Part shown: positions 1 to 64,000 of the stretch, in pieces
Numbering within the stretch: position 1 is the first letter of the stretch
How the letters are laid out: each line of letters starts with the position of its first letter
Assembly (NCBI GenBank): GCA_045643285.1
Contig: JAZUKN010000057.1
Location: forward strand, 10,076-74,075
Reading direction: 5' to 3'
From: Eubacteriales bacterium
GTDB taxonomy: Bacteria > Bacillota > Clostridia > Oscillospirales > CAG-272
DNA length: 64,000 bases
Notes under the pieces: model-generated
Told to the model about the DNA's origin: nothing
The model's database searches: none
Seen by the model: the letters and a program-made list of their open reading frames with translations, nothing else
Made by a program: the position numbers and the translations under genes

Positions 1-282
1 GAAGTGTTGAAGCAGGACAAAAACTCTCCCGTACCGGTTGAATATCAGGTGGCAATCATCTACGCCGCCATTAACGGTTATCTGAAAGAAATCAAGGTTT
101 CCGACGTACGCGAATACGAAAGCGCGCTGTTCACTTACCTCAGAGAAAACGCCGACGAGCTGATGAAGACTATCCGCGACACAGGCGTCCTCACAGACGA
201 CGACACAAAACTGCTCGCCGAGAATCTCACACGGTTCACGGAAAAATTCCGCCGCGAGGTTTACGGCGCAGTCGGTGAATAA
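1..282 (+). CDS. atpA: F1 ATP synthase alpha subunit, C-terminal fragment (gene begins upstream of window)
   Basis: Frame is open from base 1 (ORF track 4..282). The sequence looks like an alpha-subunit C-terminal helical domain and sits directly before atpG-atpD-atpC. Confidence 0.9.
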   Translation, partial: EVLKQDKNSPVPVEYQVAIIYAAINGYLKEIKVSDVREYESALFTYLRENADELMKTIRDTGVLTDDDTKLLAENLTRFTEKFRREVYGAVGE

Positions 283-325
283 ACCGCACGGAAAACTTAT
301 TCACAAACAAACCGGAGTTAGATAA

Positions 326-1174
326 ATGAGTGAAAACATCAAAGCCATACGCGCGCGGATAAAGAGCGTCGATTCCACGAGGCACATCACCAAAGCGATG
401 GAGCTTGTCGCGGCGTCGAAGATCAAAAAAGCCGGCGCGCGCATGGAAAAATCGCGCTTCTACAAGGAAGTAATGCTCGACGCATTTGCCGATCTCTCTT
501 CCGAAGAAAGCGCATACGCAAAGACGAGAGAACGCACGCTTCCGTCGCTCTATATAGTCGTTGCAGGTGACAGAGGACTCGCAGGCGGATACAACAACAA
601 CATTTTCCGCTCTTCCCTTGCCCTCATTCACAGCGGCGACTACGTTATCCCCGTCGGAAAACGCGCCGTCGAATACTACTCACGCAGAAGCGGTGTAAAC
701 GTTCTCACGTCCGATTTTATGTCGGTGGAGAGCTTCACGTCGCAGAACGCATCCGACGCCGCGTACCTCGCCAAAGAGATGTACGACAAAGGCGAGATCA
801 AGGAAGTGAACCTCATCTCGACAAAATTCGTGTCGATGCTGTCGTCGCGCCCCGATATAACGTACCTGCTTCCGCTTGAATCCCTTGCGAAAGAGCGCGG
901 AAAGAGCGAAGAAAAATCGGCGGCTGTTGCGGAGTACGAGCCGAACCCGGAAGAGGTCCTCGCGGCGCTGATACCGGAGTACATCGCAGGAGTGCTGTAC
1001 ACGTCCGCCGTTGAGTCGTATGCCGCAGAGCTTGCCGCGCGCCGTTCCGCAATGGACACCGCGACGAAGAATGCGAACGAAATGCTCGACGAGCTGAGTC
1101 TCCACTACAACAGAGCGCGTCAGGGAGCGATCACGCAGGAGATCACGGAGATCGTAGCCGGCGCGAATGCGTGA
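326..1174 (+). CDS. atpG: F1 ATP synthase gamma subunit
   Basis: 282 aa. The N-terminus IKAIRARIKSVDSTRHITKAMELVAASK and C-terminus RQGAITQEITEIVAGANA are typical of gamma. Operon position fits. Confidence 0.95.
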   Translation: MSENIKAIRARIKSVDSTRHITKAMELVAASKIKKAGARMEKSRFYKEVMLDAFADLSSEESAYAKTRERTLPSLYIVVAGDRGLAGGYNNNIFRSSLALIHSGDYVIPVGKRAVEYYSRRSGVNVLTSDFMSVESFTSQNASDAAYLAKEMYDKGEIKEVNLISTKFVSMLSSRPDITYLLPLESLAKERGKSEEKSAAVAEYEPNPEEVLAALIPEYIAGVLYTSAVESYAAELAARRSAMDTATKNANEMLDELSLHYNRARQGAITQEITEIVAGANA

Positions 1175-1202
1175 GAACAGAGTTCAATTCTGATTTAAGC
1201 TT

Positions 1203-1255
1203 CACAATCCTTTCGTCACGGAAAACCGTGACACTTCCCTTTACACAAGGGAAGC
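1203..1255. repeat. Two adjacent perfect hairpins (Q-type repeat module) inside the atpG-atpD spacer
   Basis: Hairpins are gtcacgg-aaaa-ccgtgac (1215..1232) and cttccctt-tacac-aagggaag (1234..1254), preceded by acaatcc. The same acaatcc / hairpin / ccctt-loop-aaggg layout recurs at 57674..57728, 57734..57799 and 57859..57924 (inverted). Confidence 0.8.
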
Positions 1256-1341
1256 AAATTGAAAATGTAATCACTGCACAGCATTTAAGATAAACACTTT
1301 TCAGAATAAGCAAAACGACCCAAATTCATTTTTGGAGATAG

Positions 1342-2736
<1,395 letters not shown>

Positions 2737-2775
2737 CTACGATATTTAACAGTTTACGGTAAATCGGAGGCAGAT

Positions 2776-3042
2776 ATGAAGAATTTCAAGCTGGAAATAG
2801 CCGCACCGGACGGGCTGAGATACGACGGTGAGGCGGCACAGCTTTCCGTTCGCGGAATCGGCGGTGAGCTTGCCGTTCTTGCAGGTCACATCCCGTTCGT
2901 GACCGCGCTTGCCGACGGTGAATGCCGAGTCTACACAGACGACGGAAAGAATATCCGTCATGCCCACTGCCGCGGCGGAATGCTAATGGTGTCGAAGGAC
3001 GTCGTGCGGCTTCTGTCTTCGGATTTTGAGTGGAAAGACTAA
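2776..3042 (+). CDS. atpC: F1 ATP synthase epsilon subunit, short form (N-terminal beta-sandwich only)
   Basis: 88 aa, starting 39 nt after atpD. Epsilon-like LEIAAPDG and GELAVLAGHIPF are present. No C-terminal helical hairpin is encoded before the terminator at 3066. Confidence 0.85.
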   Translation: MKNFKLEIAAPDGLRYDGEAAQLSVRGIGGELAVLAGHIPFVTALADGECRVYTDDGKNIRHAHCRGGMLMVSKDVVRLLSSDFEWKD

Positions 3043-3065
3043 GGATTTTTGTGTGCAAAAAACAG

Positions 3066-3103
3066 GAAAACGTGAGTACAAATCCCCCGTACTCACGTTT
3101 TTT
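3066..3103. terminator. Bidirectional intrinsic terminator between convergent atpC and glycerate kinase genes
   Basis: gaaaa-cgtgagtac / 9-nt loop / gtactcacg-tttttt, with an A-run on the left and a T-run on the right. Confidence 0.8.
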
Positions 3104-3122
3104 CTGTCATTTTCAGTTTTTC

Positions 3123-4376
3123 TTATCTCTTTACGAGCACCACCGCAAGGTCGTTCACGTTTGTGCCGGTCGGTCCTGTTATGATCAGCCCGTCTGCCGC
3201 TTTCAGTCCGTTATATGCGTCGTTGTCGGCAAGGATCGTGCGAATGTCAAGTCCCTGTGCGGCGAGCTTCGCTTCCGTTTCACCGTCTGCATACCCGCCT
3301 GCCGCGTCTGTGGGACCGTCCGTGCCGTCTGAGCCGAACGAGAACACACAAGTGTCCTTGCACCCTGCTATTTCGTGCGCGGCTGAAAGAGCTATCTCCT
3401 GATTCCGTCCGCCTTTGCCGTGACCTGTCAGATGAACTACAGTCTCACCGCCTGCAAGGAACGCGACAGATTCGGTATCGTTCTGATGATCCCTTGCTAT
3501 CGAGCCGAGGAACGCGCCTGCTTCCCTTGCTTCACAAGCGAGAGACGCCGTGAGAAATACAGGCTTGTATCCGAGCTGTTCACAGGTCTTTGCGGCAGAT
3601 GCGCAGAGCTGTTTCACCGAGCCCGTGACGTATGTCGTAACATTGTCGAGCGTTTTTGGCGTTTCCGTGCGGATGAGGACCTCCGCTTTCGGCGAGATTT
3701 CAAGTCCGTAGCGTTCGACTATCTCCATAGCCGCGTCCGATGTGGACGAATCCGGATAAGCAGGTCCCGACGCTATCATATCAAGCGGATCGCCGATGAT
3801 GTCGCTGAGGACGATCGTATAAACGTGTGCCGGAGCACAGCAGAGCGCGAAACGTCCACCTTTTACGGAGGAGAGACGCTTTCTTATCGTGTTTATCTCA
3901 ACAATGGACGCACCGCAGGCAAGAAGCTGTTTTGTGATCGATGCCATTTCTTCTGTATCGATCAGCGGAGACTCGAACAGCGCAGATCCGCCGCCCGAGA
4001 GAAGAAACAGCACATTGTCGTCTTTCGTCAGATTTGCAACAAGCTCAAGTGCGCGCGCAGTCGCGGAGTAGCTGTTTTCGTCCGGCACGGGATGCCCTGC
4101 TTCACGAATTTCAAGCCCTTTTATCTCTCCCTTTGCGTGATCGTATTTCGTTATGACTATTCCTGCGTCGATACGTTCACCGAGGACTTCTGCTGCGGCT
4201 CTGCCCATTTCCCATGCGGCTTTTCCTGCGGCTACGACGACGAGCTTTCCTTGTCCGTCAAAGACCTTGCAGCCGTCCTTGTCTGCCTTTATTTTATCAA
4301 GTGCGTTACGGACCGCGCCACCCGGCATAGCGTCGGCGAGAGCGGCTTCCATAATGATTTTTGCGTCTCTGTTCAA
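3123..4376 (-). CDS. Glycerate 2-kinase / hydroxypyruvate reductase family protein (DUF4147 + MOFRL)
   Basis: 417 aa. Motifs LLSGGGSALF, GGETVVHLTGHGKGGRNQE and GSDGTDGPTDAAGG are typical of the MOFRL glycerate kinase family. Confidence 0.85.
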   Translation of the reverse strand: MNRDAKIIMEAALADAMPGGAVRNALDKIKADKDGCKVFDGQGKLVVVAAGKAAWEMGRAAAEVLGERIDAGIVITKYDHAKGEIKGLEIREAGHPVPDENSYSATARALELVANLTKDDNVLFLLSGGGSALFESPLIDTEEMASITKQLLACGASIVEINTIRKRLSSVKGGRFALCCAPAHVYTIVLSDIIGDPLDMIASGPAYPDSSTSDAAMEIVERYGLEISPKAEVLIRTETPKTLDNVTTYVTGSVKQLCASAAKTCEQLGYKPVFLTASLACEAREAGAFLGSIARDHQNDTESVAFLAGGETVVHLTGHGKGGRNQEIALSAAHEIAGCKDTCVFSFGSDGTDGPTDAAGGYADGETEAKLAAQGLDIRTILADNDAYNGLKAADGLIITGPTGTNVNDLAVVLVKR

Positions 4377-4483
4377 AGTGGTATCCTGCCTTTCGGTTTA
4401 TTTATCAGAGAAATTTCGAGCCGTCCTCCCATAAAGAGAACGGCTCTGATGTTATGCTATGTTATATTATGTCCGGTTAAGAA

Positions 4484-5854
4484 TCAGACAAACAGAGAAA
4501 CGAGAAGTACGTTCAGGATTGCGGCAATACCGATAATGAGCGTACCGAGAGACTGTGTCTTGTAACCGTCCTGAGCCTTCATTTCACCGAAGTTGGTAAC
4601 AACCCAGAAGTAACTGTCGTTTGCGTGAGAAACAACCATTGCGCCTGCACCGATAGCAACAACTACGAGAGCTGCCTGTACGGGTGTGGTCCAGCCGAGA
4701 GTAGCCATCATCGGAGCGATGATACCTGCGGATGTTGTGATCGCAACTGTGGAAGAACCCTGAGCTGTCTTGAGGATAGCTGCAAGGAGGAACGGGAATA
4801 CGAGACCTATAACCTTGAGAGCGTCTGCACGTTCGCTGATGAACGCGATAAGCTCTGTGGAAGCGATGACCTTACCGAGAACGCCGCCTGCTGCCGTTAC
4901 GAACAGGATCGGACCGGTGGTCTTCAGTGTTTCGTTTGTGATGTCGTAGAATTCTTTGCCCTTCTTAGCCCAGAGGAGAAGAAGAACGCCGATGATAACG
5001 CCTACTGCGAGAGCGATGATAGGTGTGCCGAGGAATGTAATGATTGCAACCTTAAGACCTGCCATGGAGAATGCGCAGGAGAGGCCCATGAGGATGATCG
5101 GAACAACGATCGGAGCAAATGCAGCAAATCCGTTCGGGAGTTTGCCGTAGCTTGCTACGAGTTCTTCGTATGTCTGACCGATAGCTTCGTCGTTTGTGGG
5201 TTCGTCAGCTGCTTTAACCTTCTTGCCGATGATAACTGCGAAAATGCAGCCTGCGATGAGCGGGAGGATAGAGCAGATAGCGCCGATGAGCATTACCTGG
5301 AGAAGGTTAACGTCTGTGGAGCCGAGGCCTTCTGTGTAAAGTGTGTTAGCTGCAGCGATCGGGCCGGGTGTCGGCGGGATGAAGCAGTGGGAGATATAAA
5401 GACCCATGGAGAGAGCGACTGTGCAAGCTACGGAAGACTTGCGTGTTCTCTGAACGAGAGCCTTACGGATCGGGTTGAGAACTACGAAACCGGAGTCGCA
5501 GAATACGGGAATGGATACGATCCAGCCCATGATGAGCATTGCGATTTCGGGGTGGTTCTTGCCGACGAGTTTTACAACGCAGTCAGCCATTTTCAGAGCC
5601 GCGCCGGTCTTTTCAAGAAGAATACCGACGAGCGCACCGAGGATGATAACGATACCGATGCTTGTGAAGGTTCCGGAGAAGCCTGCACCGATGATGCCGG
5701 GGATAGCTGTGATGTCTTTAATTGCAAGGAGTGCGAGAATGAGCGAAACGCCCATAATGGAAAGGAACGGGTGGATCTTCCACTTCGAGATCGCAACGAT
5801 CATGAGAACGATTGCAAGCACGAAAGCAACAAGAAGCCAAATGCCTGTTAACAT
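4484..5854 (-). CDS. GntP-family organic-acid permease
   Basis: 456-aa polytopic membrane protein with GntP/DsdX-like sequence throughout. It lies immediately upstream of the glycerate kinase on the same strand. Confidence 0.88.
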   Translation of the reverse strand: MLTGIWLLVAFVLAIVLMIVAISKWKIHPFLSIMGVSLILALLAIKDITAIPGIIGAGFSGTFTSIGIVIILGALVGILLEKTGAALKMADCVVKLVGKNHPEIAMLIMGWIVSIPVFCDSGFVVLNPIRKALVQRTRKSSVACTVALSMGLYISHCFIPPTPGPIAAANTLYTEGLGSTDVNLLQVMLIGAICSILPLIAGCIFAVIIGKKVKAADEPTNDEAIGQTYEELVASYGKLPNGFAAFAPIVVPIILMGLSCAFSMAGLKVAIITFLGTPIIALAVGVIIGVLLLLWAKKGKEFYDITNETLKTTGPILFVTAAGGVLGKVIASTELIAFISERADALKVIGLVFPFLLAAILKTAQGSSTVAITTSAGIIAPMMATLGWTTPVQAALVVVAIGAGAMVVSHANDSYFWVVTNFGEMKAQDGYKTQSLGTLIIGIAAILNVLLVSLFV

Positions 5855-5964
5855 AGGGGATACCTCCTGAAAAATTTTTTTGTATTTTCTTAACAGACAG
5901 CGCGTTTCCGCCGTTGTCTGAAAAAGACAGGTTTGTTACAGAACATTGAACTTTTTTCTTGATA

Positions 5965-5993
5965 ATTTTAACATATCCGTGCTTATTTGTCAA
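5965..5993 (-). promoter_or_regulatory. Putative sigma-A promoter for the gntP-like/glycerate kinase unit
   Basis: On the minus strand: TTGACA (5993..5988), 17-nt spacer, TAAAAT (5970..5965). Confidence 0.45.
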
Positions 5994-6195
5994 TAATCTA
6001 TTATATTTTTGTCAAAAGTGTACAAAACGTCAAAATTTGAGTTGTACGAAATGAAATGAAAAAAGCAATAAGACCGCTCAGCAGAAGTCATTCTCCTTGC
6101 CGAACTCGAAAAGAAAAAATATTTTGCCTTTTTTCCTCCTCTTTTCGGACAATCCGGCTTCACATAAACAGTCTCAACGCTTGTCGGTACCGTGC

Positions 6196-6438
6196 TTATT
6201 CTATCACCTCATACATTGTCGAGGCGTCCGCTTTTGCCGCGTGTTCTCTTACGTCGATGACGCGGAAACGGAGCGTTCTGTCGCCGTACGTCACCGCGAT
6301 AACGTCGCCTTCCTTTACGTCGTACGACGCCTTTGCGACTCGTCCGTTCACTTCGACGTGCGCGGTATCACACGCTTCGTTCGCAACGGTGCGCCGCTTG
6401 ATTATTCTCGATACCTTCAGAAATTTGTCAAGTCTCAT
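6196..6438 (-). CDS. S4-domain RNA-binding protein (YabO/Hsp15-like)
   Basis: 80 aa. MRLDKFLKVSRIIKRR is a typical S4 N-terminus. It overlaps the end of the upstream flippase gene, as in the Bacillus yabM-yabO neighbourhood. Confidence 0.8.
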   Translation of the reverse strand: MRLDKFLKVSRIIKRRTVANEACDTAHVEVNGRVAKASYDVKEGDVIAVTYGDRTLRFRVIDVREHAAKADASTMYEVIE

Positions 6439-7975
6439 TTTTTCGTCTTCCTTTTATAATAATATCGTTTATTTCGTCTTGTGTTACCTCTCCCGTGAAG
6501 AGCAGAAATACCGCGTACACTGCGACTGCCACAGCGATAGCCGCTATACACGCCGTGCTTTCGCCGAACCGTGAGAGCAACTTATCGGTCAGTGACGCGG
6601 AGTACGCCGCAAGCACGCTTCCGCCGAGAGGAAGTAAAAAAGTCTTCAATAGCGGCGGCTTGATGTGCGTAAATTTCACGACGAACGCAAAATTGATGAC
6701 CGTCACCGTAAGATAGCACGCAAGCGTGGACAGCGGTGCGCCTGTTATGCCGTATCTTTTCAGGAGAAACACGCCCGACACGCACTTCACAGCCGCGCCG
6801 ACGAGCATTGATATGACAGTGCTTTTTTCGTGTCCGCACGCCTCAAGAACGGAGTTCGTCACTGCAAGCACGCACACGAAAAACGACGCAGGCGCGAGCA
6901 GAGTGAGGAGCGGTGAGGCAAGATCGGCAGACGAATCCTTGTAGATCAGCTCAAGTATCGGCTTTGCCATTGCCGACAGTCCGAGCGCGCACGGAAGTCC
7001 GACCACCACAGAATAGCGAAGCGCGGATTCTATCCTCTCAGCCGCTTTGTCCGTTTTTTGGCAGGCAAACAGCGACGCGACTACCGGAACGAGCGAGTAC
7101 GCCACCGGATAGACAAACACCGGCGGCAGATTGAACATCGGCACGGCAAGGGATGTATAGTTGCCGTACAATGCCGCCGCGTCCTCAGCCGTCATGCCGG
7201 ACGAGCGAAGCACGCGCTGTATCATCACGGTGTCGATCAGTCCCGACAGGCTCATCACGGATGCGCTGACCGTAATCGGAACGGATTTTTTCACGAGTTT
7301 TCCGAGTGCTTCACGCACGGTCAGTCTGTTTTCACTTTCGCACGCACATTCGGGAAGCAGATCGCTCTCTCCCCGTATCAGCTTAACGGCAACAAGATAT
7401 ACCGCGCCGAGAAGCGAGCCGAGCGTCAGTCCCGACAGCGCGAACGCCGCCACGATATGCACCGGATAGCCGCACCGTACCGCGTATACTGCCGCGCCGA
7501 TGCCTATAAACAGCTTACCGAGTGCTTCAATGAGCTGTGAAACTGCGGTCGGGAGCATATTGCCGCACCCTTGGAAATATCCGCGGACGGCGCAGGAGAT
7601 GCACACAAACAACATCGTCGGCGCAGTCACGGCGATCGAAAGTGCGGAAAGATCAGACCGTATCAGCGACGCAAGTTTTTGCGAAAAAACGAGCATCACA
7701 CCGCTTGACAGCAATCCGAGTACGGCAAAAACAGCCGCCGCCACCTTGAAAATCCGCGCGGCGTTCTGTTTTTCTCCGCGTCCTCTCGCCTCCGAGATCA
7801 TCACGGACAGTGCGACGGGAAGTCCCGATGTCGAGAGCATATAGAGAAATGTGTAAACTGAATAAGCCGAGTTGTAGTACCCCATTCCGGCGTCACCGAC
7901 TACATAATTCATCGGGATGCGGAAGCACAGTCCTGCGGCCTTAACGAGAATTCCGGAGGCAGTCAGGAGAAACAC
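6428..7975 (-). CDS. MOP-superfamily flippase (SpoVB / YabM / MurJ-like polysaccharide biosynthesis protein)
   Basis: 515-aa multi-TM protein with FRIPMNYVVGDAGMGYYNSAY near the N-terminus. The GTG at 7975 leaves a short N-terminus. An in-frame CTG at 8032 sits 8 nt after GGAGG (see findings). Confidence 0.8.
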   Translation of the reverse strand: MFLLTASGILVKAAGLCFRIPMNYVVGDAGMGYYNSAYSVYTFLYMLSTSGLPVALSVMISEARGRGEKQNAARIFKVAAAVFAVLGLLSSGVMLVFSQKLASLIRSDLSALSIAVTAPTMLFVCISCAVRGYFQGCGNMLPTAVSQLIEALGKLFIGIGAAVYAVRCGYPVHIVAAFALSGLTLGSLLGAVYLVAVKLIRGESDLLPECACESENRLTVREALGKLVKKSVPITVSASVMSLSGLIDTVMIQRVLRSSGMTAEDAAALYGNYTSLAVPMFNLPPVFVYPVAYSLVPVVASLFACQKTDKAAERIESALRYSVVVGLPCALGLSAMAKPILELIYKDSSADLASPLLTLLAPASFFVCVLAVTNSVLEACGHEKSTVISMLVGAAVKCVSGVFLLKRYGITGAPLSTLACYLTVTVINFAFVVKFTHIKPPLLKTFLLPLGGSVLAAYSASLTDKLLSRFGESTACIAAIAVAVAVYAVFLLFTGEVTQDEINDIIIKGRRKNET

Positions 7976-8053
7976 TCCGGCAAAAAACGTCCTTTTTTCA
8001 CCTGAACGTCCTTTTGTCGATCGTGTTTTCAGCGCGATTACCTCCGAAACGGT

Positions 8054-8953
8054 TTATCCTATGAATTCCCTGAACATCGAGGTGCTCGGGATCATTTTTT
8101 CTTCAAAAAAGTGATTTTCAAACGGCTTGAGCTTATCTGTCAGCAGATCTGCCTCGCCGCGGTACTTACTGTCTTTCGGGACAGTGCCAAGCAGTCCGAG
8201 TACGTTATTTGCAAGCACGAACGGCTCGTAGCGTAAAAGGGAATTGATATAATAGTCGCTGTTCCCTGCGTTCGGGAAGATCGACGTTATCTCATTCGCG
8301 CGGACTGTGTTCCACAAATGTAGAGTAAACTCCGCAGTCGCACCGCGGAATTTGTAGTCTCTGACGATGCGGCGGAACAGGCGAATCTCGTCGCCGAGAA
8401 GCACCGATCCTTTGTATCGCACGTCATCTGCCACACGGATGAAAATGCTCGTGTAGTCGCCGAAAAGCGATGTGACTTCGGGGTACACCGCCTGTATTCC
8501 CTCGAATACATATATATCTTTCCCGTTCGGCGAATATTCCTCGTAGCCGGAGCGGTGAGTGTTCACGAAGTCGAAGATCGGTCTTCTGACCGTCTTTCCT
8601 GCGAGCAGATCGGCGACAAACTCTTCGAGGCAGTCGAGGTCTATCGCGCTTACTGAATCGTAGTCGGGCGCGTCGCCGTCGACCACGTTTCTGTCGGCTC
8701 TGTCAAGGAAAAAGTCGTCTATCGAGAATACAACGGGGTTCTTCCCTGCTTCTCTGATGCGCTCGGTCAGCTTATTCGCCGTCGTTGTTTTTCCTGAGCA
8801 GGTCGGACCCGCGAGCGTGATTATCCTGTTATCGGCATTTGCGACGATGTCCGCGGTGATCGCATCGAGCTTTGCCGAGAAATCGTGTTCTGCGCGAGTG
8901 ATGTACTTCTGAGCGTCGCGCGGCTCGTCAATGTTGATTCTGAGATTTTTCAA
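8054..8953 (-). CDS. Uridine kinase/phosphoribulokinase-family P-loop nucleoside kinase
   Basis: 299 aa with P-loop GPTCSGKTTTANKL. Overall similarity to the uridine-kinase family is recognised by eye only. Confidence 0.65.
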   Translation of the reverse strand: MKNLRINIDEPRDAQKYITRAEHDFSAKLDAITADIVANADNRIITLAGPTCSGKTTTANKLTERIREAGKNPVVFSIDDFFLDRADRNVVDGDAPDYDSVSAIDLDCLEEFVADLLAGKTVRRPIFDFVNTHRSGYEEYSPNGKDIYVFEGIQAVYPEVTSLFGDYTSIFIRVADDVRYKGSVLLGDEIRLFRRIVRDYKFRGATAEFTLHLWNTVRANEITSIFPNAGNSDYYINSLLRYEPFVLANNVLGLLGTVPKDSKYRGEADLLTDKLKPFENHFFEEKMIPSTSMFREFIG

Positions 8954-8965
8954 AAAAGTATCTCC

Positions 8966-10465
8966 TTAATGACCGTTTCGGTCTTTATCCGCGAAAAACT
9001 CCGCGGCGGTTTTCTTCATTTCGTCGAGTTTTTTCGCGCTCTCGCCGTTTTTGTAGCCGTCGAGATATTCGTACGGATACTTCGGTTGGAACAGCCGCTC
9101 TATCCGCACGTTTCCGTCGCTGTCCGGAAGCGAGACGAGCTTTGTTACCGAGCCTGCGCCTGCGGCAAAGATTGAGTGGACTTCTTCCATCATATAAATA
9201 TTGTATAGTCCCTCGTGGCCGGGCTTTGCGTAGCCGACGTTTTCCTGGTTGCCGACAGTGTTCTTCTGACGGTACATATAGTACGGCAGGTACCCCGATT
9301 CTCTGAGCCGCTTCTGCGAATAATCAACGCTCTCTGCCGCGATGACGGAAGCCGGATCGAACCGTCCCTCGGTCTTGAACTCGGACGAGCGCTTGACGCT
9401 GAATGTATGCACGGTGATGTTTTCGGGATCGAGTGCGATGACTCCGTCTATCGAGCGCATGAACGACTCTGTTGTGTCGTACGGCAGACCTGCGATGAGG
9501 TCGACATTGATGTTCTTTATCCCCGATTCTCTCGCCGTCGCGTAAGCCGAGTAGAACATATCAGTCGTGTGCGCGCGTCCTATCCCCTTTAATACTTCGT
9601 CGTTCAATGTCTGCGGATTGACGCTGATGCGGTCTACTCCGTATTCAGCCGCGACGCGCAGTTTTTCAGCCGTTATCGTATCGGGCCGCCCTGCTTCACA
9701 GGTAAATTCGGTGAGGTCGGAAGTGTGTTCGCGTATTTTCGAGAGCAGTACGCGCATTTCGTCCGCCGTGAGGACTGTCGGTGTACCGCCGCCGATATAT
9801 ACGGTAGAGACTTTCATCCCAAGTGAGCGGATCACCGAGAATACGCCGTCGATGTCCTCGCACAGTGCGCTCAAGTAGTCCGGTATCAAAGACAGGAGCT
9901 TCTTCGACGTATAAGAAACGAACGAGCAATAGGCGCATCTCGTCGGGCAGAACGGTATTCCGACGTACACACTGCATTCGCGCCGTATGCCGTCGGTTAT
10001 TATTCTTGCTTCCGCCGCCGCAACGTCGACTGCAAGACGGGATTTGATCGGGCTGACGAAGTATTCGCGCGAGATCCCCTCTGCCGCGCCGTCCTCACCG
10101 TACCCCTTGCGGAACAGCTCCGACGCGACCTTCGCCGGTCTTACGCCTGTCAGAATACCCCACGGAGGCGTCACTCCCGTGAAGTCCTTCCCTGCTTTCA
10201 TGAAAGCCTCGCCGACTGCTATCTTGCGCCTCTTGTCGGTGTCTCCCGTGAGCGGCTGAGATGAAGTTCCTTTTGTTGTCTTTTCGCCCTGCTTTAGTGT
10301 CACTTCCGCGTATGCCGTGCCGTCGGATTCGCTCAGATTGACAGATGCAACGACGGTTTCGGGCGTTTCTTCCTCGTTTTCGGGAAACTTCGCGCCCGGA
10401 AAGAAGATCATGGCGAGCGTTTCTGCATAATACGGCTTTACGTTGCCGTTTATTCTTAAAATCAT
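8966..10465 (-). CDS. hemZ: Radical SAM coproporphyrinogen dehydrogenase-like protein (HemZ/HemN family)
   Basis: 499 aa with the radical SAM cluster motif CPTRCAYCSF and HemN-like downstream sequence (YIGGGTPT). Confidence 0.82.
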   Translation of the reverse strand: MILRINGNVKPYYAETLAMIFFPGAKFPENEEETPETVVASVNLSESDGTAYAEVTLKQGEKTTKGTSSQPLTGDTDKRRKIAVGEAFMKAGKDFTGVTPPWGILTGVRPAKVASELFRKGYGEDGAAEGISREYFVSPIKSRLAVDVAAAEARIITDGIRRECSVYVGIPFCPTRCAYCSFVSYTSKKLLSLIPDYLSALCEDIDGVFSVIRSLGMKVSTVYIGGGTPTVLTADEMRVLLSKIREHTSDLTEFTCEAGRPDTITAEKLRVAAEYGVDRISVNPQTLNDEVLKGIGRAHTTDMFYSAYATARESGIKNINVDLIAGLPYDTTESFMRSIDGVIALDPENITVHTFSVKRSSEFKTEGRFDPASVIAAESVDYSQKRLRESGYLPYYMYRQKNTVGNQENVGYAKPGHEGLYNIYMMEEVHSIFAAGAGSVTKLVSLPDSDGNVRIERLFQPKYPYEYLDGYKNGESAKKLDEMKKTAAEFFADKDRNGH

Positions 10466-10485
10466 TTTATGTCCTTAGTTTATCT

Positions 10486-10953
10486 TTATGACCGTTTCGG
10501 AGATTTCAGTACCTCGGAGTCGAGTTGTATCGTAACAGGACCGTCGTTCATAATGGAGACTTCCATGTGAGCGCCGAACACGCCGTGGCTGACCTTATCG
10601 GTGTACTTTTTTATATATTCGGTGAAATATTCGTACAGCGGTTCTGCGACCGATGGAGCGGCGGAGTTGAGGTAGTCCGGTCTGTTGCCTTTGCGGTACG
10701 CGGCGTACAGCGTGAACTGCGACACGACGATTATTCCGCCGTCAACGTCCGTGACCGAGAGATTCATTTTGTCGTTCTCGTCGGAGAAGATGCGGAGCTT
10801 TGCTATTTTGTCGGCGAGAAGCTCCGCGTCGGTCTTTGTGTCGGTGTGAGTCACGCCGAGGAGGATAAGAAGTCCTTTGCCGTCGCAGTTCGCAACAGTT
10901 TCGCCCTCGACAACGACCTTACCGCCGTTTATTCTCTGTATCAGTGCAAGCAT
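10486..10953 (-). CDS. dtd: D-aminoacyl-tRNA deacylase
   Basis: 155 aa. SQFTLYA and NDGPVTI motifs are present, and it lies immediately downstream of relA as in many Firmicutes. Confidence 0.93.
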   Translation of the reverse strand: MLALIQRINGGKVVVEGETVANCDGKGLLILLGVTHTDTKTDAELLADKIAKLRIFSDENDKMNLSVTDVDGGIIVVSQFTLYAAYRKGNRPDYLNSAAPSVAEPLYEYFTEYIKKYTDKVSHGVFGAHMEVSIMNDGPVTIQLDSEVLKSPKRS

Positions 10954-10973
10954 TTTAGTATTCCTTTATTATA

Positions 10974-13208
10974 TCATGTATATCCGCGCGTTACGGAATG
11001 GACGTGATTTATCGAGCGCAGACGCGACATGATCGAATTGTAGTGTTCGATGTTCTTGCATCCGACTGTCAGCATTATGATGATGTCGTTCTCCGTCCGC
11101 TTTTTCGTATTGATCGAGAGAAGCGTCACTTTCATATCGGCTATCGCCATTGTGATATTGGCGATAAGCGTCATATCGTTCTCGGCATAGATCTGGAGCG
11201 CGACCTCGTACAGCGCACGTCCGTTTTCCTGCATAAAGTCGTCCTTGTCCCACTCCGCTCTGAGCCAGCGTTCGCGGAGCTGTTCGTTGTCCAAGCCCTT
11301 TACTGCATTCGGGCAGTCGCGCTTGTGGATAGACACGCCGTAACCCTTTGTGACAAAGCCGATAATATCGTCTCCCGGGAGAGGATTACAGCATTTTGCG
11401 AACTTGACTTCGCATCCGTACTCGCCGTCGACGATAACGCCGCCTGTGTGACGGACTCTCTTTGAGGTCTGCGTCTGTACCTGATCGGTGTCCGTGATGA
11501 CGGGCTGCTCTTCGGGCTTGACGATGCGCTCATATTCGGGCTTGAGTTTTGTCAGTACTTTTGAAACCGTCAGTCCGTTGTAACCGAGAGCATTATAGAG
11601 GTCGTCGGGATCGTTCATACCGAGCTTTGACGCAGCGGCGGCGACGATCTCCGCTTTCTGTGCTTCGGTGGGCTTTACGCGGAAACGTGAGAACTCTTTG
11701 TCTAATTCGTCCTTGCCGATCTTGATATTCTCAGGCCGTTTTTCTTTTTTGAACCACTGGCGTATCTTCGTTCTTGCTTCGCTTGTCTTGACGATAGCGA
11801 GCCAGTCTCTCGACGGCCCTTTCGACGAAGACGACGTGATTATCTCGACGATGTCGCCGGTCTGCGGCACCTTGTCGATCTGCGTTATCATTCCGTTTAT
11901 CTTCGCGCCGACCATTTTATTGCCGACTTCGGAGTGAATCGCGTAAGCAAAGTCAATGATAGTTGAGCCTTGCGGAAGTGCGATAACGTCGCCTTTCGGA
12001 GTGAATACGAACGTTTCGTCGGAGAAAATGTCTATCTTCAGGGCGTGCATGAAGTCTTCGGACTCGATGACGCCGTCCTCAACGTCGACGAGCTTCGACA
12101 CCCATTCGAGCTTTTTGTCGATCTCTTCCTTGCTCTTTGCACCCGACTTGTACTTCCAGTGCGCCGCGATACCGTACTCAGCGATATGGTGCATCTCGCG
12201 CGTTCTTATCTGAACTTCAAACGGGATACCGTCGCGTCCGATGACGGTGGTGTGAAGCGACTGGTACATATTCGGCTTAGGCGTTGAAATGTAATCCTTG
12301 AAGCGTCCGGGCATTGACTTGAACATTTCGTGGATGATACCGAGCGCGGTGTAGCATTCAAGCTCCGTATCGACGATTATTCTTATCGCATAGAAGTCGT
12401 ATATCTCATCGAACGACTTATCCTGTCTGAACATCTTGCGGTAGATCGAATAAACGGTCTTTACACGTCCTTCGAGCGTGTAGTGGATGTTGTATTCATC
12501 GAGCTTTGCGGACACGACTGCGCGCGTGTTTTCGATAAAATCGTGGTTCTGACCGTATTTGTCTTCGATATATTTCGACACCTGCGCGTGTCCTATCGGA
12601 TCGAGGTACGACAGTGCAAGGTTTTCAAGCTCCTGCTTTATCCTCTGCATACCGAGACGGTGAGCGAGCGGCGCGTAAACGTACATCGTTTCAAGAGCGG
12701 TGGCACGACGTTTTTCTTCTTTCTTCACGCCGAGAGTCTTCATATTGTGGAGTCTGTCGCAGAGCTTGATGAAGATGACGCGGATGTCCTTTGACATGGC
12801 AAGGAGCATCTTGCGGATGTTCTCGATGTTTTCTTCTTCCTTATCCTCGACGTTGATCGACTTCATTTTCGTCAGTCCGTCGACGAGCATTGCGACTTCA
12901 TCACCGAAGCGCGCGCGTATCTCGTCAAGGCTCGTCTTGTCGGCGCAGTCCTCGACTGTATCGTGCAGAAACGCCGCGCAGATAGAGTCGGTGTCAAGTC
13001 CGAGAGAGGTCACTATCTCCGCTACCGCTATGGGGTGGGAGATATACGGGTCTCCGCTGACTCTGAACTGCCCCTCGTGGAGCGACTTTGCGTAAAGGAA
13101 CGCTCTTTCGATCTTTTCGATGTCGTATCGGTGGCCGTTTGTCGAAAGAGTGTTTATAAGTCCGGCAATTTCCGGATATTCCGTGGAAGTAATTTCTGTG
13201 TTATCCAT
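10974..13208 (-). CDS. relA: Bifunctional (p)ppGpp synthetase/hydrolase RelA/SpoT
   Basis: 744 aa. It has an HD hydrolase region (HPIAVA, HDTVED), a synthetase region (YRSLHTT-like QSLHTTV), a TGS domain and a C-terminal ACT-like domain. Confidence 0.95.
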   Translation of the reverse strand: MDNTEITSTEYPEIAGLINTLSTNGHRYDIEKIERAFLYAKSLHEGQFRVSGDPYISHPIAVAEIVTSLGLDTDSICAAFLHDTVEDCADKTSLDEIRARFGDEVAMLVDGLTKMKSINVEDKEEENIENIRKMLLAMSKDIRVIFIKLCDRLHNMKTLGVKKEEKRRATALETMYVYAPLAHRLGMQRIKQELENLALSYLDPIGHAQVSKYIEDKYGQNHDFIENTRAVVSAKLDEYNIHYTLEGRVKTVYSIYRKMFRQDKSFDEIYDFYAIRIIVDTELECYTALGIIHEMFKSMPGRFKDYISTPKPNMYQSLHTTVIGRDGIPFEVQIRTREMHHIAEYGIAAHWKYKSGAKSKEEIDKKLEWVSKLVDVEDGVIESEDFMHALKIDIFSDETFVFTPKGDVIALPQGSTIIDFAYAIHSEVGNKMVGAKINGMITQIDKVPQTGDIVEIITSSSSKGPSRDWLAIVKTSEARTKIRQWFKKEKRPENIKIGKDELDKEFSRFRVKPTEAQKAEIVAAAASKLGMNDPDDLYNALGYNGLTVSKVLTKLKPEYERIVKPEEQPVITDTDQVQTQTSKRVRHTGGVIVDGEYGCEVKFAKCCNPLPGDDIIGFVTKGYGVSIHKRDCPNAVKGLDNEQLRERWLRAEWDKDDFMQENGRALYEVALQIYAENDMTLIANITMAIADMKVTLLSINTKKRTENDIIIMLTVGCKNIEHYNSIMSRLRSINHVHSVTRGYT

Positions 13209-13262
13209 TTTTTATGCCTTAAAGCTAATATTTTGCTTTATTAAATTTGTTTATCGTAAGAA

Positions 13263-15425
13263 TCAGCCGTTCAGCCGTTCTTTCAGTGACGAATAAAGGA
13301 CGGACGATTCAAGCGGAGTCTTTCCCCTCTGCTCTATGTATCTGAACGAATATATCTCCGCGTCCTCCGACTCTCTCAGATTCACGCCGAGGAGTCCAAG
13401 CTCGTCGAACACCGTAAGAATCAGTTTGAGTTTGACGTATCCGACGGGGATATTTGCCGATTTGAGAAGGTGGCGGAGCGCTCTCATGCTGAACACCTCG
13501 TGTTCCACCCGAAGTTCATGCTTCAGAATATTGTATACTGCGGCAAAATCGTCTCTCGTCGGTACGACAGAACGAAGCACGTCCGTACCGACGGAATCCG
13601 GCTCGTCTATCAGCTTTCTGTATAGCGCACGGTCGGCGTTCTCTTCGCGTGCTTTCGATAAAGAAAGCCGCACGTCCTTGACGATAAGCTGAACGCTCTT
13701 CTGGTCGCGGAATTCGTTCACGTCGAGCGAGAACATCACATCTACGGTGTCGCCGGGGTACAGGTCAAGCTCACCGAGAGAGAGGCGGAACACCATTGCG
13801 TTTACGTAATTCTGCCCTATCCTGAGCGTCAGACGGGTGTGCTTTCCGCCGCCGACAAGAGCGGTATCGTAAAGCGGTACGTCGTACATGACGAACACCG
13901 GCACCGGGTTAGACACGCCGTACGGCTCGAGCATATAAAGCTCGTTCGCCTGCTCTATCGTTATGTCGTCGGGAGCAAGCTCCATTTCAGCGTCAAGCGT
14001 CGGTTCGGTATCTACGTCAGTGAGATATTCGCGTGCGTATTCGTTGAGTTTTTTCTTGAAATCGTCGAGGTTCTCGCGCTTTATCGTAAGTCCGACGGCA
14101 AGCTCGTGACCGCCGAATTTTTCGAGCAGGTCTGAGCAGTTCTTCAGTGCGTCGACGAGGTTCAGCCCTTTTACGGATCGCCCCGAGCCTTTGCCGATCT
14201 CGCCGTTTTCCGAGCCTTCAAATGATATGAGGATCGACGGGCAGTTATACTTTTCTGTTATGCGCGACGCGACGATACCGATTATGCCGTGGTGCCATTT
14301 ATCGTCGTCGAGAACGATAACGGGATCGTTTTCAAAGTCGTGTTCCGCGGCGATTTTCGCGTACGCCTCTTCGACGATGTCGTTCTCGCCGGACTGACGC
14401 TCGCGGTTGATGTCGCAGAGCTGTTTTGCGATAGGTGCGGCAGTTTCGCGGTCCTTTGCGAGGAACAGCTCTACTGCGATAGACGCGGAGCTTATTCTGC
14501 CGGCGGCGTTTATTCTCGGCGCGACTGTAAATCCGATGAACGACGCCGTGATCTTGCGTTTTTTGCCGTATTTTGAATCCGCACTTGTTGCGTCGATAAG
14601 CTCGCACAGTCCCGGGCGTTCGGTATTTTCGATCAGTTCAAGACCGTACGAAACGATGAGACGGTTTTCGTCCTTTACGGGCATAACGTCTGCGATAGTG
14701 CCGATTGCAACAAGGTCGCCGTATTCGGCTGAGATGCGTCGCACGCAGTCTATCATGCTGTCATCGGGGTTCAGTACACTTTCAACGGCGCAAAGGAGCT
14801 TATACACCACTCCGACGCCTGCAAGCTCCTTGAAAGGATAATCACAGTCCGGTCTTCTCGGATTCACAACAGCGACGGCATCCGGAAGCTCGCTGTGACA
14901 TTCGTGGTGGTCAGTGACGATAACGTCCACGCCAAGCGATTTTGCGACTTCGACTTCTCCGACGGCTGTTATACCGGTGTCAACGGTTATGATGAGGCTG
15001 CATCCGTCCTCGGCGAGCTTGCGTATCGCGCCCTCGGAAACACCGTAGCCCTCGCCTGCCCTGCACGGGATGTAGTACGAAACGTCCGCGCCGTTTTTGC
15101 TCAGATAAAGGTACAGGCTGGAGACGGAAGTCACGCCGTCCACATCGTAATCGCCGAAGATAACGATTTTTTCGCCGCTTACCACCGCGTCAGCGACTCT
15201 TTCGGCGGCTTTCCGCATATCGCGCATCAGAAACGGGTCGTGGAGGATCTCTTCGGTCTTTCCGAGGAACGATTTTGCGCCGTCGACTGTAGTATACCCT
15301 CGGTTGACGAGCAGCATCGCGGTCGTCAGCGAAATGCCCAGCGCCGACGACAGCTCGTGCGCTTCCCGGCAGTCGAGAACGGCGTTATGGGGCGCCGCGA
15401 CTGCCCATTTTTTCTCTTTTCTCAT
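13263..15425 (-). CDS. recJ: Single-stranded-DNA-specific exonuclease RecJ
   Basis: DHH motifs DYDVDGVTS and VTDHHE plus DHHA1 GGHELAVG. I chose the ATG at 15425 (purine-rich AAAGAGAGA upstream) over the ORF-track start at 15464, which has no RBS. Confidence 0.9.
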   Translation of the reverse strand: MRKEKKWAVAAPHNAVLDCREAHELSSALGISLTTAMLLVNRGYTTVDGAKSFLGKTEEILHDPFLMRDMRKAAERVADAVVSGEKIVIFGDYDVDGVTSVSSLYLYLSKNGADVSYYIPCRAGEGYGVSEGAIRKLAEDGCSLIITVDTGITAVGEVEVAKSLGVDVIVTDHHECHSELPDAVAVVNPRRPDCDYPFKELAGVGVVYKLLCAVESVLNPDDSMIDCVRRISAEYGDLVAIGTIADVMPVKDENRLIVSYGLELIENTERPGLCELIDATSADSKYGKKRKITASFIGFTVAPRINAAGRISSASIAVELFLAKDRETAAPIAKQLCDINRERQSGENDIVEEAYAKIAAEHDFENDPVIVLDDDKWHHGIIGIVASRITEKYNCPSILISFEGSENGEIGKGSGRSVKGLNLVDALKNCSDLLEKFGGHELAVGLTIKRENLDDFKKKLNEYAREYLTDVDTEPTLDAEMELAPDDITIEQANELYMLEPYGVSNPVPVFVMYDVPLYDTALVGGGKHTRLTLRIGQNYVNAMVFRLSLGELDLYPGDTVDVMFSLDVNEFRDQKSVQLIVKDVRLSLSKAREENADRALYRKLIDEPDSVGTDVLRSVVPTRDDFAAVYNILKHELRVEHEVFSMRALRHLLKSANIPVGYVKLKLILTVFDELGLLGVNLRESEDAEIYSFRYIEQRGKTPLESSVLYSSLKERLNG

Positions 15426-15480
15426 AGTATTGTCTCTCTTTATATAAATAAAAATAATAATCAAAGTTAAAACTATACAC

Positions 15481-16160
15481 TTGCACGAAGTGCAAACATC
15501 ATTTTTCTTTTACTTGCACAAACCTCATTAAGACAAAAGGAAGAAAACGTTTCACGTTTTCAATTTCATCTTTCTGTCCTGTTCGTTTACGAACGGGCGG
15601 ACGGCGCACAAGCCGAGTTCACTCCGTGAACTCGTCGAGATGCTCCGCATCTCGGTGAGTCACTTTCGCGGACTCCTTGCCAATCCACACGACTTAGGGG
15701 GAAGGTTGCTTCGCTCTATTCACGCCTACCGACTTCGTAAACGAAGTCGTCGAGATGCTCCGCATCTCGGTTGAACCCCTTTGTTTCAGAGTAAATGCAA
15801 CTCAATTATTTATCTTACCATTTAAAAACGACTACGTTTTACTTCATAATGAGCGTCAGCGCGCTATTATTATCGATCTAAATCCTCTACACCGTCGCAC
15901 TCGCTTTGTGACAAAGGGGAGTCCAGAGGGGGAATGAGCTTGCTCCTTCCCCCTTTGGCGGGATGATTCACAAGAAGGCCGCGTCGGTCTTCTTGTGCGC
16001 CCCGCGCGTAGCGGAAAACCGATACTAAACGTAGAGTTTGTGCAGATTCCGCGGGAGGGGAAACCCCTCCCCTACGGTGTATGTGGTGAAAAAAGTGTGA
16101 TTACGCGCGTAGCCGCGAAGAAAACTGAATTTTGAAAACGTCCCCGACGTTTTCTACCTT
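15481..16160. repeat. Double copy of the mosaic hairpin-module repeat (left arm 15513..15812 forward, core 15813..15895, right arm 15896..16160 inverted)
   Basis: Perfect hairpins lie at 15481..15495, 15543..15561, 15578..15597, 15615..15633, 15636..15654, 15730..15749, 15751..15769, 15969..15997, 16053..16071 and 16134..16154. The region is homologous by eye to 44920..45560 and to single copies elsewhere. Confidence 0.9.
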
Positions 16161-16178
16161 ACACCACCGTAGTGGAAA

Positions 16179-16619
16179 CTATTTATTAGCCGAAACAATG
16201 TCGACTATTTCTATATCCGGCTCTTTTTTTCTTTTTGTTCTGTCAAAAACCGCTATTCCGGCGAAGGTCAGCACAAATCCGACTGCCGCGCCGATCAGTC
16301 CCGATGCTTCCGTATGCCACACGCTGTCCGCTACGATATATCCGGCAACTGCCACAACGAGCGGCAGAATGAACACGAGTGCGGCGTATCCGAGGACTTT
16401 TTTGCTCTCCGTTTCCACCTCAACCGTATCTCCGACCTTTGCGCCGAGCGCATTTTTCGCCTTTGTTTTCATCTTTCCACCGGTCGAAAGCAGTCCTGTT
16501 ATTTCGCATTTTCCGTCACAGCCGCCGTGCTTCTCGCATCCGTCGCACATTGTGGCGCGGCTGACTTCTATCACTGCTTCTTTTCCGTTCGTTTCAAGTA
16601 CAACAGCACGCTGGCGCAT
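16179..16619 (-). CDS. SoxR-reducing system RseC-family protein
   Basis: 146 aa. The N-terminal Cys-rich segment is CDGCEKHGGCDGKC, and two C-terminal TM helices give the typical RseC/MucC layout. Confidence 0.78.
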   Translation of the reverse strand: MRQRAVVLETNGKEAVIEVSRATMCDGCEKHGGCDGKCEITGLLSTGGKMKTKAKNALGAKVGDTVEVETESKKVLGYAALVFILPLVVAVAGYIVADSVWHTEASGLIGAAVGFVLTFAGIAVFDRTKRKKEPDIEIVDIVSANK

Positions 16620-16647
16620 GGAAAACCTCCGTTTGTTTGATTCCTTT

Positions 16648-18231
16648 TTAATCAGCCCTGTATTTTGCCATTACGGCACGGGCAATTCTTATCCCGTCCA
16701 CTGCGGCTGAGACTATCCCACCGGCGTAACCGGCACCCTCTCCGCAGGGATATATCTTATTCTTTCCGACTGCCAGAAAATCGTCGCCACGCATTATTCT
16801 GACCGGTGCGGACGTTCTCGTCTCCACTCCCGTGAGCGGAACACAGCCGTCGTCGTAGCCTCTGATCTTTCTGCCGAAATCGTACAGTCCCTCGCGGAGC
16901 ATTTCCGTAACGAATCCCGGAAAAATCTCGGAAAAATCCGCGCATTTGACACGTCCGTCGCGGTACGTCGGAACGATTTTTGAATACTCTTCTCCGCGCT
17001 TGCCGCTCATGAAGTCTCCGACTGTCTGGAACGGTGCGGTATAGTCCCGTCCGCCGGAGACGAAAGCCTTTTTTTCAAGCGTGCGCTGAAATTCTATCGC
17101 GTTTGCGGCGTTGTTTCCGAAATCCGACGGCAGAACAGACACACACACCGCGGCGTTTGCGTTCCGTCCGTCTCTTGCGCGTGTGCTCATGCCGTTTGTA
17201 ACGACTCCGCCCTCTTCGCTCGTCGACGGTACTACAGTTCCTCCGGGGCACATACAGAACGTATAACACCCTCTCTCGCCCTTGCGGTATGAAAGCTGAT
17301 ATTCGCCCTTGCCGAGTGAAACGTCGCCTGCATGTGCGCCGAAGAGAGCCTTGTCTATGTCACTTTGCAGATGCTCCGCTCTTACGCCGACTGAAAACGG
17401 CTTCGGTTCGACGACAAATCCCGCCGAGATAAGCTCGCCGTAAGTATCGCGTGCGCTGTGGCCCGTTGCGAGGATCAGCGCGTCCGTTTCGATCTCTTCG
17501 CCGTCGGCAGTCAGTCGCCCGTCGCGGATGTTTCCGGCGGTGGTTTTGTATCTTATCTCACCGCCAAGTTCCGTTATCCGTCTGTCGATATTCTTCACGA
17601 CCTCGCGGAGTACGTCTGTGCCGATGTGCGGCTTCGCTTTATAGAGAATATCCTCCGGCGCGCCCATTTCGCTGAGTTTTTTGATAACGTACCGCGCAAG
17701 CGGATCGTTTATCCTCGTTGTGAGCTTTCCGTCGGAGAAAGTACCTGCACCGCCTGCGCCGAACTGGATGTTCGTATCGGTGTCGAGTACGCCGTCTCTG
17801 ACGAAATGCTCGACTGCCGCCACTCTTTCGTCGACCGACGCGCCTCTTTCGATAACGAGCGGCTTATATCCGTTCTCTGCGAGCAGAAGTGCGGCGAACA
17901 TTCCGGCAGGTCCGAAGCCTACGATTACGGGACGACCGTTCATTTTTTCGGTGCCGAAGGTCACATCGGGATCGGCTTCCGAATACACGCGGATGCGGCT
18001 GTCTTCGGTTTTCGGCTTTCCGTCGATCTCGGCGTAGACCGTGTAAACGAACGTGATGCCGTGCCGCGCGTCTATAGATTTTTTCGATATATGGAGATTC
18101 GTCGGACGTGCGCCCGTCTGTTTGCGGATATACGAAGCGGCTGTCTGTATTGCCGCGCCGTCAAAGTCGCTCTCTCCCTCGCGGTATGCGACCTTAACGC
18201 CCGTCACTTCGATTTTTGTGAGTTCTTTCAT
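16648..18231 (-). CDS. FAD-dependent oxidoreductase (COG2509-like NAD(FAD)-utilising dehydrogenase)
   Basis: 527 aa with dinucleotide-binding VIVGFGPAGMFAALLLAE and a C-terminal GEGAGYAGGI motif. Confidence 0.82.
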   Translation of the reverse strand: MKELTKIEVTGVKVAYREGESDFDGAAIQTAASYIRKQTGARPTNLHISKKSIDARHGITFVYTVYAEIDGKPKTEDSRIRVYSEADPDVTFGTEKMNGRPVIVGFGPAGMFAALLLAENGYKPLVIERGASVDERVAAVEHFVRDGVLDTDTNIQFGAGGAGTFSDGKLTTRINDPLARYVIKKLSEMGAPEDILYKAKPHIGTDVLREVVKNIDRRITELGGEIRYKTTAGNIRDGRLTADGEEIETDALILATGHSARDTYGELISAGFVVEPKPFSVGVRAEHLQSDIDKALFGAHAGDVSLGKGEYQLSYRKGERGCYTFCMCPGGTVVPSTSEEGGVVTNGMSTRARDGRNANAAVCVSVLPSDFGNNAANAIEFQRTLEKKAFVSGGRDYTAPFQTVGDFMSGKRGEEYSKIVPTYRDGRVKCADFSEIFPGFVTEMLREGLYDFGRKIRGYDDGCVPLTGVETRTSAPVRIMRGDDFLAVGKNKIYPCGEGAGYAGGIVSAAVDGIRIARAVMAKYRAD

Positions 18232-18238
18232 TACGTCT

Positions 18239-19501
18239 TTACGTTTCTTTTCCGAATGTCACGTTTACATAGTATGTCCCGACGGGAAGCACGCCGTCCG
18301 CGTCTCCTTCGGGGACTTCAATGTCCGCTTTGATGCGTATGTCTCCGCTGTTCGAGTCTGAATACGGGCTTACGTCAAACGATATTTTTATGTCATCGGG
18401 TTTGAGACGTGCGAGGACTTCCGTCTTTCCGAGAAGCTCGACCGTGATCGGTGCTTCCTGCCACGTGAATTTTACTCCTCCGACTCCCTTTGCGCTGATA
18501 TTCTCTTCGGGAACGGTAAACTCGCGCACTGCATAACCGGGTTTGAGGGTTACGGTTATCTTTGCTTTCTGAGCGGACAACTCGAGTCCGTCTTCAGCTT
18601 CGATCGTAACGACGCTCGAATAGATACCGCCGTGCATCGCGCTCTTTTCGTCTATCACAACGGGGAGGATGCAGTCGCCGCGGTTAACGGTATCGGAGTC
18701 TCCCGTGACTTCGACAAATTCGGGATCGACGAACACGTTCGCGCTGTCGTATGAAAGGAATCCGTTCCTGAACTTCACTTCGACCGGTACGCGCGCTGTC
18801 TTCATTATTGTAACGGGTGCGGTCACTTCTTTCGGGAAATAGTCGATATACGGGCTTTCAACAACTGCGCCTGCAGCGTCGACAAGGGTGATCCTCTCGG
18901 TCACTGTCGTAGTCTTCGTGATGCCGGACATATCGAGCGTCACAACGGCTTCGGCAACCTTTGTGAGCATTGAGAGCGGCCCCGTTACCGTAACTTTATC
19001 GACATCGTATTCGATAGCTCCGGTGAAGCATCCCTCTGGAAGATCGGTGTTCTCGCGCTTCTCGGCGAGGTCTACCGTTATCTGACCGGAGCGGTCAACA
19101 TAAACAGACACGGTATCCTGCGACACGCCGATGAGCTTGCAGCCCACCGGAACATCGACTACCGTTTTGAGGCTGTAGCGTCCGCTCGCTTCAATGCGCG
19201 AGAGATCAGCCGTAACGACGATATCCTCCGCCGCAAGACGGGACACGATGCTCTTTTTTCCGGACAGCGTCACGTCGATCTTCATACCGTAGCCGGAGAA
19301 GATCGCAAGTTCGTTTTCGGCGAGCTTATCCGTTCCCGTAAGCTCTACGGTGACGTCGCTGACCGTCTGACTGTACTTCGGGCTTTCGACGTTCATAACG
19401 TAAACCCACATTCCGAACGCAACGATCACGCACACTGCGAATGCGATGATCGAAGTAACTTTTTTATTGTTCTGTTTCTTGTTTTTTGTTTTTTCAGCCA
19501 T
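18239..19501 (-). CDS. cdaR: YbbR-domain protein CdaR (diadenylate cyclase regulator)
   Basis: 420 aa with an N-terminal TM anchor and repeated YbbR-like beta-rich segments. It lies directly downstream of cdaA. Confidence 0.85.
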   Translation of the reverse strand: MAEKTKNKKQNNKKVTSIIAFAVCVIVAFGMWVYVMNVESPKYSQTVSDVTVELTGTDKLAENELAIFSGYGMKIDVTLSGKKSIVSRLAAEDIVVTADLSRIEASGRYSLKTVVDVPVGCKLIGVSQDTVSVYVDRSGQITVDLAEKRENTDLPEGCFTGAIEYDVDKVTVTGPLSMLTKVAEAVVTLDMSGITKTTTVTERITLVDAAGAVVESPYIDYFPKEVTAPVTIMKTARVPVEVKFRNGFLSYDSANVFVDPEFVEVTGDSDTVNRGDCILPVVIDEKSAMHGGIYSSVVTIEAEDGLELSAQKAKITVTLKPGYAVREFTVPEENISAKGVGGVKFTWQEAPITVELLGKTEVLARLKPDDIKISFDVSPYSDSNSGDIRIKADIEVPEGDADGVLPVGTYYVNVTFGKET

Positions 19502-19524
19502 AATAATCTCCGTCCGATCCGGTT

Positions 19525-20409
19525 TTATTCGCCCTTTGATGTTTTATCCTTCTGTGAGCGGAAAAGCGGCAGATGAATCTTTTCGTCTTCCTCTCCGACG
19601 AGCTTCGACTGCAAAAATGCGCGAAGCGTACCTTTGTTGTAGCCGCGGACGAGTTGTCCTTCGACTGCCGTGGAGATCGTTCCGGTCTCCTCGGATACGA
19701 TAACGACTATAGCGTCGCTTATTTCGCTCATTCCGATGCCTGCTCTGTGGCGTGTGCCGAGATCCTTGATAATATCGGGGTTATTCGACAGCGGAAGCAC
19801 GCATCCGGCGGCATACACGCGCTTATCGCGGATGATCATTGCGCCGTCGTGCATCGGTGCTTTATTGAAGAAGATGTTCTTTACGAGGAATGATGCAGGA
19901 TTTGCGTCGAGAACTGTGCCTGTCGAGATCGTCTCGCCGAGCTTTGTCGTGCGCTCGAAGACGATAAGTGCGCCGGTCTTTGAATCGGAAAGGTCGCACA
20001 CCGCGGATGTGACTTCGTCGATGACTTTAGTCATATCGGCAGTGCCGCGCGACTCGCCGATACTCTTCAGTCCTTTAAGCGGAGTCGTGCCGAACTTTTC
20101 GAGCATCGAACGAATCTCGGGTTGGAAGAGGATGACGAGCGTGATGAAGCCGATCTGGAATATGTTTTGCAAAATGTACGACATGAGGTACATATCGAGC
20201 ACGTCGCTGATGATCCGCACCGCTATGAGCAGGAGGACGCCGACGGCGAGCTTCCCTGCCCGTTTGTCGCGTATGAAGACGAAAAGATAATAAAGCAGTA
20301 CGGCAACGCAGAGAATATCGACAATGTCGATCAGCGAAATTGATTTTATTGTGCTCCAGATATCGGAAAAACCTCTGAAGTTTTCGACTGTGACGGATTG
20401 CGGATTCAT
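19525..20409 (-). CDS. cdaA: Diadenylate cyclase CdaA
   Basis: 294 aa with three N-terminal TM helices and a DAC domain carrying HDGAMII and TRHRAGIGMSE. Confidence 0.93.
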   Translation of the reverse strand: MNPQSVTVENFRGFSDIWSTIKSISLIDIVDILCVAVLLYYLFVFIRDKRAGKLAVGVLLLIAVRIISDVLDMYLMSYILQNIFQIGFITLVILFQPEIRSMLEKFGTTPLKGLKSIGESRGTADMTKVIDEVTSAVCDLSDSKTGALIVFERTTKLGETISTGTVLDANPASFLVKNIFFNKAPMHDGAMIIRDKRVYAAGCVLPLSNNPDIIKDLGTRHRAGIGMSEISDAIVVIVSEETGTISTAVEGQLVRGYNKGTLRAFLQSKLVGEEDEKIHLPLFRSQKDKTSKGE

Positions 20410-20472
20410 ATATTCAGTCGCCCCTTTCGCGCTCGTAATTTACGTTTATGAAAAATAATTATACTTATTATA

Positions 20473-20501
20473 AGTATAGCACATAATCAGCGGTTTTTCA
20501 A
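20473..20501 (-). promoter_or_regulatory. Putative sigma-A promoter for cdaA-cdaR
   Basis: On the minus strand: TTGAAA (20501..20496), 17-nt spacer, TATACT (20478..20473). Confidence 0.45.
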
Positions 20502-20560
20502 ATGTTTTTTTGTGATTTTTTAATTATTTTTGAAGATTTCTATGAGGATTTTCGAAAAAT

Positions 20561-20841
20561 CTCACGGCTTCGCACGAAATGTCATTTTCCACCGTAGGGC
20601 GGGGGTTTACTCCCGCCGCCGAAAGACTTGAGTTTACTTTATATAGGCAAAAGGTAGAAAACGTCTGCGACGTTTTCAGATTTATTTTTTGTCCTGTTCG
20701 CTTGCGAACGGGCGGACATCGGACAATTCATCCAAACCACACGTTTGGTGTCGTCTTTGTCCTACGCGGACGGCGCACAAGAGCATCGAATCATGGAGTT
20801 CACGAAGAGAACTCGGCTTGTCCGCCGTCCGCGTAAGACAA
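20561..20841 (+). repeat. Single forward copy of the mosaic hairpin-module repeat (truncated at the GRE promoter)
   Basis: Hairpins lie at 20598..20617, 20657..20677, 20693..20712, 20732..20748 and 20797..20813. A long outer inverted repeat gtcctacgcggacggcg / cgccgtccgcgtaagac spans 20759..20839. Confidence 0.85.
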
Positions 20842-20844
20842 ACC

Positions 20845-20873
20845 TTGACATATCCCCCAAAAACGGATATAAT
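20845..20873 (+). promoter_or_regulatory. Consensus sigma-A promoter for the glycyl-radical enzyme operon
   Basis: TTGACA (20845..20850), 17-nt spacer, TATAAT (20868..20873). A second TATAAT lies at 20881..20886. Confidence 0.7.
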
Positions 20874-20933
20874 TATACTGTATAATTTTTTGACGTAATT
20901 TCACAAATTTCGTCCACCGCGGAGGTGATCATC

Positions 20934-21704
20934 TTGACGCTCGTTGCAGACATCGAACGCTGCTCTACTCACGACGGTCCCGGACTGCGTACCGTAGTCT
21001 TCCTCAAGGGCTGTCCTCTCCACTGCGCGTGGTGCCACAATCCCGAATGTATATCTTTCGATGCGGAAGAGCTTTTCTACGCCGACAAGTGCATCAGATG
21101 CGGTCACTGCAAGGACGGCTGTGTCACCGGTGCGCGCGTCACCTGCGGACGTGAGATGACGGCTGACAAAGTCCTCGAAGAAGTCCTCGCTGACCGCGAT
21201 TACTACGGCAAAAACGGCGGCGTCACCGTCAGCGGCGGAGAGCCGCTCGCGCACCCCGATTTCACAAAAGAATTACTTTACAAATGTAGAGAAAACGACA
21301 TTAAAACAGCTCTCGAAACGTCGCTGTACCGATATGACGAAGAGATTCTTTCGCTCGTAGATGTGCTGATGACGGACATAAAGATCTTCGATTCAGTTGA
21401 ACATAAAAAATACACCGGGATCGGAAACGAAGAAATACTCGCAAACATAAAACGCGCCGATACACTCGACGTGCCGATCATCGTTCGCACGCCCGTTGTC
21501 ACGGGAGTGAACGACAGCGCGGAGAACATAAAACAGACTGCCTTCTTTGTCCGTTCGCTCAAAAACGCTGTGAAATACGAGCTTCTGCCGTATCATCCGC
21601 TCGGACTGACAAAGGCACGCGCGCTCGGCAGGGAAATGACCGAATTTTCGTCCCCTACAAAAGAAAAAATGGAGGAACTCAGACAATATGCTTACATACG
21701 CTGA
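20934..21704 (+). CDS. Glycyl-radical enzyme activating protein (radical SAM, PflA family)
   Basis: It carries CSTHDGPGLRTVVFLKGCPLHCAWCHNPE (the CxxxCxxC cluster) plus one ferredoxin-like CIRCGHCKDGC motif. I prefer the TTG at 20934 (GGAGG 9 nt upstream) to the ORF-track GTG at 20925, which abuts the RBS. Confidence 0.9.
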   Translation: MTLVADIERCSTHDGPGLRTVVFLKGCPLHCAWCHNPECISFDAEELFYADKCIRCGHCKDGCVTGARVTCGREMTADKVLEEVLADRDYYGKNGGVTVSGGEPLAHPDFTKELLYKCRENDIKTALETSLYRYDEEILSLVDVLMTDIKIFDSVEHKKYTGIGNEEILANIKRADTLDVPIIVRTPVVTGVNDSAENIKQTAFFVRSLKNAVKYELLPYHPLGLTKARALGREMTEFSSPTKEKMEELRQYAYIR

Positions 21705-23904
21705 CCGACTCGCACAAATGCGAAAAACAAAAATCGAGCACACATTCATAAAAAAACAGCAGAACGGCTTTACCGACATCGACGACTTCGGCACCGTTCC
21801 GCTTCCGGAGAATTATTCCGTCATGCCGTGGTATAACAGCGACAAAGGCAGTTTCTACGGGCTTGACGGCATGAGCGAGAACTTCTGCCGCGTCCTCGGT
21901 GCGCATCCGGCATACATCGATCCTATGGAAATGCTCTGCGGACGGTGGAGAGATATGCTCGTCAACTACCGCGGTGACATCCACTACGCGCCCGACTGGA
22001 TGAGAAAGAACAAAGAGCTGTTCGATCTCGTCTACGGCAACACTTCCGTTCAGTGGAGCAAATGCTGGGACGAAAAACGCTTCCCGTACGACGATCTGAA
22101 GCCACTGCAGAAGCTTTACAACATCCAGTCCGGCATCGACGGCGACGCACATCTCGCACCCGATTACCGCATCGGGCTGTCGCTCGGCTTCGGCGGACTG
22201 CTTGAGAAGATCGAGAAATACAGAAAGATAAACCCCGAAAAAAAGGCGTTCTACGACGCGGAAGAAAAGTGCGTCCGTGCGATAGTTGCGTTCATCGACA
22301 GGCATATCGAAAAGATCAAAGAAATGATCCCCGACGAGGAGCGTCCCGAAATCAAAGCATCACTCGAAAAGATGCTTACAGTGTGCGAAAACGTCCGCCT
22401 CGGTGTGCCGAAAACGTTCCACGAGGCTTGCCAGTGGGTGGCGTTCTACGTCTGCGCGACGCGCGTTTACACAAGAGACGGCGCGGGCTTCCAGCTCGAC
22501 ACTATCCTCCTGCCGTACTACGAAAACGACATAAAATCGGGCGAGCTTGACGACGGGACTGCAGTGTTCCTCATCGCAAATCTCTTGTTGATCGACCCGC
22601 ATTACTACCAGATCTCGGGTGTGGACGAGAACGACCGCGATATCACGAATCACCTTTCTTATCTCATTCTTGACGCAGCAGACGCGATAAACATATCCTG
22701 TAACCTCACGGTGCGTGTCCACGAAAACTGCGACGCGGATTTTCTCCGCAAAGCCGTCGGTTGCCTCCTCAAAAACAAGAACGGATGGCCGCGCTTCTGC
22801 GGTGACAAGTCCCTCTGCGACGGATATATGCGCTGGGGTATCGACAAGGAAACTGCACGTCAGCGTATCGCAGTCGGGTGCAACTGGATGGCGGTTCCGG
22901 GGCTTGAATTTCCGATGAATGACACCGTAAAGATCAATATTGCAAAGGTTTTCGACGTTGCAATGGCTGAAATGCATTCCGAGTCTGATAAATCGGTGGA
23001 AAAGCTGTTCGAGATATATGAAAAGCACCTCAGAAAAGCCGTAGAAGTCACGGCGGCAGGCGTGAATCTGCACCTCGACCACATCCACGACGTAACGCCT
23101 GAGCTTATAATGGATCTGATGTTCGTCGATTCTATTGAAAAAGGACTTGACGCGTCGCAGTGCGCGAAGCTCTATACAGTCGGCGTTGACGGTGCGGGAC
23201 TTGCAGTCGTCGCCGATTCGTTCGGTGCGCTGAAAACGAGAGTCGAAGACGAAAAGCGTCTCACATGGGACGAAGTATACGCCGCGCTTGATTCTGATTT
23301 TGCCGACGAAAGAGTACGGCTTATGCTCGCGTCATCACCGAAATACTGCGGTGGCGGTAACGTGTCTGATAAATTCGCGCAGAAGCTCACTGATTCGTGG
23401 GTGAAAGCCGTAACAGGTGCAAAAATGCCCGACGGACGGCACCTCGTTCCGGGGTGGTTCTCGTGGGCGCGGTCGATCGAATACGGCGCAGTCGTCGGCG
23501 CAACGCCGAACGGAAGAAAAAAAGGCGAGCCGATCTCGCACGGTGCGAACCCGAATCCGCATTTCCGTGAAGACGGCGCGGCTACGGCACAGTCGAACGG
23601 TATCGCGGCAGTACAGTGCGGCTGGGGCAACACTGCACCGCTCCAAATTGAATTTGATCCGAAGCTCGCCGATGACGACGGTGCTGTCGAGATAATCTGC
23701 GACTTTATTAAAGCGCATTTCGGACGCGGCGGCACACTGATCAACATAAACATACTTGACAAAGAAAAGCTCATGGAAGCGCACCGCGATCCGTCGACGC
23801 ATCCCGATCTTGTCGTGCGCGTTACGGGCTTCACGGCATACTTTGCGTCGTTGACGCCGGGATTCAGACAACTTGTGGTGAACAGGTTTATTGAGGGGAT
23901 GTAA
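21688..23904 (+). CDS. Glycyl-radical enzyme of unknown substrate (PFL-like fold)
   Basis: 738 aa. The C-terminal glycyl-radical motif is VVRVTGFTAYF (Gly714, codon 23827..23829). A single candidate thiyl Cys sits in AVGCNWMAVPG (Cys398, codon 22879..22881). Its start overlaps the activase stop by 17 nt. Confidence 0.9.
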   Translation: MLTYADRLAQMRKTKIEHTFIKKQQNGFTDIDDFGTVPLPENYSVMPWYNSDKGSFYGLDGMSENFCRVLGAHPAYIDPMEMLCGRWRDMLVNYRGDIHYAPDWMRKNKELFDLVYGNTSVQWSKCWDEKRFPYDDLKPLQKLYNIQSGIDGDAHLAPDYRIGLSLGFGGLLEKIEKYRKINPEKKAFYDAEEKCVRAIVAFIDRHIEKIKEMIPDEERPEIKASLEKMLTVCENVRLGVPKTFHEACQWVAFYVCATRVYTRDGAGFQLDTILLPYYENDIKSGELDDGTAVFLIANLLLIDPHYYQISGVDENDRDITNHLSYLILDAADAINISCNLTVRVHENCDADFLRKAVGCLLKNKNGWPRFCGDKSLCDGYMRWGIDKETARQRIAVGCNWMAVPGLEFPMNDTVKINIAKVFDVAMAEMHSESDKSVEKLFEIYEKHLRKAVEVTAAGVNLHLDHIHDVTPELIMDLMFVDSIEKGLDASQCAKLYTVGVDGAGLAVVADSFGALKTRVEDEKRLTWDEVYAALDSDFADERVRLMLASSPKYCGGGNVSDKFAQKLTDSWVKAVTGAKMPDGRHLVPGWFSWARSIEYGAVVGATPNGRKKGEPISHGANPNPHFREDGAATAQSNGIAAVQCGWGNTAPLQIEFDPKLADDDGAVEIICDFIKAHFGRGGTLININILDKEKLMEAHRDPSTHPDLVVRVTGFTAYFASLTPGFRQLVVNRFIEGM

Positions 23905-23911
23905 GGTATTC

Positions 23912-23982
23912 ATACGCGAAGCGTATATCATCCGTGAAACGGATATCATCGCGCAGCGATATCATCCGCGAATGCGGATATC
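23912..23982. repeat. Tandem array of four mini-hairpins separated by exactly ATC
   Basis: Hairpins are atacgc-gaa-gcgtat (23912..23926), atccgt-gaa-acggat (23930..23944), atcgc-gca-gcgat (23948..23960) and atccgc-gaat-gcggat (23964..23979). The array starts 8 nt after the GRE stop codon. Confidence 0.85.
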
Positions 23983-23995
23983 ATTATTCTTTAAC

Positions 23996-24535
23996 TTGCA
24001 CAAGCCACGTGGCTTCGCACGAAATACAAATCCACCTCCGGTAGGGGACGGTGTCCTCGACGTCCCGCGGATTTAGGCAAACCTCACTGCTACGCACGAA
24101 AAATCATTCTATACCGTAGGGGAGGGGTTTCCCCTCCCGCGGATTTGCACAAACCTCACAAAGGAAAAGGAAGAAAACGTCGGGAACGTTTTCAAATAAT
24201 CTATTTGTCCTGTTCGTTTACGAACGAGCGGACAGGCGCACGATTTTTCCAAACCGCACGTTTGGCTTCGGTGTGTCCTGTTCGCTTGCGAACGGGCGGA
24301 CGGCGGACAAGCCGAGTTCACTCCGTGAACTCAGTGAACGTCGCCTCCTTGTCAATCTACCCGCTTAGGGGGAAGGGACTTCGTCCTATTCACGCCTCCC
24401 GACTTCGTAAACGAAGTCGTCGAGATGCTTCGCATCTCGGTCTGACTCCCCTTTGTTGCAAAGCGAATGCAAATCTTTTGTTCGCTTTATCAAATTATTC
24501 ATTATTCATTCTTCATTATTCATTATTCATTTCAG
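23996..24535 (+). repeat. Forward copy of the mosaic hairpin-module repeat with an internally duplicated module, ending in AT-rich heptamer repeats
   Basis: Hairpins lie at 24002..24015, 24045..24066, 24120..24138, 24173..24193, 24209..24228, 24249..24265, 24277..24296, 24314..24332, 24400..24419 and 24421..24439. Five attattc-type heptamers occupy 24494..24528. It matches 15513..15812 closely by eye. Confidence 0.9.
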
Positions 24536-24543
24536 GAGACATC

Positions 24544-25107
24544 ATGGTTCATCACGGCACGAAAACTATCGAAACATCGCGACTGATTCTGCGCAAATTC
24601 ACGCTTGAAGACGCGCCAGCCGCTTATAAAAACTGGACAAGCGACGAGCGTGTGACGGAGTTTCTCCGCTGGCCGACGCACCGCGACATAGAAACGACAG
24701 AACGGATCGTAAAAATGTGGGTCGACGACAGCGAGCGCGACGATTTTTACCAGTGGGCTATCGTCTTGAAAGAGCTCGGCGAGCCTATCGGCACTATCAG
24801 CGTGGTTGACCGCAACGAAGACCTCGATATACTTCACATAGGCTACTGCATCGGAAGCAAGTGGTGGCACAAAGGCATCACGAGCGAGGCGTTCTCGGCG
24901 ATCATTCCGTATCTTTTCGGCGAGGTCGGCGCGAATCGTATCGAATCACAGCACGATCCGAACAACCCGAACTCTGGTGCGGTCATGCGCAAGTGCGGAC
25001 TCACTTACGAAGGCACGCTCAGACAGGCAGACTACAGCAACAAAGGTGTAGTTGACGCCGCGATGTACAGTATTCTGAAAAGCGAGTGGCTCGCGTCGCG
25101 GAAATAA
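24544..25107 (+). CDS. GNAT-family N-acetyltransferase (RimJ/RimL-like)
   Basis: The ATG at 24544 is preceded by AGGAGA. The sequence TSRLILRKFTLEDA...WAIVLKE...IGYCIGSKWWHKGITSEA is typical of GNAT. The ORF-track extension back to 24145 runs through the repeat element. Confidence 0.88.
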   Translation: MVHHGTKTIETSRLILRKFTLEDAPAAYKNWTSDERVTEFLRWPTHRDIETTERIVKMWVDDSERDDFYQWAIVLKELGEPIGTISVVDRNEDLDILHIGYCIGSKWWHKGITSEAFSAIIPYLFGEVGANRIESQHDPNNPNSGAVMRKCGLTYEGTLRQADYSNKGVVDAAMYSILKSEWLASRK

Positions 25108-25113
25108 AACAAA

Positions 25114-25150
25114 AATCCCACGGCTTTTTCTTCCGTGGGATTTGTTTTTT
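25114..25150. terminator. Bidirectional intrinsic terminator between convergent GNAT and esterase genes
   Basis: aatcccacgg / 9-nt loop / ccgtgggatt, flanked by an A-run and a T-run. Confidence 0.8.
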
Positions 25151-25152
25151 GC

Positions 25153-25998
25153 TTATCTGCGGCTCTCAAGCACCTTTTCAGCCATTAGATTACCGAGCCT
25201 TATTATGCTGTCCGAGTCGTAGTGCGCGAGGTCGGGTGCGTCGAGCGGCTCGCGTGTGACCGAAAGACCCTCAGCCTGCGTGTCGATGTAATAATAGTGC
25301 ATCTCACGCGCGTTTTCTTCTTTGCGGCGGTTCATTTCCCCGTTCTGCGGCCAAGACTTTGAGATACCGCAGTCGATCACGGCGCAGTTGCGGATGTATT
25401 CGCTGAACTCTGCCTTAAAATCGCCGATCAGGTTGTTGAACATCCTGATATAGTCGTCGACTTCGGGATCCGATTCGCCCTGCATCCAGCAGAACGCCGC
25501 TATTTCGGGGGCGTAACCCTGCTTTTCGAGCTTATCTATGCTTTCCGACAGCAACGCCCGGAACTCATTGTAGTACCAGCCGCGCTTGTAGCGATGTTTT
25601 TCGAGGTCGTTGTAGATATTCTCTCGGTCAATGCAACGCTCGTTATAGTCAAAATCCTCGACGGATGACGGGGACGCCCAGTCGTAACTGAGGGACGCAC
25701 CTCCGACCGCGCTCTTGACGATGAACCACTCGCCGTCCGCCGGATTTTTCGTCAATACTTCCGCGATACCAAGTTCGGGACCGACGGTGTCTTTCGTTTT
25801 TTCGGTGCAGCCCACAGTCGTCGGAACGAAGCCGTCGCTCCACTTGTCGTGTGAGAAGTAATTGATCTTCACGCTGTCGTATCCTGCGAGATATTCTTTG
25901 ACTTTCTCATCTGAGAAGTGGTCGCCGAGGTATTTTTTCCAGCCGACACCGACAGCATTCGACTGTCCTGCAAGAATCACGATGTTTGCTTTTTTCAT
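25153..25998 (-). CDS. SGNH/DUF303-type carbohydrate esterase (sialate O-acetylesterase-like)
   Basis: 281 aa. N-terminal IVILAGQSNAVGVG resembles the GQSNM motif of the sialate O-acetylesterase family. Confidence 0.65.
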   Translation of the reverse strand: MKKANIVILAGQSNAVGVGWKKYLGDHFSDEKVKEYLAGYDSVKINYFSHDKWSDGFVPTTVGCTEKTKDTVGPELGIAEVLTKNPADGEWFIVKSAVGGASLSYDWASPSSVEDFDYNERCIDRENIYNDLEKHRYKRGWYYNEFRALLSESIDKLEKQGYAPEIAAFCWMQGESDPEVDDYIRMFNNLIGDFKAEFSEYIRNCAVIDCGISKSWPQNGEMNRRKEENAREMHYYYIDTQAEGLSVTREPLDAPDLAHYDSDSIIRLGNLMAEKVLESRR

Positions 25999-26037
25999 AA
26001 GACTTTTTTGCTCGTTTTCTGTGAATGATTTTATATC

Positions 26038-26151
26038 CCGTACACGTCCTTGACCTTAGCTTCAAGGTATCTGAGGTAGAAGTCGGGATCGAACGGCTCG
26101 CCGAGGACCTTGTCAAGTATCTCGCACGGCTTGTAAAGCGAGCCGAACTGC
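26038..26151 (-). pseudogene. Orphan duplicate of the last ~37 codons of the M32 carboxypeptidase gene
   Basis: 114 bp align to 27396..27509 with 3 mismatches, all in the first ~25 bp. In the carboxypeptidase frame it reads ...LRYLEAKVKDVYGI-stop, and the substitutions are synonymous. No upstream coding sequence is attached. Confidence 0.85.
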
Positions 26152-26166
26152 GTGGGGATCTGTTTT

Positions 26167-27366
26167 TTATTTCCCTATGCACTTGCGTTCAAGTGCACTG
26201 AGGAATGCGCTTGACGTGAAAATCTGATAGTTACCGACTGTTTCGCCGTTGTCTGCCGGAAGCAGTCTGGTGTTTTCTGTCCCGACGAACAGCTTTGACG
26301 GAGTTGGGACGATAATCAGGATTTTTGTCGTGTCACTTTCAAATGAAAAATCAAATCTTGACAGAATGGGGTACAATTCTGTTTTAAAAAGCCGAAACGT
26401 GTGCAGGCATATTCCGTTTCCGTTTTCGGAAAAAGCAAGCGGCGAACCTTTCCACACTCCTGCAATAATCTTACAGCGGAATTCTTTCTCCCCGACCGAT
26501 ACGCTGAAATTGTAGCCTCTCTGTTCGCGGAACACAGAAGAATAAGGCTTTTTGACTTCGCTCAAAGCTATTGATTCTTTTGAGCAGACGCGGCGCAGAC
26601 TGCGCATAAATCTTCTCTGTTTCAAAAGAGCGCGTGCAAAGACAATCACGATAACCGCAGCTATCACAGACAGCACGGCAATAATTATTTTCACTGCATA
26701 TTCCCGATTTCCTCGCGCTAAGAGCAGCAGAGTACTTGCCAATGGTATGAGACACGCAAATCCCGAAAAGAGAATGAGACAACCGATAAGTACCACTATG
26801 AGATTTTTGATGGTTCTGACAATAGGATTCTTCTTGTTCGCCTTTCCATCATAATGGTCACGTCTCCAACCTTTATGTACATAATAGAATACGCAAAATT
26901 CAATCATGAACAAAAGCACGATGTAAATTACCCAAGAGATAATTTTTGTTTGAATCGGTGACAGAGATGATTTGTCAAGGAATGATCCCGCTATGCAGCC
27001 TAATCCGAAAGAGAACGGCATCACTGCCGATAAAACTGCGAAGCAGGCAAATTCGATTAAAAAGTCAAAAGAGAGGATAATGTTTTTCGATTCGGCGGAG
27101 AAAGTCGATTTCTCTTTGATTTTGTCGAGGTAGTCGCATTTTTTCTCATTGTTATTAACCTCCACTGCGCTCATAACAAGAAAAGTAATCAACAAAAGAA
27201 TGATAAAACCCCACACGGCAATGAAATGATCGCTGGTTTCATACGCCGCTACGGACAGAATTATTTCGAACATAATTTTTACTGCCGTCCAAAATCCGAC
27301 GACAAAAAAGTATGCGATGATCGAAATAAGAAATCGAAAACCTATTCTTTTCGCTTTATCTTCCAT
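26167..27366 (-). CDS. Hypothetical 6-TM membrane protein with ~140-aa C-terminal soluble domain
   Basis: 399 aa with six hydrophobic segments and then a basic linker RRFMRSLRR. I do not recognise the C-terminal domain. The gene is visibly AT-richer than its neighbours and sits between the 114-bp direct repeats. Confidence 0.7.
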   Translation of the reverse strand: MEDKAKRIGFRFLISIIAYFFVVGFWTAVKIMFEIILSVAAYETSDHFIAVWGFIILLLITFLVMSAVEVNNNEKKCDYLDKIKEKSTFSAESKNIILSFDFLIEFACFAVLSAVMPFSFGLGCIAGSFLDKSSLSPIQTKIISWVIYIVLLFMIEFCVFYYVHKGWRRDHYDGKANKKNPIVRTIKNLIVVLIGCLILFSGFACLIPLASTLLLLARGNREYAVKIIIAVLSVIAAVIVIVFARALLKQRRFMRSLRRVCSKESIALSEVKKPYSSVFREQRGYNFSVSVGEKEFRCKIIAGVWKGSPLAFSENGNGICLHTFRLFKTELYPILSRFDFSFESDTTKILIIVPTPSKLFVGTENTRLLPADNGETVGNYQIFTSSAFLSALERKCIGK

Positions 27367-27388
27367 AAAAAATCCTTTAGGGTTCTAT

Positions 27389-28888
27389 TTACACGCCGTA
27401 TACGTCCTTGACTTTCGCTTCAAGGTATCTGAGGTAGAAGTCGGGATCGAACGGCTCGCCGAGGACCTTGTCAAGTATCTCGCACGGCTTGTAAAGCGAG
27501 CCGAACTGCCATATTTCTGCTTTGTTCCACGCATTCACCGGTGCGAAATCGCCTTTTCTTATACAGCCGTCTACATCGACGGTCTTTTTCATTTTATCGA
27601 GGAACTGCGCGCCGTATGCCGAGCCGAGCGCATAGGACGGGAAGTATCCGATCGAGCCGCCCGACCAGTGGCTGTCCTGGAGAACGCCGTGCTTGTCGTC
27701 CGGCACGTCCACACCGAGATATTCTTTGTAGAGCGCGTTCCATGCCGCCGGCAGATCGTGGACGCTGAGCTGTCCTGCCATGACGCGCTTTTCAAGCTCG
27801 TATCTTACCATGACGTGCAGACAGTATGTTACTTCGTCGGCTTCGGTGCGGATCAGCGACGGCTCTGCCTTGTTTACCGCACGGTAGAAGTCCTCTGCGG
27901 TGTGCGCCTTTAGTTCAGGGAACAGCTCGCACAGCTTCGGATAGATGAATTCGCAGTACGCGCGGCTCCGTCCGATAATGTTTTCGTAGAAGCGGCTCTG
28001 GCTTTCGTGGATGCCCATTGAAACTCCGCCGTCGATCGCCGTGAATGCGTACTCGTCACGGCAACCCGTGTCATAAAGCGCGTGACCGCCTTCGTGGATG
28101 ACCGAGTACATCGACGGAACAAAATAGTCCTCGTGATAGTGCGTCGTGATGCGTTCGTCGAGGTGCGAGCCGAGGTCAGTCGTGAACGGATGCTCCGTCT
28201 CTGCGATGCCGACGTGCATGAGATCAAGTCCCATTGTACGCATCAGATAATCGGACAGCTCTCTCTGCTTGTCTATCGGGAAATTACCCCAGAGGAATGA
28301 GTCGTCGACCTGCTTTGTCGCGGCAACTTTTTTGAGCAAGGGAACAAGGCACGCGCGGACTTTTCCGAAAAAGTCGTCGCACACGGCTTTGTTAAGTCCG
28401 TCTTCATATTCACCGAGCCAGTAGTCGTAGGGATCCTTGTCAGGCGCGAAATATCCGGCAAAGCGCTTGTTCGTCTCGAAGATCTTTTCGAGGATAGGCT
28501 CGAAAAGCGCGAAATCGCTCGCTTCTTTTGCTCTGTGCCATACGTCGTCCGCCTCGACGAGCAGTTCCTCGTATGCGATATACTCGTTCATCGGAACTTT
28601 CTGCATCTGACGGATTGATTTGAGAAGCAGAAATACCTCGCGGCGCTCTTCTTCGGTAAGCTCATCCTTGTTTACGTCGAGAAATTCGAGCAGAGCAACG
28701 GTTTCTTCACCCGTCGAGAGCTTGTATTCCTCTTCGGAAAGAACTGCGAGCGTGCGTGCGCGGTTTGCGGCTGTGCCTTTCGGCGCGGTCGTCTGTCCGT
28801 CGTAGAAGATCATCGTGGATGCGTGGGCGTATGCTTTGAGTTTTGTTTGCAGGGTTTTGAGGTTTTCTCTTGCTTCGGTGAGTGTCAT
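27389..28888 (-). CDS. M32 carboxypeptidase (Taq-type thermostable carboxypeptidase 1 family)
   Basis: 499 aa with the zinc motif HEGGHALYD and the M32-typical HESQSRFYEN. Confidence 0.93.
   Translation of the reverse strand: MTLTEARENLKTLQTKLKAYAHASTMIFYDGQTTAPKGTAANRARTLAVLSEEEYKLSTGEETVALLEFLDVNKDELTEEERREVFLLLKSIRQMQKVPMNEYIAYEELLVEADDVWHRAKEASDFALFEPILEKIFETNKRFAGYFAPDKDPYDYWLGEYEDGLNKAVCDDFFGKVRACLVPLLKKVAATKQVDDSFLWGNFPIDKQRELSDYLMRTMGLDLMHVGIAETEHPFTTDLGSHLDERITTHYHEDYFVPSMYSVIHEGGHALYDTGCRDEYAFTAIDGGVSMGIHESQSRFYENIIGRSRAYCEFIYPKLCELFPELKAHTAEDFYRAVNKAEPSLIRTEADEVTYCLHVMVRYELEKRVMAGQLSVHDLPAAWNALYKEYLGVDVPDDKHGVLQDSHWSGGSIGYFPSYALGSAYGAQFLDKMKKTVDVDGCIRKGDFAPVNAWNKAEIWQFGSLYKPCEILDKVLGEPFDPDFYLRYLEAKVKDVYGV
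27396..27509. repeat. Direct-repeat partner of 26038..26151 (functional 3' end of the carboxypeptidase gene)
   Basis: Aligned by eye, about 90 consecutive identical bases plus a 5' part with 3 mismatches. Copy-to-copy offset is 1358 bp. Confidence 0.85.
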
Positions 28889-28966
28889 ATTGTTTCCGCC
28901 TTTCTATGATTTGTGTTAAAATTATGCCTCCCCTGTGCAAAGGGAGCCTGCTTGTAGGTATTGCAC

Positions 28967-30796
28967 TTACGATAATTCAATCATGTTTGAGTAAAGCTGA
29001 TAATACTTTCCGTGCTGAGCGAGCAGGTCGTCGTGGTCGCCACGCTCGATGACCTTGCCGTGCTCGAGCACAAGTATCGCGTTCGAGTGACGGACTGTCG
29101 AAAGCCTGTGCGCGATAACGAACACCGTGCGCCCTTCCATAAGCCCGTCAAGCCCCTGCTCGATCAGTTTTTCCGTTCTCGTGTCGACAGAAGACGTAGC
29201 TTCGTCGAGAATAAGCACCGGCGCTTCCGAAACTGCCGCACGGGCTATGGCGATAAGCTGACGCTGACCTGCCGAAAGGTTTGCGCCGTCATTCACGAGA
29301 AGCGTATCGTATCCGTCGGGCAGATGCGAGATGAAATAGTGCGCGTTCGCTATCTTCGCGGCTTTTACGCAGTCTTCGTCCGTCGCGTCGAGCTTTCCGT
29401 AGCGGATGTTGTCCATTACCGTACCCGTGAAGAGGTGCGTATCCTGTAAAACTATACCGAGCGAGCGGCGCAGATCGTCTTTTTTTATTTTACGCACGTC
29501 TATGCCGTCGTAAGTGATCGTGCCGCCCTGTATATCGTAAAATCTGTTTATAAGGTTCGTTATCGTCGTTTTTCCGGCGCCTGTCGAGCCTACGAACGCG
29601 ATCTTCTGCCCGGGTTTTGCGTACAGCGAAAGGCCTGTAAGTACGGGCTTTCCTTCGATATATGAGAAATCGACGTCGTAGAACCGCACGTCGCCCTTGA
29701 GCGGCACTCTCTCGCCGTCAGGTTTTACCCAGAAGTAGTCGCGTCCGTCGTTTTCGAGCGTCACGCTTCCGCCGTCTTCTTCGTCGTCAAGATCGAGCAC
29801 GCCGAATATTCTTTCCGCGCCTGCAAGTGCAAGCATGATCGAATTGAACTGCTCCGCTATCTGGCTCACGCGGTTTGCAAATGTTCTTATGTATGAGAGG
29901 AACGTGATCAGCACCGAGCCTGCGTCGTCCGCCGTGAGCCACAGCACACCGACGGAGCAGGTCGTCGCATAGAAGAAGTGCGAAAGGTTGTTCAAAATCG
30001 GTCCGAGGATAGACGTTACGGTCGTCGCCTCGGTGGAGGCTTTTCTGAGGTCCTCATTTATCGGTTCGAAGCCGTCCATTACTTCGTCTTCGTGGGTGAA
30101 GACCTTGACGTCGCGCGCACCTGCTATCATTTCTTCAATGTAACCGTTGACTGCCGCCGCGCCTTTCTGCTGTGCACGGTAGCTCCGTCCGCTTATCGTT
30201 GTAGTGATCTTCACGACGGCTATCACGATGCCTCCGAGGACTATCATCAAGGCGAACAGCTTCATAGACAGCACGAGCATCATTGAGACCGTACCGATAA
30301 GCGACGTTACCGAAATGAGCATCTGCGTGATGCTGTGTTCGAGCAGTTCGTTCGTTGCTTCGATATCGTTCGTGAAGTAGCTCATCAGCGCGCCGTGCGG
30401 ATTGCGGTCAAAGTAACTGACGGGGAGCTTCTGCATCTTCGAGAACAGCTCTGTTCTCAGCTCACGCATGATTATCGTGCTCGATTCCATCATAAGGCGG
30501 TTGAGTATGTAGTTCGTGACAGCCGACAGAACATACAGCGCAAAAAGCCCGATGAGCAGAGCAAAATATTTTGCGTACTTTTCGTCGGCGATCCCCGATG
30601 ATTCAAGCACGCCGACGAGCGGCTTCATCATGAACGACGCCGCTATGGTCGCGCCCGAATACACAAGGATAGACGCAACTGCCGCAGTGATAAGCACACG
30701 GCAATGGCTGAAATATTTCACGAGCCGCATGAGAGTGTGCATCGGAGTGGCGGCTTTCGAGTATTTCTGCAGATCAACTCTCGGCATTTCCGTCAT
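28967..30796 (-). CDS. ABC exporter permease/ATPase subunit (heterodimer partner with consensus catalytic site)
   Basis: 609 aa with an N-terminal 6-TM domain. Walker A is GSTGAGKTT, the signature is variant LSAGQRQ, and Walker B is VLILDEATSSVD with the catalytic Glu. Confidence 0.92.
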   Translation of the reverse strand: MTEMPRVDLQKYSKAATPMHTLMRLVKYFSHCRVLITAAVASILVYSGATIAASFMMKPLVGVLESSGIADEKYAKYFALLIGLFALYVLSAVTNYILNRLMMESSTIIMRELRTELFSKMQKLPVSYFDRNPHGALMSYFTNDIEATNELLEHSITQMLISVTSLIGTVSMMLVLSMKLFALMIVLGGIVIAVVKITTTISGRSYRAQQKGAAAVNGYIEEMIAGARDVKVFTHEDEVMDGFEPINEDLRKASTEATTVTSILGPILNNLSHFFYATTCSVGVLWLTADDAGSVLITFLSYIRTFANRVSQIAEQFNSIMLALAGAERIFGVLDLDDEEDGGSVTLENDGRDYFWVKPDGERVPLKGDVRFYDVDFSYIEGKPVLTGLSLYAKPGQKIAFVGSTGAGKTTITNLINRFYDIQGGTITYDGIDVRKIKKDDLRRSLGIVLQDTHLFTGTVMDNIRYGKLDATDEDCVKAAKIANAHYFISHLPDGYDTLLVNDGANLSAGQRQLIAIARAAVSEAPVLILDEATSSVDTRTEKLIEQGLDGLMEGRTVFVIAHRLSTVRHSNAILVLEHGKVIERGDHDDLLAQHGKYYQLYSNMIELS

Positions 30797-32633
30797 CCTC
30801 CTCTCTCATTTGGCTGTCGTAAACGTCGCGGTAGATGTGGCTCCGTTTCATAAGCTCGTCGTGCGTTCCGAAATCGGAGAGCTTGCCTTCATCGAGAACG
30901 ACTATTCTGTCGCAGGTGATGATCGACGCTATGCGCTGTGCGATGATGATTTTCGTCGTGTCAGGCAGGGACGAACGGAGAGCGCGGCGAATGTGCTCGT
31001 CAGTCGTCATGTCAACTGCACTTGTGGAGTCGTCGAGGATCAGTATCTTCGGCTTCTTGATGACGGCACGCGCTATTCTCAATCTCTGCCTCTGACCGCC
31101 CGACAGATTTGCGCCGCCCTGTTCAATGGGATGCTCATATTGTTCGGGATAATTTTCTATGTATTCGTCAGCCGCGGCGATACGGCACGCTTCTTTCATT
31201 TCGTCGAGTGTTGCGTCGGCTTTTCCCCAGCGCAGATTCGACGCAACTGTACCCGAGAACAGCGAGCCGTTCTGCAGTACCATGGAAACTCCGCCGCGGA
31301 GATTTTCGAGCGTGTATTCGCGCACGTCACGACCGCCGACTTTCACTGTGCCTGATAAAGTATCGTAAAAACGCGGAATGAGGTTCACGAGGGTGGACTT
31401 GCCCTCTCCGGTGCCGCCGATGACGCCGATAGTCTCGCCGCTCTTTATATGCAAAGTGACGTGATTCACGGCGAGCTTGTCTATGTCTCCCGAATACGAG
31501 AAGCACACATCGTCGAAGTCCACCGAACCGTCGGGAACGGGTTCCGTGCAGTCGCCGTCCGCTATATCGGGTACTTCGTCAAGCACTTCTCCTATTCTTA
31601 CAAGAGAAGCCTGCGCGCGTGAAAATCCCATAACGAGCCATGTGAGCATCGTGAGCGCGTTTACAGCCTGCGTCGTGTATGACATGATGCTGACAAGCTC
31701 GCCTGTGAGCAGTCCTGTTTTTTCATAGATGATCTCGCCGCCTCCGATATAGAGTATGATAACGGAGCAGATCCACATGATCATCATCTGTATCGGTCCT
31801 GTCAGCGTGAAGAGCTTTCCTGAATAGAACTGCGCTGAACGAAGCTCCTCCGCCGTATCGGCAAAGCGTTTTGATTCGTATTTTCCGCGGACGTACGCCT
31901 TTACCACACGGTTTGATGTGAGGTTTTCCTGCACGGCGCGGTTCATGTCGTCTGTTTTGACGAGCATTTTACGGAAACGCGGCTGACCGATCTTTATCAT
32001 CACCGTCAGAATTGCGGCAAGAACAGGTATCGCAATAAGAAATACTACCGCAAGGCGCGGTGCTATCAGCATCGCCATGACAGCCGAGAGGATGAGCATG
32101 ACGGGTTGACGGAACAGCACGCGGATGAACTGGTGCATCGTGTTGCGGACGGTATTTACGTCTGTCGTCGCACGGGTGATAAGGCTCGGCGTCGAAAAAC
32201 GGTCGGTGTTCGAGAACGATAACGACTCTATCTTCGTGAGAATATCGGTGCGGAGATTCTTTGCGAATCCCTGACTTGCGACAGCCGAAAGGCGCGCGGA
32301 AAGCAGTCCGCAGACGAGCGAGAGCACGGCGACAGTCACCATGATCGCGCCGACGAAAATGACGAAACGGCTTCGGTCGGCAACGAGATCTTCTCTGAAA
32401 TATTCGTGAAGCAGAAAATTATCTTTTCTGTACAGACCGCCGTCGACGATGACCGACATGAGAAGCGGTATGAACATTTCGAGTACGACCTCGAGTCCGG
32501 CGAAAAATGCCGCCAGAACCGTATACCCGCCGTATCCGCGAAGACTGTTTATAAGGTGAGAATATACTCCGCGAGAGGATTTTTTCGTTTCAGAAGAAAC
32601 TTGGTTTTTTATGATTATCACTTCCGTGTGCAA
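30774..32633 (-). CDS. ABC exporter permease/ATPase subunit (heterodimer partner with degenerate Walker B)
   Basis: 619 aa. Walker A is GGTGEGKST, the signature is LSGGQRQR, and Walker B ILILDDSTSAVD has Asp in place of the catalytic Glu. This is the pattern of heterodimeric exporters such as TM287/288. The TTG start is uncertain. Confidence 0.88.
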   Translation of the reverse strand: MHTEVIIIKNQVSSETKKSSRGVYSHLINSLRGYGGYTVLAAFFAGLEVVLEMFIPLLMSVIVDGGLYRKDNFLLHEYFREDLVADRSRFVIFVGAIMVTVAVLSLVCGLLSARLSAVASQGFAKNLRTDILTKIESLSFSNTDRFSTPSLITRATTDVNTVRNTMHQFIRVLFRQPVMLILSAVMAMLIAPRLAVVFLIAIPVLAAILTVMIKIGQPRFRKMLVKTDDMNRAVQENLTSNRVVKAYVRGKYESKRFADTAEELRSAQFYSGKLFTLTGPIQMMIMWICSVIILYIGGGEIIYEKTGLLTGELVSIMSYTTQAVNALTMLTWLVMGFSRAQASLVRIGEVLDEVPDIADGDCTEPVPDGSVDFDDVCFSYSGDIDKLAVNHVTLHIKSGETIGVIGGTGEGKSTLVNLIPRFYDTLSGTVKVGGRDVREYTLENLRGGVSMVLQNGSLFSGTVASNLRWGKADATLDEMKEACRIAAADEYIENYPEQYEHPIEQGGANLSGGQRQRLRIARAVIKKPKILILDDSTSAVDMTTDEHIRRALRSSLPDTTKIIIAQRIASIITCDRIVVLDEGKLSDFGTHDELMKRSHIYRDVYDSQMREEDDGNAES

Positions 32634-32747
32634 AATAATACATTGAATACATTATATCACCGCACACCGGTTTTTGCAACCGATTCCGACTTATTTTGAC
32701 GTGAGCTTACATTATTATTCACAACAAAAACGCCGATACTGTGTCTT

Positions 32748-33347
32748 TTATTTCTTCACTGTCCGTATGATCTCTTCCGCGATCTCGACAATTCTCAGTT
32801 TAACTTTCACTTTTCCGTCGGATTTCGTTATCATTCTGTACTCCGCAGGCGTGAGCGACACTGCCGAATATTCGTCGGTCCTCGCAAATCTCATACACAC
32901 CGCCGGAAACAGCACGCACCACCAGTTATGCCCCTCTCCCTCTCCGAGAACGACTCTGAGAGAATCGTATTCACCGGACGGAAGCACAGTATCCCCGTAA
33001 TCGCGCCGCGGATATGTCTCGCGCCCGAGCAGCACCGTCACCGCGCAGTCTCCGCCGTTCTCCGAGACGCATTCTTCAGCCGCATCTTTGATTTCTTCCG
33101 TTACCATACCGACAGCCGCGTATGCCTCATCCTCGGTCGTACAGTTCTCCACTGCTCCCGTCACTACTTCAAGCACAGCGTCGCGCACCTTTAGTTTAAG
33201 CGACTGATCTTCGTCCGAGTCAGACTCCGCTATGACGTGAAGCCGCAGTACGTCGTCGTATATATTGCCCTCGCCGCAAATCGGAAAAACAGACACCAGA
33301 ACAGCCGCCACAAGCACAGACGACACAAAAGAAAGAAGATATTTCAT
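32748..33347 (-). CDS. spoIIR: Stage II sporulation protein R
   Basis: 199 aa with a signal/anchor sequence followed by LRLHVIAESDSDEDQSLKLKVRDAVL, the hallmark SpoIIR block. Confidence 0.88.
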   Translation of the reverse strand: MKYLLSFVSSVLVAAVLVSVFPICGEGNIYDDVLRLHVIAESDSDEDQSLKLKVRDAVLEVVTGAVENCTTEDEAYAAVGMVTEEIKDAAEECVSENGGDCAVTVLLGRETYPRRDYGDTVLPSGEYDSLRVVLGEGEGHNWWCVLFPAVCMRFARTDEYSAVSLTPAEYRMITKSDGKVKVKLRIVEIAEEIIRTVKK

Positions 33348-33398
33348 CTGAAAACCTCCGTTTAGTTGATGAAATATCTTTTGCTTTTATGTTCTTTT

Positions 33399-34181
33399 TT
33401 ACTCATCCGCGCCGATTATTTCCGGCGGTCTTGCCGTTCTTGCGACAGACACCGGAAAAACAGTCGCCGCACCGCACGAATACAGCAGTTCCGCCGCCGT
33501 TTTCACAGTCGCGCCCGACGTTATTATATCGTCAACGAGAATGTATTTTCCGCCGTCCTCGATCCTGTTCCGCAGTGGAATAAGTGTGCTTTCGGCGTTA
33601 ATTTTTCTCTTCTCCGCCGAGAGAGTCTTCTGCTCGACGGATCTTGAGCCGCGCGCCAGTGTTCTTGCCGTCCTACAACCGAGTATTTTCGCCATTTCGG
33701 AGGCAAGCGTCTCGCTTTGGTCTATGCCATATTTATAGAAATTCCTGTCGGAGCGCGGAGGATAAGTGATGATCCATTCCGTTATATCCTCGCCGCCGTC
33801 CGAAAAGATTCTGCCGAGTCCGCGGCATATCTCCGTCGCAAACATACGCGCGAATGCACCGCGTTCTTTCAGCGCGAATATCAGCTTTTCCGTCGCGCGG
33901 TCACTTTCTCCGAACGATTTTTCGCTTTTGTAAAACGTGAGAGAAAAGAAAGACTTTCCACCAACCGTGCGGCGTGTCACGTCCGTAAAATCAGTTCCGC
34001 AGGTGCAGTTCTGAGCGGTCTTTCCGCACACGGGACAATGCTCGAAGCATTCGCGGACGAATTTTGCGCGGCAAGAGTCGCACAGTTCTTCGCCTTTCGT
34101 GCCGTTTTCACCGCAAAGCTCGCACCTCGGAGGTATCAGAATATCGAGTAATTTTCCGAAAAGTCCCATATTGTCTCTCAC
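33399..34181 (-). CDS. comFC: ComF-family phosphoribosyltransferase-domain protein
   Basis: N-terminal Cys pairs (PPRCELCG, CPVCG) and the C-terminal PRTase motif ILVDDIITSGATV. Confidence 0.85.
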   Translation of the reverse strand: MRDNMGLFGKLLDILIPPRCELCGENGTKGEELCDSCRAKFVRECFEHCPVCGKTAQNCTCGTDFTDVTRRTVGGKSFFSLTFYKSEKSFGESDRATEKLIFALKERGAFARMFATEICRGLGRIFSDGGEDITEWIITYPPRSDRNFYKYGIDQSETLASEMAKILGCRTARTLARGSRSVEQKTLSAEKRKINAESTLIPLRNRIEDGGKYILVDDIITSGATVKTAAELLYSCGAATVFPVSVARTARPPEIIGADE

Positions 34182-34238
34182 TTCAAAAAGTCTTTTTTAT
34201 ATGATATACTTTTTCGGGCGTTTTTTCAATACAAAGGC

Positions 34239-34277
34239 AAAAAATAACCGGGATCCGCGGTTCTGCATTTCCCGGTT
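34239..34277 (-). terminator. Intrinsic terminator after the Na/Pi cotransporter gene
   Basis: On the minus strand: aaccggga / 16-nt loop / tcccggtt followed by ATTTTTT. Confidence 0.7.
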
Positions 34278-34293
34278 TTCTGTCTGATGATTC

Positions 34294-36096
34294 TTATCTT
34301 GCCTTGATTGCGACGAGCGGATCGAAGAACTGCTTCCGTCTGTCCGCGATCTCGATATCGTAGCTTTCGTCGTGCGATTCGTGGAGGTCGTGGATGTATT
34401 CGTGGTGGTTCTTGCGGATCTCCGCGTCGTTTATTGCAAGCACACGCATTGCGATAGACGAACACTGGTCGGACGCTCTTTCAAGATATGTGAGCGTTTC
34501 GATGAAGATGATGCCCGACGTGATAGTACAGTCTCCGCTCTTGAGACGATTGATATGGTTGTCGTTGAGGTACTCTACCATATCGTCGATGACTTCTTCA
34601 AGCGGCTCGACACGCTTTGCAAGCTCTTCGTCCTGTTTCTCGAACGCTTCGACTGTAAGGTCGATTATCTCGTTCACGGCGGACAGGAGAAGACCAAGCT
34701 CGTCCACGGCGGACTGAGAGAACGTGAGCTTTTGTGAGTGGATGCTCTCGGCAAACTCGTTGATGTTCGTCGCGTAGTCGCCGATACGCTCGAAGTCCTT
34801 CGTCGTCTGGATAAGCAGGTTGATTATCTCGTTCTGCTCCTCGGACAGCATGAGCTGAGACAGACCGAGCAGGTAGTTTTCGGATTCGTCGGTGAACGCG
34901 TCGACCTTTGCCTCGCGCGTGTTGATCTCCTCCGTCATCTCATCGCTGTATTCGGTGAGCTGTTCTATACTCTTTTCAAAGTTGTCATGTGCAAGTCTGC
35001 CCATTTTGCCGATACCGACAGTCGTTTCGGAAATCGCCATCTGCGGGATACCGTAGAGCTTCTTGTCGAGCACGTGAACGGGGGATTTTATCGTGTTTTC
35101 TTCTTCATCGGGCTTGATTATCATAAGCGTGATCTTCACGAGCAGTCCGGTAAACGGCAGAAGAAGAACGGCTGTTATAACGTTAAAGAGCGTCTGGAAG
35201 TTTGCGATATGTCCGCTGTTGACGGTCATTCCCCACATTTCAGGGAACGCGCCGACGTTTTTGAGCACGGTCATACCGATCATAAAGAGGACAGTACCGA
35301 CGACGTTGAAGATGATATGCGCGATACCCGTTCTCTTTGCGTCCTTTGACGAGCCGATGGCGCAGACGATAGCAGTCGTAACGCAGGTACCGATGTTGAT
35401 ACCCATAATAATAGGATAGATAACGTCAAACGTCATCACGCCGGTGGACGAGAGTGCCTGTAGCATACCGACCATTGCGGCGGACGACTGCGCGATTACA
35501 GTTGAGACAAATCCGACGAGAATACCGATGAGCGGCATATCTGCGAACTTTGTTACGATCTCTTCAAATACTGGAGAGTTTGCGAGAGGCTCAACTGCCG
35601 CCGACATTGACATGATACCGGTGAACAGTACGCCGAAACCGCAGAATATCTCTCCGACTGCCTTCGAGTTCTTCGTTTTGAGGAACATATAGAAGATGAT
35701 ACCGACGAACAGCGCAAGAGGTGCGAGCGTCGACGGCTTGAACAGTTCGAGAATGAAGCTGCCTCCCGAATCAATATCCATAAGGCGGATGATCTGCGCG
35801 GTGATCGTCGTACCGATGTTCGCGCCGAGGACGATCGAAACAGCCTGCTTAAGATTGAGGATCCCTGCCGCGATAAGACCGACCGTGATGACGACGGTTG
35901 CGGTCGACGACTGAATGACAGCCGTGACTATCGTACCCATAAGAACGCCCATAAAGACGTTCGACGTGACTTTCTCAAGCACCTTCTTGAGAGTTGAGCC
36001 GGATGCGTTCTTGAGTCCGGACGACATGATCTCCATACCGAAGAGGTACATCGAAAGCCCGCCGAGGACTGCGACTACTGTGAAAAAGATATTCAT
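34294..36096 (-). CDS. Na/Pi cotransporter family protein with C-terminal PhoU-like repeats
   Basis: The N-terminal NptA-type membrane domain has repeated QSSTATVV/QSSAAMVG blocks, and the C-terminal helical region is PhoU-like. I chose the ATG at 36096 (AAGGAG 8 nt upstream) over the ORF-track start at 36123. Confidence 0.9.
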   Translation of the reverse strand: MNIFFTVVAVLGGLSMYLFGMEIMSSGLKNASGSTLKKVLEKVTSNVFMGVLMGTIVTAVIQSSTATVVITVGLIAAGILNLKQAVSIVLGANIGTTITAQIIRLMDIDSGGSFILELFKPSTLAPLALFVGIIFYMFLKTKNSKAVGEIFCGFGVLFTGIMSMSAAVEPLANSPVFEEIVTKFADMPLIGILVGFVSTVIAQSSAAMVGMLQALSSTGVMTFDVIYPIIMGINIGTCVTTAIVCAIGSSKDAKRTGIAHIIFNVVGTVLFMIGMTVLKNVGAFPEMWGMTVNSGHIANFQTLFNVITAVLLLPFTGLLVKITLMIIKPDEEENTIKSPVHVLDKKLYGIPQMAISETTVGIGKMGRLAHDNFEKSIEQLTEYSDEMTEEINTREAKVDAFTDESENYLLGLSQLMLSEEQNEIINLLIQTTKDFERIGDYATNINEFAESIHSQKLTFSQSAVDELGLLLSAVNEIIDLTVEAFEKQDEELAKRVEPLEEVIDDMVEYLNDNHINRLKSGDCTITSGIIFIETLTYLERASDQCSSIAMRVLAINDAEIRKNHHEYIHDLHESHDESYDIEIADRRKQFFDPLVAIKAR

Positions 36097-36228
36097 TTTT
36101 TCTCCTTTTTTGGGACGGCGCACTTCTTTTTGCGGTCATACTTCCGTACGCGCGTATCTCACCGTGCGCGAACCGCTCCGCCGTTCCTGTTTTTAATCCA
36201 ATTTTCGACAAATAAATAATATCAAAAA

Positions 36229-36269
36229 ATTATGAACACTTTTTGTGCGAATTATTAACTTTGTGTTAA
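36229..36269 (-). promoter_or_regulatory. Pho-box-like direct repeats upstream of the Na/Pi cotransporter gene
   Basis: The minus strand reads TTAACA-caaag-TTAATA-attcg-CACAAA-aagtg-TTCATA, four hexamers on an 11-bp period. TATTAT follows 9 nt downstream. Confidence 0.4.
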
Positions 36270-36326
36270 ATGATCTCATCCAAAGCCTCGTAAAACGCAC
36301 CCTTGAAAGCGCTGCCATGACTGTTA

Positions 36327-36355
36327 TTGACAAACCGGACGTGCGGTGATATAAT
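36327..36355 (+). promoter_or_regulatory. Sigma-A promoter with extended -10 for greA
   Basis: TTGACA (36327..36332), 17-nt spacer ending TGa, TATAAT (36350..36355). Confidence 0.7.
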
Positions 36356-36399
36356 ACTGTTTACATCAGTGATTCATAATGATTCGGAGGCAAACGAAT

Positions 36400-36900
36400 A
36401 TGCCCTCACATGAGCTTACGGAAGTTGAGATCAGCAAAATAAAAGAAGAAATACTCCACCGCCAGACTGTGCTGACACCGCAGTACATCGCCGAGGTACA
36501 GCGTACCCGCGCGCTCGGAGACTTATCCGAAAACGACGAATACCGCACGGCAAAAAGAGAGCTGAACCGCAACTATTCTCGCATCAGATACTTAAACAAC
36601 ATCCTCGACAACGCAGTCGTCGTCAGCTACTCGTCGGAAGCGGACTCTGTCGGTCTTTTCGATCATGTAACGCTATGGAACGAAGAGGACGAGGAAGAAA
36701 CGACTATAACCCTCACGACTCCTCTCCGCAACGACGTTCTCGCAGGACTTATCTCAAAGGAATCTCCACTCGGTGCGGCTATAATCGGTCACAAGGTCGG
36801 CGACAGAGTCGAGATAAAAGTGAACGAAAAGTATTCGTACTTCGTCGAGATCAAGGCTATCGAAAAAGGCTCGGACGACTCGGGCGCATTCATCAACTGA
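36400..36900 (+). CDS. greA: Transcription elongation factor GreA
   Basis: GDLSENDEYRTAKRE coiled-coil motif and a C-terminal FKBP-like domain. The ATG at 36400 lies 9 nt after GGAGG, which the ORF-track start at 36379 would contain. Confidence 0.9.
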   Translation: MPSHELTEVEISKIKEEILHRQTVLTPQYIAEVQRTRALGDLSENDEYRTAKRELNRNYSRIRYLNNILDNAVVVSYSSEADSVGLFDHVTLWNEEDEEETTITLTTPLRNDVLAGLISKESPLGAAIIGHKVGDRVEIKVNEKYSYFVEIKAIEKGSDDSGAFIN

Positions 36901-36968
36901 AAAAACAAGGAATATCACGCGCTGTCGTGATATTTTCTGTAAATCGGGAAGAAAGGACGGCTGCACAG

Positions 36969-38333
36969 GTGAAACTGTACGATTTTCTGAAAAAACAGGG
37001 CGAGAACGGCAGAATACCGTTCCACATGCCGGGACACATGAGAAAAAAGTTCCCGTATCTCGTCGGCGAAGATATTGATTTCACCGAGATCGACGGGCTT
37101 GACGACCTGCACGCACCGGACGGGATCCTCTGCGACGCAATGGACAACGCCGCGCGTGTTTTCGGTGCGCGGAAAGCGTTCTTTCTCGTCGGCGGTTCGA
37201 CTGTCGGCATTCTTTCCGCAATTTACGCAGTCGCAAACGGCGGAAAAACAGTCGTCGCCGCTCGCAACTGCCACAAGTCCGTCTACAACGCGCTGACGTT
37301 GACCGGATCAAAAGTGAAATACATCTACCCCGAACGGCACCCTCTCGGATTCTCGCTTGAAATCACGCCGCAGTCGGTAAAAGCGGCACTCGCTGAGACG
37401 CCCGACACCGCCGCTGTGATCATTACCTCTCCGACGTACGACGGAGTGGTAAGCGACATAAAATCAATAGCTGAAATCTGCCACGAGAGCGGCGTTCCGC
37501 TCATCGTAGACGCGGCGCACGGCGCACATCTCGGCTTTCTCGACGAACGTGTTCCCTCTCCCGTAAAATGCGGCGCGGACATTGTCGTAACGAGTCTGCA
37601 CAAAACGATGCCGTCGCTCACACAGACAGGACTGCTTCTGCTCTCCGGCGATTTTGCGGATGAAGAAAAGATCGCGTCCTCACTCGGCATATTTGAAACC
37701 TCCAGCCCGTCGTATATTCTCATGGCATCTATCGACGGTTGTGTCCGCTCTTACGGAGACGTGCGGTTGTTCTCCGACTGGCACGAACGCCTTGAAAAGA
37801 TTCGCCGGGCGGCTGAGAACACCGCAGTCACGCTGACGGTGCCGCAGTCGTTCGCGTTTGACGAAAGCAAGCTGATCGTCTCGTCAGACGGCTACACGGG
37901 CGCGGAGATTGCCGGAATACTCAGAGAAAAACACAATATCGAGCCTGAAATGGTGTCGGAAAACTACGTTCTTCTGCTGACGGGCGCAGGGCTGGGAGAC
38001 GCACAGGTGAACGCAGTCTCGGAGTTCTTTGCGTCACTTCCGAGGAAAAGCGGAAATGTTCTACATTTGTCAAGTAACACTCCCGTATGCGAAAGCGTGA
38101 TGACGATGGCAGAAGCCGGCGTGCGCGAAAGCGAAGAAATACAGGCGTCTGCGGCAGTCGGACGTATATCAGCCGATATGCTGACGCCGTATCCGCCGGG
38201 TATCCCGCTCGTCGTTCCCGGAGAAGTCATTTCTTCTACAGCTGTAGAATATATAGAAAAACTGTACGCCGAGGGCACAAAGATCGTCACGCCGCGCGGT
38301 CATTATGACGGCAAGATCCGCGTTCTGCGGTAA
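36969..38333 (+). CDS. PLP-dependent Orn/Lys/Arg decarboxylase-family protein (YaaO-like)
   Basis: IPFHMPGH near the N-terminus and SLHKTMPSLTQ (PLP lysine). The start is the GTG at 36969. The ORF-track start at 36675 overlaps greA in another frame and has no family similarity. Confidence 0.85.
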   Translation: MKLYDFLKKQGENGRIPFHMPGHMRKKFPYLVGEDIDFTEIDGLDDLHAPDGILCDAMDNAARVFGARKAFFLVGGSTVGILSAIYAVANGGKTVVAARNCHKSVYNALTLTGSKVKYIYPERHPLGFSLEITPQSVKAALAETPDTAAVIITSPTYDGVVSDIKSIAEICHESGVPLIVDAAHGAHLGFLDERVPSPVKCGADIVVTSLHKTMPSLTQTGLLLLSGDFADEEKIASSLGIFETSSPSYILMASIDGCVRSYGDVRLFSDWHERLEKIRRAAENTAVTLTVPQSFAFDESKLIVSSDGYTGAEIAGILREKHNIEPEMVSENYVLLLTGAGLGDAQVNAVSEFFASLPRKSGNVLHLSSNTPVCESVMTMAEAGVRESEEIQASAAVGRISADMLTPYPPGIPLVVPGEVISSTAVEYIEKLYAEGTKIVTPRGHYDGKIRVLR

Positions 38334-38381
38334 AAATACAGAATTTTCCGAATAAATATTATTAAAAATTGCCCGTTTCCC

Positions 38382-38410
38382 TTGAAATGGCGGCGTAATA
38401 AGTGTATAAT
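38382..38410 (+). promoter_or_regulatory. Putative sigma-A promoter for glnN
   Basis: TTGAAA (38382..38387), 17-nt spacer, TATAAT (38405..38410). Confidence 0.6.
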
Positions 38411-38441
38411 TATAAATCATTTTAACTTATCGGTGGTTTTT

Positions 38442-40538
38442 ATGGAAACTGTAACGGAATACTTCGGCTTGCTGACATTCAACGACAAAGCGATGCGCGA
38501 ATATCTGCCCGAAGAAATATACGTCTCACTGAAAAAGACGATAGACGAAGGCAAGCGGCTCAACGCAACTATCGCAGACGCAGTCGCAAACGCAATGAAA
38601 GACTGGGCTATCGAGCGCGGATGCACACACTTCACGCACTGGTTCCAGCCGCTCACCGGCATCACCGCCGAAAAGCACGACAGCTTCATCACACCCGTAA
38701 GCGACGGCACTGTTATTATGGAGTTTTCGGGAAAAGAGCTTGTGAGCGGTGAATCCGATGCGTCGTCGTTCCCGTCGGGCGGACTGCGCGCGACATTTGA
38801 AGCGAGAGGCTACACCGCGTGGGACCCGACATCGTACGCTTTTATCAAGGACAAGACGCTATGCATCCCGACGGCGTTCTGCTCGTTCGGCGGAGAGGCG
38901 CTCGACAAGAAAACTCCCCTGCTCCGCTCAATGGAGGCGATCAACACAGAGGCACTCCGCATTCTGAAGCTGTTCGATCCCGAAACGGACGTAGAATGTG
39001 TCCGCACGAGCGTGGGAGCCGAGCAGGAATATTTTCTCGTACCGAAAGAGCTGTACGACAAGCGGCTCGATCTGATAATCACGGGGCGCACGCTGTTCGG
39101 TGCAAAGCCGCCGAAAGGACAGGAGCTTGACGATCACTACTTCGGCGCAATAAAGCCGCGTATCGAAGCGTACATGAAAGAGCTTGACACGGAGCTTTGG
39201 AAGCTCGGGATCCCGGCGAAGACCGAACACAACGAAACGGCACCGGCTCAGCACGAGCTTGCACCCGTATTCTGCCAGGCGAATATTGCGACGGATCACA
39301 ACCAGCTCATGATGGAGATCATGAAAAAGGTCGCAAAGCGGCACGGGCTTGTATGTCTTCTGCACTCAAAGCCGTTCGCAGGCGTAAACGGCTCCGGCAA
39401 GCACAACAACTGGTCGATCTCAACAAACACCGGCGTGAATCTCCTGAAGCCGGGTGAAACACCGCACGAGAACGCGCAGTTTCTTCTGTTCCTCTGCGCT
39501 GTCATCAAGGCGGTCGACGATTATCAGGATCTTCTCCGTATCAGTGCGGCGAATGCCGGAAACGATCACCGTCTCGGCGCGTCCGAAGCACCGCCGGCAA
39601 TAGTCTCGATTTTCCTCGGAGACGAGCTGACAGCCGTCCTCGAAGCACTTGAAACGGATTCTCACTACGACGCACGTGAAAAAACACAGCTCACGCTCGG
39701 CGTTGACGTTCTGCCGAAATTCCCGAAGGACAACACAGACAGAAACAGAACTTCCCCGTTCGCGTTCACCGGAAACAAATTTGAGTTCCGTATGCTCGGT
39801 GCCGCCGACTCGATAGCCGACTGCAATACCGTGCTGAACACTGCGGTTGCGGAATCACTCAGAGAGTTTGCGGACATCCTCGAAAAAGCCGACGACTTCG
39901 GAAAAGCCCTGAACCTGCTCATCCGCGACACCGTAAAGGCGCACAAGAGGATCATTTTCAACGGCAACGGCTACGGCGAAGAATGGGTAAAAGAGGCAAC
40001 AGAGGTCCGCGGACTGATGAATCTGCCGACGACACCGGACGCACTGCCGCACTTTATTGACGAAAAGAACATACGGCTCTTTACCTCACACGGTGTGTTC
40101 ACGGAAGCCGAAATGCGCTCACGGTATGAGATAATGCTCGAAAACTACACGAAGACCGTCCGCATCGAAGCCGCGACGATGGTCGATATGGTATACAAGC
40201 AGATTTTGCCTGCAACCACGGCATACGCAAAAGAGATCGGCGAATGTGCGGCGGCAAAGAAGTCCGTCGGTATCAACAATGTTGCATACGAGACGGAAAT
40301 GCTCGGCAAGCTGTCGTCTCTTTCGGAGATGATCTACAAAAACGCCGAAAAGCTCCGCGACGCGACGGATGAAACGTCGGACGTAAAGGACACCGCTTCC
40401 CGTGCAGTCTGCGTAAAGGAAAAGGTCATCCCTGCGATGAAATCTCTCCGCGCGGTCTCGGACGAAGCCGAATTCATCACGGCGGAAAAATTCTGGCAGT
40501 ACCCGAACTACGCGGCACTTATGTACGCACTGCAATAA
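38442..40538 (+). CDS. glnN: Glutamine synthetase type III
   Basis: About 698 aa from the ATG at 38442. Blocks FTHWFQPLTG, HNETAPAQHELAP and NGSGKHNNWS are typical of GSIII. Confidence 0.93.
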   Translation: METVTEYFGLLTFNDKAMREYLPEEIYVSLKKTIDEGKRLNATIADAVANAMKDWAIERGCTHFTHWFQPLTGITAEKHDSFITPVSDGTVIMEFSGKELVSGESDASSFPSGGLRATFEARGYTAWDPTSYAFIKDKTLCIPTAFCSFGGEALDKKTPLLRSMEAINTEALRILKLFDPETDVECVRTSVGAEQEYFLVPKELYDKRLDLIITGRTLFGAKPPKGQELDDHYFGAIKPRIEAYMKELDTELWKLGIPAKTEHNETAPAQHELAPVFCQANIATDHNQLMMEIMKKVAKRHGLVCLLHSKPFAGVNGSGKHNNWSISTNTGVNLLKPGETPHENAQFLLFLCAVIKAVDDYQDLLRISAANAGNDHRLGASEAPPAIVSIFLGDELTAVLEALETDSHYDAREKTQLTLGVDVLPKFPKDNTDRNRTSPFAFTGNKFEFRMLGAADSIADCNTVLNTAVAESLREFADILEKADDFGKALNLLIRDTVKAHKRIIFNGNGYGEEWVKEATEVRGLMNLPTTPDALPHFIDEKNIRLFTSHGVFTEAEMRSRYEIMLENYTKTVRIEAATMVDMVYKQILPATTAYAKEIGECAAAKKSVGINNVAYETEMLGKLSSLSEMIYKNAEKLRDATDETSDVKDTASRAVCVKEKVIPAMKSLRAVSDEAEFITAEKFWQYPNYAALMYALQ

Positions 40539-40547
40539 AAGTGAAGA

Positions 40548-40628
40548 TGTGACTTCGTCACAGTGAAGTTTGCCTTCGGCAAGTGATGTTCGGCTTCGCC
40601 GAATGATGTTTTCATACTTCGTATGAAA
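40548..40628. repeat. Tandem array of four mini-hairpins directly after the glnN stop
   Basis: Hairpins are tgtgac-ttc-gtcaca (40548..40562), ttgcc-ttc-ggcaa (40570..40582), ttcggc-ttc-gccgaa (40589..40603) and tttcatac-ttc-gtatgaaa (40610..40628), separated by gtgaagt / gtgatg / tgatgt. A module-B-like hairpin follows at 40638..40666. Confidence 0.85.
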
Positions 40629-40680
40629 GTTAAGGAAGAAAAAACGTAACACGGTTACGTTTTTTCAAATAAACAAAACA

Positions 40681-40712
40681 AAAAATCTGTATCGGAAGAT
40701 ACAGATTTTTTT
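40681..40712. terminator. Bidirectional intrinsic terminator between convergent glnN and M23 peptidase genes
   Basis: aaaaatctgtatc-ggaa-gatacagattttt, a 13-bp stem including the A and T runs. Confidence 0.85.
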
Positions 40713-40740
40713 ACATTAACTGCGCGGAGCACATCATAAC

Positions 40741-40801
40741 TTGCCGAAGGCAATCATCACTTCACGAAGTGAATCATCACTGCTCACTGTGACGTAGTCA
40801 C
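40741..40801. repeat. Mirror-image mini-hairpin array after the M23 peptidase gene stop
   Basis: Hairpins are ttgcc-gaa-ggcaa (40741..40753), ttcac-gaa-gtgaa (40761..40773) and gtgac-gta-gtcac (40789..40801), with tcatcac spacers. The first is the exact reverse complement of 40570..40582. Confidence 0.85.
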
Positions 40802-40807
40802 TTTTCC

Positions 40808-41614
40808 TCAGTCTTCGACTAAATCCTTGAGGAACACTACCTCGACGTATTCCGCAGGGTCTTTCGCCTCTCCGTTTACCGAAAGCTCAAAGTGAACGTG
40901 GTCTTCTTCGCCGCTTTCGATCAGTGCGGTGTCGCCCGATACGCCGATAACGTCACCTTTTGCAACAGTGTCACCGACTGCGTGCATCGAAAGCGTCTCT
41001 TCGGCAAGTCCCTTATATTTCGTCTCGGAACCTCCGGAGTGGGAAACCGCAACCGTCACGCCCATCATCGGATCGTCGTAAACTTCGCTTATCACGCCGT
41101 CAGCCGCCGCGCAGACCGGTGTTCCTGCCGATGCCGCAAAATCAAGTCCGCCATGCGTGCGGTAGTCGTTCATCGTGTACGAAAAAACGGGAGTCGCAAG
41201 GCTCGCGCCCTTTATAACGATAGAATCTACCGGTGCGATGAAGCTCGGCAATACGTCTTCTGCAATTACTTCAACCGTTTCTTCCGGCTCTGCGTCCGTC
41301 TTTTCAGTGGGCTTTGTCTCTTTCGACGGCTTAGACGGCTCGTCCGGCTTTACTTCGGGTGTTGTCTTGCCTTTTTCGTCGGTCTTGTTCTCTTTTTCGG
41401 TCTTTACGTCCGTTTCGGGAGTCTGAGTATCTGTGTTTTCGGTCTTGTTTTCTTCCGACTGCTCCGTCTGCTTCTCAAGCGGAGGATTTTCTTCCGATTT
41501 TCTCTTGTTCGCGCTTCCCGTAACACCGACGAGAACGGCGGACGACGCGAGGATCACCACAAGTGCTCCGAGGAGGAGTTTATTCTGTTTGTTTACTGAC
41601 GTATTGTTTGCCAT
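40808..41614 (-). CDS. M23-family metallopeptidase with N-terminal membrane anchor (possibly SpoIIQ-like)
   Basis: The ATG at 41614 has an AAAGG-type RBS. The protein has a TM helix LLLGALVVILASSAVLV, a low-complexity E/K/T linker, and a LytM domain with HGGLDF and HVHFEL. The ORF-track extension to 41854 has no support. Confidence 0.82.
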   Translation of the reverse strand: MANNTSVNKQNKLLLGALVVILASSAVLVGVTGSANKRKSEENPPLEKQTEQSEENKTENTDTQTPETDVKTEKENKTDEKGKTTPEVKPDEPSKPSKETKPTEKTDAEPEETVEVIAEDVLPSFIAPVDSIVIKGASLATPVFSYTMNDYRTHGGLDFAASAGTPVCAAADGVISEVYDDPMMGVTVAVSHSGGSETKYKGLAEETLSMHAVGDTVAKGDVIGVSGDTALIESGEEDHVHFELSVNGEAKDPAEYVEVVFLKDLVED

Positions 41615-41776
41615 ATCTTTACCTTTCTTTTTGATGCGTATTTGTCTCACGCCTTTATTTTTGCCACGGGAAGATTTTTTATACAGCAGAAAAATATTTT
41701 TCACCGAAAAGGTTGTACTTCCCTGCTTTTCCTCATAATATATCGTACAGTCACGCCTGTCCGATAACCGTGCGCT

Positions 41777-41804
41777 TGATTTTTTCTCCCCGATATGATA
41801 GAAT
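41777..41804 (+). promoter_or_regulatory. Putative sigma-A promoter (extended -10) for the GHL10-amidase lipoprotein gene
   Basis: TTGATT (41777..41782), 16-nt spacer ending TGa, TAGAAT (41799..41804). Confidence 0.5.
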
Positions 41805-41853
41805 ATTGTCGTAAAACCGCGATACTCGTGATACCCCACGAAAGGATAACACA

Positions 41854-44853
41854 ATGAAAAAGCGCTTACAGCTTATCACAACGCTTGTTCTTTTGATAAT
41901 AATGACAGCTTGCCTCTCGTCCTGCACAAGCGACAGAGACTTTTCTGCTCCACGTCTTCCGGCTGACGGTACTGTGATCCCGCTCACAAAAATAATCAAC
42001 CCAGACTCAGAAGTCCGCGGCGTGTGGATAGCGTCCGTCTTCAATATCGACTACCCGTCTTCTGCCGACCTTTCGGCTGAAGATTTACGCGCGGAGATAG
42101 ACGAGATCATCTCGACCTGCAAACAAAGCGGCGTGAATACTATATATTTCCAGGTCCGCCCGTCGTGCGACGCACTGTACGAGAGCGACATTTTCCCCGT
42201 GTCGAAATATCTTTCGTCGTCGGGTGAGCTGACTTTCGATCCGCTCGGATATATAGTCGAGACGGCGCACCGCGAGAACATCTTCGTTCACGCATGGGTC
42301 AATCCTCTCCGCGTAACTGCCGACGGAAGCACTCTCGATTCTCTCCCGGATTCTTCTCCGGCAAAGGCGCATCCCGAATGGGTGGTCGAATACTCCGGAA
42401 AGCTCTATTTTGACGCAGGTATCCCCGAAGTACGCACGCTCATCTCCGACGGGGTAAGCGAGATCGTCAGAAAATACGACGTCGACGGAGTGGTTTTCGA
42501 CGACTATTTCTACCCCTACCCGGTATACGGAGACAACAAAAAAATCCTTGATTTTGACGACGGCGACACATACGCCGTACACTGCGGTAATTTTACAAAT
42601 GTAGAAGATTGGCGGCGTGAGAACGTCAACGAAATGATACGCGCCTGCTATGAAGCCGTTCATGAAGCGGACAAAGACTGCGTGTTCGGCGTTGCACCGT
42701 TCGGCGTATGGCAGAACAACAACGGCAAGAACGGCGGAAGCGACACCGCAAACCTTGAAGCGTACAGTTCACTCTACTGCGACGCGCTCGCGTGGGTAAA
42801 GGGCGGATATATCGACTTCCTCTCGCCGCAGATTTATTGGGAATTTACAAACAAAACCTCGCCGTATGATGTAGTTCTTCGCTGGTGGAACGCCAAGCTC
42901 GACGGAACGGGTGTAAAGCTGATCGTCTCCCACGCGCTTCATCAGTACAACGGCGACTGGAAATACCCTGAGGGCGAGATCACGGAGCAGATCGTCTACT
43001 CGCGCTCCGAAAAGCAGTACTACGGAAGCGCCTGCTACGGCTACAGCGTGCTCGAAAATAACGTCCGCGGCGCGTCTGACGAGCTTAAAAAAGTATGGTC
43101 GGGCGAGATCGTTTACACCGGCATTTCGTCGACCGGCTCGCCTGTCACGTTCTCATCCCCCGAAAACGATTCCGTCACATATAACGACCGCACGTTCCTC
43201 CTCGGGCAGTGCGATCCGGCTTATCCGCTCACAATGGGCGGCGAGCCGATCAGCATGACGAAAAGCGGCTATTTCAGCACATATCTGCATCTCACGGAGG
43301 GCGAGAACGTTTTCGTCTTCACGCAGAACGGGAAAGAATACGAATACAAAATCACATACAAGACCTCATACGACGGAGTCACGGAGAAAACCGGCGTGTA
43401 TTCCGACACGGTGGACGCCGTGAACATTTATCCAATGACCGACACGGCGACATCCGACGGCACTATGTGGGTGCAGTGCTACGCGCCGAACGGGAGCACG
43501 GTGACGGCGTCCGTCGGAGGTATCTCAACAAAACTGAAACGGCTCACTGATCCCGTACCCGGCGGAAAGGGTTATGCCTGTGTGCTGTACGGTGCGGAGA
43601 TCTCGCTTCCGTCCTCCCCGGACGGAGTTGTGACCGACTGCGGAAACATCATTCTGACAGTCGAGCACAAGGACGGCACAGCGACGAAAACCGGTGGGCG
43701 CGTGCGCATCCTCGGCGAAGGTGCGAGCTTGTGCGTCCGTGCGAAACAGGACTACACCGAGTTGAAAATCACCGAAAACAGCTTATATTACAACGACTAC
43801 ACCGTTCAGTCCGCCGGAATGACCGACTACGCCGACGCGCTCTCTGACGGATTCTATCACCTCCGCATGGGCGGTTATGTCTACGAAAGCGCCATGGAAG
43901 AGATCGACGATCCGAAATTGTGCGACAAATGTAGAATTGAGTCGGTGAAGGTGTCGGACGACGGCGAGCGGACAAGTATAGTCTTCCGTGCGACTGACAG
44001 TATGCCATACAACGGATGTATCGACGGAGATTCGTTCGTCGTGACGTTCTACAACGCGGACGGGGAAAACTCAGCAGACGCGGAGATCGGCGAGAATCCG
44101 TTTTTTGAGTCGTGCGACGTGATACGACTCGAAAAAAAGGTTAGATATTCGTTCCCGCTCTATGACACGGACAACTTCTATGGGTTTGATCTCATGTACG
44201 GCGACGGCGAGATCGTCGTGACACTGCGCGATCCCGTGAAGATAGACGCGACGGCGGAAAAACCGCTTGAGGGAAAAATCATCGTACTTGACGCAGGTCA
44301 CGGAGGAGAAGACAGCGGTGCGGTCGGCATGAAAACTCTCGGCGGACGGGCTGACGAAAAGGACGTAAACCTTGCAGTCGTTCTTGCGGCGGAGAAAAAG
44401 CTCTCGTCTCTCGGCGCGGACGTGAGGCTAACGAGAAGCGACGACAGCACGTTTTCACTTGTCGGGAACGACGGGCGGATGAAGTATCTCGAAGCGCTTG
44501 AGCCGGACTTGTGCGTGTCCGTTCATCAGAACTCGGACGAGTACACGAAAGACATACGAAGCACGCACGGCACGCTCGGGCTATGGTGCATGGACGGCGG
44601 AACGATGCTCGCGGAATGTGTATCGAAATCGGTGGCGGAGGCGCTCGGGCGAATGTGGCAAGATTCGCGCTATCAGATGCTTGCGATGTGCCGCAATCCG
44701 AAATTCCCGGCGGCACTGATCGAGGTCGGATATATGACGAGCGCGGAGGAATACGAGCTGATGACGACGGAGGTAGGGGTAAACCGCGCGGCAGACGGGA
44801 TAGTCGACGGGATACTCGAATGGTACGCACGGCAGGAGAAGTACATAAAATAA
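41854..44853 (+). CDS. Large lipoprotein fusing a glycosyl-hydrolase-like 10 (GHL10/DUF187) domain and a C-terminal N-acetylmuramoyl-L-alanine amidase (Amidase_3)
   Basis: 999 aa with a signal peptide and Cys lipobox (IIMTACLSSC). A GHL10-like block RGVWIASVFNIDYPS is followed by a central beta-rich region and the C-terminal IIVLDAGHGGEDSGAVG amidase_3 motif. Confidence 0.85.
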   Translation: MKKRLQLITTLVLLIIMTACLSSCTSDRDFSAPRLPADGTVIPLTKIINPDSEVRGVWIASVFNIDYPSSADLSAEDLRAEIDEIISTCKQSGVNTIYFQVRPSCDALYESDIFPVSKYLSSSGELTFDPLGYIVETAHRENIFVHAWVNPLRVTADGSTLDSLPDSSPAKAHPEWVVEYSGKLYFDAGIPEVRTLISDGVSEIVRKYDVDGVVFDDYFYPYPVYGDNKKILDFDDGDTYAVHCGNFTNVEDWRRENVNEMIRACYEAVHEADKDCVFGVAPFGVWQNNNGKNGGSDTANLEAYSSLYCDALAWVKGGYIDFLSPQIYWEFTNKTSPYDVVLRWWNAKLDGTGVKLIVSHALHQYNGDWKYPEGEITEQIVYSRSEKQYYGSACYGYSVLENNVRGASDELKKVWSGEIVYTGISSTGSPVTFSSPENDSVTYNDRTFLLGQCDPAYPLTMGGEPISMTKSGYFSTYLHLTEGENVFVFTQNGKEYEYKITYKTSYDGVTEKTGVYSDTVDAVNIYPMTDTATSDGTMWVQCYAPNGSTVTASVGGISTKLKRLTDPVPGGKGYACVLYGAEISLPSSPDGVVTDCGNIILTVEHKDGTATKTGGRVRILGEGASLCVRAKQDYTELKITENSLYYNDYTVQSAGMTDYADALSDGFYHLRMGGYVYESAMEEIDDPKLCDKCRIESVKVSDDGERTSIVFRATDSMPYNGCIDGDSFVVTFYNADGENSADAEIGENPFFESCDVIRLEKKVRYSFPLYDTDNFYGFDLMYGDGEIVVTLRDPVKIDATAEKPLEGKIIVLDAGHGGEDSGAVGMKTLGGRADEKDVNLAVVLAAEKKLSSLGADVRLTRSDDSTFSLVGNDGRMKYLEALEPDLCVSVHQNSDEYTKDIRSTHGTLGLWCMDGGTMLAECVSKSVAEALGRMWQDSRYQMLAMCRNPKFPAALIEVGYMTSAEEYELMTTEVGVNRAADGIVDGILEWYARQEKYIK

Positions 44854-44860
44854 AGCGGCA

Positions 44861-44895
44861 AACCGCGGAGAGAAGAAAAAACCTCCGCGGTTTTT
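44861..44895 (+). terminator. Intrinsic terminator after the GHL10-amidase gene
   Basis: aaccgcggag / 12-nt loop / ctccgcggtt followed by TTTTT. Confidence 0.8.
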
Positions 44896-44919
44896 GTATT
44901 CCCTTTTTTCTTTGGCAAA

Positions 44920-45560
44920 GAAAGAGAGAAAACGTCAGAGACGTTTTTATTATCCTAACTTGTTTACAAGTGGGCAGACGGGTATTTATCCAAACCGCAC
45001 GTTTGGATTCGTTTTTCCGCTACGCGCGGGGGCGCACAAGAGCGTACCGCGACGCTCTTGTGAATCACCGCGCTTAGGGGGAAGGTCGCTGCGCTCTATT
45101 CCCCCTAAGAACCCCTTTGTTGCAAAGTAATTGCAAATCTATTATTATCTAATCATTTATTAACGATTATGTTATACTTTATAATGAGCGGCAGCGCGCT
45201 ATTATTAACGATCTAAATCCTCGAAAACGTCGCACTCGCTTTGTGACAAGGGAGATTCCAACCGAGATGCGGAGCATCTCGACGACTTCGTTTACGAAGT
45301 CGGTAGGCGTGAATTGACGAAGTCCTTCCCCCTTTGGTTCGGTGATTGACAAGAGCGTCGAATAACGCTCTTGTCCGCCGTCCGCCGCGTATACATATGC
45401 CGGACAAAAAGATGAATTTGAAAACGTCACCGACGTTTTCTACCTTTTGCCGATGTAAAGAGTGTGCAGATCGTTCGGCGGCAGGAGTAACGCGTATACA
45501 TACGCACTGCCCTACGGCATACAGGTGAAGTTCACGCGAAGCCGCAAAATTTGTGCAAAG
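44920..45560. repeat. Second double copy of the mosaic hairpin-module repeat (left arm 44920..45140 forward, core 45141..45230, right arm 45231..45560 inverted)
   Basis: Hairpins lie at 44928..44948, 44959..44970, 44990..45006, 45035..45062, 45073..45109, 45263..45281, 45283..45302, 45348..45375, 45420..45440 and 45492..45505. The core segment 45181..45222 matches 15846..15887 at 40 of 42 positions. Confidence 0.9.
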
Positions 45561-45608
45561 CGCAAAAACGTATTTGCAAAAAACCGCTTAGGTTTTTTCC
45601 TTTTCCCG

Positions 45609-45637
45609 TTGACCTTCCGACATTTTCGGAGTATAAT
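45609..45637 (+). promoter_or_regulatory. Sigma-A promoter for the DUF512-der-plsY unit
   Basis: TTGACC (45609..45614), 17-nt spacer, TATAAT (45632..45637). Confidence 0.65.
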
Positions 45638-45699
45638 ATAAAATAGGTTAAAAGGGAAAAATATGTTTATCCGCAAACACGCCGAAAGGAGACGGGATC

Positions 45700-46992
45700 A
45701 TGGTCGAGATAACAGGGGTGCTTCCCCACTCACGCGCCGCTCGCGCAGGAATAAAAACAGGCGATATCCTCATCTCCGTCAACGGCAGAGACATAAACGA
45801 CGTACTCGACTACCGCTTCCGTCTCGCAGACGAAAAAGTCGAGCTTCTGCTCCACCGCGGCGCGGAGCTTGTCACCGTAAAGATCAAAAAAGACGAGTAC
45901 GACGACATCGGTCTTGAGTTCGGCACGCCCCTCATGGACAAGAAGCACCGCTGTGAAAACGGGTGCGTCTTCTGCTTCATCGATCAGAACCCGAAAGGGA
46001 TGCGCGAAACTATCTACTTCAAGGACGACGACAGCCGTCTATCGTTCCTCCACGGAAACTACATCACGCTGACAAATCTGCACGACGCGGACATCGACCG
46101 AATAATCGAGATGCACATCTCGCCGGTGAACGTGTCCGTGCACACGACAAATCCCGAGCTTCGCGTTAAGATGATGAAGAACAAGCGCGCCGGCGATGTT
46201 CTCGCGTATCTTCGCCGCCTTGCCGACGCAGGTATCACTCTTCGCGGACAGATAGTGCTGTGCAAAGGACTGAACGACGGGGACGAGCTTGACCGCACGA
46301 TGCGCGACCTCTCGGCTTTTTATCCGGCGATGGACAGCGTGTCTGTCGTTCCGGCAGGGCTTACGGGACACCGCGACGGGCTCTATCCGCTTGAACCGTT
46401 CACCGCGGACGAATGCGCCGCCGTCATAAAGCAGGTCGACAGCTTCAACAACACGCTTCCGGAGCGGATGTTCTTCGCCTCCGACGAGTTCTTCGTCAAA
46501 AGCGGCACTCCACTGCCGGGCGGCGACTTCTACGGCGAATACACGCAGATCGAAAACGGCGTCGGAATGCTCACGTCGTTCGGAGACGAATTTTTGTCCC
46601 TGTTCGGCACATACGACAGCACAGACGGCATAAAACCGCGCGAAATATCCGTCGCAACGGGTGAAGCGGCGTATGAGCTGATAAGCTCACTTTGCAATAA
46701 AGTCAATGAAAAATTTCCGCAGATAAAAATACACATCTACCCCGTCAAAAACACGTTCTTCGGCGGTGAAGTGACCGTCACGGGACTGCTCACTGGAAAA
46801 GATCTTCTCGCCGGACTGTCGGGAAAGCCGCTCGGAGATGTGCTTTATCTATCACGCACGATGCTCCGCTCAGAGGGTGACTTGTTCCTCGACGGAACAA
46901 CTCCCGAAGAGCTGTCAAAAATGCTCGGCGTGCCTGTAGAATTCACCGAAAACGACGGCGCGGAGTTCTGCGAAAAGATAATAGGCGAATGA
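45700..46992 (+). CDS. PDZ + DUF512 domain protein (radical-SAM-like, TIGR03279 type)
   Basis: 430 aa with an N-terminal PDZ-like AGIKTGDILISVNG followed by CENGCVFCFIDQ. It lies directly upstream of der, which is conserved in Clostridia. Confidence 0.82.
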   Translation: MVEITGVLPHSRAARAGIKTGDILISVNGRDINDVLDYRFRLADEKVELLLHRGAELVTVKIKKDEYDDIGLEFGTPLMDKKHRCENGCVFCFIDQNPKGMRETIYFKDDDSRLSFLHGNYITLTNLHDADIDRIIEMHISPVNVSVHTTNPELRVKMMKNKRAGDVLAYLRRLADAGITLRGQIVLCKGLNDGDELDRTMRDLSAFYPAMDSVSVVPAGLTGHRDGLYPLEPFTADECAAVIKQVDSFNNTLPERMFFASDEFFVKSGTPLPGGDFYGEYTQIENGVGMLTSFGDEFLSLFGTYDSTDGIKPREISVATGEAAYELISSLCNKVNEKFPQIKIHIYPVKNTFFGGEVTVTGLLTGKDLLAGLSGKPLGDVLYLSRTMLRSEGDLFLDGTTPEELSKMLGVPVEFTENDGAEFCEKIIGE

Positions 46993-47044
46993 TTTCAGTT
47001 ATTCTTTGAAAAATACGCTAATAATAAAAAGGACAGGATATATC

Positions 47045-48379
47045 ATGTCAAAACCGATCATAGCAATAGTAGGACGCCCGAACGTTGGCAAAAGCACGCT
47101 TTTCAACAAGCTCATCGGTGAGCGGCGTGCAATAGTCGAAGACAGCCCCGGCATCACGCGCGACCGTATCTACGGCGAGTGCGAGTGGAGAGGCAAAAAG
47201 CTCACGGTCATCGACACCGGCGGAATCGAGCCGAAGACTGACGACCTTATTCTGAAGAAAATGCGCGAGCAGGCACAGCTTGCGATAGACACAGCCGATG
47301 TTATCATCTTTATGTGCGACATCCGCACGGGACTGCTCGCCGACGACATGGATATTGCCGTCATGCTCAAAAAGAGCGGCAAGCCCGTCGTCCCCGTTAT
47401 CAACAAATCCGACAGGATCGGCGACGTTGCGCCGGAGTTCTACGAGTTCTACGAGCTTGGCTTCAAGATCGACCCGATAGCCATTTCTTCCCTTCACGGA
47501 AGCGGAAGCGGCGACGTTCTTGACGCGGTGCTTGAGGCGCTCCCCGAATTTGAAGAGGAAGAAAAAGACGACGACATCATTTCCGTCGCAGTCATCGGCA
47601 AGCCGAACGCCGGAAAATCGTCTCTCGTAAACCGCGTGCTCGGAAGCGACAGATGTATCGTGTCCGACATTCCCGGCACGACGCGCGACGCTATCGACAC
47701 GCAGTTCGAGAACGACTGGGGAAAATACAATTTCATCGACACCGCAGGCATCCGCCGTCAGTCGAGAGTTGACGACAAGGTCGAAAAGATCAGCGTGCTG
47801 CGCGCGAAAATGGCAGTCGACCGTGCAGACGTTTGTCTCATCATGATCGACGCGAACGAGGGCATCACCGAGCAGGACGAAAAGATCGCCGGTACAGCAC
47901 ACGAAGCCGGCAAAGCGTCGATAATCTGCGTGAACAAGTGGGATTCCGTCGACAAGGACAACTCAACGACGAACAAGTTCACAAAGGACATCGAAACCGC
48001 GCTGTCGTATATGACTTACGCGCCTATCATGTTCATCTCGGCAAAGACCGGACAGAGAGTCGACAAGCTGTTTGAGCTTATAAACTACGTCAACAACCAG
48101 TCGAAGATGCGCGTCTCCACGGGTATGCTCAACGACGTGCTGGCAGACGCAGTTTCCCGCGTTCAGCCGCCGTCCGACAAGGGCAGAAGACTGAAGATAT
48201 ACTATATGACTCAGGCGTCCGTTGCACCGCCGACGTTTGTCATCTTCTGCAACAACGCGGAACTCTTCCACTTCTCTTATCAGAGATATATCGAAAACTG
48301 TCTCCGCGAAACGTTCGGCTTCAAGGGCACGCCCGTCAAGCTGATAATCCGCCAGAAAGGCGAAAACGACGACGAATAA
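47045..48379 (+). CDS. der: Ribosome-biogenesis GTPase Der (EngA)
   Basis: Two tandem G domains (GRPNVGKST, GKPNAGKSS; DTGG, DTAG; NKSD, NKWD) plus a KH-like C-terminus. Start is the ATG at 47045. Confidence 0.95.
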   Translation: MSKPIIAIVGRPNVGKSTLFNKLIGERRAIVEDSPGITRDRIYGECEWRGKKLTVIDTGGIEPKTDDLILKKMREQAQLAIDTADVIIFMCDIRTGLLADDMDIAVMLKKSGKPVVPVINKSDRIGDVAPEFYEFYELGFKIDPIAISSLHGSGSGDVLDAVLEALPEFEEEEKDDDIISVAVIGKPNAGKSSLVNRVLGSDRCIVSDIPGTTRDAIDTQFENDWGKYNFIDTAGIRRQSRVDDKVEKISVLRAKMAVDRADVCLIMIDANEGITEQDEKIAGTAHEAGKASIICVNKWDSVDKDNSTTNKFTKDIETALSYMTYAPIMFISAKTGQRVDKLFELINYVNNQSKMRVSTGMLNDVLADAVSRVQPPSDKGRRLKIYYMTQASVAPPTFVIFCNNAELFHFSYQRYIENCLRETFGFKGTPVKLIIRQKGENDDE

Positions 48380-48412
48380 ACCCACATCCCCCCTTTTTTT
48401 GGAGAAAAAACA

Positions 48413-49198
48413 ATGCTCTATTTTCTTTTTGGTAACGAAACAGGCTATTCCCTCAACCACATCGGCGTGATAGGCACTTTCCTGTGGAAGGACGGTGCCT
48501 TGATGTTCCCCGTAATGCTCGCGTTTCTTGCGCTCTCACTGTTTATCGGCTATCTTCTCGGAAGCGTGAACTTCGCGCTCATCTTCTCAAAGAGAATGTA
48601 CGGTGAAGACATCCGCAAATCGGGAAGCGGCAACGCCGGCTTTACGAATATGATGCGGAATTACGGCGGAAAGGCAGCGTATCTCACTTTCGTCGGAGAC
48701 TTTGTGAAGACTGTCGCCGCAGTCCTCATCGGCTGGGTGCTGTACGGTTATCTAGGTGCGTGGACAGGTGCGCTCGGTGCGATACTCGGTCACGTCTTTC
48801 CGCTCTACCACAACTTCCGCGGCGGCAAAGGGATAGTCTGCCTCACCGCAACTCTCGTCGTGCTCGACTGGAGGATATTCCTCGTCTTGTTCGTCATCTT
48901 CATGGTGACGGCATTCACGACAAAATATATCTCCCTCGCGTCTTTCATCTGCGGCGCGACTCTTCCGATATTTGCAAGCCGTTTCTACAAGGCGACAGCG
49001 GTCGAGGGTGGTATACTGATCGACGAAAACAGCCGTCTCAAAGCGTTCGTTACAATGGTATGCCTGATAATCGCGGTGATCATCGTAGTGAAGCACATCC
49101 CGAACATCAAACGCATCAGCGACGGCAGAGAAGGCAAATTCACCTTTAATAAATCGAAAAAAACGTTTGAAGAAGTAAAAACGGACAAACAGAAATGA
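48413..49198 (+). CDS. plsY: Glycerol-3-phosphate acyltransferase PlsY
   Basis: IGYLLGSVNF, GSGNAGFTN and FRGGKG motifs are present. The start could instead be the ATG at 48503, 30 codons further in. The C-terminal tail is basic. Confidence 0.88.
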   Translation: MLYFLFGNETGYSLNHIGVIGTFLWKDGALMFPVMLAFLALSLFIGYLLGSVNFALIFSKRMYGEDIRKSGSGNAGFTNMMRNYGGKAAYLTFVGDFVKTVAAVLIGWVLYGYLGAWTGALGAILGHVFPLYHNFRGGKGIVCLTATLVVLDWRIFLVLFVIFMVTAFTTKYISLASFICGATLPIFASRFYKATAVEGGILIDENSRLKAFVTMVCLIIAVIIVVKHIPNIKRISDGREGKFTFNKSKKTFEEVKTDKQK

Positions 49199-50358
49199 CT
49201 GACGAAAAGATAAAAGCGTTCGCATCTCTCGCCGAAAAAAGCGCGACTGCCGGAACGCTATGCAATATAGTTTTTCACTCTCCGAAAGTCGGAGATATGC
49301 TCAAAGCGAAAGGAACTCTCCGCTCGGTATCCGGAGAAGACGTCGTGCAGTTTGAAACTTCGCTCACCGAGGGCAGAGTATCGCAGAAAAACGTGAAGCT
49401 CGCTTTCCTCTCGGAAGAGATCGCACGGCTGTTTGATATTTACACTAAAGCTGATCTCAACGACAGCGGCGGAAGCGCGTCTCTGATGATCTCGAAAAAA
49501 GGCGCGGTGACGCTCCTCAAAAAAGGAAAGATCGGCGAGGGCAGAGAGAAAACAGTTCTACAGTTGTCGAATAACCGCGAGAAAAAGCACCTACTTGACG
49601 GGAGCGAGCCGTTTCTCTTTTCTCTCGGCGTATCCGACGAAAACGGACGGGTACACGACAAGCGTCAGTCGAAATTCAGACAGATCTGCCGTTTTGCGGA
49701 ATACATCTGCGACGCTGAAAAGAAACTGAAAAAGAACGGCACGCTGTACGTCTGCGACCTCTGCTGCGGAAAAAGCTATCTATCGTTCGCGTGCTATCAT
49801 GTGCTGACCGAGATATGCGGACGGGATGTGATAATGGCGTGTGTCGATCTCAAGGCGAGCGTTATGGAATACTGCTCGGGTATCGCAAAATCGGCTCACA
49901 TGGACGGGATTAAGTTCTACGCAATGGACATAAACGACTTCGTACCCGAAGAAAAGCCCGATCTTGTGATCTCTCTCCACGCCTGCGATACGGCGACGGA
50001 CATCGTTCTCGACTTCGCCGCAAAAAACCGCGCGGATATGATACTCTCGACTCCGTGCTGTCATCATCAGATGAACCGCGAGATGGACTGCCCGACGCTT
50101 GATTTTATCGGAAGCCGTCCCATTCTCCGTCAGAAGCTCTGCGACGCGGCAACGGATGCACTGCGGCTCTTAAAACTCGAATCCGAGGGCTACAAAACGG
50201 ACGCAACGGAGCTGATCGACCCCGAAGAAACACCGAAAAACGTCATGCTGAGAGCGGAAAGAATAAGGCTTTACGACTTTGATTCACCGGAAGCCGCAGA
50301 AAAAGTGAAGAAATACCGCTCGACTTACGCTTTCCTTTACGGAAAAGAACCGGAATAA
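49195..50358 (+). CDS. Class I SAM-dependent methyltransferase (Methyltransf_32-like)
   Basis: 387 aa with a SAM-binding-like VCDLCCGKSYLS and downstream SLHACDTATD. It overlaps the plsY stop by 4 nt. Confidence 0.72.
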   Translation: MTDEKIKAFASLAEKSATAGTLCNIVFHSPKVGDMLKAKGTLRSVSGEDVVQFETSLTEGRVSQKNVKLAFLSEEIARLFDIYTKADLNDSGGSASLMISKKGAVTLLKKGKIGEGREKTVLQLSNNREKKHLLDGSEPFLFSLGVSDENGRVHDKRQSKFRQICRFAEYICDAEKKLKKNGTLYVCDLCCGKSYLSFACYHVLTEICGRDVIMACVDLKASVMEYCSGIAKSAHMDGIKFYAMDINDFVPEEKPDLVISLHACDTATDIVLDFAAKNRADMILSTPCCHHQMNREMDCPTLDFIGSRPILRQKLCDAATDALRLLKLESEGYKTDATELIDPEETPKNVMLRAERIRLYDFDSPEAAEKVKKYRSTYAFLYGKEPE

Positions 50359-50386
50359 AATATAATTACATAAAAGAGGTATCATT

Positions 50387-51682
50387 ATGGACAAAAGTGA
50401 ACTTCTGCGCGAGATCAGCCGCACGGATATTCCGGCAGAGGCGCGTCTTGACGCACTGCGCGGACTGAAAGCGAAGATCGACTCAGGCGAGATAGAAACG
50501 CCCGAGAAAACCGTCTTTGTTAACAACCACATCCACACCTGCTACTCGTTCTCGCCATATACACCCACGTCCGCCGTCTTCTACGCATGGAAAGCCGGAC
50601 TCGGCACTGCCGGTATCATGGATCACGACTCCGTCGGCGGTATGCGTGAGTTCATCGAAGCCGGTGCGATCATGGGTATGCCTATCACCTGCGGTTTTGA
50701 ATGCCGCGTGAACGTCGACGGAACACCGCTCGTCGGCAAGCGTATCAACAACCCCGACCAGCACTCGTGCGCGTACCTTGCGATGCACGGCATACCGCAT
50801 CAGAATATCGACAAAGCGGAAGCCGTTCTCGCCGGTCTGAGAAAAAAGAGAAACATCCGCAACAAAAAAATGTGCGAAAAGATCACGGAGCTGACTTCCC
50901 CGTTCGGTATTGTTCTCGATTTTGATACGGACGTATATCCGCTCTCCATGGCGGACTTCGGCGGAAGCGTCACCGAGCGGCATATTTGCTTCGGGCTCAC
51001 GAAAAAGATCGTCGCGGCATACCCCGACAGAGCGGCGGCGTGCGATTTCATCGACCGTCTCTGCGGCGCGAAGATGAGCGACAAGGTAAGGGACAAGCTC
51101 CTCACTGCCCCCGACAGTTTCTACGAATACGACATCCTCGGCGTGCTGAAAGGTCATCTCGTCGAGAAGTTCTACATACCTGCGACCGACGAGTGCATCA
51201 ACATCCGCGAGTTCACCGCGCTTGCAAAAGAGCTGGGCGCGATCTCGGCTTACGCATATCTCGGCGACGTGGGCGAATCCCCCACAGGCGACAAGAAAGC
51301 GCAGAAATTCGAGGACGATTTCCTCCCCGATGTGTTCGACACGCTCGCGGACTGCGGTTTTTCTGCGGTAACGTATATGCCGTCGAGAAACACGAAAGAA
51401 CAGCTTGCGCGCCTCATCGGAATGTGCCACGACAGAGGACTGTTCGAGATATCCGGCGAGGACATCAACTCTCCGCGCCAGTCGTTCATCTGCCCCGCCC
51501 TCGCCGATCCGGCATACGCGCACCTCAGAAAAGCAACGTATGCGCTGATCGGTCACGAAAAAGCGGCGACCGAAGACATAACCAAAGCGATGTTCTCCGA
51601 TGAAACAAAGAAAAATTTTCCGTCAATGGACGAGAGAATAGAAGTATACGCTGAAATAGGCGGATACGAAGAATTAAAGTAA
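50387..51682 (+). CDS. PHP-domain metal-dependent phosphoesterase
   Basis: 431 aa. The N-terminal VNNHIHTCYSFSPY and GIMDHDS are PHP metal-binding motifs. Confidence 0.8.
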   Translation: MDKSELLREISRTDIPAEARLDALRGLKAKIDSGEIETPEKTVFVNNHIHTCYSFSPYTPTSAVFYAWKAGLGTAGIMDHDSVGGMREFIEAGAIMGMPITCGFECRVNVDGTPLVGKRINNPDQHSCAYLAMHGIPHQNIDKAEAVLAGLRKKRNIRNKKMCEKITELTSPFGIVLDFDTDVYPLSMADFGGSVTERHICFGLTKKIVAAYPDRAAACDFIDRLCGAKMSDKVRDKLLTAPDSFYEYDILGVLKGHLVEKFYIPATDECINIREFTALAKELGAISAYAYLGDVGESPTGDKKAQKFEDDFLPDVFDTLADCGFSAVTYMPSRNTKEQLARLIGMCHDRGLFEISGEDINSPRQSFICPALADPAYAHLRKATYALIGHEKAATEDITKAMFSDETKKNFPSMDERIEVYAEIGGYEELK

Positions 51683-51726
51683 GAAGTAAAATGAATATGA
51701 AAGAAGTAGACAAAGTGATCAAAAAA

Positions 51727-51880
51727 ATTTGCATTCACTTTGTAATAAAGGGGAGTCCAGAGGGGGAATGAGCTTGCTCCTTCCCCCTTTGGCGGGTAGA
51801 TTGACAAGAAGGTGACGGTCACCTTCTTGTCCGCCCCGCGCGTAGCGGAAACCATGAAATCGAAAACACGAAGTGTTTTC
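51727..51880 (-). repeat. Single inverted copy of the mosaic hairpin-module repeat (short subtype)
   Basis: Contains gacaagaaggtgac-g-gtcaccttcttgtc (51803..51831) and gaaaacac-gaa-gtgttttc (51862..51880). It nearly matches 15905..16015 by eye. Confidence 0.88.
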
Positions 51881-51965
51881 TTCCCCTTTACTCAAAAAAT
51901 GAATTACAACAAAACAAAAATAGAAAAATAAAAAAAGCATTTTTTACGAAAGGACAGATAAAACC

Positions 51966-53918
51966 ATGTCACTCGAAACACTCGTTAAGTTCTCGAACCG
52001 CTACGGCAAGACGGACGGCTTCGTCCTCGCAGGCGGCGGCAACACATCCGCAAAAGAGGGCGAATACCTCTTCGTCAAGGGAAGCGGCACTTCCCTCGCA
52101 ACGATCACCGCAGACGGTTTCGTCCGTATGGATCGCGCAAAGCTCGACGCTATCTGGCAGAAAAACTACTCCACCGACACCGCCGCACGTGAAAGCGAAG
52201 TCCTCGCCGACCTCATGGCTTCCCGCGCAGACTGCAACTCGAAACGCCCGTCAGTCGAGACACTTCTCCACAATCTCTTCCCGCAAAAATACGTTCTCCA
52301 CGTCCACCCGACCAAGGTAAACGGTCTCACTTGCTCCAAGAGCGGCAAGGAAGCCGCTGGGGCGCTCTTCCCGAACGCCGTATGGGTTGACGAATGCGAG
52401 CCCGGCTACATACTCGCGTCAAGGTGCAGAACAGCCCTCACAAACGCAAAAATGAAAACCGGCAAGGACGCCGATGTCGTCATCCTCCAGAATCACGGCA
52501 TCTTCTTCGCGGCAGACGACGAAAAATCACTCGACGCACTTGTTGACGGATTTATGGCAAAGCTCAATGAACAGCTCAAAGCTCAGCCAGATTTTACATC
52601 TGTAGAACAGTATGACGCAGAGACAGCCGCAACGATCGCGCCGGTTCTCCGTCTGCTCTACAATGAAAACGGCACGGCATACGTCCACTTCACGGCAAAC
52701 AAAGAAGTAATGAAGTACGCTGAATCGGCTGAGGCATTCTCCGTGCTGAAACATCCGCTCTCTCCCGATCACATCGTTTACTGCAAGGCTGAGCCGCTCT
52801 TCCTCGAGGATTTCTCAGTCGACGGAATCAAAGCCGCATTTACTGAACTGAAAGAACGCCGCGGATTCGCTCCGAAGATCGTCTTCGCAAAGGGCGTCGG
52901 TATGTTCGCTCTCGGCGCAAACGTCAAGGAAGCGAAGATCGCCGCAGACGTTTGGGCAGACGCAATGGCAGTATCCGACTACGCCGCAAACTTCGGCGGT
53001 GTCCGCCACATGGCAAAAGAGCTTGAAGAATTCATCGTGAACTGGGAAGTCGAGAGCTATCGCTCGAAAGTATCCCTTTCCGCAAACGCAGACAAGCCGC
53101 TCTCCGGCAAAATCGCGCTCGTCACCGGCTCCGCGCAGGGCTTCGGCGAAGGTATCGCACGCAATCTTGCCGCCGCAGGTGCATCCGTTGTTATTGCCGA
53201 CATGAACGCGGCAGGAGCGCAGAAGACAGCCGACGCTATCGCAGAAGAATACGGCGTTCCGACTATCGCAATAGCAGGCAACGTGACCGACGAAGAATCC
53301 GTCAAAGCGATGTTCCGCGACACAGTGCTCTCCCTCGGCGGCGGCCTTGATATTTTCGTTAACAACGCAGGTATCGTCCGCTCCGGCTCGCTTGAAGAGA
53401 TGACAAAATCGAACTTCGAGCTTGTCGCGTCCGTCAACTACACGGCATACTTCCTCTGCACGAAGTACGCATCCGCCGTCATGAAGTTACAGCGCGCCGC
53501 CGCTCCCGAATACATGGCTGACATTATCGAGATCAACTCGAAGTCGGGACTTGCAGGCTCCAACAAAAACTTTGCATACGCCGGCTCGAAGTTCGGCGGC
53601 ATAGGTCTGACGCAGTCGTTCGCCATGGAGCTTGCTCCTTACGGCATCAAGGTCAACGCGGTCTGCCCCGGCAACTTCCTCGACGGTCCTCTGTGGTCCG
53701 ACCCCGAAAAGGGACTGTTCGTTCAGTACCTCAAGGCAGGCAAAGTCCCGGGTGCAACGTGCGTTGAAGACGTGCGCAAGTTCTACACGTCGAAAGTACC
53801 GCTCGGACGCGGATGCCGCATTGAAGACGTCGCAAAAGCCGTGCTCTACATAATCAACCAGAAGTACGAGACAGGACAGGCTGTTCCCGTAACCGGCGGT
53901 CAGGAAATGCTGAAGTAA
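51966..53918 (+). CDS. Bifunctional class II aldolase / short-chain dehydrogenase (rhamnulose-1-phosphate aldolase/lactaldehyde dehydrogenase-like, YuxG/RhaEW type)
   Basis: 650 aa. The N-terminal aldolase-like half is followed by an SDR half with TGSAQGFG and the catalytic YAGSK. Confidence 0.86.
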   Translation: MSLETLVKFSNRYGKTDGFVLAGGGNTSAKEGEYLFVKGSGTSLATITADGFVRMDRAKLDAIWQKNYSTDTAARESEVLADLMASRADCNSKRPSVETLLHNLFPQKYVLHVHPTKVNGLTCSKSGKEAAGALFPNAVWVDECEPGYILASRCRTALTNAKMKTGKDADVVILQNHGIFFAADDEKSLDALVDGFMAKLNEQLKAQPDFTSVEQYDAETAATIAPVLRLLYNENGTAYVHFTANKEVMKYAESAEAFSVLKHPLSPDHIVYCKAEPLFLEDFSVDGIKAAFTELKERRGFAPKIVFAKGVGMFALGANVKEAKIAADVWADAMAVSDYAANFGGVRHMAKELEEFIVNWEVESYRSKVSLSANADKPLSGKIALVTGSAQGFGEGIARNLAAAGASVVIADMNAAGAQKTADAIAEEYGVPTIAIAGNVTDEESVKAMFRDTVLSLGGGLDIFVNNAGIVRSGSLEEMTKSNFELVASVNYTAYFLCTKYASAVMKLQRAAAPEYMADIIEINSKSGLAGSNKNFAYAGSKFGGIGLTQSFAMELAPYGIKVNAVCPGNFLDGPLWSDPEKGLFVQYLKAGKVPGATCVEDVRKFYTSKVPLGRGCRIEDVAKAVLYIINQKYETGQAVPVTGGQEMLK

Positions 53919-53942
53919 CTTAATATACACATAAAGGAAAAT

Positions 53943-53971
53943 CACTTCACTTGAAGTGGTTTTCTTTTTTT
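53943..53971 (+). terminator. Intrinsic terminator after the aldolase/SDR gene
   Basis: cacttca-ct-tgaagtg followed by a long T-rich run (gttttcttttttt). Confidence 0.6.
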
Positions 53972-54071
53972 GACCACTCCCTTGCAAAAATAACTTCATT
54001 TATACTTTTAACTACATTTGTGCTATGAATATTCACCAAAAGATGTATATTTTTATTGTTTGAGTTGATAA

Positions 54072-54100
54072 TTGACAAATACTTCACCATTTTATATAAT
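54072..54100 (+). promoter_or_regulatory. Consensus sigma-A promoter for the BlaI-family gene
   Basis: TTGACA (54072..54077), 17-nt spacer, TATAAT (54095..54100), within a ~270-bp AT-rich spacer. Confidence 0.65.
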
Positions 54101-54189
54101 TTTTATAGTAAAGTGGATTGGTGTTTATTTCATTTTGTTTAATTATGTACAAACATTTATATTAAATGAACGTGTAAGGAGACTATAAA

Positions 54190-54573
54190 ATGAGAGGCAG
54201 AAGAAAAACAGCCAGGATCTCGGAAGCCGAATGGAACATTATGAAAGTTCTGTGGAAAGGCACGGGAGATCACGGGCGCGGCATGACGCTCGGCGAGATC
54301 GTAACGGAGCTTTCCGAACCGACGGGCTGGAGCGATACAACGATCCGTACGCTCATCATTCGCCTTTCGGAAAAAGGTGCAGTCTCGATCGACAAATCAA
54401 CGGGTGTATACAAGTACACGCCGATCCCGTCTTTCGGCGATTCCGTAGCGGCTGAAACGAATGCGTTTCTTATGCGCGTTTACGACGGAAAAGCGGCGGA
54501 TTTGATAATCGACTTACTGAAGTCCGCGTCTCTCTCGGAAGAAGACCGCGAAGCGATCAGAAAAGCGCTGTAA
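54190..54573 (+). CDS. BlaI/MecI/CopY-family winged-helix repressor
   Basis: 127 aa. ISEAEWNIMKVLW...TTIRTLIIRLSEKGAV is typical of the penicillinase repressor family. No adjacent BlaR1/M56 sensor gene is present. Confidence 0.86.
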   Translation: MRGRRKTARISEAEWNIMKVLWKGTGDHGRGMTLGEIVTELSEPTGWSDTTIRTLIIRLSEKGAVSIDKSTGVYKYTPIPSFGDSVAAETNAFLMRVYDGKAADLIIDLLKSASLSEEDREAIRKAL

Positions 54574-54588
54574 CAGAGAAACGAAAAG

Positions 54589-54620
54589 TCCCTCACGAAA
54601 AAGTGAGGGATCTTGTTTTT
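54589..54620 (+). terminator. Intrinsic terminator after the BlaI-family gene
   Basis: tccctcac-gaaaaa-gtgaggga followed by tcttgttttt. Confidence 0.75.
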
Positions 54621-54660
54621 CTTTCGGGAAAGAAATAAAGAAAGCTATAACATATATAGA

Positions 54661-54866
54661 AGAGGAAGAAAACGTCTGAGACGTTTTCTTCCTCTTGCCT
54701 ATGTGAAGTATGTGCAAATCGCCAGACGGGAGACCAATGGTCTCCCCTACGGTGGAAAACGATATTCCGTGCGCAGCCGTGACAATTCTTCGCCGGAAGA
54801 AATAACGTGCGGTTCCGCGCGTAGCCGCAGAAAACAGTTTCTTTCAAAAACGTTTCAAACGTTTTT
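54661..54866 (-). repeat. Inverted partial copy of the mosaic hairpin-module repeat
   Basis: A 16-bp perfect hairpin agaggaagaaaacgtc-tga-gacgttttcttcctct lies at 54661..54695. gggagacc-aat-ggtctccc (54728..54746) is followed by ctacgg, and aaaaacgt-ttcaa-acgttttt lies at 54846..54866. The region is collinear with 16030..16154. Confidence 0.82.
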
Positions 54867-54876
54867 CCCCTTTCGC

Positions 54877-54905
54877 TTGACGCACGCGAAAACCTGCTGT
54901 ATAAT
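54877..54905 (+). promoter_or_regulatory. Sigma-A promoter for azlC-azlD
   Basis: TTGACG (54877..54882), 17-nt spacer, TATAAT (54900..54905). Confidence 0.65.
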
Positions 54906-54935
54906 AAGGGGTACTATTTTTTCGAGGACTTTATC

Positions 54936-55733
54936 ATGCACGACAATAAAATCAAAAAAGCATTCATCGCCGCTTTCCCGAAAACGCTCCCCGTCCTCGC
55001 CGGCTATGCGTTTCTCGGTATGACCTACGGCATCTATCTCAATGTCAAGGGCCTTCCCCTTTGGCTCCCGTTCATCATGACGGTCGTAATCTTCTCCGGC
55101 ACTGCCGAAATTATCGGCGTCGACATCTTAGCCGCGGCGTTCGACCCTCTCGGAGCAATTCTTCTCTCTGTCATGATCGGCGCAAGGTACATCTTCTACG
55201 GCATTTCCCTGCTCGACAAATACAAGGATCTCGGTTGGAAGAAGTTCTTCTGCATATACGGCTCAGTTGACGAAACTTTTTCGATCAACTTCCAGTCGGT
55301 CGTTCCGCCGGACGTCGACAAGGGTTGGTACTATCTCTTCGTATCGTGGCTCGACCACCTCTACTGGATCTCCGGCTCGCTTTTCGGCGCGTTCTGCGGA
55401 TCCCTCATCAAGTTCAACACAAAAGGGCTTGAGTTCGTCGTGACGGCGATGTTCATCGTCATTTTTCTTGAACAGTGCGTCACCGAAAAGAAATACTACA
55501 GCGAGCTTATCGGTATCGTCTCAGCGACGGCGTGCCTGCTCATTTTCGGCAAGGACAACTTTCTCATCCCGACAATGCTCATCATTCTCGCACTGCTGAC
55601 GCTCTTCAAAAAGCCGCTCGGCGAAATGGCTGAGATAAACGAGGCGTACAAGCTCGAAGTTGCCGCAAAAGCCGCAAAACCGAAGAAAAAACTGCTCGCG
55701 CACACTGCATCCGAAGGAGGAGACACAAAATGA
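54936..55733 (+). CDS. azlC: AzlC-family branched-chain amino acid exporter subunit
   Basis: 265-aa membrane protein with AzlC-like sequence, followed by a 4-nt-overlapping azlD. Confidence 0.86.
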
Positions 55734-56059
55734 CGACTGCTCAGTTACTCATAACGGTTGCCGCAATATCCGTAGGTACACTGTCGATGAGGTTTCTGCC
55801 GTACATCCTCTTCCCTGCCGGAAAACCGACGCCGAAATTCGTGCAGTACCTCGGAAAAGTCCTGCCGGGCGCGGTGTTCGGAATGCTTCTGATCTACTCT
55901 CTGAAAGATGTTTCGATCCTGTCGGGCTCTCACGGCATACCGGAGCTTATCGGCGTAGCAGTCACGACGGGCGTACACCTCTGGAAAAAGCAAATGATGC
56001 TCTCAATGGCTGCCGGTACGCTTACATATATGCTGCTCGTGCAGTTCGTTTTTGTCTGA
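55730..56059 (+). CDS. azlD: AzlD-family branched-chain amino acid transport protein
   Basis: 109-aa, 4-TM small membrane protein translationally coupled to azlC. Confidence 0.8.
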
Positions 56060-56081
56060 TATAACAAAAAGGAAAAGAACT

Positions 56082-56846
56082 ATGGGTAAAAAAACAGCTG
56101 TGATAACGGGTGCGTCAGCCGGACTCGGACGGGAATTTCTCCGTGCGATCCCGACGTATTTTCCCGAAATCGAAGAATACTGGCTCATCTCCCGCAGCCG
56201 CGAAAAGCTCGAAGACGCCGCAAAAATCATAACGAGAGCGGATGTAAAGATCTTTCCGCTCGATCTCTCGTCAAAGGAGAGCTACGCACTGCTCGAGCGC
56301 GAATACGATATGCTCAAACCGGAAATCGCACTGCTTATAAACAATGCCGGATGCGGATTCCTCGGCAATGTCGGCGAAGGTGAGCTGGAGAGGCAGTCCG
56401 CTATGATCGACTTAAACCTCGGCGGTCTTACGGCGGTGACGCATCTCACCGTACCGTACATGGTGCGCGGCTCGAAGATAATCAACATTTCGTCGATAGC
56501 GTCGTTCTGCCCGAATCCGCGCATGACTGTCTACAGCGCGACAAAATCGTTCGTGACAGCGTTCTCGCTCGGCATCGGCGAAGAGCTGAAAGAGCGCGGT
56601 ATCACGTCGACTGCGGTCTGCCCGGGGCCCATGGACACGGATTTTATCGTCGCCGGCGGTATCAAAGGACAGTCGAAAGCTTTTGACCGTCTTCCGTACT
56701 GCTCGCCCGAAAAAGTGGCGCGCGGTGCGCTCAAAGCGGCGAAAAAAGGCCGCTCGGTCTGGACACCGACTTTCTTCTACAAATTCTACAGGCTCGTCGC
56801 AAAGCTCGTACCCGTGAAGCTGATGATGAAAGCCGCAAAAACTTGA
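56082..56846 (+). CDS. Short-chain dehydrogenase/reductase
   Basis: VITGASAGLG cofactor motif, NNAG and the catalytic YSATK. I chose the ATG at 56082 (AAGGA upstream) over the ORF-track start at 56052. Confidence 0.87.
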   Translation: MGKKTAVITGASAGLGREFLRAIPTYFPEIEEYWLISRSREKLEDAAKIITRADVKIFPLDLSSKESYALLEREYDMLKPEIALLINNAGCGFLGNVGEGELERQSAMIDLNLGGLTAVTHLTVPYMVRGSKIINISSIASFCPNPRMTVYSATKSFVTAFSLGIGEELKERGITSTAVCPGPMDTDFIVAGGIKGQSKAFDRLPYCSPEKVARGALKAAKKGRSVWTPTFFYKFYRLVAKLVPVKLMMKAAKT

Positions 56847-56873
56847 TTATAATAAACCGAAAGGAACACAAAT

Positions 56874-57629
56874 ATGGACAACATTCAGGGAAAAATCCTC
56901 GCAACGGTAGCAGGTCAGCCGATAACGGACGCTGACGTAACAATGGCGCTCATGCAAATGGGACAGCGCGGTCAGGCGTACAACACACCCGAAGGCAGAG
57001 CGGCACTGCTCGACAATCTCATCGCACGCAAGCTCTTTCTCATGGACGCGAAAAAGAATCTCATGGAAAGAGAGCCGGACTTCAAGGAACAGCTTGCGCG
57101 TGTCAAGGACGATATGCTGACGAACTATGCCATTCAGAAGTCCGTCGAAAGGGTCCGCGTATCCGACGACGACGTGAAGAAATTCTACGACGAAAACCCC
57201 GACAAATTCGATTCCGGTGAGACGTTCGACGCAAGCCACATCCTCGTCGACAGCGAAGAAAAAGCAGTTGAGATTCTCGGCGAGATCAAGTCCGGCAAGG
57301 TAACATTCGAGGACGCGGCGAAAGAGTACAGCTCGTGTCCGTCGGGCAAAGAGGGAGGCGCACTCGGCGAGTTCGGTCACGGTCAGATGGTGCCGGAATT
57401 TGAAAACGCCTGCGCGGCAATGGAAAAAGGCGCGTTGTCGGAGCCTGTGAAGACGCAGTTCGGCTGGCACATCATCCGTCTCAACTCCAAAAAAGCCGGC
57501 GGAACGATCCCATTCGGCGAAGCGAAAGACGAGATCCGTCAGGTACTTCTTGCCGACAGGCAGCAGGCGGCGTACCAGTCGAGAATAAATCAGCTTAAGC
57601 TGCTGTTCCCGGTAGACAAGCAACTGTAA
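56874..57629 (+). CDS. Parvulin-type peptidyl-prolyl cis-trans isomerase (PpiC/PrsA-like)
   Basis: 251 aa. The SurA-N-like N-terminal half is followed by FDASHILV and GGALGEFGHGQMVPEFE, the parvulin core. Confidence 0.87.
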   Translation: MDNIQGKILATVAGQPITDADVTMALMQMGQRGQAYNTPEGRAALLDNLIARKLFLMDAKKNLMEREPDFKEQLARVKDDMLTNYAIQKSVERVRVSDDDVKKFYDENPDKFDSGETFDASHILVDSEEKAVEILGEIKSGKVTFEDAAKEYSSCPSGKEGGALGEFGHGQMVPEFENACAAMEKGALSEPVKTQFGWHIIRLNSKKAGGTIPFGEAKDEIRQVLLADRQQAAYQSRINQLKLLFPVDKQL

Positions 57630-57637
57630 AAAAGAAA

Positions 57638-57665
57638 AAATCACGTCGAAATGGCGTGATTTTTT
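57638..57665 (+). terminator. Intrinsic terminator after the PPIase gene
   Basis: atcacg / 9-nt loop / cgtgat followed by TTTTTTT, with an A-run upstream. Confidence 0.75.
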
Positions 57666-57673
57666 GATTCAGT

Positions 57674-57924
57674 TGTGACAATCCTTCCGTCACGGCAAGC
57701 CGCGCCACCTCCCTTTGCACAAGGGAGGCTTAAATTGAGTCTCACGCTAAGGCTCCCTTGTGTAAAGGGAGCTGTCAACAAAGTTGACTGAGGGATTGTT
57801 CACCATTACATCAAAGTATTATTATCCCACATCACGACTTTTATCAAGTGAGGCTTTGATTAAGTCTCACGTTAAGGCTCCCTTGTGTAAAGGGAGCTGT
57901 CAACAAAGTTGACTGAGGGATTGT
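57674..57924. repeat. Q-type hairpin modules: one forward unit plus a 66-bp direct repeat of the inverted unit
   Basis: The forward unit is 57674..57728 (cctccctt-tgcac-aagggagg at 57708..57728). The 66-bp repeats are 57734..57799 and 57859..57924, with 2 mismatches and a 125-bp period. Each contains gctccctt-gtgta-aagggagc and gtcaac-aaa-gttgac. Confidence 0.88.
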
Positions 57925-58248
57925 GAAACCTGCTCGTCAATATATTCACACACTTTTTTGAAATTTGTGTTCACGTAGCTGTTGGCAAATCGGATGACTG
58001 TAAGACCGTATTGTTCAAGTAACGCTGTTCGTTCCTCATCGTATTGCTTGCCATCGGCAGTTTCGTGCTGTCGACCGTCAAGCTCAATTACAAGTTTGGC
58101 TTTGGCACAGTAAAAATCAACGATGTATCTCCCGAGTACTTTTCCCGAGAAAAGCGAACAGGATAGGTACTTAGAAAATCATACCATAAATGTTTTTTCT
58201 GAGCATCTTTGCAGTCGGAACAATGCTTTTGTTATGCTTGCTCTCCAT
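57900..58248 (-). pseudogene. DUF559 (Vsr-like endonuclease domain) gene remnant with frame disruptions
   Basis: The minus strand reads MESKHNKSIVPTAKMLRKN.. then (frame change) ..HLWYDFLSTYPVRFSREK then (frame change) VLGRYIVDFYCAKAKLVIELDGRQHETADGKQYDEERTALLEQYGLTVIRFAN... No intact ORF of 60 aa or more is listed in the track. The last 8 codons lie inside repeat copy 57859..57924. Confidence 0.75.
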
Positions 58249-58252
58249 AACT

Positions 58253-59080
58253 TCACTCTTCTAACTTTTCCTCGTATCCTTCGGGGAATTTGAAGTCCAC
58301 TATTTTTCTGAATGCTTCTTCTGCGATGGCGTGAAGTTTTTCGTAACGCTTTTTTCCCGTCAGTGCGGATGCGGTCGGGATAGTGCGAAGTGCAATCACT
58401 GCGTCTTCCGGAAACACCTTTGCGCTGTCAAAGAAACGGCAAAACTGTGTCTCGTTGAATCGTATCCCGTAATCGTCAATCGCGCCGTCGGGAATCGTTT
58501 CATAGAGCGAATCGAGCCGCTCAAATCCTCCGCCTTCCTTTACCATTTCATACTGATCTTCTGCGAGGATGAGGAGCATCGCATCTCCGCCGAACACCTC
58601 GAAAACGAATCTGTCGGCAACTTCTTTATTCTTAAGCGTATCGACAGCCGCGTCGACGTTTTCGGCTTTAGCGGCTTCGATGTATTCTTCGATCTGTCCG
58701 TCCGACATATAAACGAGGTCTTCGAGTCGGACATATTCGCGCCCATCGCCGTTCATGTCTCCCGTCAGCAGGCCGACAGTCGAGCAAAACTCACGGCTCG
58801 CGTTCGGCGTGATATAATCGGGACCTGCGTAGAGGATGCTGACGTCGGGATTCTGCCGATTTATGAGCTGTACGAGCGAGATCGCAAGAATTATGAAAAA
58901 CGCGCCGCCGATTAAAATTTTCGCCTTATTGTAGTGCCAGAAATTTGCGAGCTTATCGACCTTGACGGGTTCTTCCTGCTCTGTTTTTTCGTCGCCTCCG
59001 AGAGCTTTCAGCCGTCTTGCCGCGTTCGATTCGTATTTTTCTTGGTTTTCGTCTGCCATACCGTCCTCCGATCGTTTCAT
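58253..59080 (-). CDS. Hypothetical single-pass membrane protein
   Basis: 275 aa with an acidic N-terminus, one TM helix (ILIGGAFFIILAISLV) and an extracytoplasmic domain of about 190 aa. I recognise no family. Confidence 0.6.
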   Translation of the reverse strand: MKRSEDGMADENQEKYESNAARRLKALGGDEKTEQEEPVKVDKLANFWHYNKAKILIGGAFFIILAISLVQLINRQNPDVSILYAGPDYITPNASREFCSTVGLLTGDMNGDGREYVRLEDLVYMSDGQIEEYIEAAKAENVDAAVDTLKNKEVADRFVFEVFGGDAMLLILAEDQYEMVKEGGGFERLDSLYETIPDGAIDDYGIRFNETQFCRFFDSAKVFPEDAVIALRTIPTASALTGKKRYEKLHAIAEEAFRKIVDFKFPEGYEEKLEE

Positions 59081-59179
59081 TATGCTTCGATTATAGCAGG
59101 AATTTGTGAATATTTCAAGAGTAATTCTTTTCCGTTCTTATAACGGTTATCTTATAGTGGTCAATCGCTCGAAAACCGC

Positions 59180-59208
59180 TTGACTTCTCGCCGCCGAGGG
59201 AGTATAAT
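59180..59208 (+). promoter_or_regulatory. Sigma-A promoter for trpS
   Basis: TTGACT (59180..59185), 17-nt spacer, TATAAT (59203..59208). This leaves a leader of only about 40 nt. Confidence 0.65.
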
Positions 59209-59256
59209 TTAGAATAGAATAATAGGAAAAAAACAGTAAAGGTTCGGTTTATTACT

Positions 59257-60261
59257 ATGTACAAAGACAAAAAAGTCGTATTCTCGGGAGTTCAGCCGTC
59301 GGGTGTGCTTACTATCGGCAACTATCTCGGCGCTATCCGCAATTTCAGCGAGTTTTCCGACGAATACCACTGCTATTACTGCGTCGTCGACGAGCACGCA
59401 ATAACAGTCCGTCAGGTACCTGCGGAGCTTCGCAAGAGAACATACGAGACGCTCGCGCTCTATATCGCCTGCGGACTTGATCCCGACAAGAACACACTGT
59501 TCGTGCAGAGCCACGTTTCCGCGCACGCAGAGCTTGGCTGGATCATCGACTGCTACACGATGTTCGGTGAGCTGTCGCGCATGACGCAGTTCAAGGACAA
59601 ATCCGCGAAGCACGCCGACAACGTAAACGCGGGGCTGTTCACATATCCGTCGCTTATGGTGGCGGACATTCTGCTCTACCAGTCGGAGCTTGTGCCGGTC
59701 GGAGTCGACCAGAAGCAGCATCTTGAGCTGACGCGAGACATCGCAACAAGATTCAATCAGCTCTACGGCGACACGTTCGTCGTTCCGGAGCCGTTCATTC
59801 CGAAGACGACGGCGAAGATCATGTCGCTCGCTGACCCGACGAAGAAGATGTCGAAATCTGACGAAAACGAGAACGCAACGGTGCGTATACTGGATCCGAA
59901 GGATGTCATCATACGCAAATTCAAGAGAGCGGTCACGGATTCCGGAAGCGAAGTAAAGTATTCCGACGACAAGCCGGGCGTATCGAATCTGATGTCGATA
60001 TACGGCGCGTTCACGGGTAAGGCAATGGACGAGATCGAGCGAGAATTTGACGGCAAGGGCTACGGCGACTTCAAGCTGGCTGTAGGGGAAGCGTGTGCAG
60101 ATGCGCTCGCACCGGTTCAGGCGGAGTTCAACCGTCTCGCCGCCGACAAGGCATATCTTGAAAGCGTAATGATCAAAGGCGCGGAGGCAGCCGCACACGA
60201 CGCCGCGAGAACGATGTCGAAGGTGCGCCGCAAGATCGGGCTTACGGAAGTAAGAAGATAA
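59257..60261 (+). CDS. trpS: Tryptophan--tRNA ligase
   Basis: 334 aa. The class I motifs are a HIGH-like TIGNYLG and KMSKS (KKMSKSD), and the sequence is TrpRS-like overall. Confidence 0.96.
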   Translation: MYKDKKVVFSGVQPSGVLTIGNYLGAIRNFSEFSDEYHCYYCVVDEHAITVRQVPAELRKRTYETLALYIACGLDPDKNTLFVQSHVSAHAELGWIIDCYTMFGELSRMTQFKDKSAKHADNVNAGLFTYPSLMVADILLYQSELVPVGVDQKQHLELTRDIATRFNQLYGDTFVVPEPFIPKTTAKIMSLADPTKKMSKSDENENATVRILDPKDVIIRKFKRAVTDSGSEVKYSDDKPGVSNLMSIYGAFTGKAMDEIEREFDGKGYGDFKLAVGEACADALAPVQAEFNRLAADKAYLESVMIKGAEAAAHDAARTMSKVRRKIGLTEVRR

Positions 60262-60530
60262 GGCTACGCACGAGGTATCACACACCTGTATACCGTAGGG
60301 GAGGGGTTTCCCCTCCCGCGGAACGACCTTCACATACTTCACATCGGCATAAGGTAGAAAACGTCGGGGACGTTTTCAAATTATTTGTTTTGTCCTACGC
60401 GGACGGCGGACAAGAAGGTGACCGTCACCTTCTTGTCAATCTACCCGCCAAAGGGGGAAGGTCGCTACGCCCACTTCCCACACTGGACTCCCCTTTGATG
60501 CAAAGTAAATGCGAGACTTTCGTTCACTCT
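60262..60530 (+). repeat. Single forward copy of the mosaic hairpin-module repeat (short subtype), followed by AT-rich heptamers
   Basis: Contains gggagggg-ttt-cccctccc (60299..60317), gaaaacgtc-ggg-gacgttttc (60357..60377) and gacaagaaggtgac-c-gtcaccttcttgtc (60409..60437). attattc-type repeats lie at 60543..60560. Confidence 0.88.
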
Positions 60531-60614
60531 GTCCTATTTTTCATTATTCATTATTAATTCTATTTTAACCCAAACTAACAATTTCAACCTAACATAATTC
60601 AAAGGAGCATCACA

Positions 60615-61898
60615 ATGAAAACAACAGCAGTAAGACTTTACGGAGAAATGGATCTCCGTATGGAAGAATTTGAGCTTCCCGAAATCACCGACGGCGAAAT
60701 ACTTGCCGAGATCATCTCCGACAGCATTTGTATGTCCTCGTACAAAGCCGCTTGCCAGGGCAAAAACCACAAGAGAGTTCCCGACGACGTAGCGGAAAAC
60801 CCGATCATCATCGGTCACGAATTCTGCGGCAGACTCGTCAAGGTCGGCGCAAAATGGGCAGACAAATACAAACCCGGCGACAAATTCGTTATCCAGCCGG
60901 CTATGAACTACAAAGGTTCTCTCGCCGCTCCCGGATACAGCTACAAATACTGTGGCGGCGCGTCCACTTACGTTATCCTCCCCGAAGAAGTAATGCTCTG
61001 CGACTGTCTCCTCCCGTTCGACGGCGACGCATACTTCTACGGAAGCCTTGCCGAGCCTATGTCCTGCATCGTAGGCGGCTACCACGCAAACTACCACACC
61101 ACACCAGGCAAGTACGTCCACGACATGGGTACAAAAGAAAACGGCTGCATGGCTATCCTCGCAGGTGCAGGTCCTATGGGACTCGGTTGTGCAGACTACG
61201 CTATCCACGGCGGTCGTGCTCCGCGTCTGCTCATCGTTACCGATATTGACGACGCACGTCTCGCTCGCGCAGAAAAGCTCCTGCCGCCCGAAGACGCAAA
61301 GAAATACGGCGTAGATCTCCGCTTCATCAACACGTCGAAGCCCGAAAACAATGTCGAAGCTCTCAAGGCTCTCACAGGCGGCGACGGTTTCAACGACGTA
61401 TTCGTATACGCTCCCGTAAAGCCCGTAGTTGAAATGGGCGACGCACTTCTCGCGCGTGACGGCTGTCTCAACTTCTTCGCAGGTCCTACCGATCCCGCGT
61501 TCTCCGCAATGTTCAACTTCTACAACGTCCACTACGGCGCAACGCACATCGTCGGCACATCCGGCGGCAACACGGACGACATGAAGGAATCCATTTCCCT
61601 CATGGAGAAGAAAGCGATCAACCCGGCAGGCATGATCACACACATCGGCGGTCTTAACGCCTGCGCCGAGACTACAATGACTCTCCCGAAGATCAAGGGC
61701 GCAAAGAAGCTCATATACACGCACGTAAATCTTCCGCTCACCGCTATCGAAGACTTCGGCAAGGCTGCTGAAGAAAACAAGGGTACCGCTCTCGGCGAGC
61801 TGTTCGCAAAGCTCGACAAGATTTGCAAAGCCGCAGGAGATCTCTGGTGCGCTGAGGCTGAAAAAGTCCTTCTTGCATACGCAGGGGTCGAGGCATAA
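60615..61898 (+). CDS. Zinc-binding medium-chain dehydrogenase (sorbose-1-phosphate reductase-like)
   Basis: 427 aa. Zinc-ligand context DSICMSSYK and GHEFCG is present, and the Rossmann motif is ILAGAGPMGLG. Confidence 0.86.
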   Translation: MKTTAVRLYGEMDLRMEEFELPEITDGEILAEIISDSICMSSYKAACQGKNHKRVPDDVAENPIIIGHEFCGRLVKVGAKWADKYKPGDKFVIQPAMNYKGSLAAPGYSYKYCGGASTYVILPEEVMLCDCLLPFDGDAYFYGSLAEPMSCIVGGYHANYHTTPGKYVHDMGTKENGCMAILAGAGPMGLGCADYAIHGGRAPRLLIVTDIDDARLARAEKLLPPEDAKKYGVDLRFINTSKPENNVEALKALTGGDGFNDVFVYAPVKPVVEMGDALLARDGCLNFFAGPTDPAFSAMFNFYNVHYGATHIVGTSGGNTDDMKESISLMEKKAINPAGMITHIGGLNACAETTMTLPKIKGAKKLIYTHVNLPLTAIEDFGKAAEENKGTALGELFAKLDKICKAAGDLWCAEAEKVLLAYAGVEA

Positions 61899-61948
61899 GT
61901 CGCGGCATCGGCAAAACAGCCGCAGGATCAATTACATATAACTCAACT

Positions 61949-61989
61949 GACCGGAGGTATTCTCAAACGGATGACCTCCGGTCTTTTTT
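61949..61989 (+). terminator. Intrinsic terminator after the dehydrogenase gene
   Basis: gaccggaggt / 15-nt loop / acctccggtc followed by TTTTTT. Confidence 0.85.
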
Positions 61990-62061
61990 GCGGTTTAGTC
62001 GATCATTTTTTCTATTTTGTGATATAATAATACTGTCAGTTTACCGAAAGGAGCGAACACT

Positions 62062-62556
62062 ATGCCGGTTCATCCCATTCCGCCCGTTTTTGATTCGCAC
62101 TCGTCCGTACTGATTCTCGGCTCGTTTCCGTCGGTGAAGTCACGCGAGGTCGGCTTCTACTACGGACATCCGCAAAACCGCTTCTGGCGCGTGCTGTCCG
62201 CCGTTTTTGAGGACGAAGTACCCGTCTCCGTCGATGAAAAACGCGCGTTTCTTCTCCGTCACGGCGTCGCGCTGTGGGACGTTATACAGTCTTGCGAGAT
62301 AGACGGCAGCTCCGACAGCTCGATCCGCTCCGTCACACCGAACGACTTGTCTGTCATCCTCTCAACCGCGCCTATCCGTGCTATATTTGTTAACGGACGC
62401 ACCGCCGAAAAATACTACAGGCAGTATGCCGAGCCGGCGACGCACTTCACAGCCGTTTGTCTGCCGTCGACGAGTCCGGCAAACGCCGCGTATTCCCTCG
62501 CGCGCCTCACAGAAGAATGGGAAAAGATAAAATCGTTCACATCTATTGCAAAATGA
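62062..62556 (+). CDS. DNA-deoxyinosine (hypoxanthine) glycosylase, UDG superfamily
   Basis: 164 aa. LILGSFPSVKSRE, FYYGHPQNRFW and the C-terminal PSTSPANA are typical of the family. Confidence 0.84.
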   Translation: MPVHPIPPVFDSHSSVLILGSFPSVKSREVGFYYGHPQNRFWRVLSAVFEDEVPVSVDEKRAFLLRHGVALWDVIQSCEIDGSSDSSIRSVTPNDLSVILSTAPIRAIFVNGRTAEKYYRQYAEPATHFTAVCLPSTSPANAAYSLARLTEEWEKIKSFTSIAK

Positions 62557-62574
62557 AAATGAATATGGTATAAT
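62546..62574 (+). promoter_or_regulatory. Sigma-A promoter (extended -10) for the EamA transporter gene
   Basis: TTGCAA (62546..62551), 17-nt spacer ending TGg, TATAAT (62569..62574). It overlaps the end of the glycosylase gene. Confidence 0.55.
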
Positions 62575-62609
62575 AATAGTTGTATATACAAGACGGGCAG
62601 GTATAATGA

Positions 62610-63497
62610 ATGAAAAAAACAGAACCCAAAGGCATAATCTTTTTACTGATCGCGGCGATCGTATGGGGCGGCGCGTTTGCGGTACAGTGCATCGCGGCCG
62701 AAAAGATCACACCGCTTTTCTTTAACGCTTCACGTTTTCTTATCGGTGCGGTATCGCTGATTCCGCTCATCCTCATCTTCGAGAAAGGCGCGAACAACAA
62801 AAAGATGCTCAAGCACACCGTAATAATCGGCGTGATCGAGGGTTTTCTGCTCTGCTCCGCGTCATATATCCAGCAGGTCGGTATCGGACTGACGGACAGC
62901 GCCGGAAAAGCAGGCTTCATCACGGGTCTGTACATGATCTTCGTGCCGTTCATCGGGCTGTTTTTCGGTCATAAGACCGCGCTCAACTCGTGGCTCGGCG
63001 CACTGCTCGGAATCGGCGGACTGTTCTTCATCTGCATGAACGGAAGCGGCATGACCGTTACAAAAGGCGACGCACTTCTTATCTCGTGCGCGGTGATATT
63101 TGCCCTTCACATCGTGATAATCGACCGTTTCGGCGGAAAAATGTACTCCCTGCGGTTCTCGGCGATACAGTTTCTCACAAGCGCGATAATCAGCTTCATA
63201 GGCGCGCTGTTCACGGAAGACATCGGAATCGAGCCGATCAAAGCATCGATAATCCCGATTCTCTACTGCGGTATCTTCTCGGTAGGTATCGGATATACGT
63301 TCCAGACGCTCGGGCAGAAGTATTCCGAACCGACGTCAGCCGCGATACTGTTGTCGACAGAATCGGTGTTTTCAGCGGTGTTCGGCGCAATAATACTCCA
63401 CGAAAGAATGGAGCCGCTCGCGTACATCGGTTGCCTGCTGATCTTCGCAGGTATCGTGATATCACAGCTTAATTTCAAAAAGAAAAAGAGCCTTTGA
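62610..63497 (+). CDS. DMT-superfamily (EamA) transporter
   Basis: 295 aa, 10 TM helices, two EamA-like halves. Confidence 0.9.
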   Translation: MKKTEPKGIIFLLIAAIVWGGAFAVQCIAAEKITPLFFNASRFLIGAVSLIPLILIFEKGANNKKMLKHTVIIGVIEGFLLCSASYIQQVGIGLTDSAGKAGFITGLYMIFVPFIGLFFGHKTALNSWLGALLGIGGLFFICMNGSGMTVTKGDALLISCAVIFALHIVIIDRFGGKMYSLRFSAIQFLTSAIISFIGALFTEDIGIEPIKASIIPILYCGIFSVGIGYTFQTLGQKYSEPTSAAILLSTESVFSAVFGAIILHERMEPLAYIGCLLIFAGIVISQLNFKKKKSL

Positions 63498-63553
63498 AAG
63501 CAAACTTCTCATAAGGAAGTTTAGTTAAATTTGCTTCGCAGAAAACAAATAAT

Positions 63554-63588
63554 AATCCCCGACAGATTTTTACAGTCTGTCGGGGATT
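63554..63588. terminator. Bidirectional intrinsic terminator between convergent EamA and GNAT genes
   Basis: A 13-bp perfect stem aatccccgacaga / 9-nt loop / tctgtcggggatt, with A-rich and T-rich flanks. Confidence 0.85.
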
Positions 63589-63624
63589 GTTTGTTCTGTT
63601 CGATAAATTGGAATTTATCAATAA

Positions 63625-64000
63625 CTATCTTAATTCCTTAGCATACAAGCGGTCAATATCTCCACCGTAATTCACTATATCTTTTATGTAGGTGTAGCCG
63701 TACTTCTCATATAACCCGATATGTACCGATGGGATATACGTTTTATCAAAGCCAATACCTTTCGCATACTCATTTGCAAAATCAATTAGCTTTTTACTGA
63801 TCCTCTTGCCGCGATATTCTTCGGAAACAAACAGCGTTGATATCCATGGAAATATCTCGGGCAAGGGATAATAATCCGACTCCATAATGGTTACCATTCC
63901 GACAATGCAACCGTCTGCCATTGCTACGAATGGCGTTTCCCATTCCTTAAACTCCCAATTTTTGATCACGCGAACCGTATGCTCTTTCACTTCTTCCCAA
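63625..64000 (-). CDS. GNAT-family N-acetyltransferase (5' end probably beyond window)
   Basis: FVSEEYRGKRISKKLIDFANEYAK is an acetyl-CoA-binding-type motif. The frame stays open upstream of the ORF-track GTG at 63990 to the window edge (..WEEVKEH..). Confidence 0.8.
   Translation of the reverse strand, partial: WEEVKEHTVRVIKNWEFKEWETPFVAMADGCIVGMVTIMESDYYPLPEIFPWISTLFVSEEYRGKRISKKLIDFANEYAKGIGFDKTYIPSVHIGLYEKYGYTYIKDIVNYGGDIDRLYAKELR

Follow-up and report, generated by a model that had tools for sequence, protein, structure and literature searches.

Mirrored mini-hairpin arrays in a Clostridia chromosome as probable divergent members of the orphan Gut-1 motif, with a possible REP-like role at gene 3′ ends

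Introduction

The REPs of Escherichia coli are transcribed and act as stabilisers of mRNA, and small RNAs of the CsrB/RsmZ type are free-standing genes with a promoter and a conserved position that display GGA loops for CsrA. REP/BIME elements and the REPINs with their RAYTs are extragenic palindromes that lie inside operons and at the 3′ ends of genes, in many cases as inverted pairs; they are lineage-specific and carry a short conserved motif 5′ of the hairpin (PMC3116915, PMC3337134). Each REP is an imperfect palindrome of 20–40 nt with a GTAG motif that occurs in many near-identical copies (PMC3116915, PMC3337134). The two arms of a REPIN are mutually complementary, and a single-copy RAYT gene lies alongside. 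On a smaller scale, d(GCGNAGC) mini-hairpin DNA has a loop of 3 nt closed by C:G and reads C-GNA-G (PMC13037366), and the closing pair has its own effect on the stability of such hairpins (PMC3201870). Natural examples are found at ssDNA phage origins, in ssiA and in the hairpin promoters of the phage N4 virion RNA polymerase (PMC13037366).

The Gut-1 RNA motif (Rfam RF01706) was described in 2010 by Weinberg et al., who judged it to be an RNA and not cis-regulatory (PMC2864571). Rfam classes it as ‘Gene; sRNA’. It has been an orphan since 2010, known from gut metagenomes only; no later mention was found in a searchable literature library, and the motif is absent from a 2026 preprint about intergenic features. 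The stretch of DNA analysed here, called the window throughout, has a length of 64 kb and comes from a spore-forming Clostridia lineage; SpoIIR is encoded in it. It very probably provides a divergent Gut-1 member in a 64-kb chromosomal context.

Mirrored arrays between glnN and an M23 peptidase gene

The type III glutamine synthetase gene glnN (38433..40538, + strand; Pfam GSIII_N, Gln-synt_C and Gln-synt_C-ter), whose start position comes from our own gene caller, has a product with a 100% identical entry in the protein database (P0001). It converges with an M23 peptidase gene (40808..41854, − strand; Pfam Peptidase_M23). The glnN stop codon ends at 40538 and array A begins 2 nt later (40541–40635, sense strand +), comprising four perfect mini-hairpins with TTC loops. 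In order, it reads GTGAAGA, hairpin 1 (40548–62, TGTGAC-ttc-GTCACA), GTGAAGT, hairpin 2 (40570–82, TTGCC-ttc-GGCAA), GTGATG, hairpin 3 (40589–603, TTCGGC-ttc-GCCGAA), TGATGT, hairpin 4 (40610–28, TTTCATAC-ttc-GTATGAAA) and a terminal GTTAAGG, the GTT..GG motif being common to the Gut-1 family. Folding predicts all four hairpins, as RNA and as DNA, and the array carries G.U stem extensions.

Array B (40731–40807, sense strand −) begins 6 nt past the M23 stop codon (40808–40810) and mirrors array A with three hairpins, which in + strand letters are TTGCC-gaa-GGCAA (40741–53), TTCAC-gaa-GTGAA (40761–73) and GTGAC-gta-GTCAC (40789–801). Read on the − strand, it starts with the hairpin GTGAC-tac-GTCAC(A), followed by GTGAGCA, GTGATGA and the hairpin TTCAC-ttc-GTGAA, and continues with GTGATGA, the hairpin TTGCC-ttc-GGCAA and a terminal GTTATGA. 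Since the two arrays align unit by unit, array B is an inverted paralogue of array A.

These seven hairpins had been proposed in a first-pass annotation made from the letters alone, and all of them were recovered in place, with perfect stems and 3-nt loops. The linkers that it reported (GTGAAGT, GTGATG and TGATGT in one array, TCATCAC in the other) and the return of the hairpin at 40570 as its exact reverse complement at 40741 were equally accurate. The mirrored arrays are real, array B repeating array A on the other strand, and both convergent mRNAs would have their arrays in the UUC-loop orientation, ahead of a terminator. The element had not been recognised at that stage as the Gut-1 motif (RF01706).

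Two terminator-like hairpins separate the arrays. The first (40638–40666, GAAAAAACGTAAC-acg-GTTACGTTTTTTC) has an A-run and a T-run, is of the bidirectional type and resembles a multi-copy ‘aaggaaGAAAACGT..ACGTTTTCaaat’ module of the window (compared with 15543, 20657 and 24175). The second (40680–40712, AAAAAATCTGTATC-ggaa-GATACAGATTTTTT(T)) is also bidirectional. The earlier proposal of one shared terminator is therefore right about the hairpin at 40680–40712 and wrong about there being only one; as a general plan, a shared central terminator is peculiar to the glnN/M23 locus. Like intrinsic terminators, the mini-hairpins themselves are located at gene ends and would form in the transcript. 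Unlike them, they lack a U-tract and are followed by GTGAWRT linkers, the A-run and T-run arrangement being confined to 40638–66 and 40680–712. In same-species contig L164 the loop of the second terminator-like hairpin is inverted (TTCC), which, to judge from the sequence, is a template-switch signature. Taken together, 40539–40810 forms a quasi-palindrome of 270 nt (MFE −118.5 kcal/mol, z −13.4).

The window has two tandem runs of three or more perfect hairpins with 3-nt loops, against a mean of 0.02 and a maximum of 1 in 100 dinucleotide shuffles of it. On the sense strand, the loops of the window arrays are TTC (eight times), TAC, TGC and ATTC, all closed by C:G, and 10 of the 11 read C-GNA-G opposite the linker strand at the sequence level. 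DNA folding predicts the hairpins of both strands alike, with energies that favour neither.

Other sites in the window

A third array had escaped the first count. Array C (23905–23986, sense strand −) consists of four hairpins (23912–26, 23930–44, 23948–60 and 23964–79) with (AT)GAT(AT) linkers and + strand loops GAA, GAA, GCA and GAAT. It directly follows the stop of a PFL-like gene (23904), yet is antisense to that gene. Two isolated units had also been suggested. The one at 15481–15502 (− strand, ATGATGT-TTGCAC-ttc-GTGCAA) is plausible and probably a solitary unit, its linker ATGATGT being as in array A, while a single unit is too short for statistics. The other, at 51862–51880 (GAAAACAC-gaa-GTGTTTTC), was rejected as an array unit and belongs to a different multi-copy ‘GAAAACG-hairpin’ module. 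Another multi-copy repeat of the window, CGAGATGCTNCGCATCTCGG, gave 41 loci in a scan of genome contigs, nearly all of them chance matches in high-GC genomes; one matching ‘Eubacteriales’ MAG is otherwise without similarity to the window. No Rfam family was found for the window’s other repeats.

Relationship to the Gut-1 family

At the Rfam gathering threshold for Gut-1 (50 bits), the window has no match. Below this cut-off, array C scores 41.4 bits (−), array A 35.1 bits (+) and array B 14.3 bits (−), and the alignment agrees with Gut-1 column by column, with three hairpins and GUGAAAU linkers between them. A covariance model, R1, was built from 11 two-unit sequences, all taken from metagenome Gut-1 arrays; these source arrays clear the Rfam Gut-1 cut-off in 18 of 19 loci. 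R1 matches array A with 51.5 bits (E 6.7e-10), array B with 34.1 bits on the − strand (E 8e-6) and array C with 23.2 bits (E 0.003). Over both strands of the 64 kb it matches these three arrays only, the next match having an E value of 2.9. Where Gut-1 is defined by at least three tandem hairpins with (G)UGAWAU-type linkers, array A has four such hairpins, B three and C four.

Gut-1 and the window arrays alike consist of small hairpins in tandem; the stems vary, the loops read C-UNC-G, the conserved linkers are of the (G)UGAWAU type, and the arrays are placed past stop codons or terminators. The Gut-1 seed members BAAZ01000095 and BAAZ01025322 have GUGAUAU linkers and forward plus inverted mirrored arrays, as in the window. 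The hosts may be similar too, probably uncultured Clostridia from gut-type metagenomes: Gut-1 is described from human-gut metagenomes, with no cultivated host, and relatives of the window GlnN come from ENA/Logan assemblies and from entries labelled ‘MAG: Clostridia/Ruminococcaceae’. The differences lie in the linkers (GUGAUGU, GUGAAGU, GUGAUGA and AUGAUAU in the window, GUGAAAU in Gut-1), in the two terminators between arms A and B where Gut-1 arms usually abut at 25–31 nt, and in the paralogy of these arms, which is atypical for the family. Arrays A, B and C are very likely Gut-1-type hairpin arrays, and as such are new, divergent members of an already known orphan family.

Unit anatomy across the family

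The family was surveyed in at least 120 metagenome loci, dereplicated for position counts, with gene calls from a crude caller of our own. The search pattern was linker-CTKCG-linker, adopted because a pattern of three GTGAWAT repeats was unspecific and gave a handful of real arrays among about 160 viral-contig loci. A chain-of-hairpins detector with 4-bp stems was discarded as swamped by noise, and a BLAST search with a seed array brought no useful match in plasmid or phage sequences.

A Gut-1 unit is a perfect palindrome of 4–8 bp whose T-N-C loop has 3 nt, or sometimes 4, and a C:G closing pair; each unit is followed by a linker of 6–7 nt, (G/A)TGAWRW. An array consists of 2–7 units arranged head to tail, starts 0–30 nt past a stop codon or tRNA terminator and ends with a hairpin plus GTT..GG. 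Among the matches listed, 233 of 239 inter-linker segments form hairpins, 161 of 184 hairpin sequences are distinct, loops of 3 nt are found in 67–76% of units and C:G closure in 91–93% (120/132 loops after removal of the units that the search pattern had selected). Homologous arrays show compensatory stem changes. The GNA bias of the loops, noted on a few copies in the first-pass annotation, persisted over many, also once the pattern-selected units were removed: on the sense strand there are then 50 T-N-C and 3 G-N-A triloops among the matches listed, which means C-GNA-G on the opposite strand. Counted opposite the linker strand, G-N-A triloops make up 101 of 140 in the same matches and 50 of 89 without the pattern-selected units.

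The stems are almost purely Watson-Crick, with 7–11 G.U against 3–21 A.C among more than 1000 pairs in the matches listed. G.U wobble had been considered as a marker of the RNA strand and is unsupported, G.U being no commoner than A.C family-wide. An interpretation of the loops as UNCG tetraloops was rejected by hand, as the shifted register leaves only 1–2 bp in most units.

Such stems and loops raise the question of a DNA-level element, a true REP analogue in which strand-specific ssDNA hairpins or small cruciforms would be functional. The functional C-GNA-G mini-hairpins would then be on the template strand, the reader would be a hairpin-specific enzyme or binding protein (a Y1/RAYT-like transposase, a primase, topoisomerase/gyrase or other), and the association with gene ends would come from a preference for such targets or from a part played in supercoiling driven by transcription. 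A stable cruciform in duplex DNA needs stems longer than 5 bp, and where a gene is co-oriented with replication, its GNA strand would be the leading-strand template, which is seldom single-stranded. The 3-nt, C:G-closed G-N-A loops opposite the GTGAWRT strand nevertheless follow the sequence rule that is known for DNA mini-hairpins of extraordinary stability (PMC13037366, PMC3201870). Watson-Crick stems in which G.U does not exceed A.C, lineage-specific presence with duplicated arrays, a head-to-head organisation independent of flanking gene orientation, and, in the window, the loop inversion and the 270-nt quasi-palindrome point the same way. Known mini-hairpin DNA consists of single hairpins in ssDNA, whereas Gut-1 consists of arrays of 2–7 predicted hairpins in the dsDNA of chromosomes and phages, at gene 3′ ends. 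A link to Y1/RAYT had been suggested for the window; neither these nor any other transposase is encoded among its about 50 genes, nor do they appear in the top 25, by frequency, of the 159 Pfam families that were assigned to 148 array-adjacent genes of the matches listed, unlike the RAYT gene that accompanies REPINs. The copies are not near-identical as in REPs and REPINs, and the tight, sense-oriented start of the arrays about 20 nt past stop codons among the matches listed suggests a connection to transcription or translation. A DNA-level function is considered unlikely.

Position and polarity

The first-pass annotation had made non-random placement at gene ends the test of its proposal, and the survey agrees with it: among the matches listed, 126 of 127 arrays are intergenic, and the usual start is about 20 nt past a stop codon or just behind the terminator of a tRNA gene. 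In the same matches, 22 single arrays between co-directional genes are in sense and 5 in antisense orientation (binomial p about 0.0015), 11 of 13 arrays in convergent spacers lie nearer to their own sense gene, and divergent spacers hold only one single array. Of the gene ends that flank arrays, 74 are 3′ and 36 are 5′; tRNA 3′ ends are abutted 22 times and tRNA 5′ ends never. No terminator intervenes between stop codon and array in any of 30 listed arrays that follow protein-coding genes. Where a terminator is present in the matches listed, it lies ahead of the array (at tRNA genes) or after it. Arrays in phage operons lie between cistrons in sense orientation. The genes upstream are functionally diverse, with no common theme, and no protein family is enriched in the neighbourhood, the 148 adjacent genes of the matches listed falling into 159 Pfam families.

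Paired arrays are polar as well, with 17 distinct head-to-head pairs against 2 tail-to-tail pairs among the matches listed. The head-to-head gap is mostly 25–31 nt, and these pairs are found whatever the orientation of the flanking genes. An origin of such pairs by inverted duplication was rejected, since across the family the two arms do not have stems in common: 1 of 35 stems is common to both arms of the 17 listed pairs, compared with 2.6 expected from shuffled pairings.

Placement also bears on the suggestion that an array, above all a head-to-head pair, is a free-standing sRNA gene, which would have its own promoter, end at the neighbouring bidirectional terminator and, as CsrB/RsmZ do, present an RNA-binding protein with many sites on one sponge or scaffold. 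Like these sRNAs, Gut-1 combines repeated short hairpins and conserved loop and linker motifs with freely varying stems, as protein-sponge sRNAs do. In tRNA-adjacent pairs, the distal arm faces a symmetric A-run/T-run terminator, and one pair (L243), taken as a single RNA, has a strong long-range fold (−88.3 kcal/mol, z −9.6). The verdict of Weinberg et al., RNA but not cis-regulatory, would also fit (PMC2864571). Unlike CsrB/RsmZ, Gut-1 abuts stop codons: most single arrays start 0–30 nt past a stop (A 2 nt, B 6 nt), which leaves no room for a promoter, and some lie between operon cistrons. Nor is there a conserved promoter or partner gene among the matches listed, and arrays are not kept at orthologous sites as typical sRNA genes are. 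An independent sRNA gene therefore appears improbable.

Turnover between relatives

Same-species contig L164 has the array. The orthologous spacer has none in contigs L165, L001, L002 and L166 or in relatives with 82–88% identical GlnN, and a search of 76 kb from relatives found no array. Paralogous arrays occur in L311, and a block duplication is seen in L171.

Quick gain and loss among close relatives would also be expected of a neutral by-product, that is, palindrome-rich junk without a function of its own, built up by slippage, duplication and template switching at tolerant sites downstream of genes and terminators. Unit number is variable, tandem blocks are duplicated (L171), and 3′ spacers are preferred over promoter-bearing divergent spacers, all of which such an origin would accommodate. 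Linker, loop polarity (50:3), C:G closure and GTT..GG are, however, kept over unrelated loci, hosts and phages; 97% of units are still hairpins, with compensatory changes; pairing is strictly head-to-head and not tail-to-tail; and arrays are found even in compact phage operons. The neutral origin is accordingly regarded as very improbable.

Relative to REPs, Gut-1 hairpins are shorter (11–19 nt, with 4–8 bp stems), nearly all different and in direct tandem within an arm. Its arms share no stems, in contrast to the complementary arms of REPINs, the partly paralogous arrays A and B of the window being the exception.

A proposed REP-like 3′-end module

The most likely reading is a REP-like module at 3′ ends, transcribed together with the gene ahead of it. 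At the locus studied here, glnN and the M23 gene each have an array in their own sense, with a bidirectional terminator after each, and each array would be co-transcribed with its upstream gene. The resulting RNA is predicted to be a stack of small stable hairpins joined by single-stranded GUGAWRU linkers. It could serve as a 3′-end or intercistronic barrier and processing platform which, like E. coli REPs, would block 3′ exonucleases and supply single-stranded sites for cleavage or binding. This barrier and processing mechanism is put forward tentatively, at somewhat less than even odds. Intrastrand template switching, with concerted evolution of the two arms, may keep the stems perfectly palindromic in the DNA, and arrays would grow and spread via duplication of units and of whole arrays. 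As a whole statement, in which Gut-1 identity, RNA module and maintenance are combined and Gut-1 is understood as polar intergenic repeats of uncultured spore-forming Clostridia with REP-like behaviour, this reading is given a probability of about 0.45.

Several features sit uneasily with an RNA module. C:G-closed triloops are the optimum for DNA (C-GNA-G), not for RNA (PMC13037366, PMC3201870). An array behind a tRNA terminator would be transcribed there only by read-through. Where head-to-head pairs accompany co-directional genes, one arm is antisense to local transcription, and array C runs antisense to the PFL-like gene. Neither strand is favoured by folding energy. The absence of G.U tolerance in the stems would be unusual for an element under selection as RNA alone.

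A broader proposal, possible but doubtful, is that Gut-1 is an unrecognised REP-like system of Clostridia and their phages with a putative dedicated protein partner, and no ordinary sRNA. Polar dyads of head-to-head mini-palindrome arrays may be anchored at gene and tRNA 3′ ends, with a strand-specific active form that may be either C-GNA-G DNA mini-hairpins bound by a hairpin-specific protein or an RNA module by which transcripts coming in from either side are insulated and processed.

The survey provides a testable grammar for Gut-1, covering start, orientation, pairing, loops, stems, the GTT..GG end and quick turnover. If the arrays are RNA barrier or processing modules, abundant gut Clostridia and their phages would have in them a general device that works post-transcriptionally; if the active form is the DNA mini-hairpin, the arrays would represent a new kind of REP-like system. 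The glnN/M23 locus is otherwise ordinary, with a lineage-specific repeat in a convergent spacer.

Hairpin arrays in the window

Two mirror-image series of mini-hairpins separate glnN, encoding a type III glutamine synthetase, from the convergent gene of an M23 peptidase (Pfam). Behind the glnN stop codon (end 40538), array A (40541-40635, + strand) consists of TGTGAC-ttc-GTCACA, TTGCC-ttc-GGCAA, TTCGGC-ttc-GCCGAA and TTTCATAC-ttc-GTATGAAA, with the linkers GTGAAGA/GTGAAGT/GTGATG/TGATGT. Array B (40731-40807, - strand), its mirror image before the M23 stop codon (40808-40810), carries TTGCC-gaa-GGCAA, TTCAC-gaa-GTGAA and GTGAC-gta-GTCAC, with TCATCAC linkers. All hairpins listed in the first-pass annotation were recovered by reading 40400-40950 and by an exhaustive scan for perfect-stem hairpins with 3-nt loops; the window has two runs of at least three such hairpins, versus a mean of 0.02 in 100 dinucleotide shuffles. 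The array finding is real, statistically solid and was correctly described. Where a single central terminator had been proposed, two terminator-like hairpins lie between the arrays (40638-40666 and 40680-40712), both with A-run/T-run flanks.

A further array that had been overlooked, array C (23905-23986, - strand), is located directly 3' of the stop codon of a PFL-like glycyl-radical enzyme gene and contains four hairpins (+ strand loops GAA, GAA, GCA and GAAT) with ATC/ATCAT spacers. Among the proposed isolated units, 15481-15502 is plausible, its linker ATGATGT (- strand) being common to array A; the hairpin at 51862-51880 is part of a second repeat family, modular and multi-copy. The window itself is housekeeping chromosomal DNA of an ordinary kind, from a spore-forming lineage of Clostridia; it encodes ATP synthase (326-3042), RelA/SpoT (10974-13208), RecJ (13263-15464) and SpoIIR (32748-33347), and no transposase, integrase or phage genes were found among its ~50 genes.

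The - strand linker GUGAUGA at 40754-40760 and 40774-40780 is identical to the consensus of box C (RUGAUGA) in C/D RNAs, which explains weak archaeal/eukaryotic snoRNA matches in a relaxed Rfam search. More speculatively, the GA dinucleotides beside each stem could conceivably form tandem sheared G.A pairs.

The arrays belong to Gut-1 RNA

In a relaxed-threshold search, one Rfam family, Gut-1 RNA (RF01706), matches arrays C (41.4 bits, -), A (35.1 bits, +) and B (14.3 bits, -). The default Rfam search is empty for the window because all three fall below the curated 50-bit cut-off. In the Gut-1 consensus, (G)UGAAAU linkers separate three hairpins whose stems vary and whose loops are of the UUC(G) type, the same architecture as in the window arrays. 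Its seed alignment includes members with GUGAUAU linkers, and in some members convergent stop codons enclose a forward array and, ~30 nt further on, an inverted one. To examine membership without the Rfam threshold, a covariance model (R1) was built from 11 two-unit sequences, all from metagenome arrays, and run without filters on both strands of the entire window. Arrays A (51.5 bits, E 6.7e-10), B (34.1 bits, E 8e-6) and C (23.2 bits, E 0.003) are its sole significant matches, the fourth-best having an E of 2.9. Of the metagenome loci used, 18/19 score above the Rfam Gut-1 cut-off (52-80 bits), and in paired metagenome arrays Rfam Gut-1 detects both arms, on opposite strands. The window arrays are not new in kind; they are a divergent representative of an orphan family already known.

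Gut-1 was first described from 43 human-gut metagenome sequences and judged to be an RNA, not cis-regulatory, with neither host nor function named (Weinberg et al., 2010, PMC2864571); no later literature on Gut-1 was found. That the family is a free-standing sponge-type sRNA is improbable.

Unit anatomy

Relatives were collected with the pattern GTGAWRT-NNNN-CTKCG-NNNN-GTGAWRT, which retrieved 11 loci from a viral collection, mostly real arrays on inspection, and at least 120 from a metagenome collection; several contigs among the metagenome matches listed are titled human-gut metagenome assemblies. A detector that requires successive TGAWRW linkers to enclose hairpins found 127 arrays in 881 kb of survey loci among the matches listed and zero in 296 kb of unrelated genomes. 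The arrays were grouped into 87 clusters, the dereplication being approximate, and genes were predicted with a home-made codon-usage caller and ARAGORN.

Among the matches listed, 184 dereplicated units carry mostly 3-nt loops (140/184), led by TTC (53), TGC (36), TTT (13), TAC (6) and TCC (6), and a C:G closing pair (171/184). Their stems hold 1022 Watson-Crick, 7 G.U, 3 A.C and 10 other pairs, and 161/184 hairpin sequences are distinct. Since the search pattern required one CTKCG unit per locus, loops were recounted without the units so selected: of the 132 remaining among the matches listed, C:G closes 120, and the 89 with triloops read T-N-C in 50 cases versus G-N-A in 3 on the same strand. 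These counts uphold, family-wide, the earlier reading of the loops as C-GNA-G on the opposite strand. In arrays chosen by linkers alone, hairpins occupy 233/239 inter-linker segments, with 11 G.U versus 21 A.C pairs, among the matches listed. A terminal motif, hairpin + GTT..G(G), ends 16/30 arrays among the matches listed; one example, GTTAAGGA, is identical to the end of array A. The Gut-1 array is a polar element in which linker, loop and terminal motif are all directional.

As DNA, the hairpins are practically perfect palindromes, and folding predicts them in tandem, with similar energies, for both strands and for RNA and DNA alike. The main alternative to an RNA function, that the active form is DNA, is on balance unlikely. 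It rests in part on the G.U pairs missing from the stems and on the C:G-closed GNA triloops, which fit the sequence rule of extraordinarily stable mini-hairpin DNA (PMC13037366, PMC3201870).

Attachment to gene 3' ends

Among the matches listed, 126/127 arrays are intergenic. Dereplicated single arrays among these matches are more often sense than antisense in co-directional spacers (22 vs 5), lie closer to the sense gene in 11/13 convergent spacers and occur once in a divergent spacer; tRNA 3' ends adjoin 22 clusters and tRNA 5' ends none. After protein-coding genes among the matches listed, the first linker follows the stop codon at a median of ~21 nt, a terminator intervenes in 0/30 cases and one lies within 110 nt past the array in 8/30. 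At tRNA genes, a terminator separates gene from array in 4/4 cases among the matches listed. Arrays are attached 3' of genes, mostly in sense orientation, in the predicted transcribed region. The upstream genes are functionally unrelated (phage portal proteins, MatE, MutS, MutL, SpoVAD, FtsX, DUF6034).

The upstream stop codon often lies within or abuts the first linker, as in the survey loci L206 (7849), L289 (8643) and L311 (3399/2561) and in the window (40536-40547); examples read cagTGAagt, ttaTGAtaa and ttgTGAGTGATAT. Because TGA is part of each linker and the repeat period is not divisible by 3, stop codons arise in all three sense-strand frames. In seven loci (L079, L171, L205, L206, L210, L292, L311), one array after another follows the successive genes within phage-like operons (portal and other structural genes), every one in the sense direction; the Rfam GP20-b phage motif is a further feature of L206 (4684-4743).

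Head-to-head pairs

The mirrored arrangement is a rule in the family rather than a peculiarity of the window. Head-to-head pairs outnumber tail-to-tail pairs by 25 to 2 in metagenome loci among the matches listed and by 4 to 0 in viral loci. Among the matches listed, 17 distinct head-to-head pairs have arms mostly 25-31 nt apart, and stems common to both arms number 1/35 versus 2.6 expected. In tRNA-adjacent pairs, an 11-13 nt inverted repeat, GAAATAAATCCnn ... nnGGATTTATTTC, brackets the proximal arm (metagenome and viral loci L233 6540-6720, L243 1366-1590, L273, L293, L327, L330 and L109), its variable part covarying across loci (CCC, CCAC, CCACCC). Since this repeat and the first local hairpin compete, it may be a terminal inverted repeat or allow a second, long-range fold.

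The genes around the pairs are variously convergent, co-directional or divergent, and this dyad organisation independent of gene orientation is a further point for DNA as the active form. Against it, a search for Y1/RAYT transposases, as the first-pass annotation had suggested, found none among the ~50 window genes and none near 84 arrays (25 most frequent of 159 neighbouring Pfam families). Gut-1 copies are also not near-identical, unlike those of REPINs (PMC3116915).

Array turnover

In L164, a same-species contig with 100% identical GlnN, array A and both terminators are present. Unit 3 of array A differs by a T-A to T.G change, and the terminator 2 loop is GGAA in the window (40694-40697) and TTCC in L164 (2969-2972) on an identical stem, the typical signature of intrastrand template switching across a hairpin. 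In relatives with 82-88% identical GlnN (L165, L001, L002, L166), the array is absent at the orthologous site: L165 has a 30-nt terminator and nothing else, L001 an 845-bp spacer packed with the second repeat family, and in L002 and L166 the M23 gene runs co-directionally, with a simple terminator. R1 found zero arrays in 76 kb of related loci except in L164. Duplication affects blocks in the survey locus L171 and entire arrays in L311 (two paralogues). Arms A and B align unit by unit, so that 40539-40810 folds as a 270-nt quasi-palindrome (MFE -118.5 kcal/mol, z -13.4). Homologous arrays behind different tRNA genes show compensatory stem differences, loops being fastest-changing. Array turnover is rapid, and the hairpins are conserved as structures rather than sequences; that they are neutral palindromic debris is the least probable explanation.

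A possible role in RNA

The preferred reading, with a probability of roughly 40%, is that the co-transcribed array works as RNA. The transcript would be a series of short, stable hairpins joined by single-stranded GUGAWRU linkers, and this series may act as a 3'-exonuclease barrier and a processing/binding platform where mRNAs end and between cistrons. REPs of E. coli have such a barrier/processing role in these positions. Perfect palindromy would be maintained by DNA template switching, not by selection on the RNA.

To judge from the accessible literature, several family-level regularities are absent from the original Gut-1 description: starts after stop codons, sense polarity, head-to-head pairs, exclusive use of tRNA 3' ends, perfect palindromes, polar T-N-C loops, the terminal GTT..GG, and hosts among spore-forming Clostridia and their phages. 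Combined, they make Gut-1 function experimentally approachable.

A second repeat family

The second, unrelated family comprises modular multi-copy intergenic repeats of ~100-300 nt, often inverted pairs, without a match in Rfam. It occupies at least six window intergenic regions (15510-16170, 20650-20850, 23990-24470, 44900-45450, 51730-51885, 60349-60497) and recurs in the relative L001 (860-1160, 5130-5540, 12140-12900, 17080-17690). Modules include a GAAAACG hairpin, a CGAGATGC hairpin (CGAGATGC-tcc-GCATCTCG), GACTTCG-TAAA-CGAAGTC and others, the forms recorded being aaggaaGAAAACGT-loop-ACGTTTTCaaat, GTCCGCCCGTTCG-TAAA-CGAACAGGAC, CGAGTTCAC-tcc-GTGAACTCG and CCTTCCCCCTAAG. Copies directly adjoin array C and the 15481 unit. 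The first terminator-like hairpin behind array A (40638-40666, GAAAAAACGTAAC-acg-GTTACGTTTTTTC, flanks aaggaa...caaat) resembles an extended version of the GAAAACG-hairpin module (15543, 16132, 20657, 24175, 44927, 51862), which may itself be a dispersed bidirectional terminator or operator-like palindrome.

Follow-up and report, generated by a model that had tools for sequence, protein, structure and literature searches.

The window analysed here, a 64-kb stretch of DNA from an uncultured Clostridia/Ruminococcaceae-like lineage, holds two intergenic loci, double 1 in the rseC/recJ spacer and double 2 in the GHL10-amidase/DUF512 spacer. In double 1, the left arm A (15535-15802, read 5' to 3' on the minus strand) runs from an inner type-2 leader with its P1 hairpin (15776-15800) through two cassettes to a terminal hairpin, T, at its outer end (GAAAACGTTTCACGTTTTC, 15543-15561), which is terminator-like on both strands. 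Both cassettes are pairs of hairpins: the one at 15729-15770 (CGACTTCG.. plus CGAGATGC..) replaces half of helix P-a, and the one at 15613-15655 (GAGTTCAC.. plus CGAGATGC..) replaces the 3' half of helix P-b. An AT-rich spacer (15803-15847) separates this arm from the right arm B (15848-16030, plus strand), which opens with a 77-nt type-1 leader (15848-15924, plus strand; nhmmer 78.6 bits) of the form AATGAGCGnnAGCGCGC-N9-CGA-N3-AAATCyTC...CTTTGTGACAAAGGGG and continues with P1 (15895-15919), P-a (15924-15958), P-b (15969-15997) and P-c. Its outer extension (16031-16160, plus strand) adds a GTAG-type hairpin (16053-16075, minus strand) and a T hairpin (16134-16154).

Regarding double 2, the left arm E (44920-45140, minus strand) shows T at 44928-44948, P-b at 45035-45062, P-a at 45073-45109 and, at its inner end, P1 and the type-2 leader (45112-45136). 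The AT-rich spacer that follows (45141-45182) includes TGTTATACT/TATAAT, whose resemblance to a -10 box is limited to this species. The right arm F (45183-45452, plus strand) consists of a type-1 leader (45183-45259, plus strand; nhmmer 74.2 bits), P1 (45230-45252), one cassette (45262-45303), P-b (45348-45375) and T (45420-45440). It is prolonged by an outer extension (45453-45560, plus strand; TGTGCAGAT..., a hairpin ending in CCCTACGG, and ...CGCGAAGCCGC) that is homologous to 60289-60356 and 20557-20650.

The original prediction described the stretches 15513-16160 and 44920-45560 as double copies with a large palindromic architecture. The shared plan was confirmed, with two opposed hairpin-rich arms around an AT-rich centre, but the strict palindrome was not: arms A and B are complementary over 39 nt at 74% only, and arms E and F reach 68 nt at 79% and share the terminal hairpin in addition. 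The palindromy of the doublets is hence one of mirrored module order, not of mirrored sequence. The four outer hairpins of the GAAAACGTC type (15543-15561, 16134-16154, 44928-44948 and 45420-45440) do face outward, and the CCCCTTTG...AATGCAA ends at 15776-15800 and 45112-45136 face inward, as described. The same is true of the match between 15846-15887 and 45181-45222 (40 of 42 positions), and blastn aligned 15773-15925 with 45109-45260 in the same orientation, collinearly and with 85.6% identity over 153 nt (E=1e-45). Collinear conservation of the core thus stands, although its right half is not a shared centre but the type-1 leader of the right arm, which also heads a solo arm in a second species (contig L018, 16092-16167). 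Two details of this core are not shared by the second species: the -10-like CATAAT/TATAAT is present in both window loci but reads CCGAAT in four of that species' leaders, and the palindrome AGCGCGCT is replaced there by AGCGCGCA.

The claim that exactly one arm per locus carries the CGACTTCG/CGAGATGC cassette was correct for that cassette, found only at 15729-15770 on the left and at 45262-45303 on the right, but the left arm at 15.6 kb has a second, different one (15613-15655). The arms are, as suggested, mosaic and not simple copies. Each of them is closer to arms elsewhere than to its own partner; arm B matches 51731-51851 with 87% identity over 124 nt, and arm A matches arm F with 94% identity over 78 nt.

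Dispersed members in the window

The idea of two copies only did not hold, as five further family loci lie in the window. In total, we counted seven intergenic loci with nine arms in 64 kb, all between housekeeping genes, with arms pointing either way relative to the neighbouring genes; most of the longer intergenic spacers are filled by the family. Locus C (20540-20850, minus strand) is a solo or partial member. The solo arm D (24010-24540, minus strand) has a type-2 leader, both cassette types and outer GTAG hairpins, and abuts the start of a GNAT gene. The shortest complete arm is the solo arm G (51690-51900, plus strand), with a type-2 leader, P-a, P-b, P-c and T (51862-51880). Locus H (54640-54880) is limited to a T hairpin (54668-54688) and an outer-extension unit, and the solo arm I (60260-60570, minus strand) shows an outer GTAG hairpin (60295-60317) and T (60357-60377). 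Apart from these loci, a lone T-like hairpin lies at 40637-40666 (GAAAAAACGTAAC-ACG-GTTACGTTTTTTC) within the flanks typical of the family's T (AAGGAAG...CAAAT). It is placed between a glnA-like and an M23 peptidase gene, and the orthologous spacer of the second species holds a full doublet.

One could argue that there is no element here at all, and that terminators and other hairpins accumulated independently, the two loci being alike by chance or convergence. The hairpins are indeed at expected terminator positions, and related species carry other hairpin modules in the same spacers. Yet the 153-nt match (86%) crosses a non-palindromic centre, the 77-nt leader is recovered by nhmmer at seven places with E-values from ~1e-20 to 5e-23, and collinear alignments of 100-230 nt link the loci. 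Pattern counts are also far above those of shuffles: eight T hairpins in the window against 0.04 expected, and six occurrences of CCTTCCCCCT..ATTNACAAG against 0 expected. Because of the alignments we consider chance or convergence refuted, and its probability next to nil.

Arm modules and the nature of the hairpins

We aligned 14 arms in a single orientation and found them collinear throughout. Their length is ~170-330 nt and their module order is leader, P1, P-a, P-b, P-c and terminal hairpin T. The type-1 leader is non-palindromic (AATGAGCGnnAGCGCGC-N9-CGA-N3-AAATCyTC-...-CTTTGTRACAAAGGGG) and shows zero indels across all seven copies found; the type-2 leader is shorter (..AAAGCGAAC..ATTTGCATTCGCTTTG..). 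P1 consists of CTTTG-loop-CAAAG followed by GGGGAGTC, P-a of CAGAGGGGGAA...TTCCCCCTTTGG or the covarying CTTAGGGGGAA...TTCCCCCTAAG, P-b of GATTSACAAGAAGG...CCTTCTTGTS, and P-c of CGCCGTCCGCGTAGGAC. T has the form GAAAACGTC-NNN-GACGTTTTC with T-rich flanks, and in some arms it is followed by an outer extension with a GTAG-headed hairpin and a second T. The GTAG head belongs to the outer module only (GTAGGGGAGGGG..CCCCTCCC, at 24116-24138, 60295-60317 and, as the reverse complement, 16053-16075). Several looser variants of this module exist, and P-a, P-b, T and the cassettes are without a GTAG head. The two-hairpin cassettes, made of CCGAGATGC..GCATCTCG plus either CGACTTCG.. or GAGTTCAC.., lie nested within P-a or P-b; in arms A, D, F, K1L and K3 they take the place of one half of that helix.

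We found no plausible ORF in the family loci. A 10-codon ORF in the leader (ATGAGCGGnAGCGCG...TAA), kept in six of the seven copies, was rejected: it has no ribosome-binding site, its conservation is not codon-phased and the K1 copy stops early. Two structures were discarded as well, namely a long RNA hairpin formed by both arms of a doublet, as the arms are barely complementary, and a closing stem AAAGGGGAG/CTTCCCCTTT from the fold of arm G, which is not conserved in other arms.

T hairpins score as terminator-like on both strands, and their form and position suggest that they very probably act as bidirectional terminators; the family probably supplies such terminators between genes. Around 20-40% of an arm is in stems, and 96.5% of the stem pairs are Watson-Crick (608 of 630). 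Both partners have changed in 10 of 20 pairs of P-a, P-b and P-c, with covariation in helices P-b and P-c. Of the cells, 94.9% are paired; shuffles give 82% (0/500), and sliding the partner columns gives 46-59%. The hairpins are clearly maintained.

Maintained hairpins are also what a structured RNA would leave behind, and the original prediction had named a small structured-RNA gene with its own promoter among its options. Each arm would then be a small-RNA gene, and the doublets would be two paralogous, divergent small RNAs starting from the AT-rich centre and stopping at the outer T. An ordered series of modules ending in an intrinsic-terminator-like hairpin with T-rich sequence, a conserved 77-nt leader and compensatory changes, as found in P-b and P-c, are expected of a transcribed RNA gene too. 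In addition, most leaders are preceded by AT-rich DNA, TGTTATACT/TATAAT sits just ahead of arm F, and the solo arm G folds with z = -7.2. The promoter does not hold across species, however: the -10-like box is CCGAAT in the second species, and K1 has 0 promoter-like sites. Folding gives no preference for a strand (z = -7.2 and -4.1 for the opposite strand, against -7.2 and -4.7), and the stem mismatches show no RNA-strand bias, for among the 69 hairpins counted in 19 arms we found, in arm orientation, 6 G.T and 16 A.C mismatches, with no G.U excess. Cassettes delete half of P-a or P-b in the five arms named above and so break the helices. Nor would one expect small-RNA genes to occupy seven loci per 64 kb, to be oriented at random to neighbouring genes, to be missing from orthologous sites and to differ between strains by replaced blocks. 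Finally, Rfam 15 gave no match at gathering thresholds, and searches in E-value mode with both kinds of double returned noise only. We thus regard a small-RNA gene as unlikely. Covariation together with terminator-like ends implies that repeats of this kind are easily mistaken for structured-RNA genes.

Doublets and spacers in relatives and strains

Contigs from relatives were obtained via the flanking proteins; the element-carrying sequence examined comprises the 64 kb of the window and ~50 kb more. Further double copies and empty orthologous sites, both of them checks called for by the original prediction, were found. In another strain (L015, flanking protein 99% identical), the same double, type-1 leader included, occupies the same place. 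In the second species, whose flanking proteins are ~80% identical, the family is present at five places in 38 kb, three of them doublets (L018 4205-4960, L018 9120-9940 and L050 14000-14790). These follow the plan seen in the window, with a type-2-like arm, a centre and a type-1 arm, and their centre of ~190 nt is almost invariant among the three. Because the same plan and a near-invariant centre recur at three loci, the doublet qualifies as a propagated unit: one arm of each leader type, type 2 and type 1, joined head to head by an AT-rich or unique centre and copied together. With solo arms also at hand, propagation of the arms either solo or as a doublet is the best-supported account.

The site of double 2 is empty in four relatives (L017, L020, L125 and L126; DUF512 78-87% identical), where the spacer measures 190-285 bp and holds a plain terminator and promoter. 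The site of double 1 is empty in L050 and L051. No family members were found in ~70 kb from other relatives with empty spacers. Between the two species the repeats are ~80% identical, coding DNA is 72-84% identical, and ordinary spacer sequence is not alignable by eye. This degree of repeat identity points to constraint or recent transfer and would not be expected of mere junk.

The family-free relatives have spacer hairpins of their own, at L017 440-560 and at L020 4135-4200 and 10300-10460 (TTAAGAACCTTT..AAAGGTTCTTAA, GTTGGGA..TCCCAAC). Because they carry other modules in the same spacers, modular intergenic hairpins seem to be a general habit of the lineage, with different families in each species.

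In the GHL10-amidase/DUF512 spacer, the doublet centre of the second species is opposite in orientation to that of the window: in the window the type-1 leader faces DUF512, and in the orthologous spacer of L018 (K2) it faces the other way. This could be read as an invertible switch, in which recombination between the arms flips the asymmetric centre (type-1 leader and core) and alters the read-out towards the neighbours, and the amidase-side arm does keep an almost identical P-a segment of ~49 nt (compared by eye). The difference is accounted for just as well, however, by independent insertions at one permissive spacer, and both available strains with double 2 share a single orientation. Outer terminator hairpins would block the read-out, the centre has no conserved promoter, and a scan of 20 window ORFs, those on either side of both doubles among them, found no recombinase gene. 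A switch of this sort strikes us as highly improbable.

Comparison of strains showed a rapid turnover of the family. Between the window and L015, ~660 bp of spacer are almost identical, with a handful of single-base differences, while ~150 nt of the outer part of left arm E are replaced in L015 by other alleles of the same modules. L049, whose RecJ is 99% identical, keeps both T hairpins of double 1, and in place of the ~590 bp between them in the window it has ~110 bp made of other family modules. Yet another T allele, together with a both-sides change in a neighbouring hairpin, is found in a third strain, L124. With arm blocks swapped between strains whose flanks are ~99% identical, recombination among copies, which the original prediction had listed as one possible origin of the doublets, is borne out as a process. 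Block replacement within the species reads, in these alignments, as the signature of frequent exchange between dispersed copies. Regarding the hairpin upstream of recJ, the change on both sides is seen between the window (15481-15495, TTGCACTTCGTGCAA) and L124 (71-85, TTGCGCTTCGCGCAA), and L049 (1508-1522) has a one-sided variant.

The family breaks metagenome assemblies: L016, L124 and a 2.2-kb contig with P0241, all from the species of the window, stop at the repeats or close to them. Block replacement at the strain level makes the repeats fast-evolving markers.

Mobility, known systems and neighbouring arrays

Altogether, the two loci are probably head-to-head doublets of a lineage-restricted, non-coding, interspersed mosaic palindromic repeat, of BIME/REP- or MITE-like kind. 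The family would colonise the neutral zone between the terminator of one gene and the promoter of the next, and ectopic recombination or gene conversion between copies would reshuffle it rapidly. The hairpin form may be kept because hairpins act on single-stranded nucleic acid. Their likeliest roles, once transcribed, would be those of bidirectional intrinsic terminators or mRNA-end stabilisers, and they may also serve as recognition structures for whichever enzyme moves them.

Among the options of the original prediction, a MITE-like element comes closest, since the unit recurs and orthologous spacers are empty, but the arms are not true terminal inverted repeats, no target-site duplication is visible and the 20 window ORFs scanned include no transposase partner. 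In its strict form, the doublet would be a foldback or TIR-type MITE, a deletion derivative of an IS with a DDE transposase, whose arms are the TIRs and whose broken halves are the solo arms. Inverted arms flanking a unique centre, multiple non-coding copies, and presence or absence at orthologous sites of different species all agree with this. However, complementarity within a double is limited to 39-68 nt at 74-79%, and it is the centre that is most conserved, not the ends, which are T hairpins and thus palindromes themselves. Solo arms are complete, ordered and as common as doubles; 650-820 bp is large for a MITE; and no related IS was seen in the sequences examined. We saw no direct repeat or target duplication at the outer ends of double 1, double 2, K1 and K2, these ends being approximate. 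A strict MITE is quite unlikely on this evidence.

As for the mover of the BIME/REP- or MITE-like repeat that we favour, our preferred guess would be a trans-acting single-strand transposase (HUH/Y1, RAYT- or IS200/IS605-like). HUH/Y1-type single-strand transposases use hairpins and leave no target duplication. A hairpin-reading enzyme is favoured because no target duplications are visible, the ends are rich in hairpins and one module is GTAG-headed. Criteria for a reading of the RAYT or IS200/IS605 type are given by Nunvar et al. 2010 (PMC2817692). Scanning of 20 window ORFs revealed housekeeping genes only and no transposase or other mobilising enzyme. Should a dedicated enzyme that reads hairpins exist, the family would offer a tractable REP/RAYT-like system within an uncultured lineage of gut Clostridia. 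A bolder proposal, which we put forward as a rather doubtful one, is that what replicates is the doublet rather than the solo arm, as the unit of a REPIN-like system of Clostridia moved by a hairpin-reading HUH/Y1 transposase. The 77-nt leader together with the ~190-nt centre would form the recognition or loop region, and the centre might flip by recombination between the arms. If true, REP/RAYT-type biology would extend to Firmicutes with a far more complex, nested module grammar, and orphan motifs such as Gut-1 might be parts of the same repeat ecosystem.

The repeat family is new but of a familiar kind, comparable to BIME/REP clusters, ERIC/BOX and other small repeats. Literature searches turned up no description of it. 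Searches for the arm pattern in GTDB representative genomes gave 14 single unrelated matches with no blast similarity, and those for the leader pattern in JGI metagenomes gave 28 GC-rich soil contigs, all by chance. Two patterns searched in IMG/VR yielded chance matches only, and blastn of the double against plasmid and phage records found no match.

ERIC/IRU of enterobacteria and BOX of Streptococcus pneumoniae are, like the family described here, modular non-coding elements of intergenic DNA that may carry internal insertions at fixed places. They lie in either orientation to genes, form stable hairpins when transcribed and are restricted to species or lineages; BOX elements have the modular structure boxA-boxB(n)-boxC. 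In contrast to them, with which there is no sequence similarity, the arms here end in a terminator-like hairpin, form head-to-head doublets with a conserved asymmetric centre and nest cassettes into hairpins much more heavily. Both groups are reportedly the topic of reviews by Delihas from 2008 and 2011. The Clostridia family is also comparable to the Correia elements in that both are small non-coding intergenic repeats able to supply terminators or processing sites to neighbouring transcripts. Correia/NEMIS elements of Neisseria are TIR-type MITEs with promoter, terminator and RNase III functions, and are marked by TIRs of a defined 26 nt and by duplication of a TA target, features not seen here.

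REP/BIME and the REPINs of Pseudomonas are mobilised by RAYT Y1 transposases (Nunvar et al. 2010, PMC2817692). The family shares with them abundant, short, imperfect extragenic palindromes in variable order, clusters of alternating orientation with marked differences in length between strains, and complementary changes that preserve palindromy. Its inverted doublets with an embedded inter-repeat segment behave as compound repeats, as REPINs do, and one module (GTAGGGGAGGGG-TTT-CCCCTCCC) has the REP-typical GTAG head. It differs from REP in that most modules lack this head, and the unit consists of at least six different ordered palindromes and a 77-nt non-palindromic leader instead of one or two REP types. 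The host is a lineage of Clostridia, not Proteobacteria, and no RAYT gene was seen among the 20 window ORFs scanned.

Arrays of GC hairpins with tetraloops adjoin members of the family at 23920-23986 (minus strand) and 40561-40634 (plus strand), the latter with an inverted partner at 40724-40761. Their constant spacer is GATATCAT or GTGAAGT. They score 41.4 bits (23920-23986) and 35.1 bits (40561-40634) with RF01706, below its gathering score of 50. RF01706 is the Rfam entry of the Gut-1 RNA motif (Weinberg et al. 2010, PMC2864571). The doublet and arm family has no similarity to Gut-1, and the Gut-1-like arrays are a separate module type. In the second species, hairpin arrays spaced by GTGAAG and similar by eye flank the solo arm K3 (L018 15944-16045 and 16345-16430); the RF01706 search of these second-species arrays gave no match. 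Another GTGAAG array (L050 14319-14401), likewise with no match to RF01706, is inserted into the type-1 leader of a doublet and bordered by a direct duplication of 36 bp (~14283-14318 and ~14402-14437). We discarded a long target duplication as its origin, ectopic recombination between two leader-bearing repeats being simpler.

Two other repeats were noted in the window. Units of 87 nt, 91% identical and with a period of 125, stand in tandem at 57713-57799 and 57838-57924 and adjoin what appears by eye to be the remnant of a frameshifted, DUF559-like endonuclease gene (57930-58250, minus strand). Finally, a direct repeat of 122 nt (95% identical) at 26030-26151 and 27388-27509 corresponds to the 3' end of an M32 carboxypeptidase gene, duplicated beyond a low-GC gene for a membrane protein of 399 aa (26167-27366), and the whole region (26030-27509) looks like a gene insertion with a long target duplication.

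Follow-up and report, generated by a model that had tools for sequence, protein, structure and literature searches.

In Streptococcus pneumoniae, a Firmicute, the intergenic BOX repeats are non-coding, follow the order boxA-boxB(n)-boxC, in which the count of internal modules varies, and form strong predicted hairpins. Canonical REPs, by comparison, have as their defining feature the tetranucleotide GT[AG]G, located 5' at the hairpin foot (PMC6006769), and their stems mostly measure 6–9 bp (PMC3733652). Most GTAG REP families can be further differentiated into subfamilies with alternative complementary stem residues, and a 2013 survey of tagged REPs places GTAG repeats in Proteobacteria, Cyanobacteria, Chloroflexi, and PVC, with no mention of Firmicutes or Clostridia (PMC3733652). 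TnpAREP acts on single-stranded REPs and depends on the 5' motif as well as on the structure (PMC8266576); the HUH Y1 transposase at IS200/IS605 ends reads a single-stranded DNA hairpin together with a neighbouring conserved tetranucleotide (PMC6006769). At REPs and at IS200/IS605 ends, HUH Y1 enzymes recognise short sequence tags in combination with a single strand that is folded (PMC8266576, PMC6006769).

The window, namely the whole 64,000-nt stretch of DNA analysed here, is a Clostridia-type chromosome segment of ~52% GC with genes for CdaA, RecJ, a RelA-like protein, PFL, Der, and PlsY, and the best named matches of its proteins are to uncultured Clostridia or 'Ruminococcaceae' MAGs, with Qingrenia at 73% identity. 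It holds seven clusters of a hairpin repeat, the H1/C/H3 family, of which one contains the focal hairpin at 54728-54746. Module-related sequence amounts to 2.96 kb, or 4.6% of the window, and is intergenic throughout; seven H1 and nine C copies are found in the 64 kb, none of them within genes. The many small stem-loops of this family vary in sequence and remain paired, in the manner of the REP/BIME repeats of Proteobacteria, and the family is probably a further example of an already described kind of element, as opposed to a novel structured RNA; the more specific description of this hairpin as a module of a REP/BIME-like intergenic DNA repeat family, carried by an uncultured gut or rumen Clostridia lineage, is given an even chance.

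Architecture and Extent of the Family

The forward strand of an element is taken to be the one that carries the GTAG heads of H1 and C. Read in this direction, the modules follow the order (A-H1-B)-C-(D-E)-D'-H3-G-(M-K)-N, which is collinear in the window and in two related species, and the elements, which range in length from about 160 to ~500 nt, occur singly or as convergent pairs (Table 1). Individual modules may be absent, duplicated, nested, or relocated. The architecture is hierarchical, in that the clamps GTCC..GGAC, SACAAG..CTTGTS, and GGGGGAA..TTCCCCC enclose either a short loop or more hairpins. On the plus strand, the focal H1 hairpin reads GGGAGACC-AAT-GGTCTCCC, followed by CTACGG, and the minus-strand reading given in the table extends at its 5' side to CCGTAG; when folded as single-stranded DNA, the two strands of this hairpin reach -7.8 and -8.2 kcal/mol, with z about -2.9.

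Table 1. Elements of the H1/C/H3 family, selected modules, and the tandem copies of the second repeat family in the window.
Feature	Position	Strand	Composition or remark
Convergent pair	15514..16161	.	Forward arm 15514-15812, reverse arm 15890-16161, AT-rich tail in the centre
C copies of 15514..16161	15543-15561 and 16134-16154		
H3 of 15514..16161	15969-15997	-	A.C mismatch on the element strand, equal to G.T on the + strand
H1 of 15514..16161	16053-16075	-	
Forward element	20553..20842	+	A, H1, C (20657-20677), D (20690-20717), E, D', H3
H1 of 20553..20842	20594-20617	+	GGCGGGGG/CTCCCGCC, one G.T
Forward element, longest unit (~500 nt)	23990..24486	+	Two tandem H1, 24041-24066 (GGGACG type) and 24116-24138 (GGGAGGGG type), followed by B, C (24173-24193), two D copies, E, H3 (containing an inserted hairpin), G, M, K, N; ends immediately before a GNAT gene start
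Convergent pair	44922..45527	.	Forward arm 44922-45150 with C, D, E, D', H3 (45035-45062), G, N; AT-rich tail between; reverse arm 45255-45527 with K, M, G, H3 (45348-45375), C (45420-45440), H1 (45480-45515, nested palindrome), A
Minimal core unit C-D'-H3-G-N, about 160 nt	51701..51880	-	C at 51862-51880 is the GAAAACAC/GTGTTTTC variant; H3 at 51803-51831
Cluster with the focal hairpin	54653..54866	-	Minus-strand order A, A, H1, B, C; C forms an extended hairpin of 17 bp (54660-54696); two more hairpins at 54786-54801 and 54846-54866
Focal H1 hairpin	54728..54750	-	GTAG head and GGGAGACC-ATT-GGTCTCCC, then GTCT
Second family ('Q type'), two tandem copies	57706..57924 (57706-57799, 57845-57924)	.	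Unrelated to the H1/C/H3 family
Forward element	60262..60542	+	A, H1 (60295-60317), C (60357-60377), D' (60392-60404), H3 (60409-60437), G-like hairpin, N

The family was sampled in three species, over roughly 100 kb of sequence, and no members are found at the sampled loci of the relatives L119-L130 and L132-L139 (76-87% protein identity). Among genome contigs, the pattern GAAAACGTNNNNNACGTTTTC, which is palindromic and unspecific with 16 specified bases, gave 107 chance matches and none with other modules; the more specific pattern AGGNAGAAAACGTNNNNNACGTTTTC gave seven matches among metagenome contigs, with the palindrome alone in every one, and two long module patterns gave no match among viral contigs. 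A protein search with the spurious ORF across the cluster at 24145-24543, used as a probe for copies annotated as genes, also returned no match; another spurious long ORF runs through the cluster at 20579-20836. Related metagenome contigs start or stop in or beside repeats (L116 at 1-80, L118 at 1-80, and the end of L135), and contig breaks within repeats, as in L116 and L118, are expected of high-copy sequence. Between module N, the 3' end of the element, and the start of the next gene lie runs of the heptamer TTCATTA (24487-24530 and 60540-60560 of the window); in L119, runs of the related heptamers GTGAAGA/GTGAATA come after the stop codon of GHL10.

Other repeats are present in the window as well. 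The Q-type family, further copies of which lie at 1204-1262 and 28919-28946, carries no GTAG head; the stem change proposed for it, GTCACGG/CCGTGAC to GTCAAC/GTTGAC, is confirmed, and another is seen between CTTCCCTT/AAGGGAAG and GCTCCCTT/AAGGGAGC. Its tandem copies adjoin a frameshifted remnant of a DUF559-like endonuclease gene on the minus strand at ~57930-58130 (...IVDFYCAKAKLVIELDGRQHE...VIRFAN...). A third repeat class lies directly 3' of stop codons at 23920-23986 (-), 40561-40634 (+), and about 40740-40800 (-), and in relatives at L117 15944-16090 and L119 4133-4170; it consists of arrays of three to four short hairpins with 4-nt loops of the TTCG/GAAG type, variable stems, and fixed (A)GTGAAG or ATCAT spacers, and it fits the description of changing stems with preserved loops and spacers better than the H1/C/H3 family does. 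Two arrays of this third class match Gut-1 (RF01706) below the gathering score of 50 (41.4 bits, E 1.5e-5; 35.1 bits), and the sub-threshold match at 23920-23986 directly adjoins one cluster of the H1/C/H3 family. Lastly, a 122-nt direct repeat, 95% identical between 26030-26151 and 27388-27509, brackets the ORF 26167-27366, which encodes a weakly DUF2298-like membrane protein; the 3' end of the gene 27389-28888 constitutes the second copy, and insertion of the ORF may therefore have duplicated this part of the gene.

Pairing and Relatedness of the Stem Variants

The original prediction held that equivalent hairpins carry different but still complementary stems. The palindrome arms on which it was built are present in all 18 of the intervals cited, and hairpins in like flank context do differ in their stems and stay complementary, with pairing far beyond chance. 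The window contains 11 instances of GTAG immediately 5' of a perfect stem (6 bp or more, loop of up to 10 nt), where a first-order Markov null predicts 0.83 (200 simulations, maximum 5), and family members account for 10 of these 11 stems; similarly, the C palindrome pattern GAAAACGT-N5-ACGTTTTC is observed seven times in the window, where none is expected. Covariation was scored on flank-anchored, ungapped constructs consisting of the first and last n bases of each hairpin, with the loop swapped for TTT in order to equalise length. Paired cells make up 94.3% in H1 (72% shuffled), 92.3% in H3 (74% shuffled), and 92.9% in the C clamp (89% shuffled), and both sides are changed in 6 of 8, 10 of 13, and 2 of 9 pairs, respectively, the C clamp occurring as GT:AC, AC:GT, and GC:GC. 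For each of the three modules, none of 500 shuffles attains the observed covariation score or percent paired, a count which, with 8-14 distinct and mutually related copies per module, describes a strong pattern and not a probability. When the 3' partner is shifted by 1-3 columns, pairing drops to 39-68%. RNAalifold places 28 consensus pairs in eight D'-H3-G cores, 17 of which show compensatory changes, and the D' hairpin, absent from the list of the original prediction, encloses an invariant TACGC loop with stems of GTCC/GGAC, CCGC/GCGG, or TCGC/GCGA. The sequence thus varies and its pairing persists, and the best reading of this pattern is that pairing is constrained in single-stranded nucleic acid.

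The accompanying statement that loops and flanks are kept is only partly accurate. The unpaired linkers, GGCG and AATC among them, are conserved across the three species, as are the GTAG head and the TACGC loop; the H1 loops (TTT, ATT/ATC, TTTA, 10 nt, or 22 nt), the D loops (TTTA or CTTG), and the 3' flank of H1, however, vary. This flank changes together with the stem, which differentiates H1 into three types: GGGAGGGG and GGGACG with the 3' flank GCGGA, GGGAGACC and GGGAAACC with GTCT, and GGCGGGGG and GGCAG with GCCGAA.

Whether such variants are homologous bears directly on how their pairing is to be read, for the covariation would be an artefact of non-homologous inserts if small, unrelated palindromes had entered independently at a hotspot beside the conserved flank. 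This explanation is considered highly improbable. Nested palindromes do exist, as in the H1 at 45480-45515, which encloses GCGTATACATACGC, and at 45387-45400, where the near-identical GCGTATACATATGC lies within another module, and some H3 clamps hold the extra hairpins J and K; but the variants share most of their positions and are 1-3 paired changes apart, by which separate, unrelated insertions, the circumstance named at the outset as capable of overturning the claim, are largely excluded. All 11 H1 copies begin their stem at the identical base after GTAG, with GG at the start and CC at the end, and within a type the stems differ by single paired transitions from G-C to A-T, at position 5 in GGGAGACC/GGGAAACC and at position 4 in GGCGG/GGCAG; the shared start base and these transitions argue against unrelated insertions. 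Related stem pairs include GGGAGACC/GGTCTCCC and GGGAAACC/GGTTTCCC, GGCGG and GGCAG, GACAAG..CTTGTC and CACAAG..CTTGTG, and GTCC/GGAC and CCGC/GCGG around the TACGC loop, and the differences among H3 clamp variants are confined to positions 1, 3, or 6. These alignments support reading the stem variants as related versions of one module in place of unrelated inserts. Besides stepwise substitution, the variation arises in part from nested palindromes and from whole module variants swapped between copies or strains. The 14-nt palindrome GCGTATACATA(T/C)GC, at 45387-45400 and 45492-45505, is nested in D' and H1 of one cluster, as though inserted or copied twice.

Turnover, Strand, and Gene Context

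The family turns over rapidly, and orthologous spacers differ in whether they carry a cluster. The GHL10-DUF512 spacer measures 845 bp in the window and 915 bp in the relative L117, with a cluster in both, against 190 and 210 bp, respectively, in L119 and L120, where the cluster is absent; the BlaI-AzlC spacer, the site of the focal cluster, measures 362 bp in the window against 31 bp at the orthologous site of L117, and the GSIII-M23 site has an 845-bp cluster in L117 and none in the window. Comparison with the empty sites of L119 and L120 identifies neither a target-site duplication nor a precise empty-site boundary. In the same-species contig L115 (99% protein identity), 650 nt of the 44922-45527 cluster are ~99% identical to the window, and on the left, 150 nt have given way to alternative versions of these modules, namely a GAAAACA/TGTTTTC form of C, another D, and changed loops in E and H3. 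Aligned as window 44905-45060 and L115 1745-1890, this is a wholesale swap of ~150 nt within one repeat arm, between flanking DNA that is ~99% identical, and it resembles the outcome of a recent gene-conversion or recombination event among copies of the repeat. On the downstream side of PFL, L131 and the window have the first H1 (GGGACG) in common and differ in the second, which is of the GGGAGGGG type in the window and of the GGGAGACC type in L131.

Exchange of whole module variants between copies and strains is also what would be seen if the palindromes were functionless, kept perfect by intra-strand template switching and spread by gene conversion, in which case 'compensatory' changes would arise in one step without selection. 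Template switching is known to create and maintain perfect hairpins (PMC8794818), and the stems of H1, H3, and C are nearly always perfectly Watson-Crick paired, with very few intermediates; the small palindromes nested in other modules and the symmetry of folding between strands point the same way. This process, however, leaves unexplained the cross-species conservation of the GTAG head, the TACGC loop, and the GGCG/AATC linkers beside changing stems, the collinear module order in three species, and the rise of the family to its present share of the sequence, and paired transitions at one position, of which GGGAGACC to GGGAAACC is an example, give the impression of stepwise change. It is accordingly rated improbable; were the palindromes merely self-maintaining, the family would represent clear but ordinary repeat dynamics.

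The original prediction further described a structured RNA or single-stranded DNA element. The constrained pairing upholds the structural part of this description, and its RNA part is not favoured. An RNA role would have the elements act as hairpin arrays in untranslated regions of neighbouring mRNAs (3'-end protection, attenuation, or processing sites) or as a multi-copy structured ncRNA, under selection on RNA folding. Covarying stems with conserved unpaired linkers and loops would suit such a role, and the comparison of folding with shuffled controls, a check proposed along with the prediction, shows the focal cluster to be far stabler than its shuffles, with z = -5.3 on the minus strand and -7.2 on the plus strand. 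A T.G wobble is conserved in the extended D stem on the forward strand of the element in four distinct variants, and the H1 at 20594 and a single C copy of L117 contain G.T pairs; moreover, REPs elsewhere in bacteria are reported to affect mRNA stability (PMC6006769), and another hairpin-array motif of the window resembles the Rfam candidate RNA Gut-1.

Against these points, the two strands fold equally well, the forward minus reverse difference in RNA MFE averaging -0.08 +/- 1.6 kcal/mol over 15 elements, with the forward strand lower in 8 of the 15. Single elements run in the same direction as the flanking genes in two cases and in the opposite direction in two others, and clusters are situated after the predicted terminator of the upstream gene and before the predicted promoter of the downstream gene, as with the predicted terminator (54588-54611) and promoter-like site (54877-54905) that bracket the focal cluster, and also at 45609-45637. 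The modules are optional, duplicated, or re-ordered, C preceding A-H1 at 16134 and following it at 60357, and no conserved promoter is found inside the element. Mismatches comprise 16 G.T and 11 A.C, a small sample that includes chance hairpins and in which the difference is not significant. Rfam gives no match at the gathering score over the whole window; even at E<=1 the H1/C/H3 family is unmatched, and the one hit over the clusters, Phe_leader at 23.3 bits (gathering 55; E=0.27), is judged to be chance. An RNA role is hence held to be unlikely. REP layout, strand symmetry, mixed orientation, placement between terminator and promoter, the lack of an Rfam match, and turnover together speak for a DNA repeat family in preference to an RNA gene. 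The accompanying opposition of a structured element to a decaying repeat is a false choice, since the sequences constitute a repeat family and GTAG REPs themselves have alternative complementary stems (PMC3733652).

Other assignments were considered and rejected. A T run is lacking from both strands of H1 and H3, and C is only weakly terminator-like, which does not suit intrinsic terminators; the integron attC, CRISPR, and riboswitch readings were set aside in view of a housekeeping context with neither cassettes nor arrays and with no Rfam matches.

Comparison with Described Repeat Systems

GTAG-tagged REPs are palindromes of 20-40 nt that typically number more than 100 per genome, and a cognate RAYT/TnpAREP gene is flanked by the same REPs (REPtron). 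The family is like GTAG REPs and BIMEs in its short, GC-rich, extragenic palindromes with GTAG directly 5' of the stem, repeated across the window, in forming mosaics with other motifs, in its subfamilies with complementary residue changes, and in its patchy distribution among close relatives. The GTAG tetranucleotide is invariant in the 11 H1 copies from three species, and H1 itself measures 19-22 nt (one copy of 32 nt with a nested insert), with GC-rich stems of 5-8 bp. The C module, of 19-21 nt with a stem of 7-9 bp, begins with GTAG in 7 of 17 copies and with GAAG in 8 of 17, and the last G of this head pairs with the C after the stem, so the head is not fully unpaired. Unlike GTAG REPs, the family resides in a Clostridia host, and H1 does not form the inverted doublets, set at a short and regular distance, of REPINs and BIMEs; it stands singly or in direct tandem (24041 and 24116; L131 5838 and 5894), and convergent pairing is seen solely for whole composite elements. 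As for MITEs, which have defined terminal inverted repeats and flanking target-site duplications, the convergent pairs at 15514-16161 and 44922-45527 are present, but their arms differ in module content. No Y1_Tnp/RAYT or other transposase was found with Pfam in 20 window ORFs, which included most of those flanking clusters, and no Y1_Tnp/RAYT appears in the gene tables of the fetched loci L115-L139. Unlike a BIME, in which REPs alternate with short linkers, the unit here is a collinear string of ~10 different hairpins, longer and more ordered. These differences in transposase, doublets, and unit count against the REP/BIME reading, as do the partly paired C head, the lack of an identified target-site duplication or precise empty-site boundary, and the fact that conserved linkers with covarying stems would also suit a functional RNA. 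In its proposed working, the element is likened to REP/BIME repeats and not established as one of them; because inverted doublets of H1 are absent, it is described as REP/BIME-like and not as a member.

On the REP/BIME-like reading, the stems would form extruded hairpins wherever DNA is single-stranded, replication forks being one example, and a structure-specific enzyme or host factor would read the stem geometry and short unpaired motifs, presumably GTAG at the head of H1 and C, TACGC in the D' loop, and the linkers GGCG and AATC. Only those copies that can still fold would be propagated or retained, allowing their stems to drift via paired changes, and recombination or gene conversion among copies would shuffle the module variants. 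By analogy with GTAG-tagged REPs, the candidate enzyme would be a HUH Y1 transposase of the RAYT type. If the analogy is true, REP/RAYT-type biology would reach Clostridia, and the family, with its many stems on fixed heads, loops, and linkers, would offer a natural mutational series for the needs of a structure-reading single-stranded DNA enzyme. In practical terms, the repeats appear to fragment the metagenome assemblies of this lineage and yield spurious ORFs, and their recognition aids annotation.

The subterminal hairpins of IS200/IS605 and their non-autonomous derivatives are comparable in that a single-stranded DNA hairpin stands beside a fixed tetranucleotide, and reading of this combination by a HUH Y1 enzyme would explain covarying stems with fixed short motifs. 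The present elements differ from IS200/IS605 in having no tnpA/tnpB nearby, no defined left and right ends, and far more hairpins per unit. They also resemble BOX as ordered, modular intergenic repeats of Firmicutes; BOX has three module types and is not known to contain GTAG-headed palindromes or to be related in sequence to the H1/C/H3 family. Gut-1 (RF01706), a candidate RNA from gut metagenomes, shares tandem hairpins with variable stems and fixed spacers, and it matches a different repeat class of the window.

A more far-reaching interpretation is that the family is the first GTAG-REP-like system in Firmicutes, a collinear scaffold of 160-450 nt and ~10 hairpins with conserved single-stranded motifs and covarying or exchangeable stems that would serve as the substrate of a candidate HUH/RAYT-like single-stranded DNA enzyme, or else a multi-copy functional RNA of gut or rumen Clostridia; it is put forward tentatively, as a possibility that is more doubtful than not. 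Alternative complementary stem residues are already known from the GTAG REP subfamilies (PMC3733652), and what appears to be new in comparison is the host group, Firmicutes being unmentioned in that survey, together with the elaborate, ordered multi-hairpin unit.
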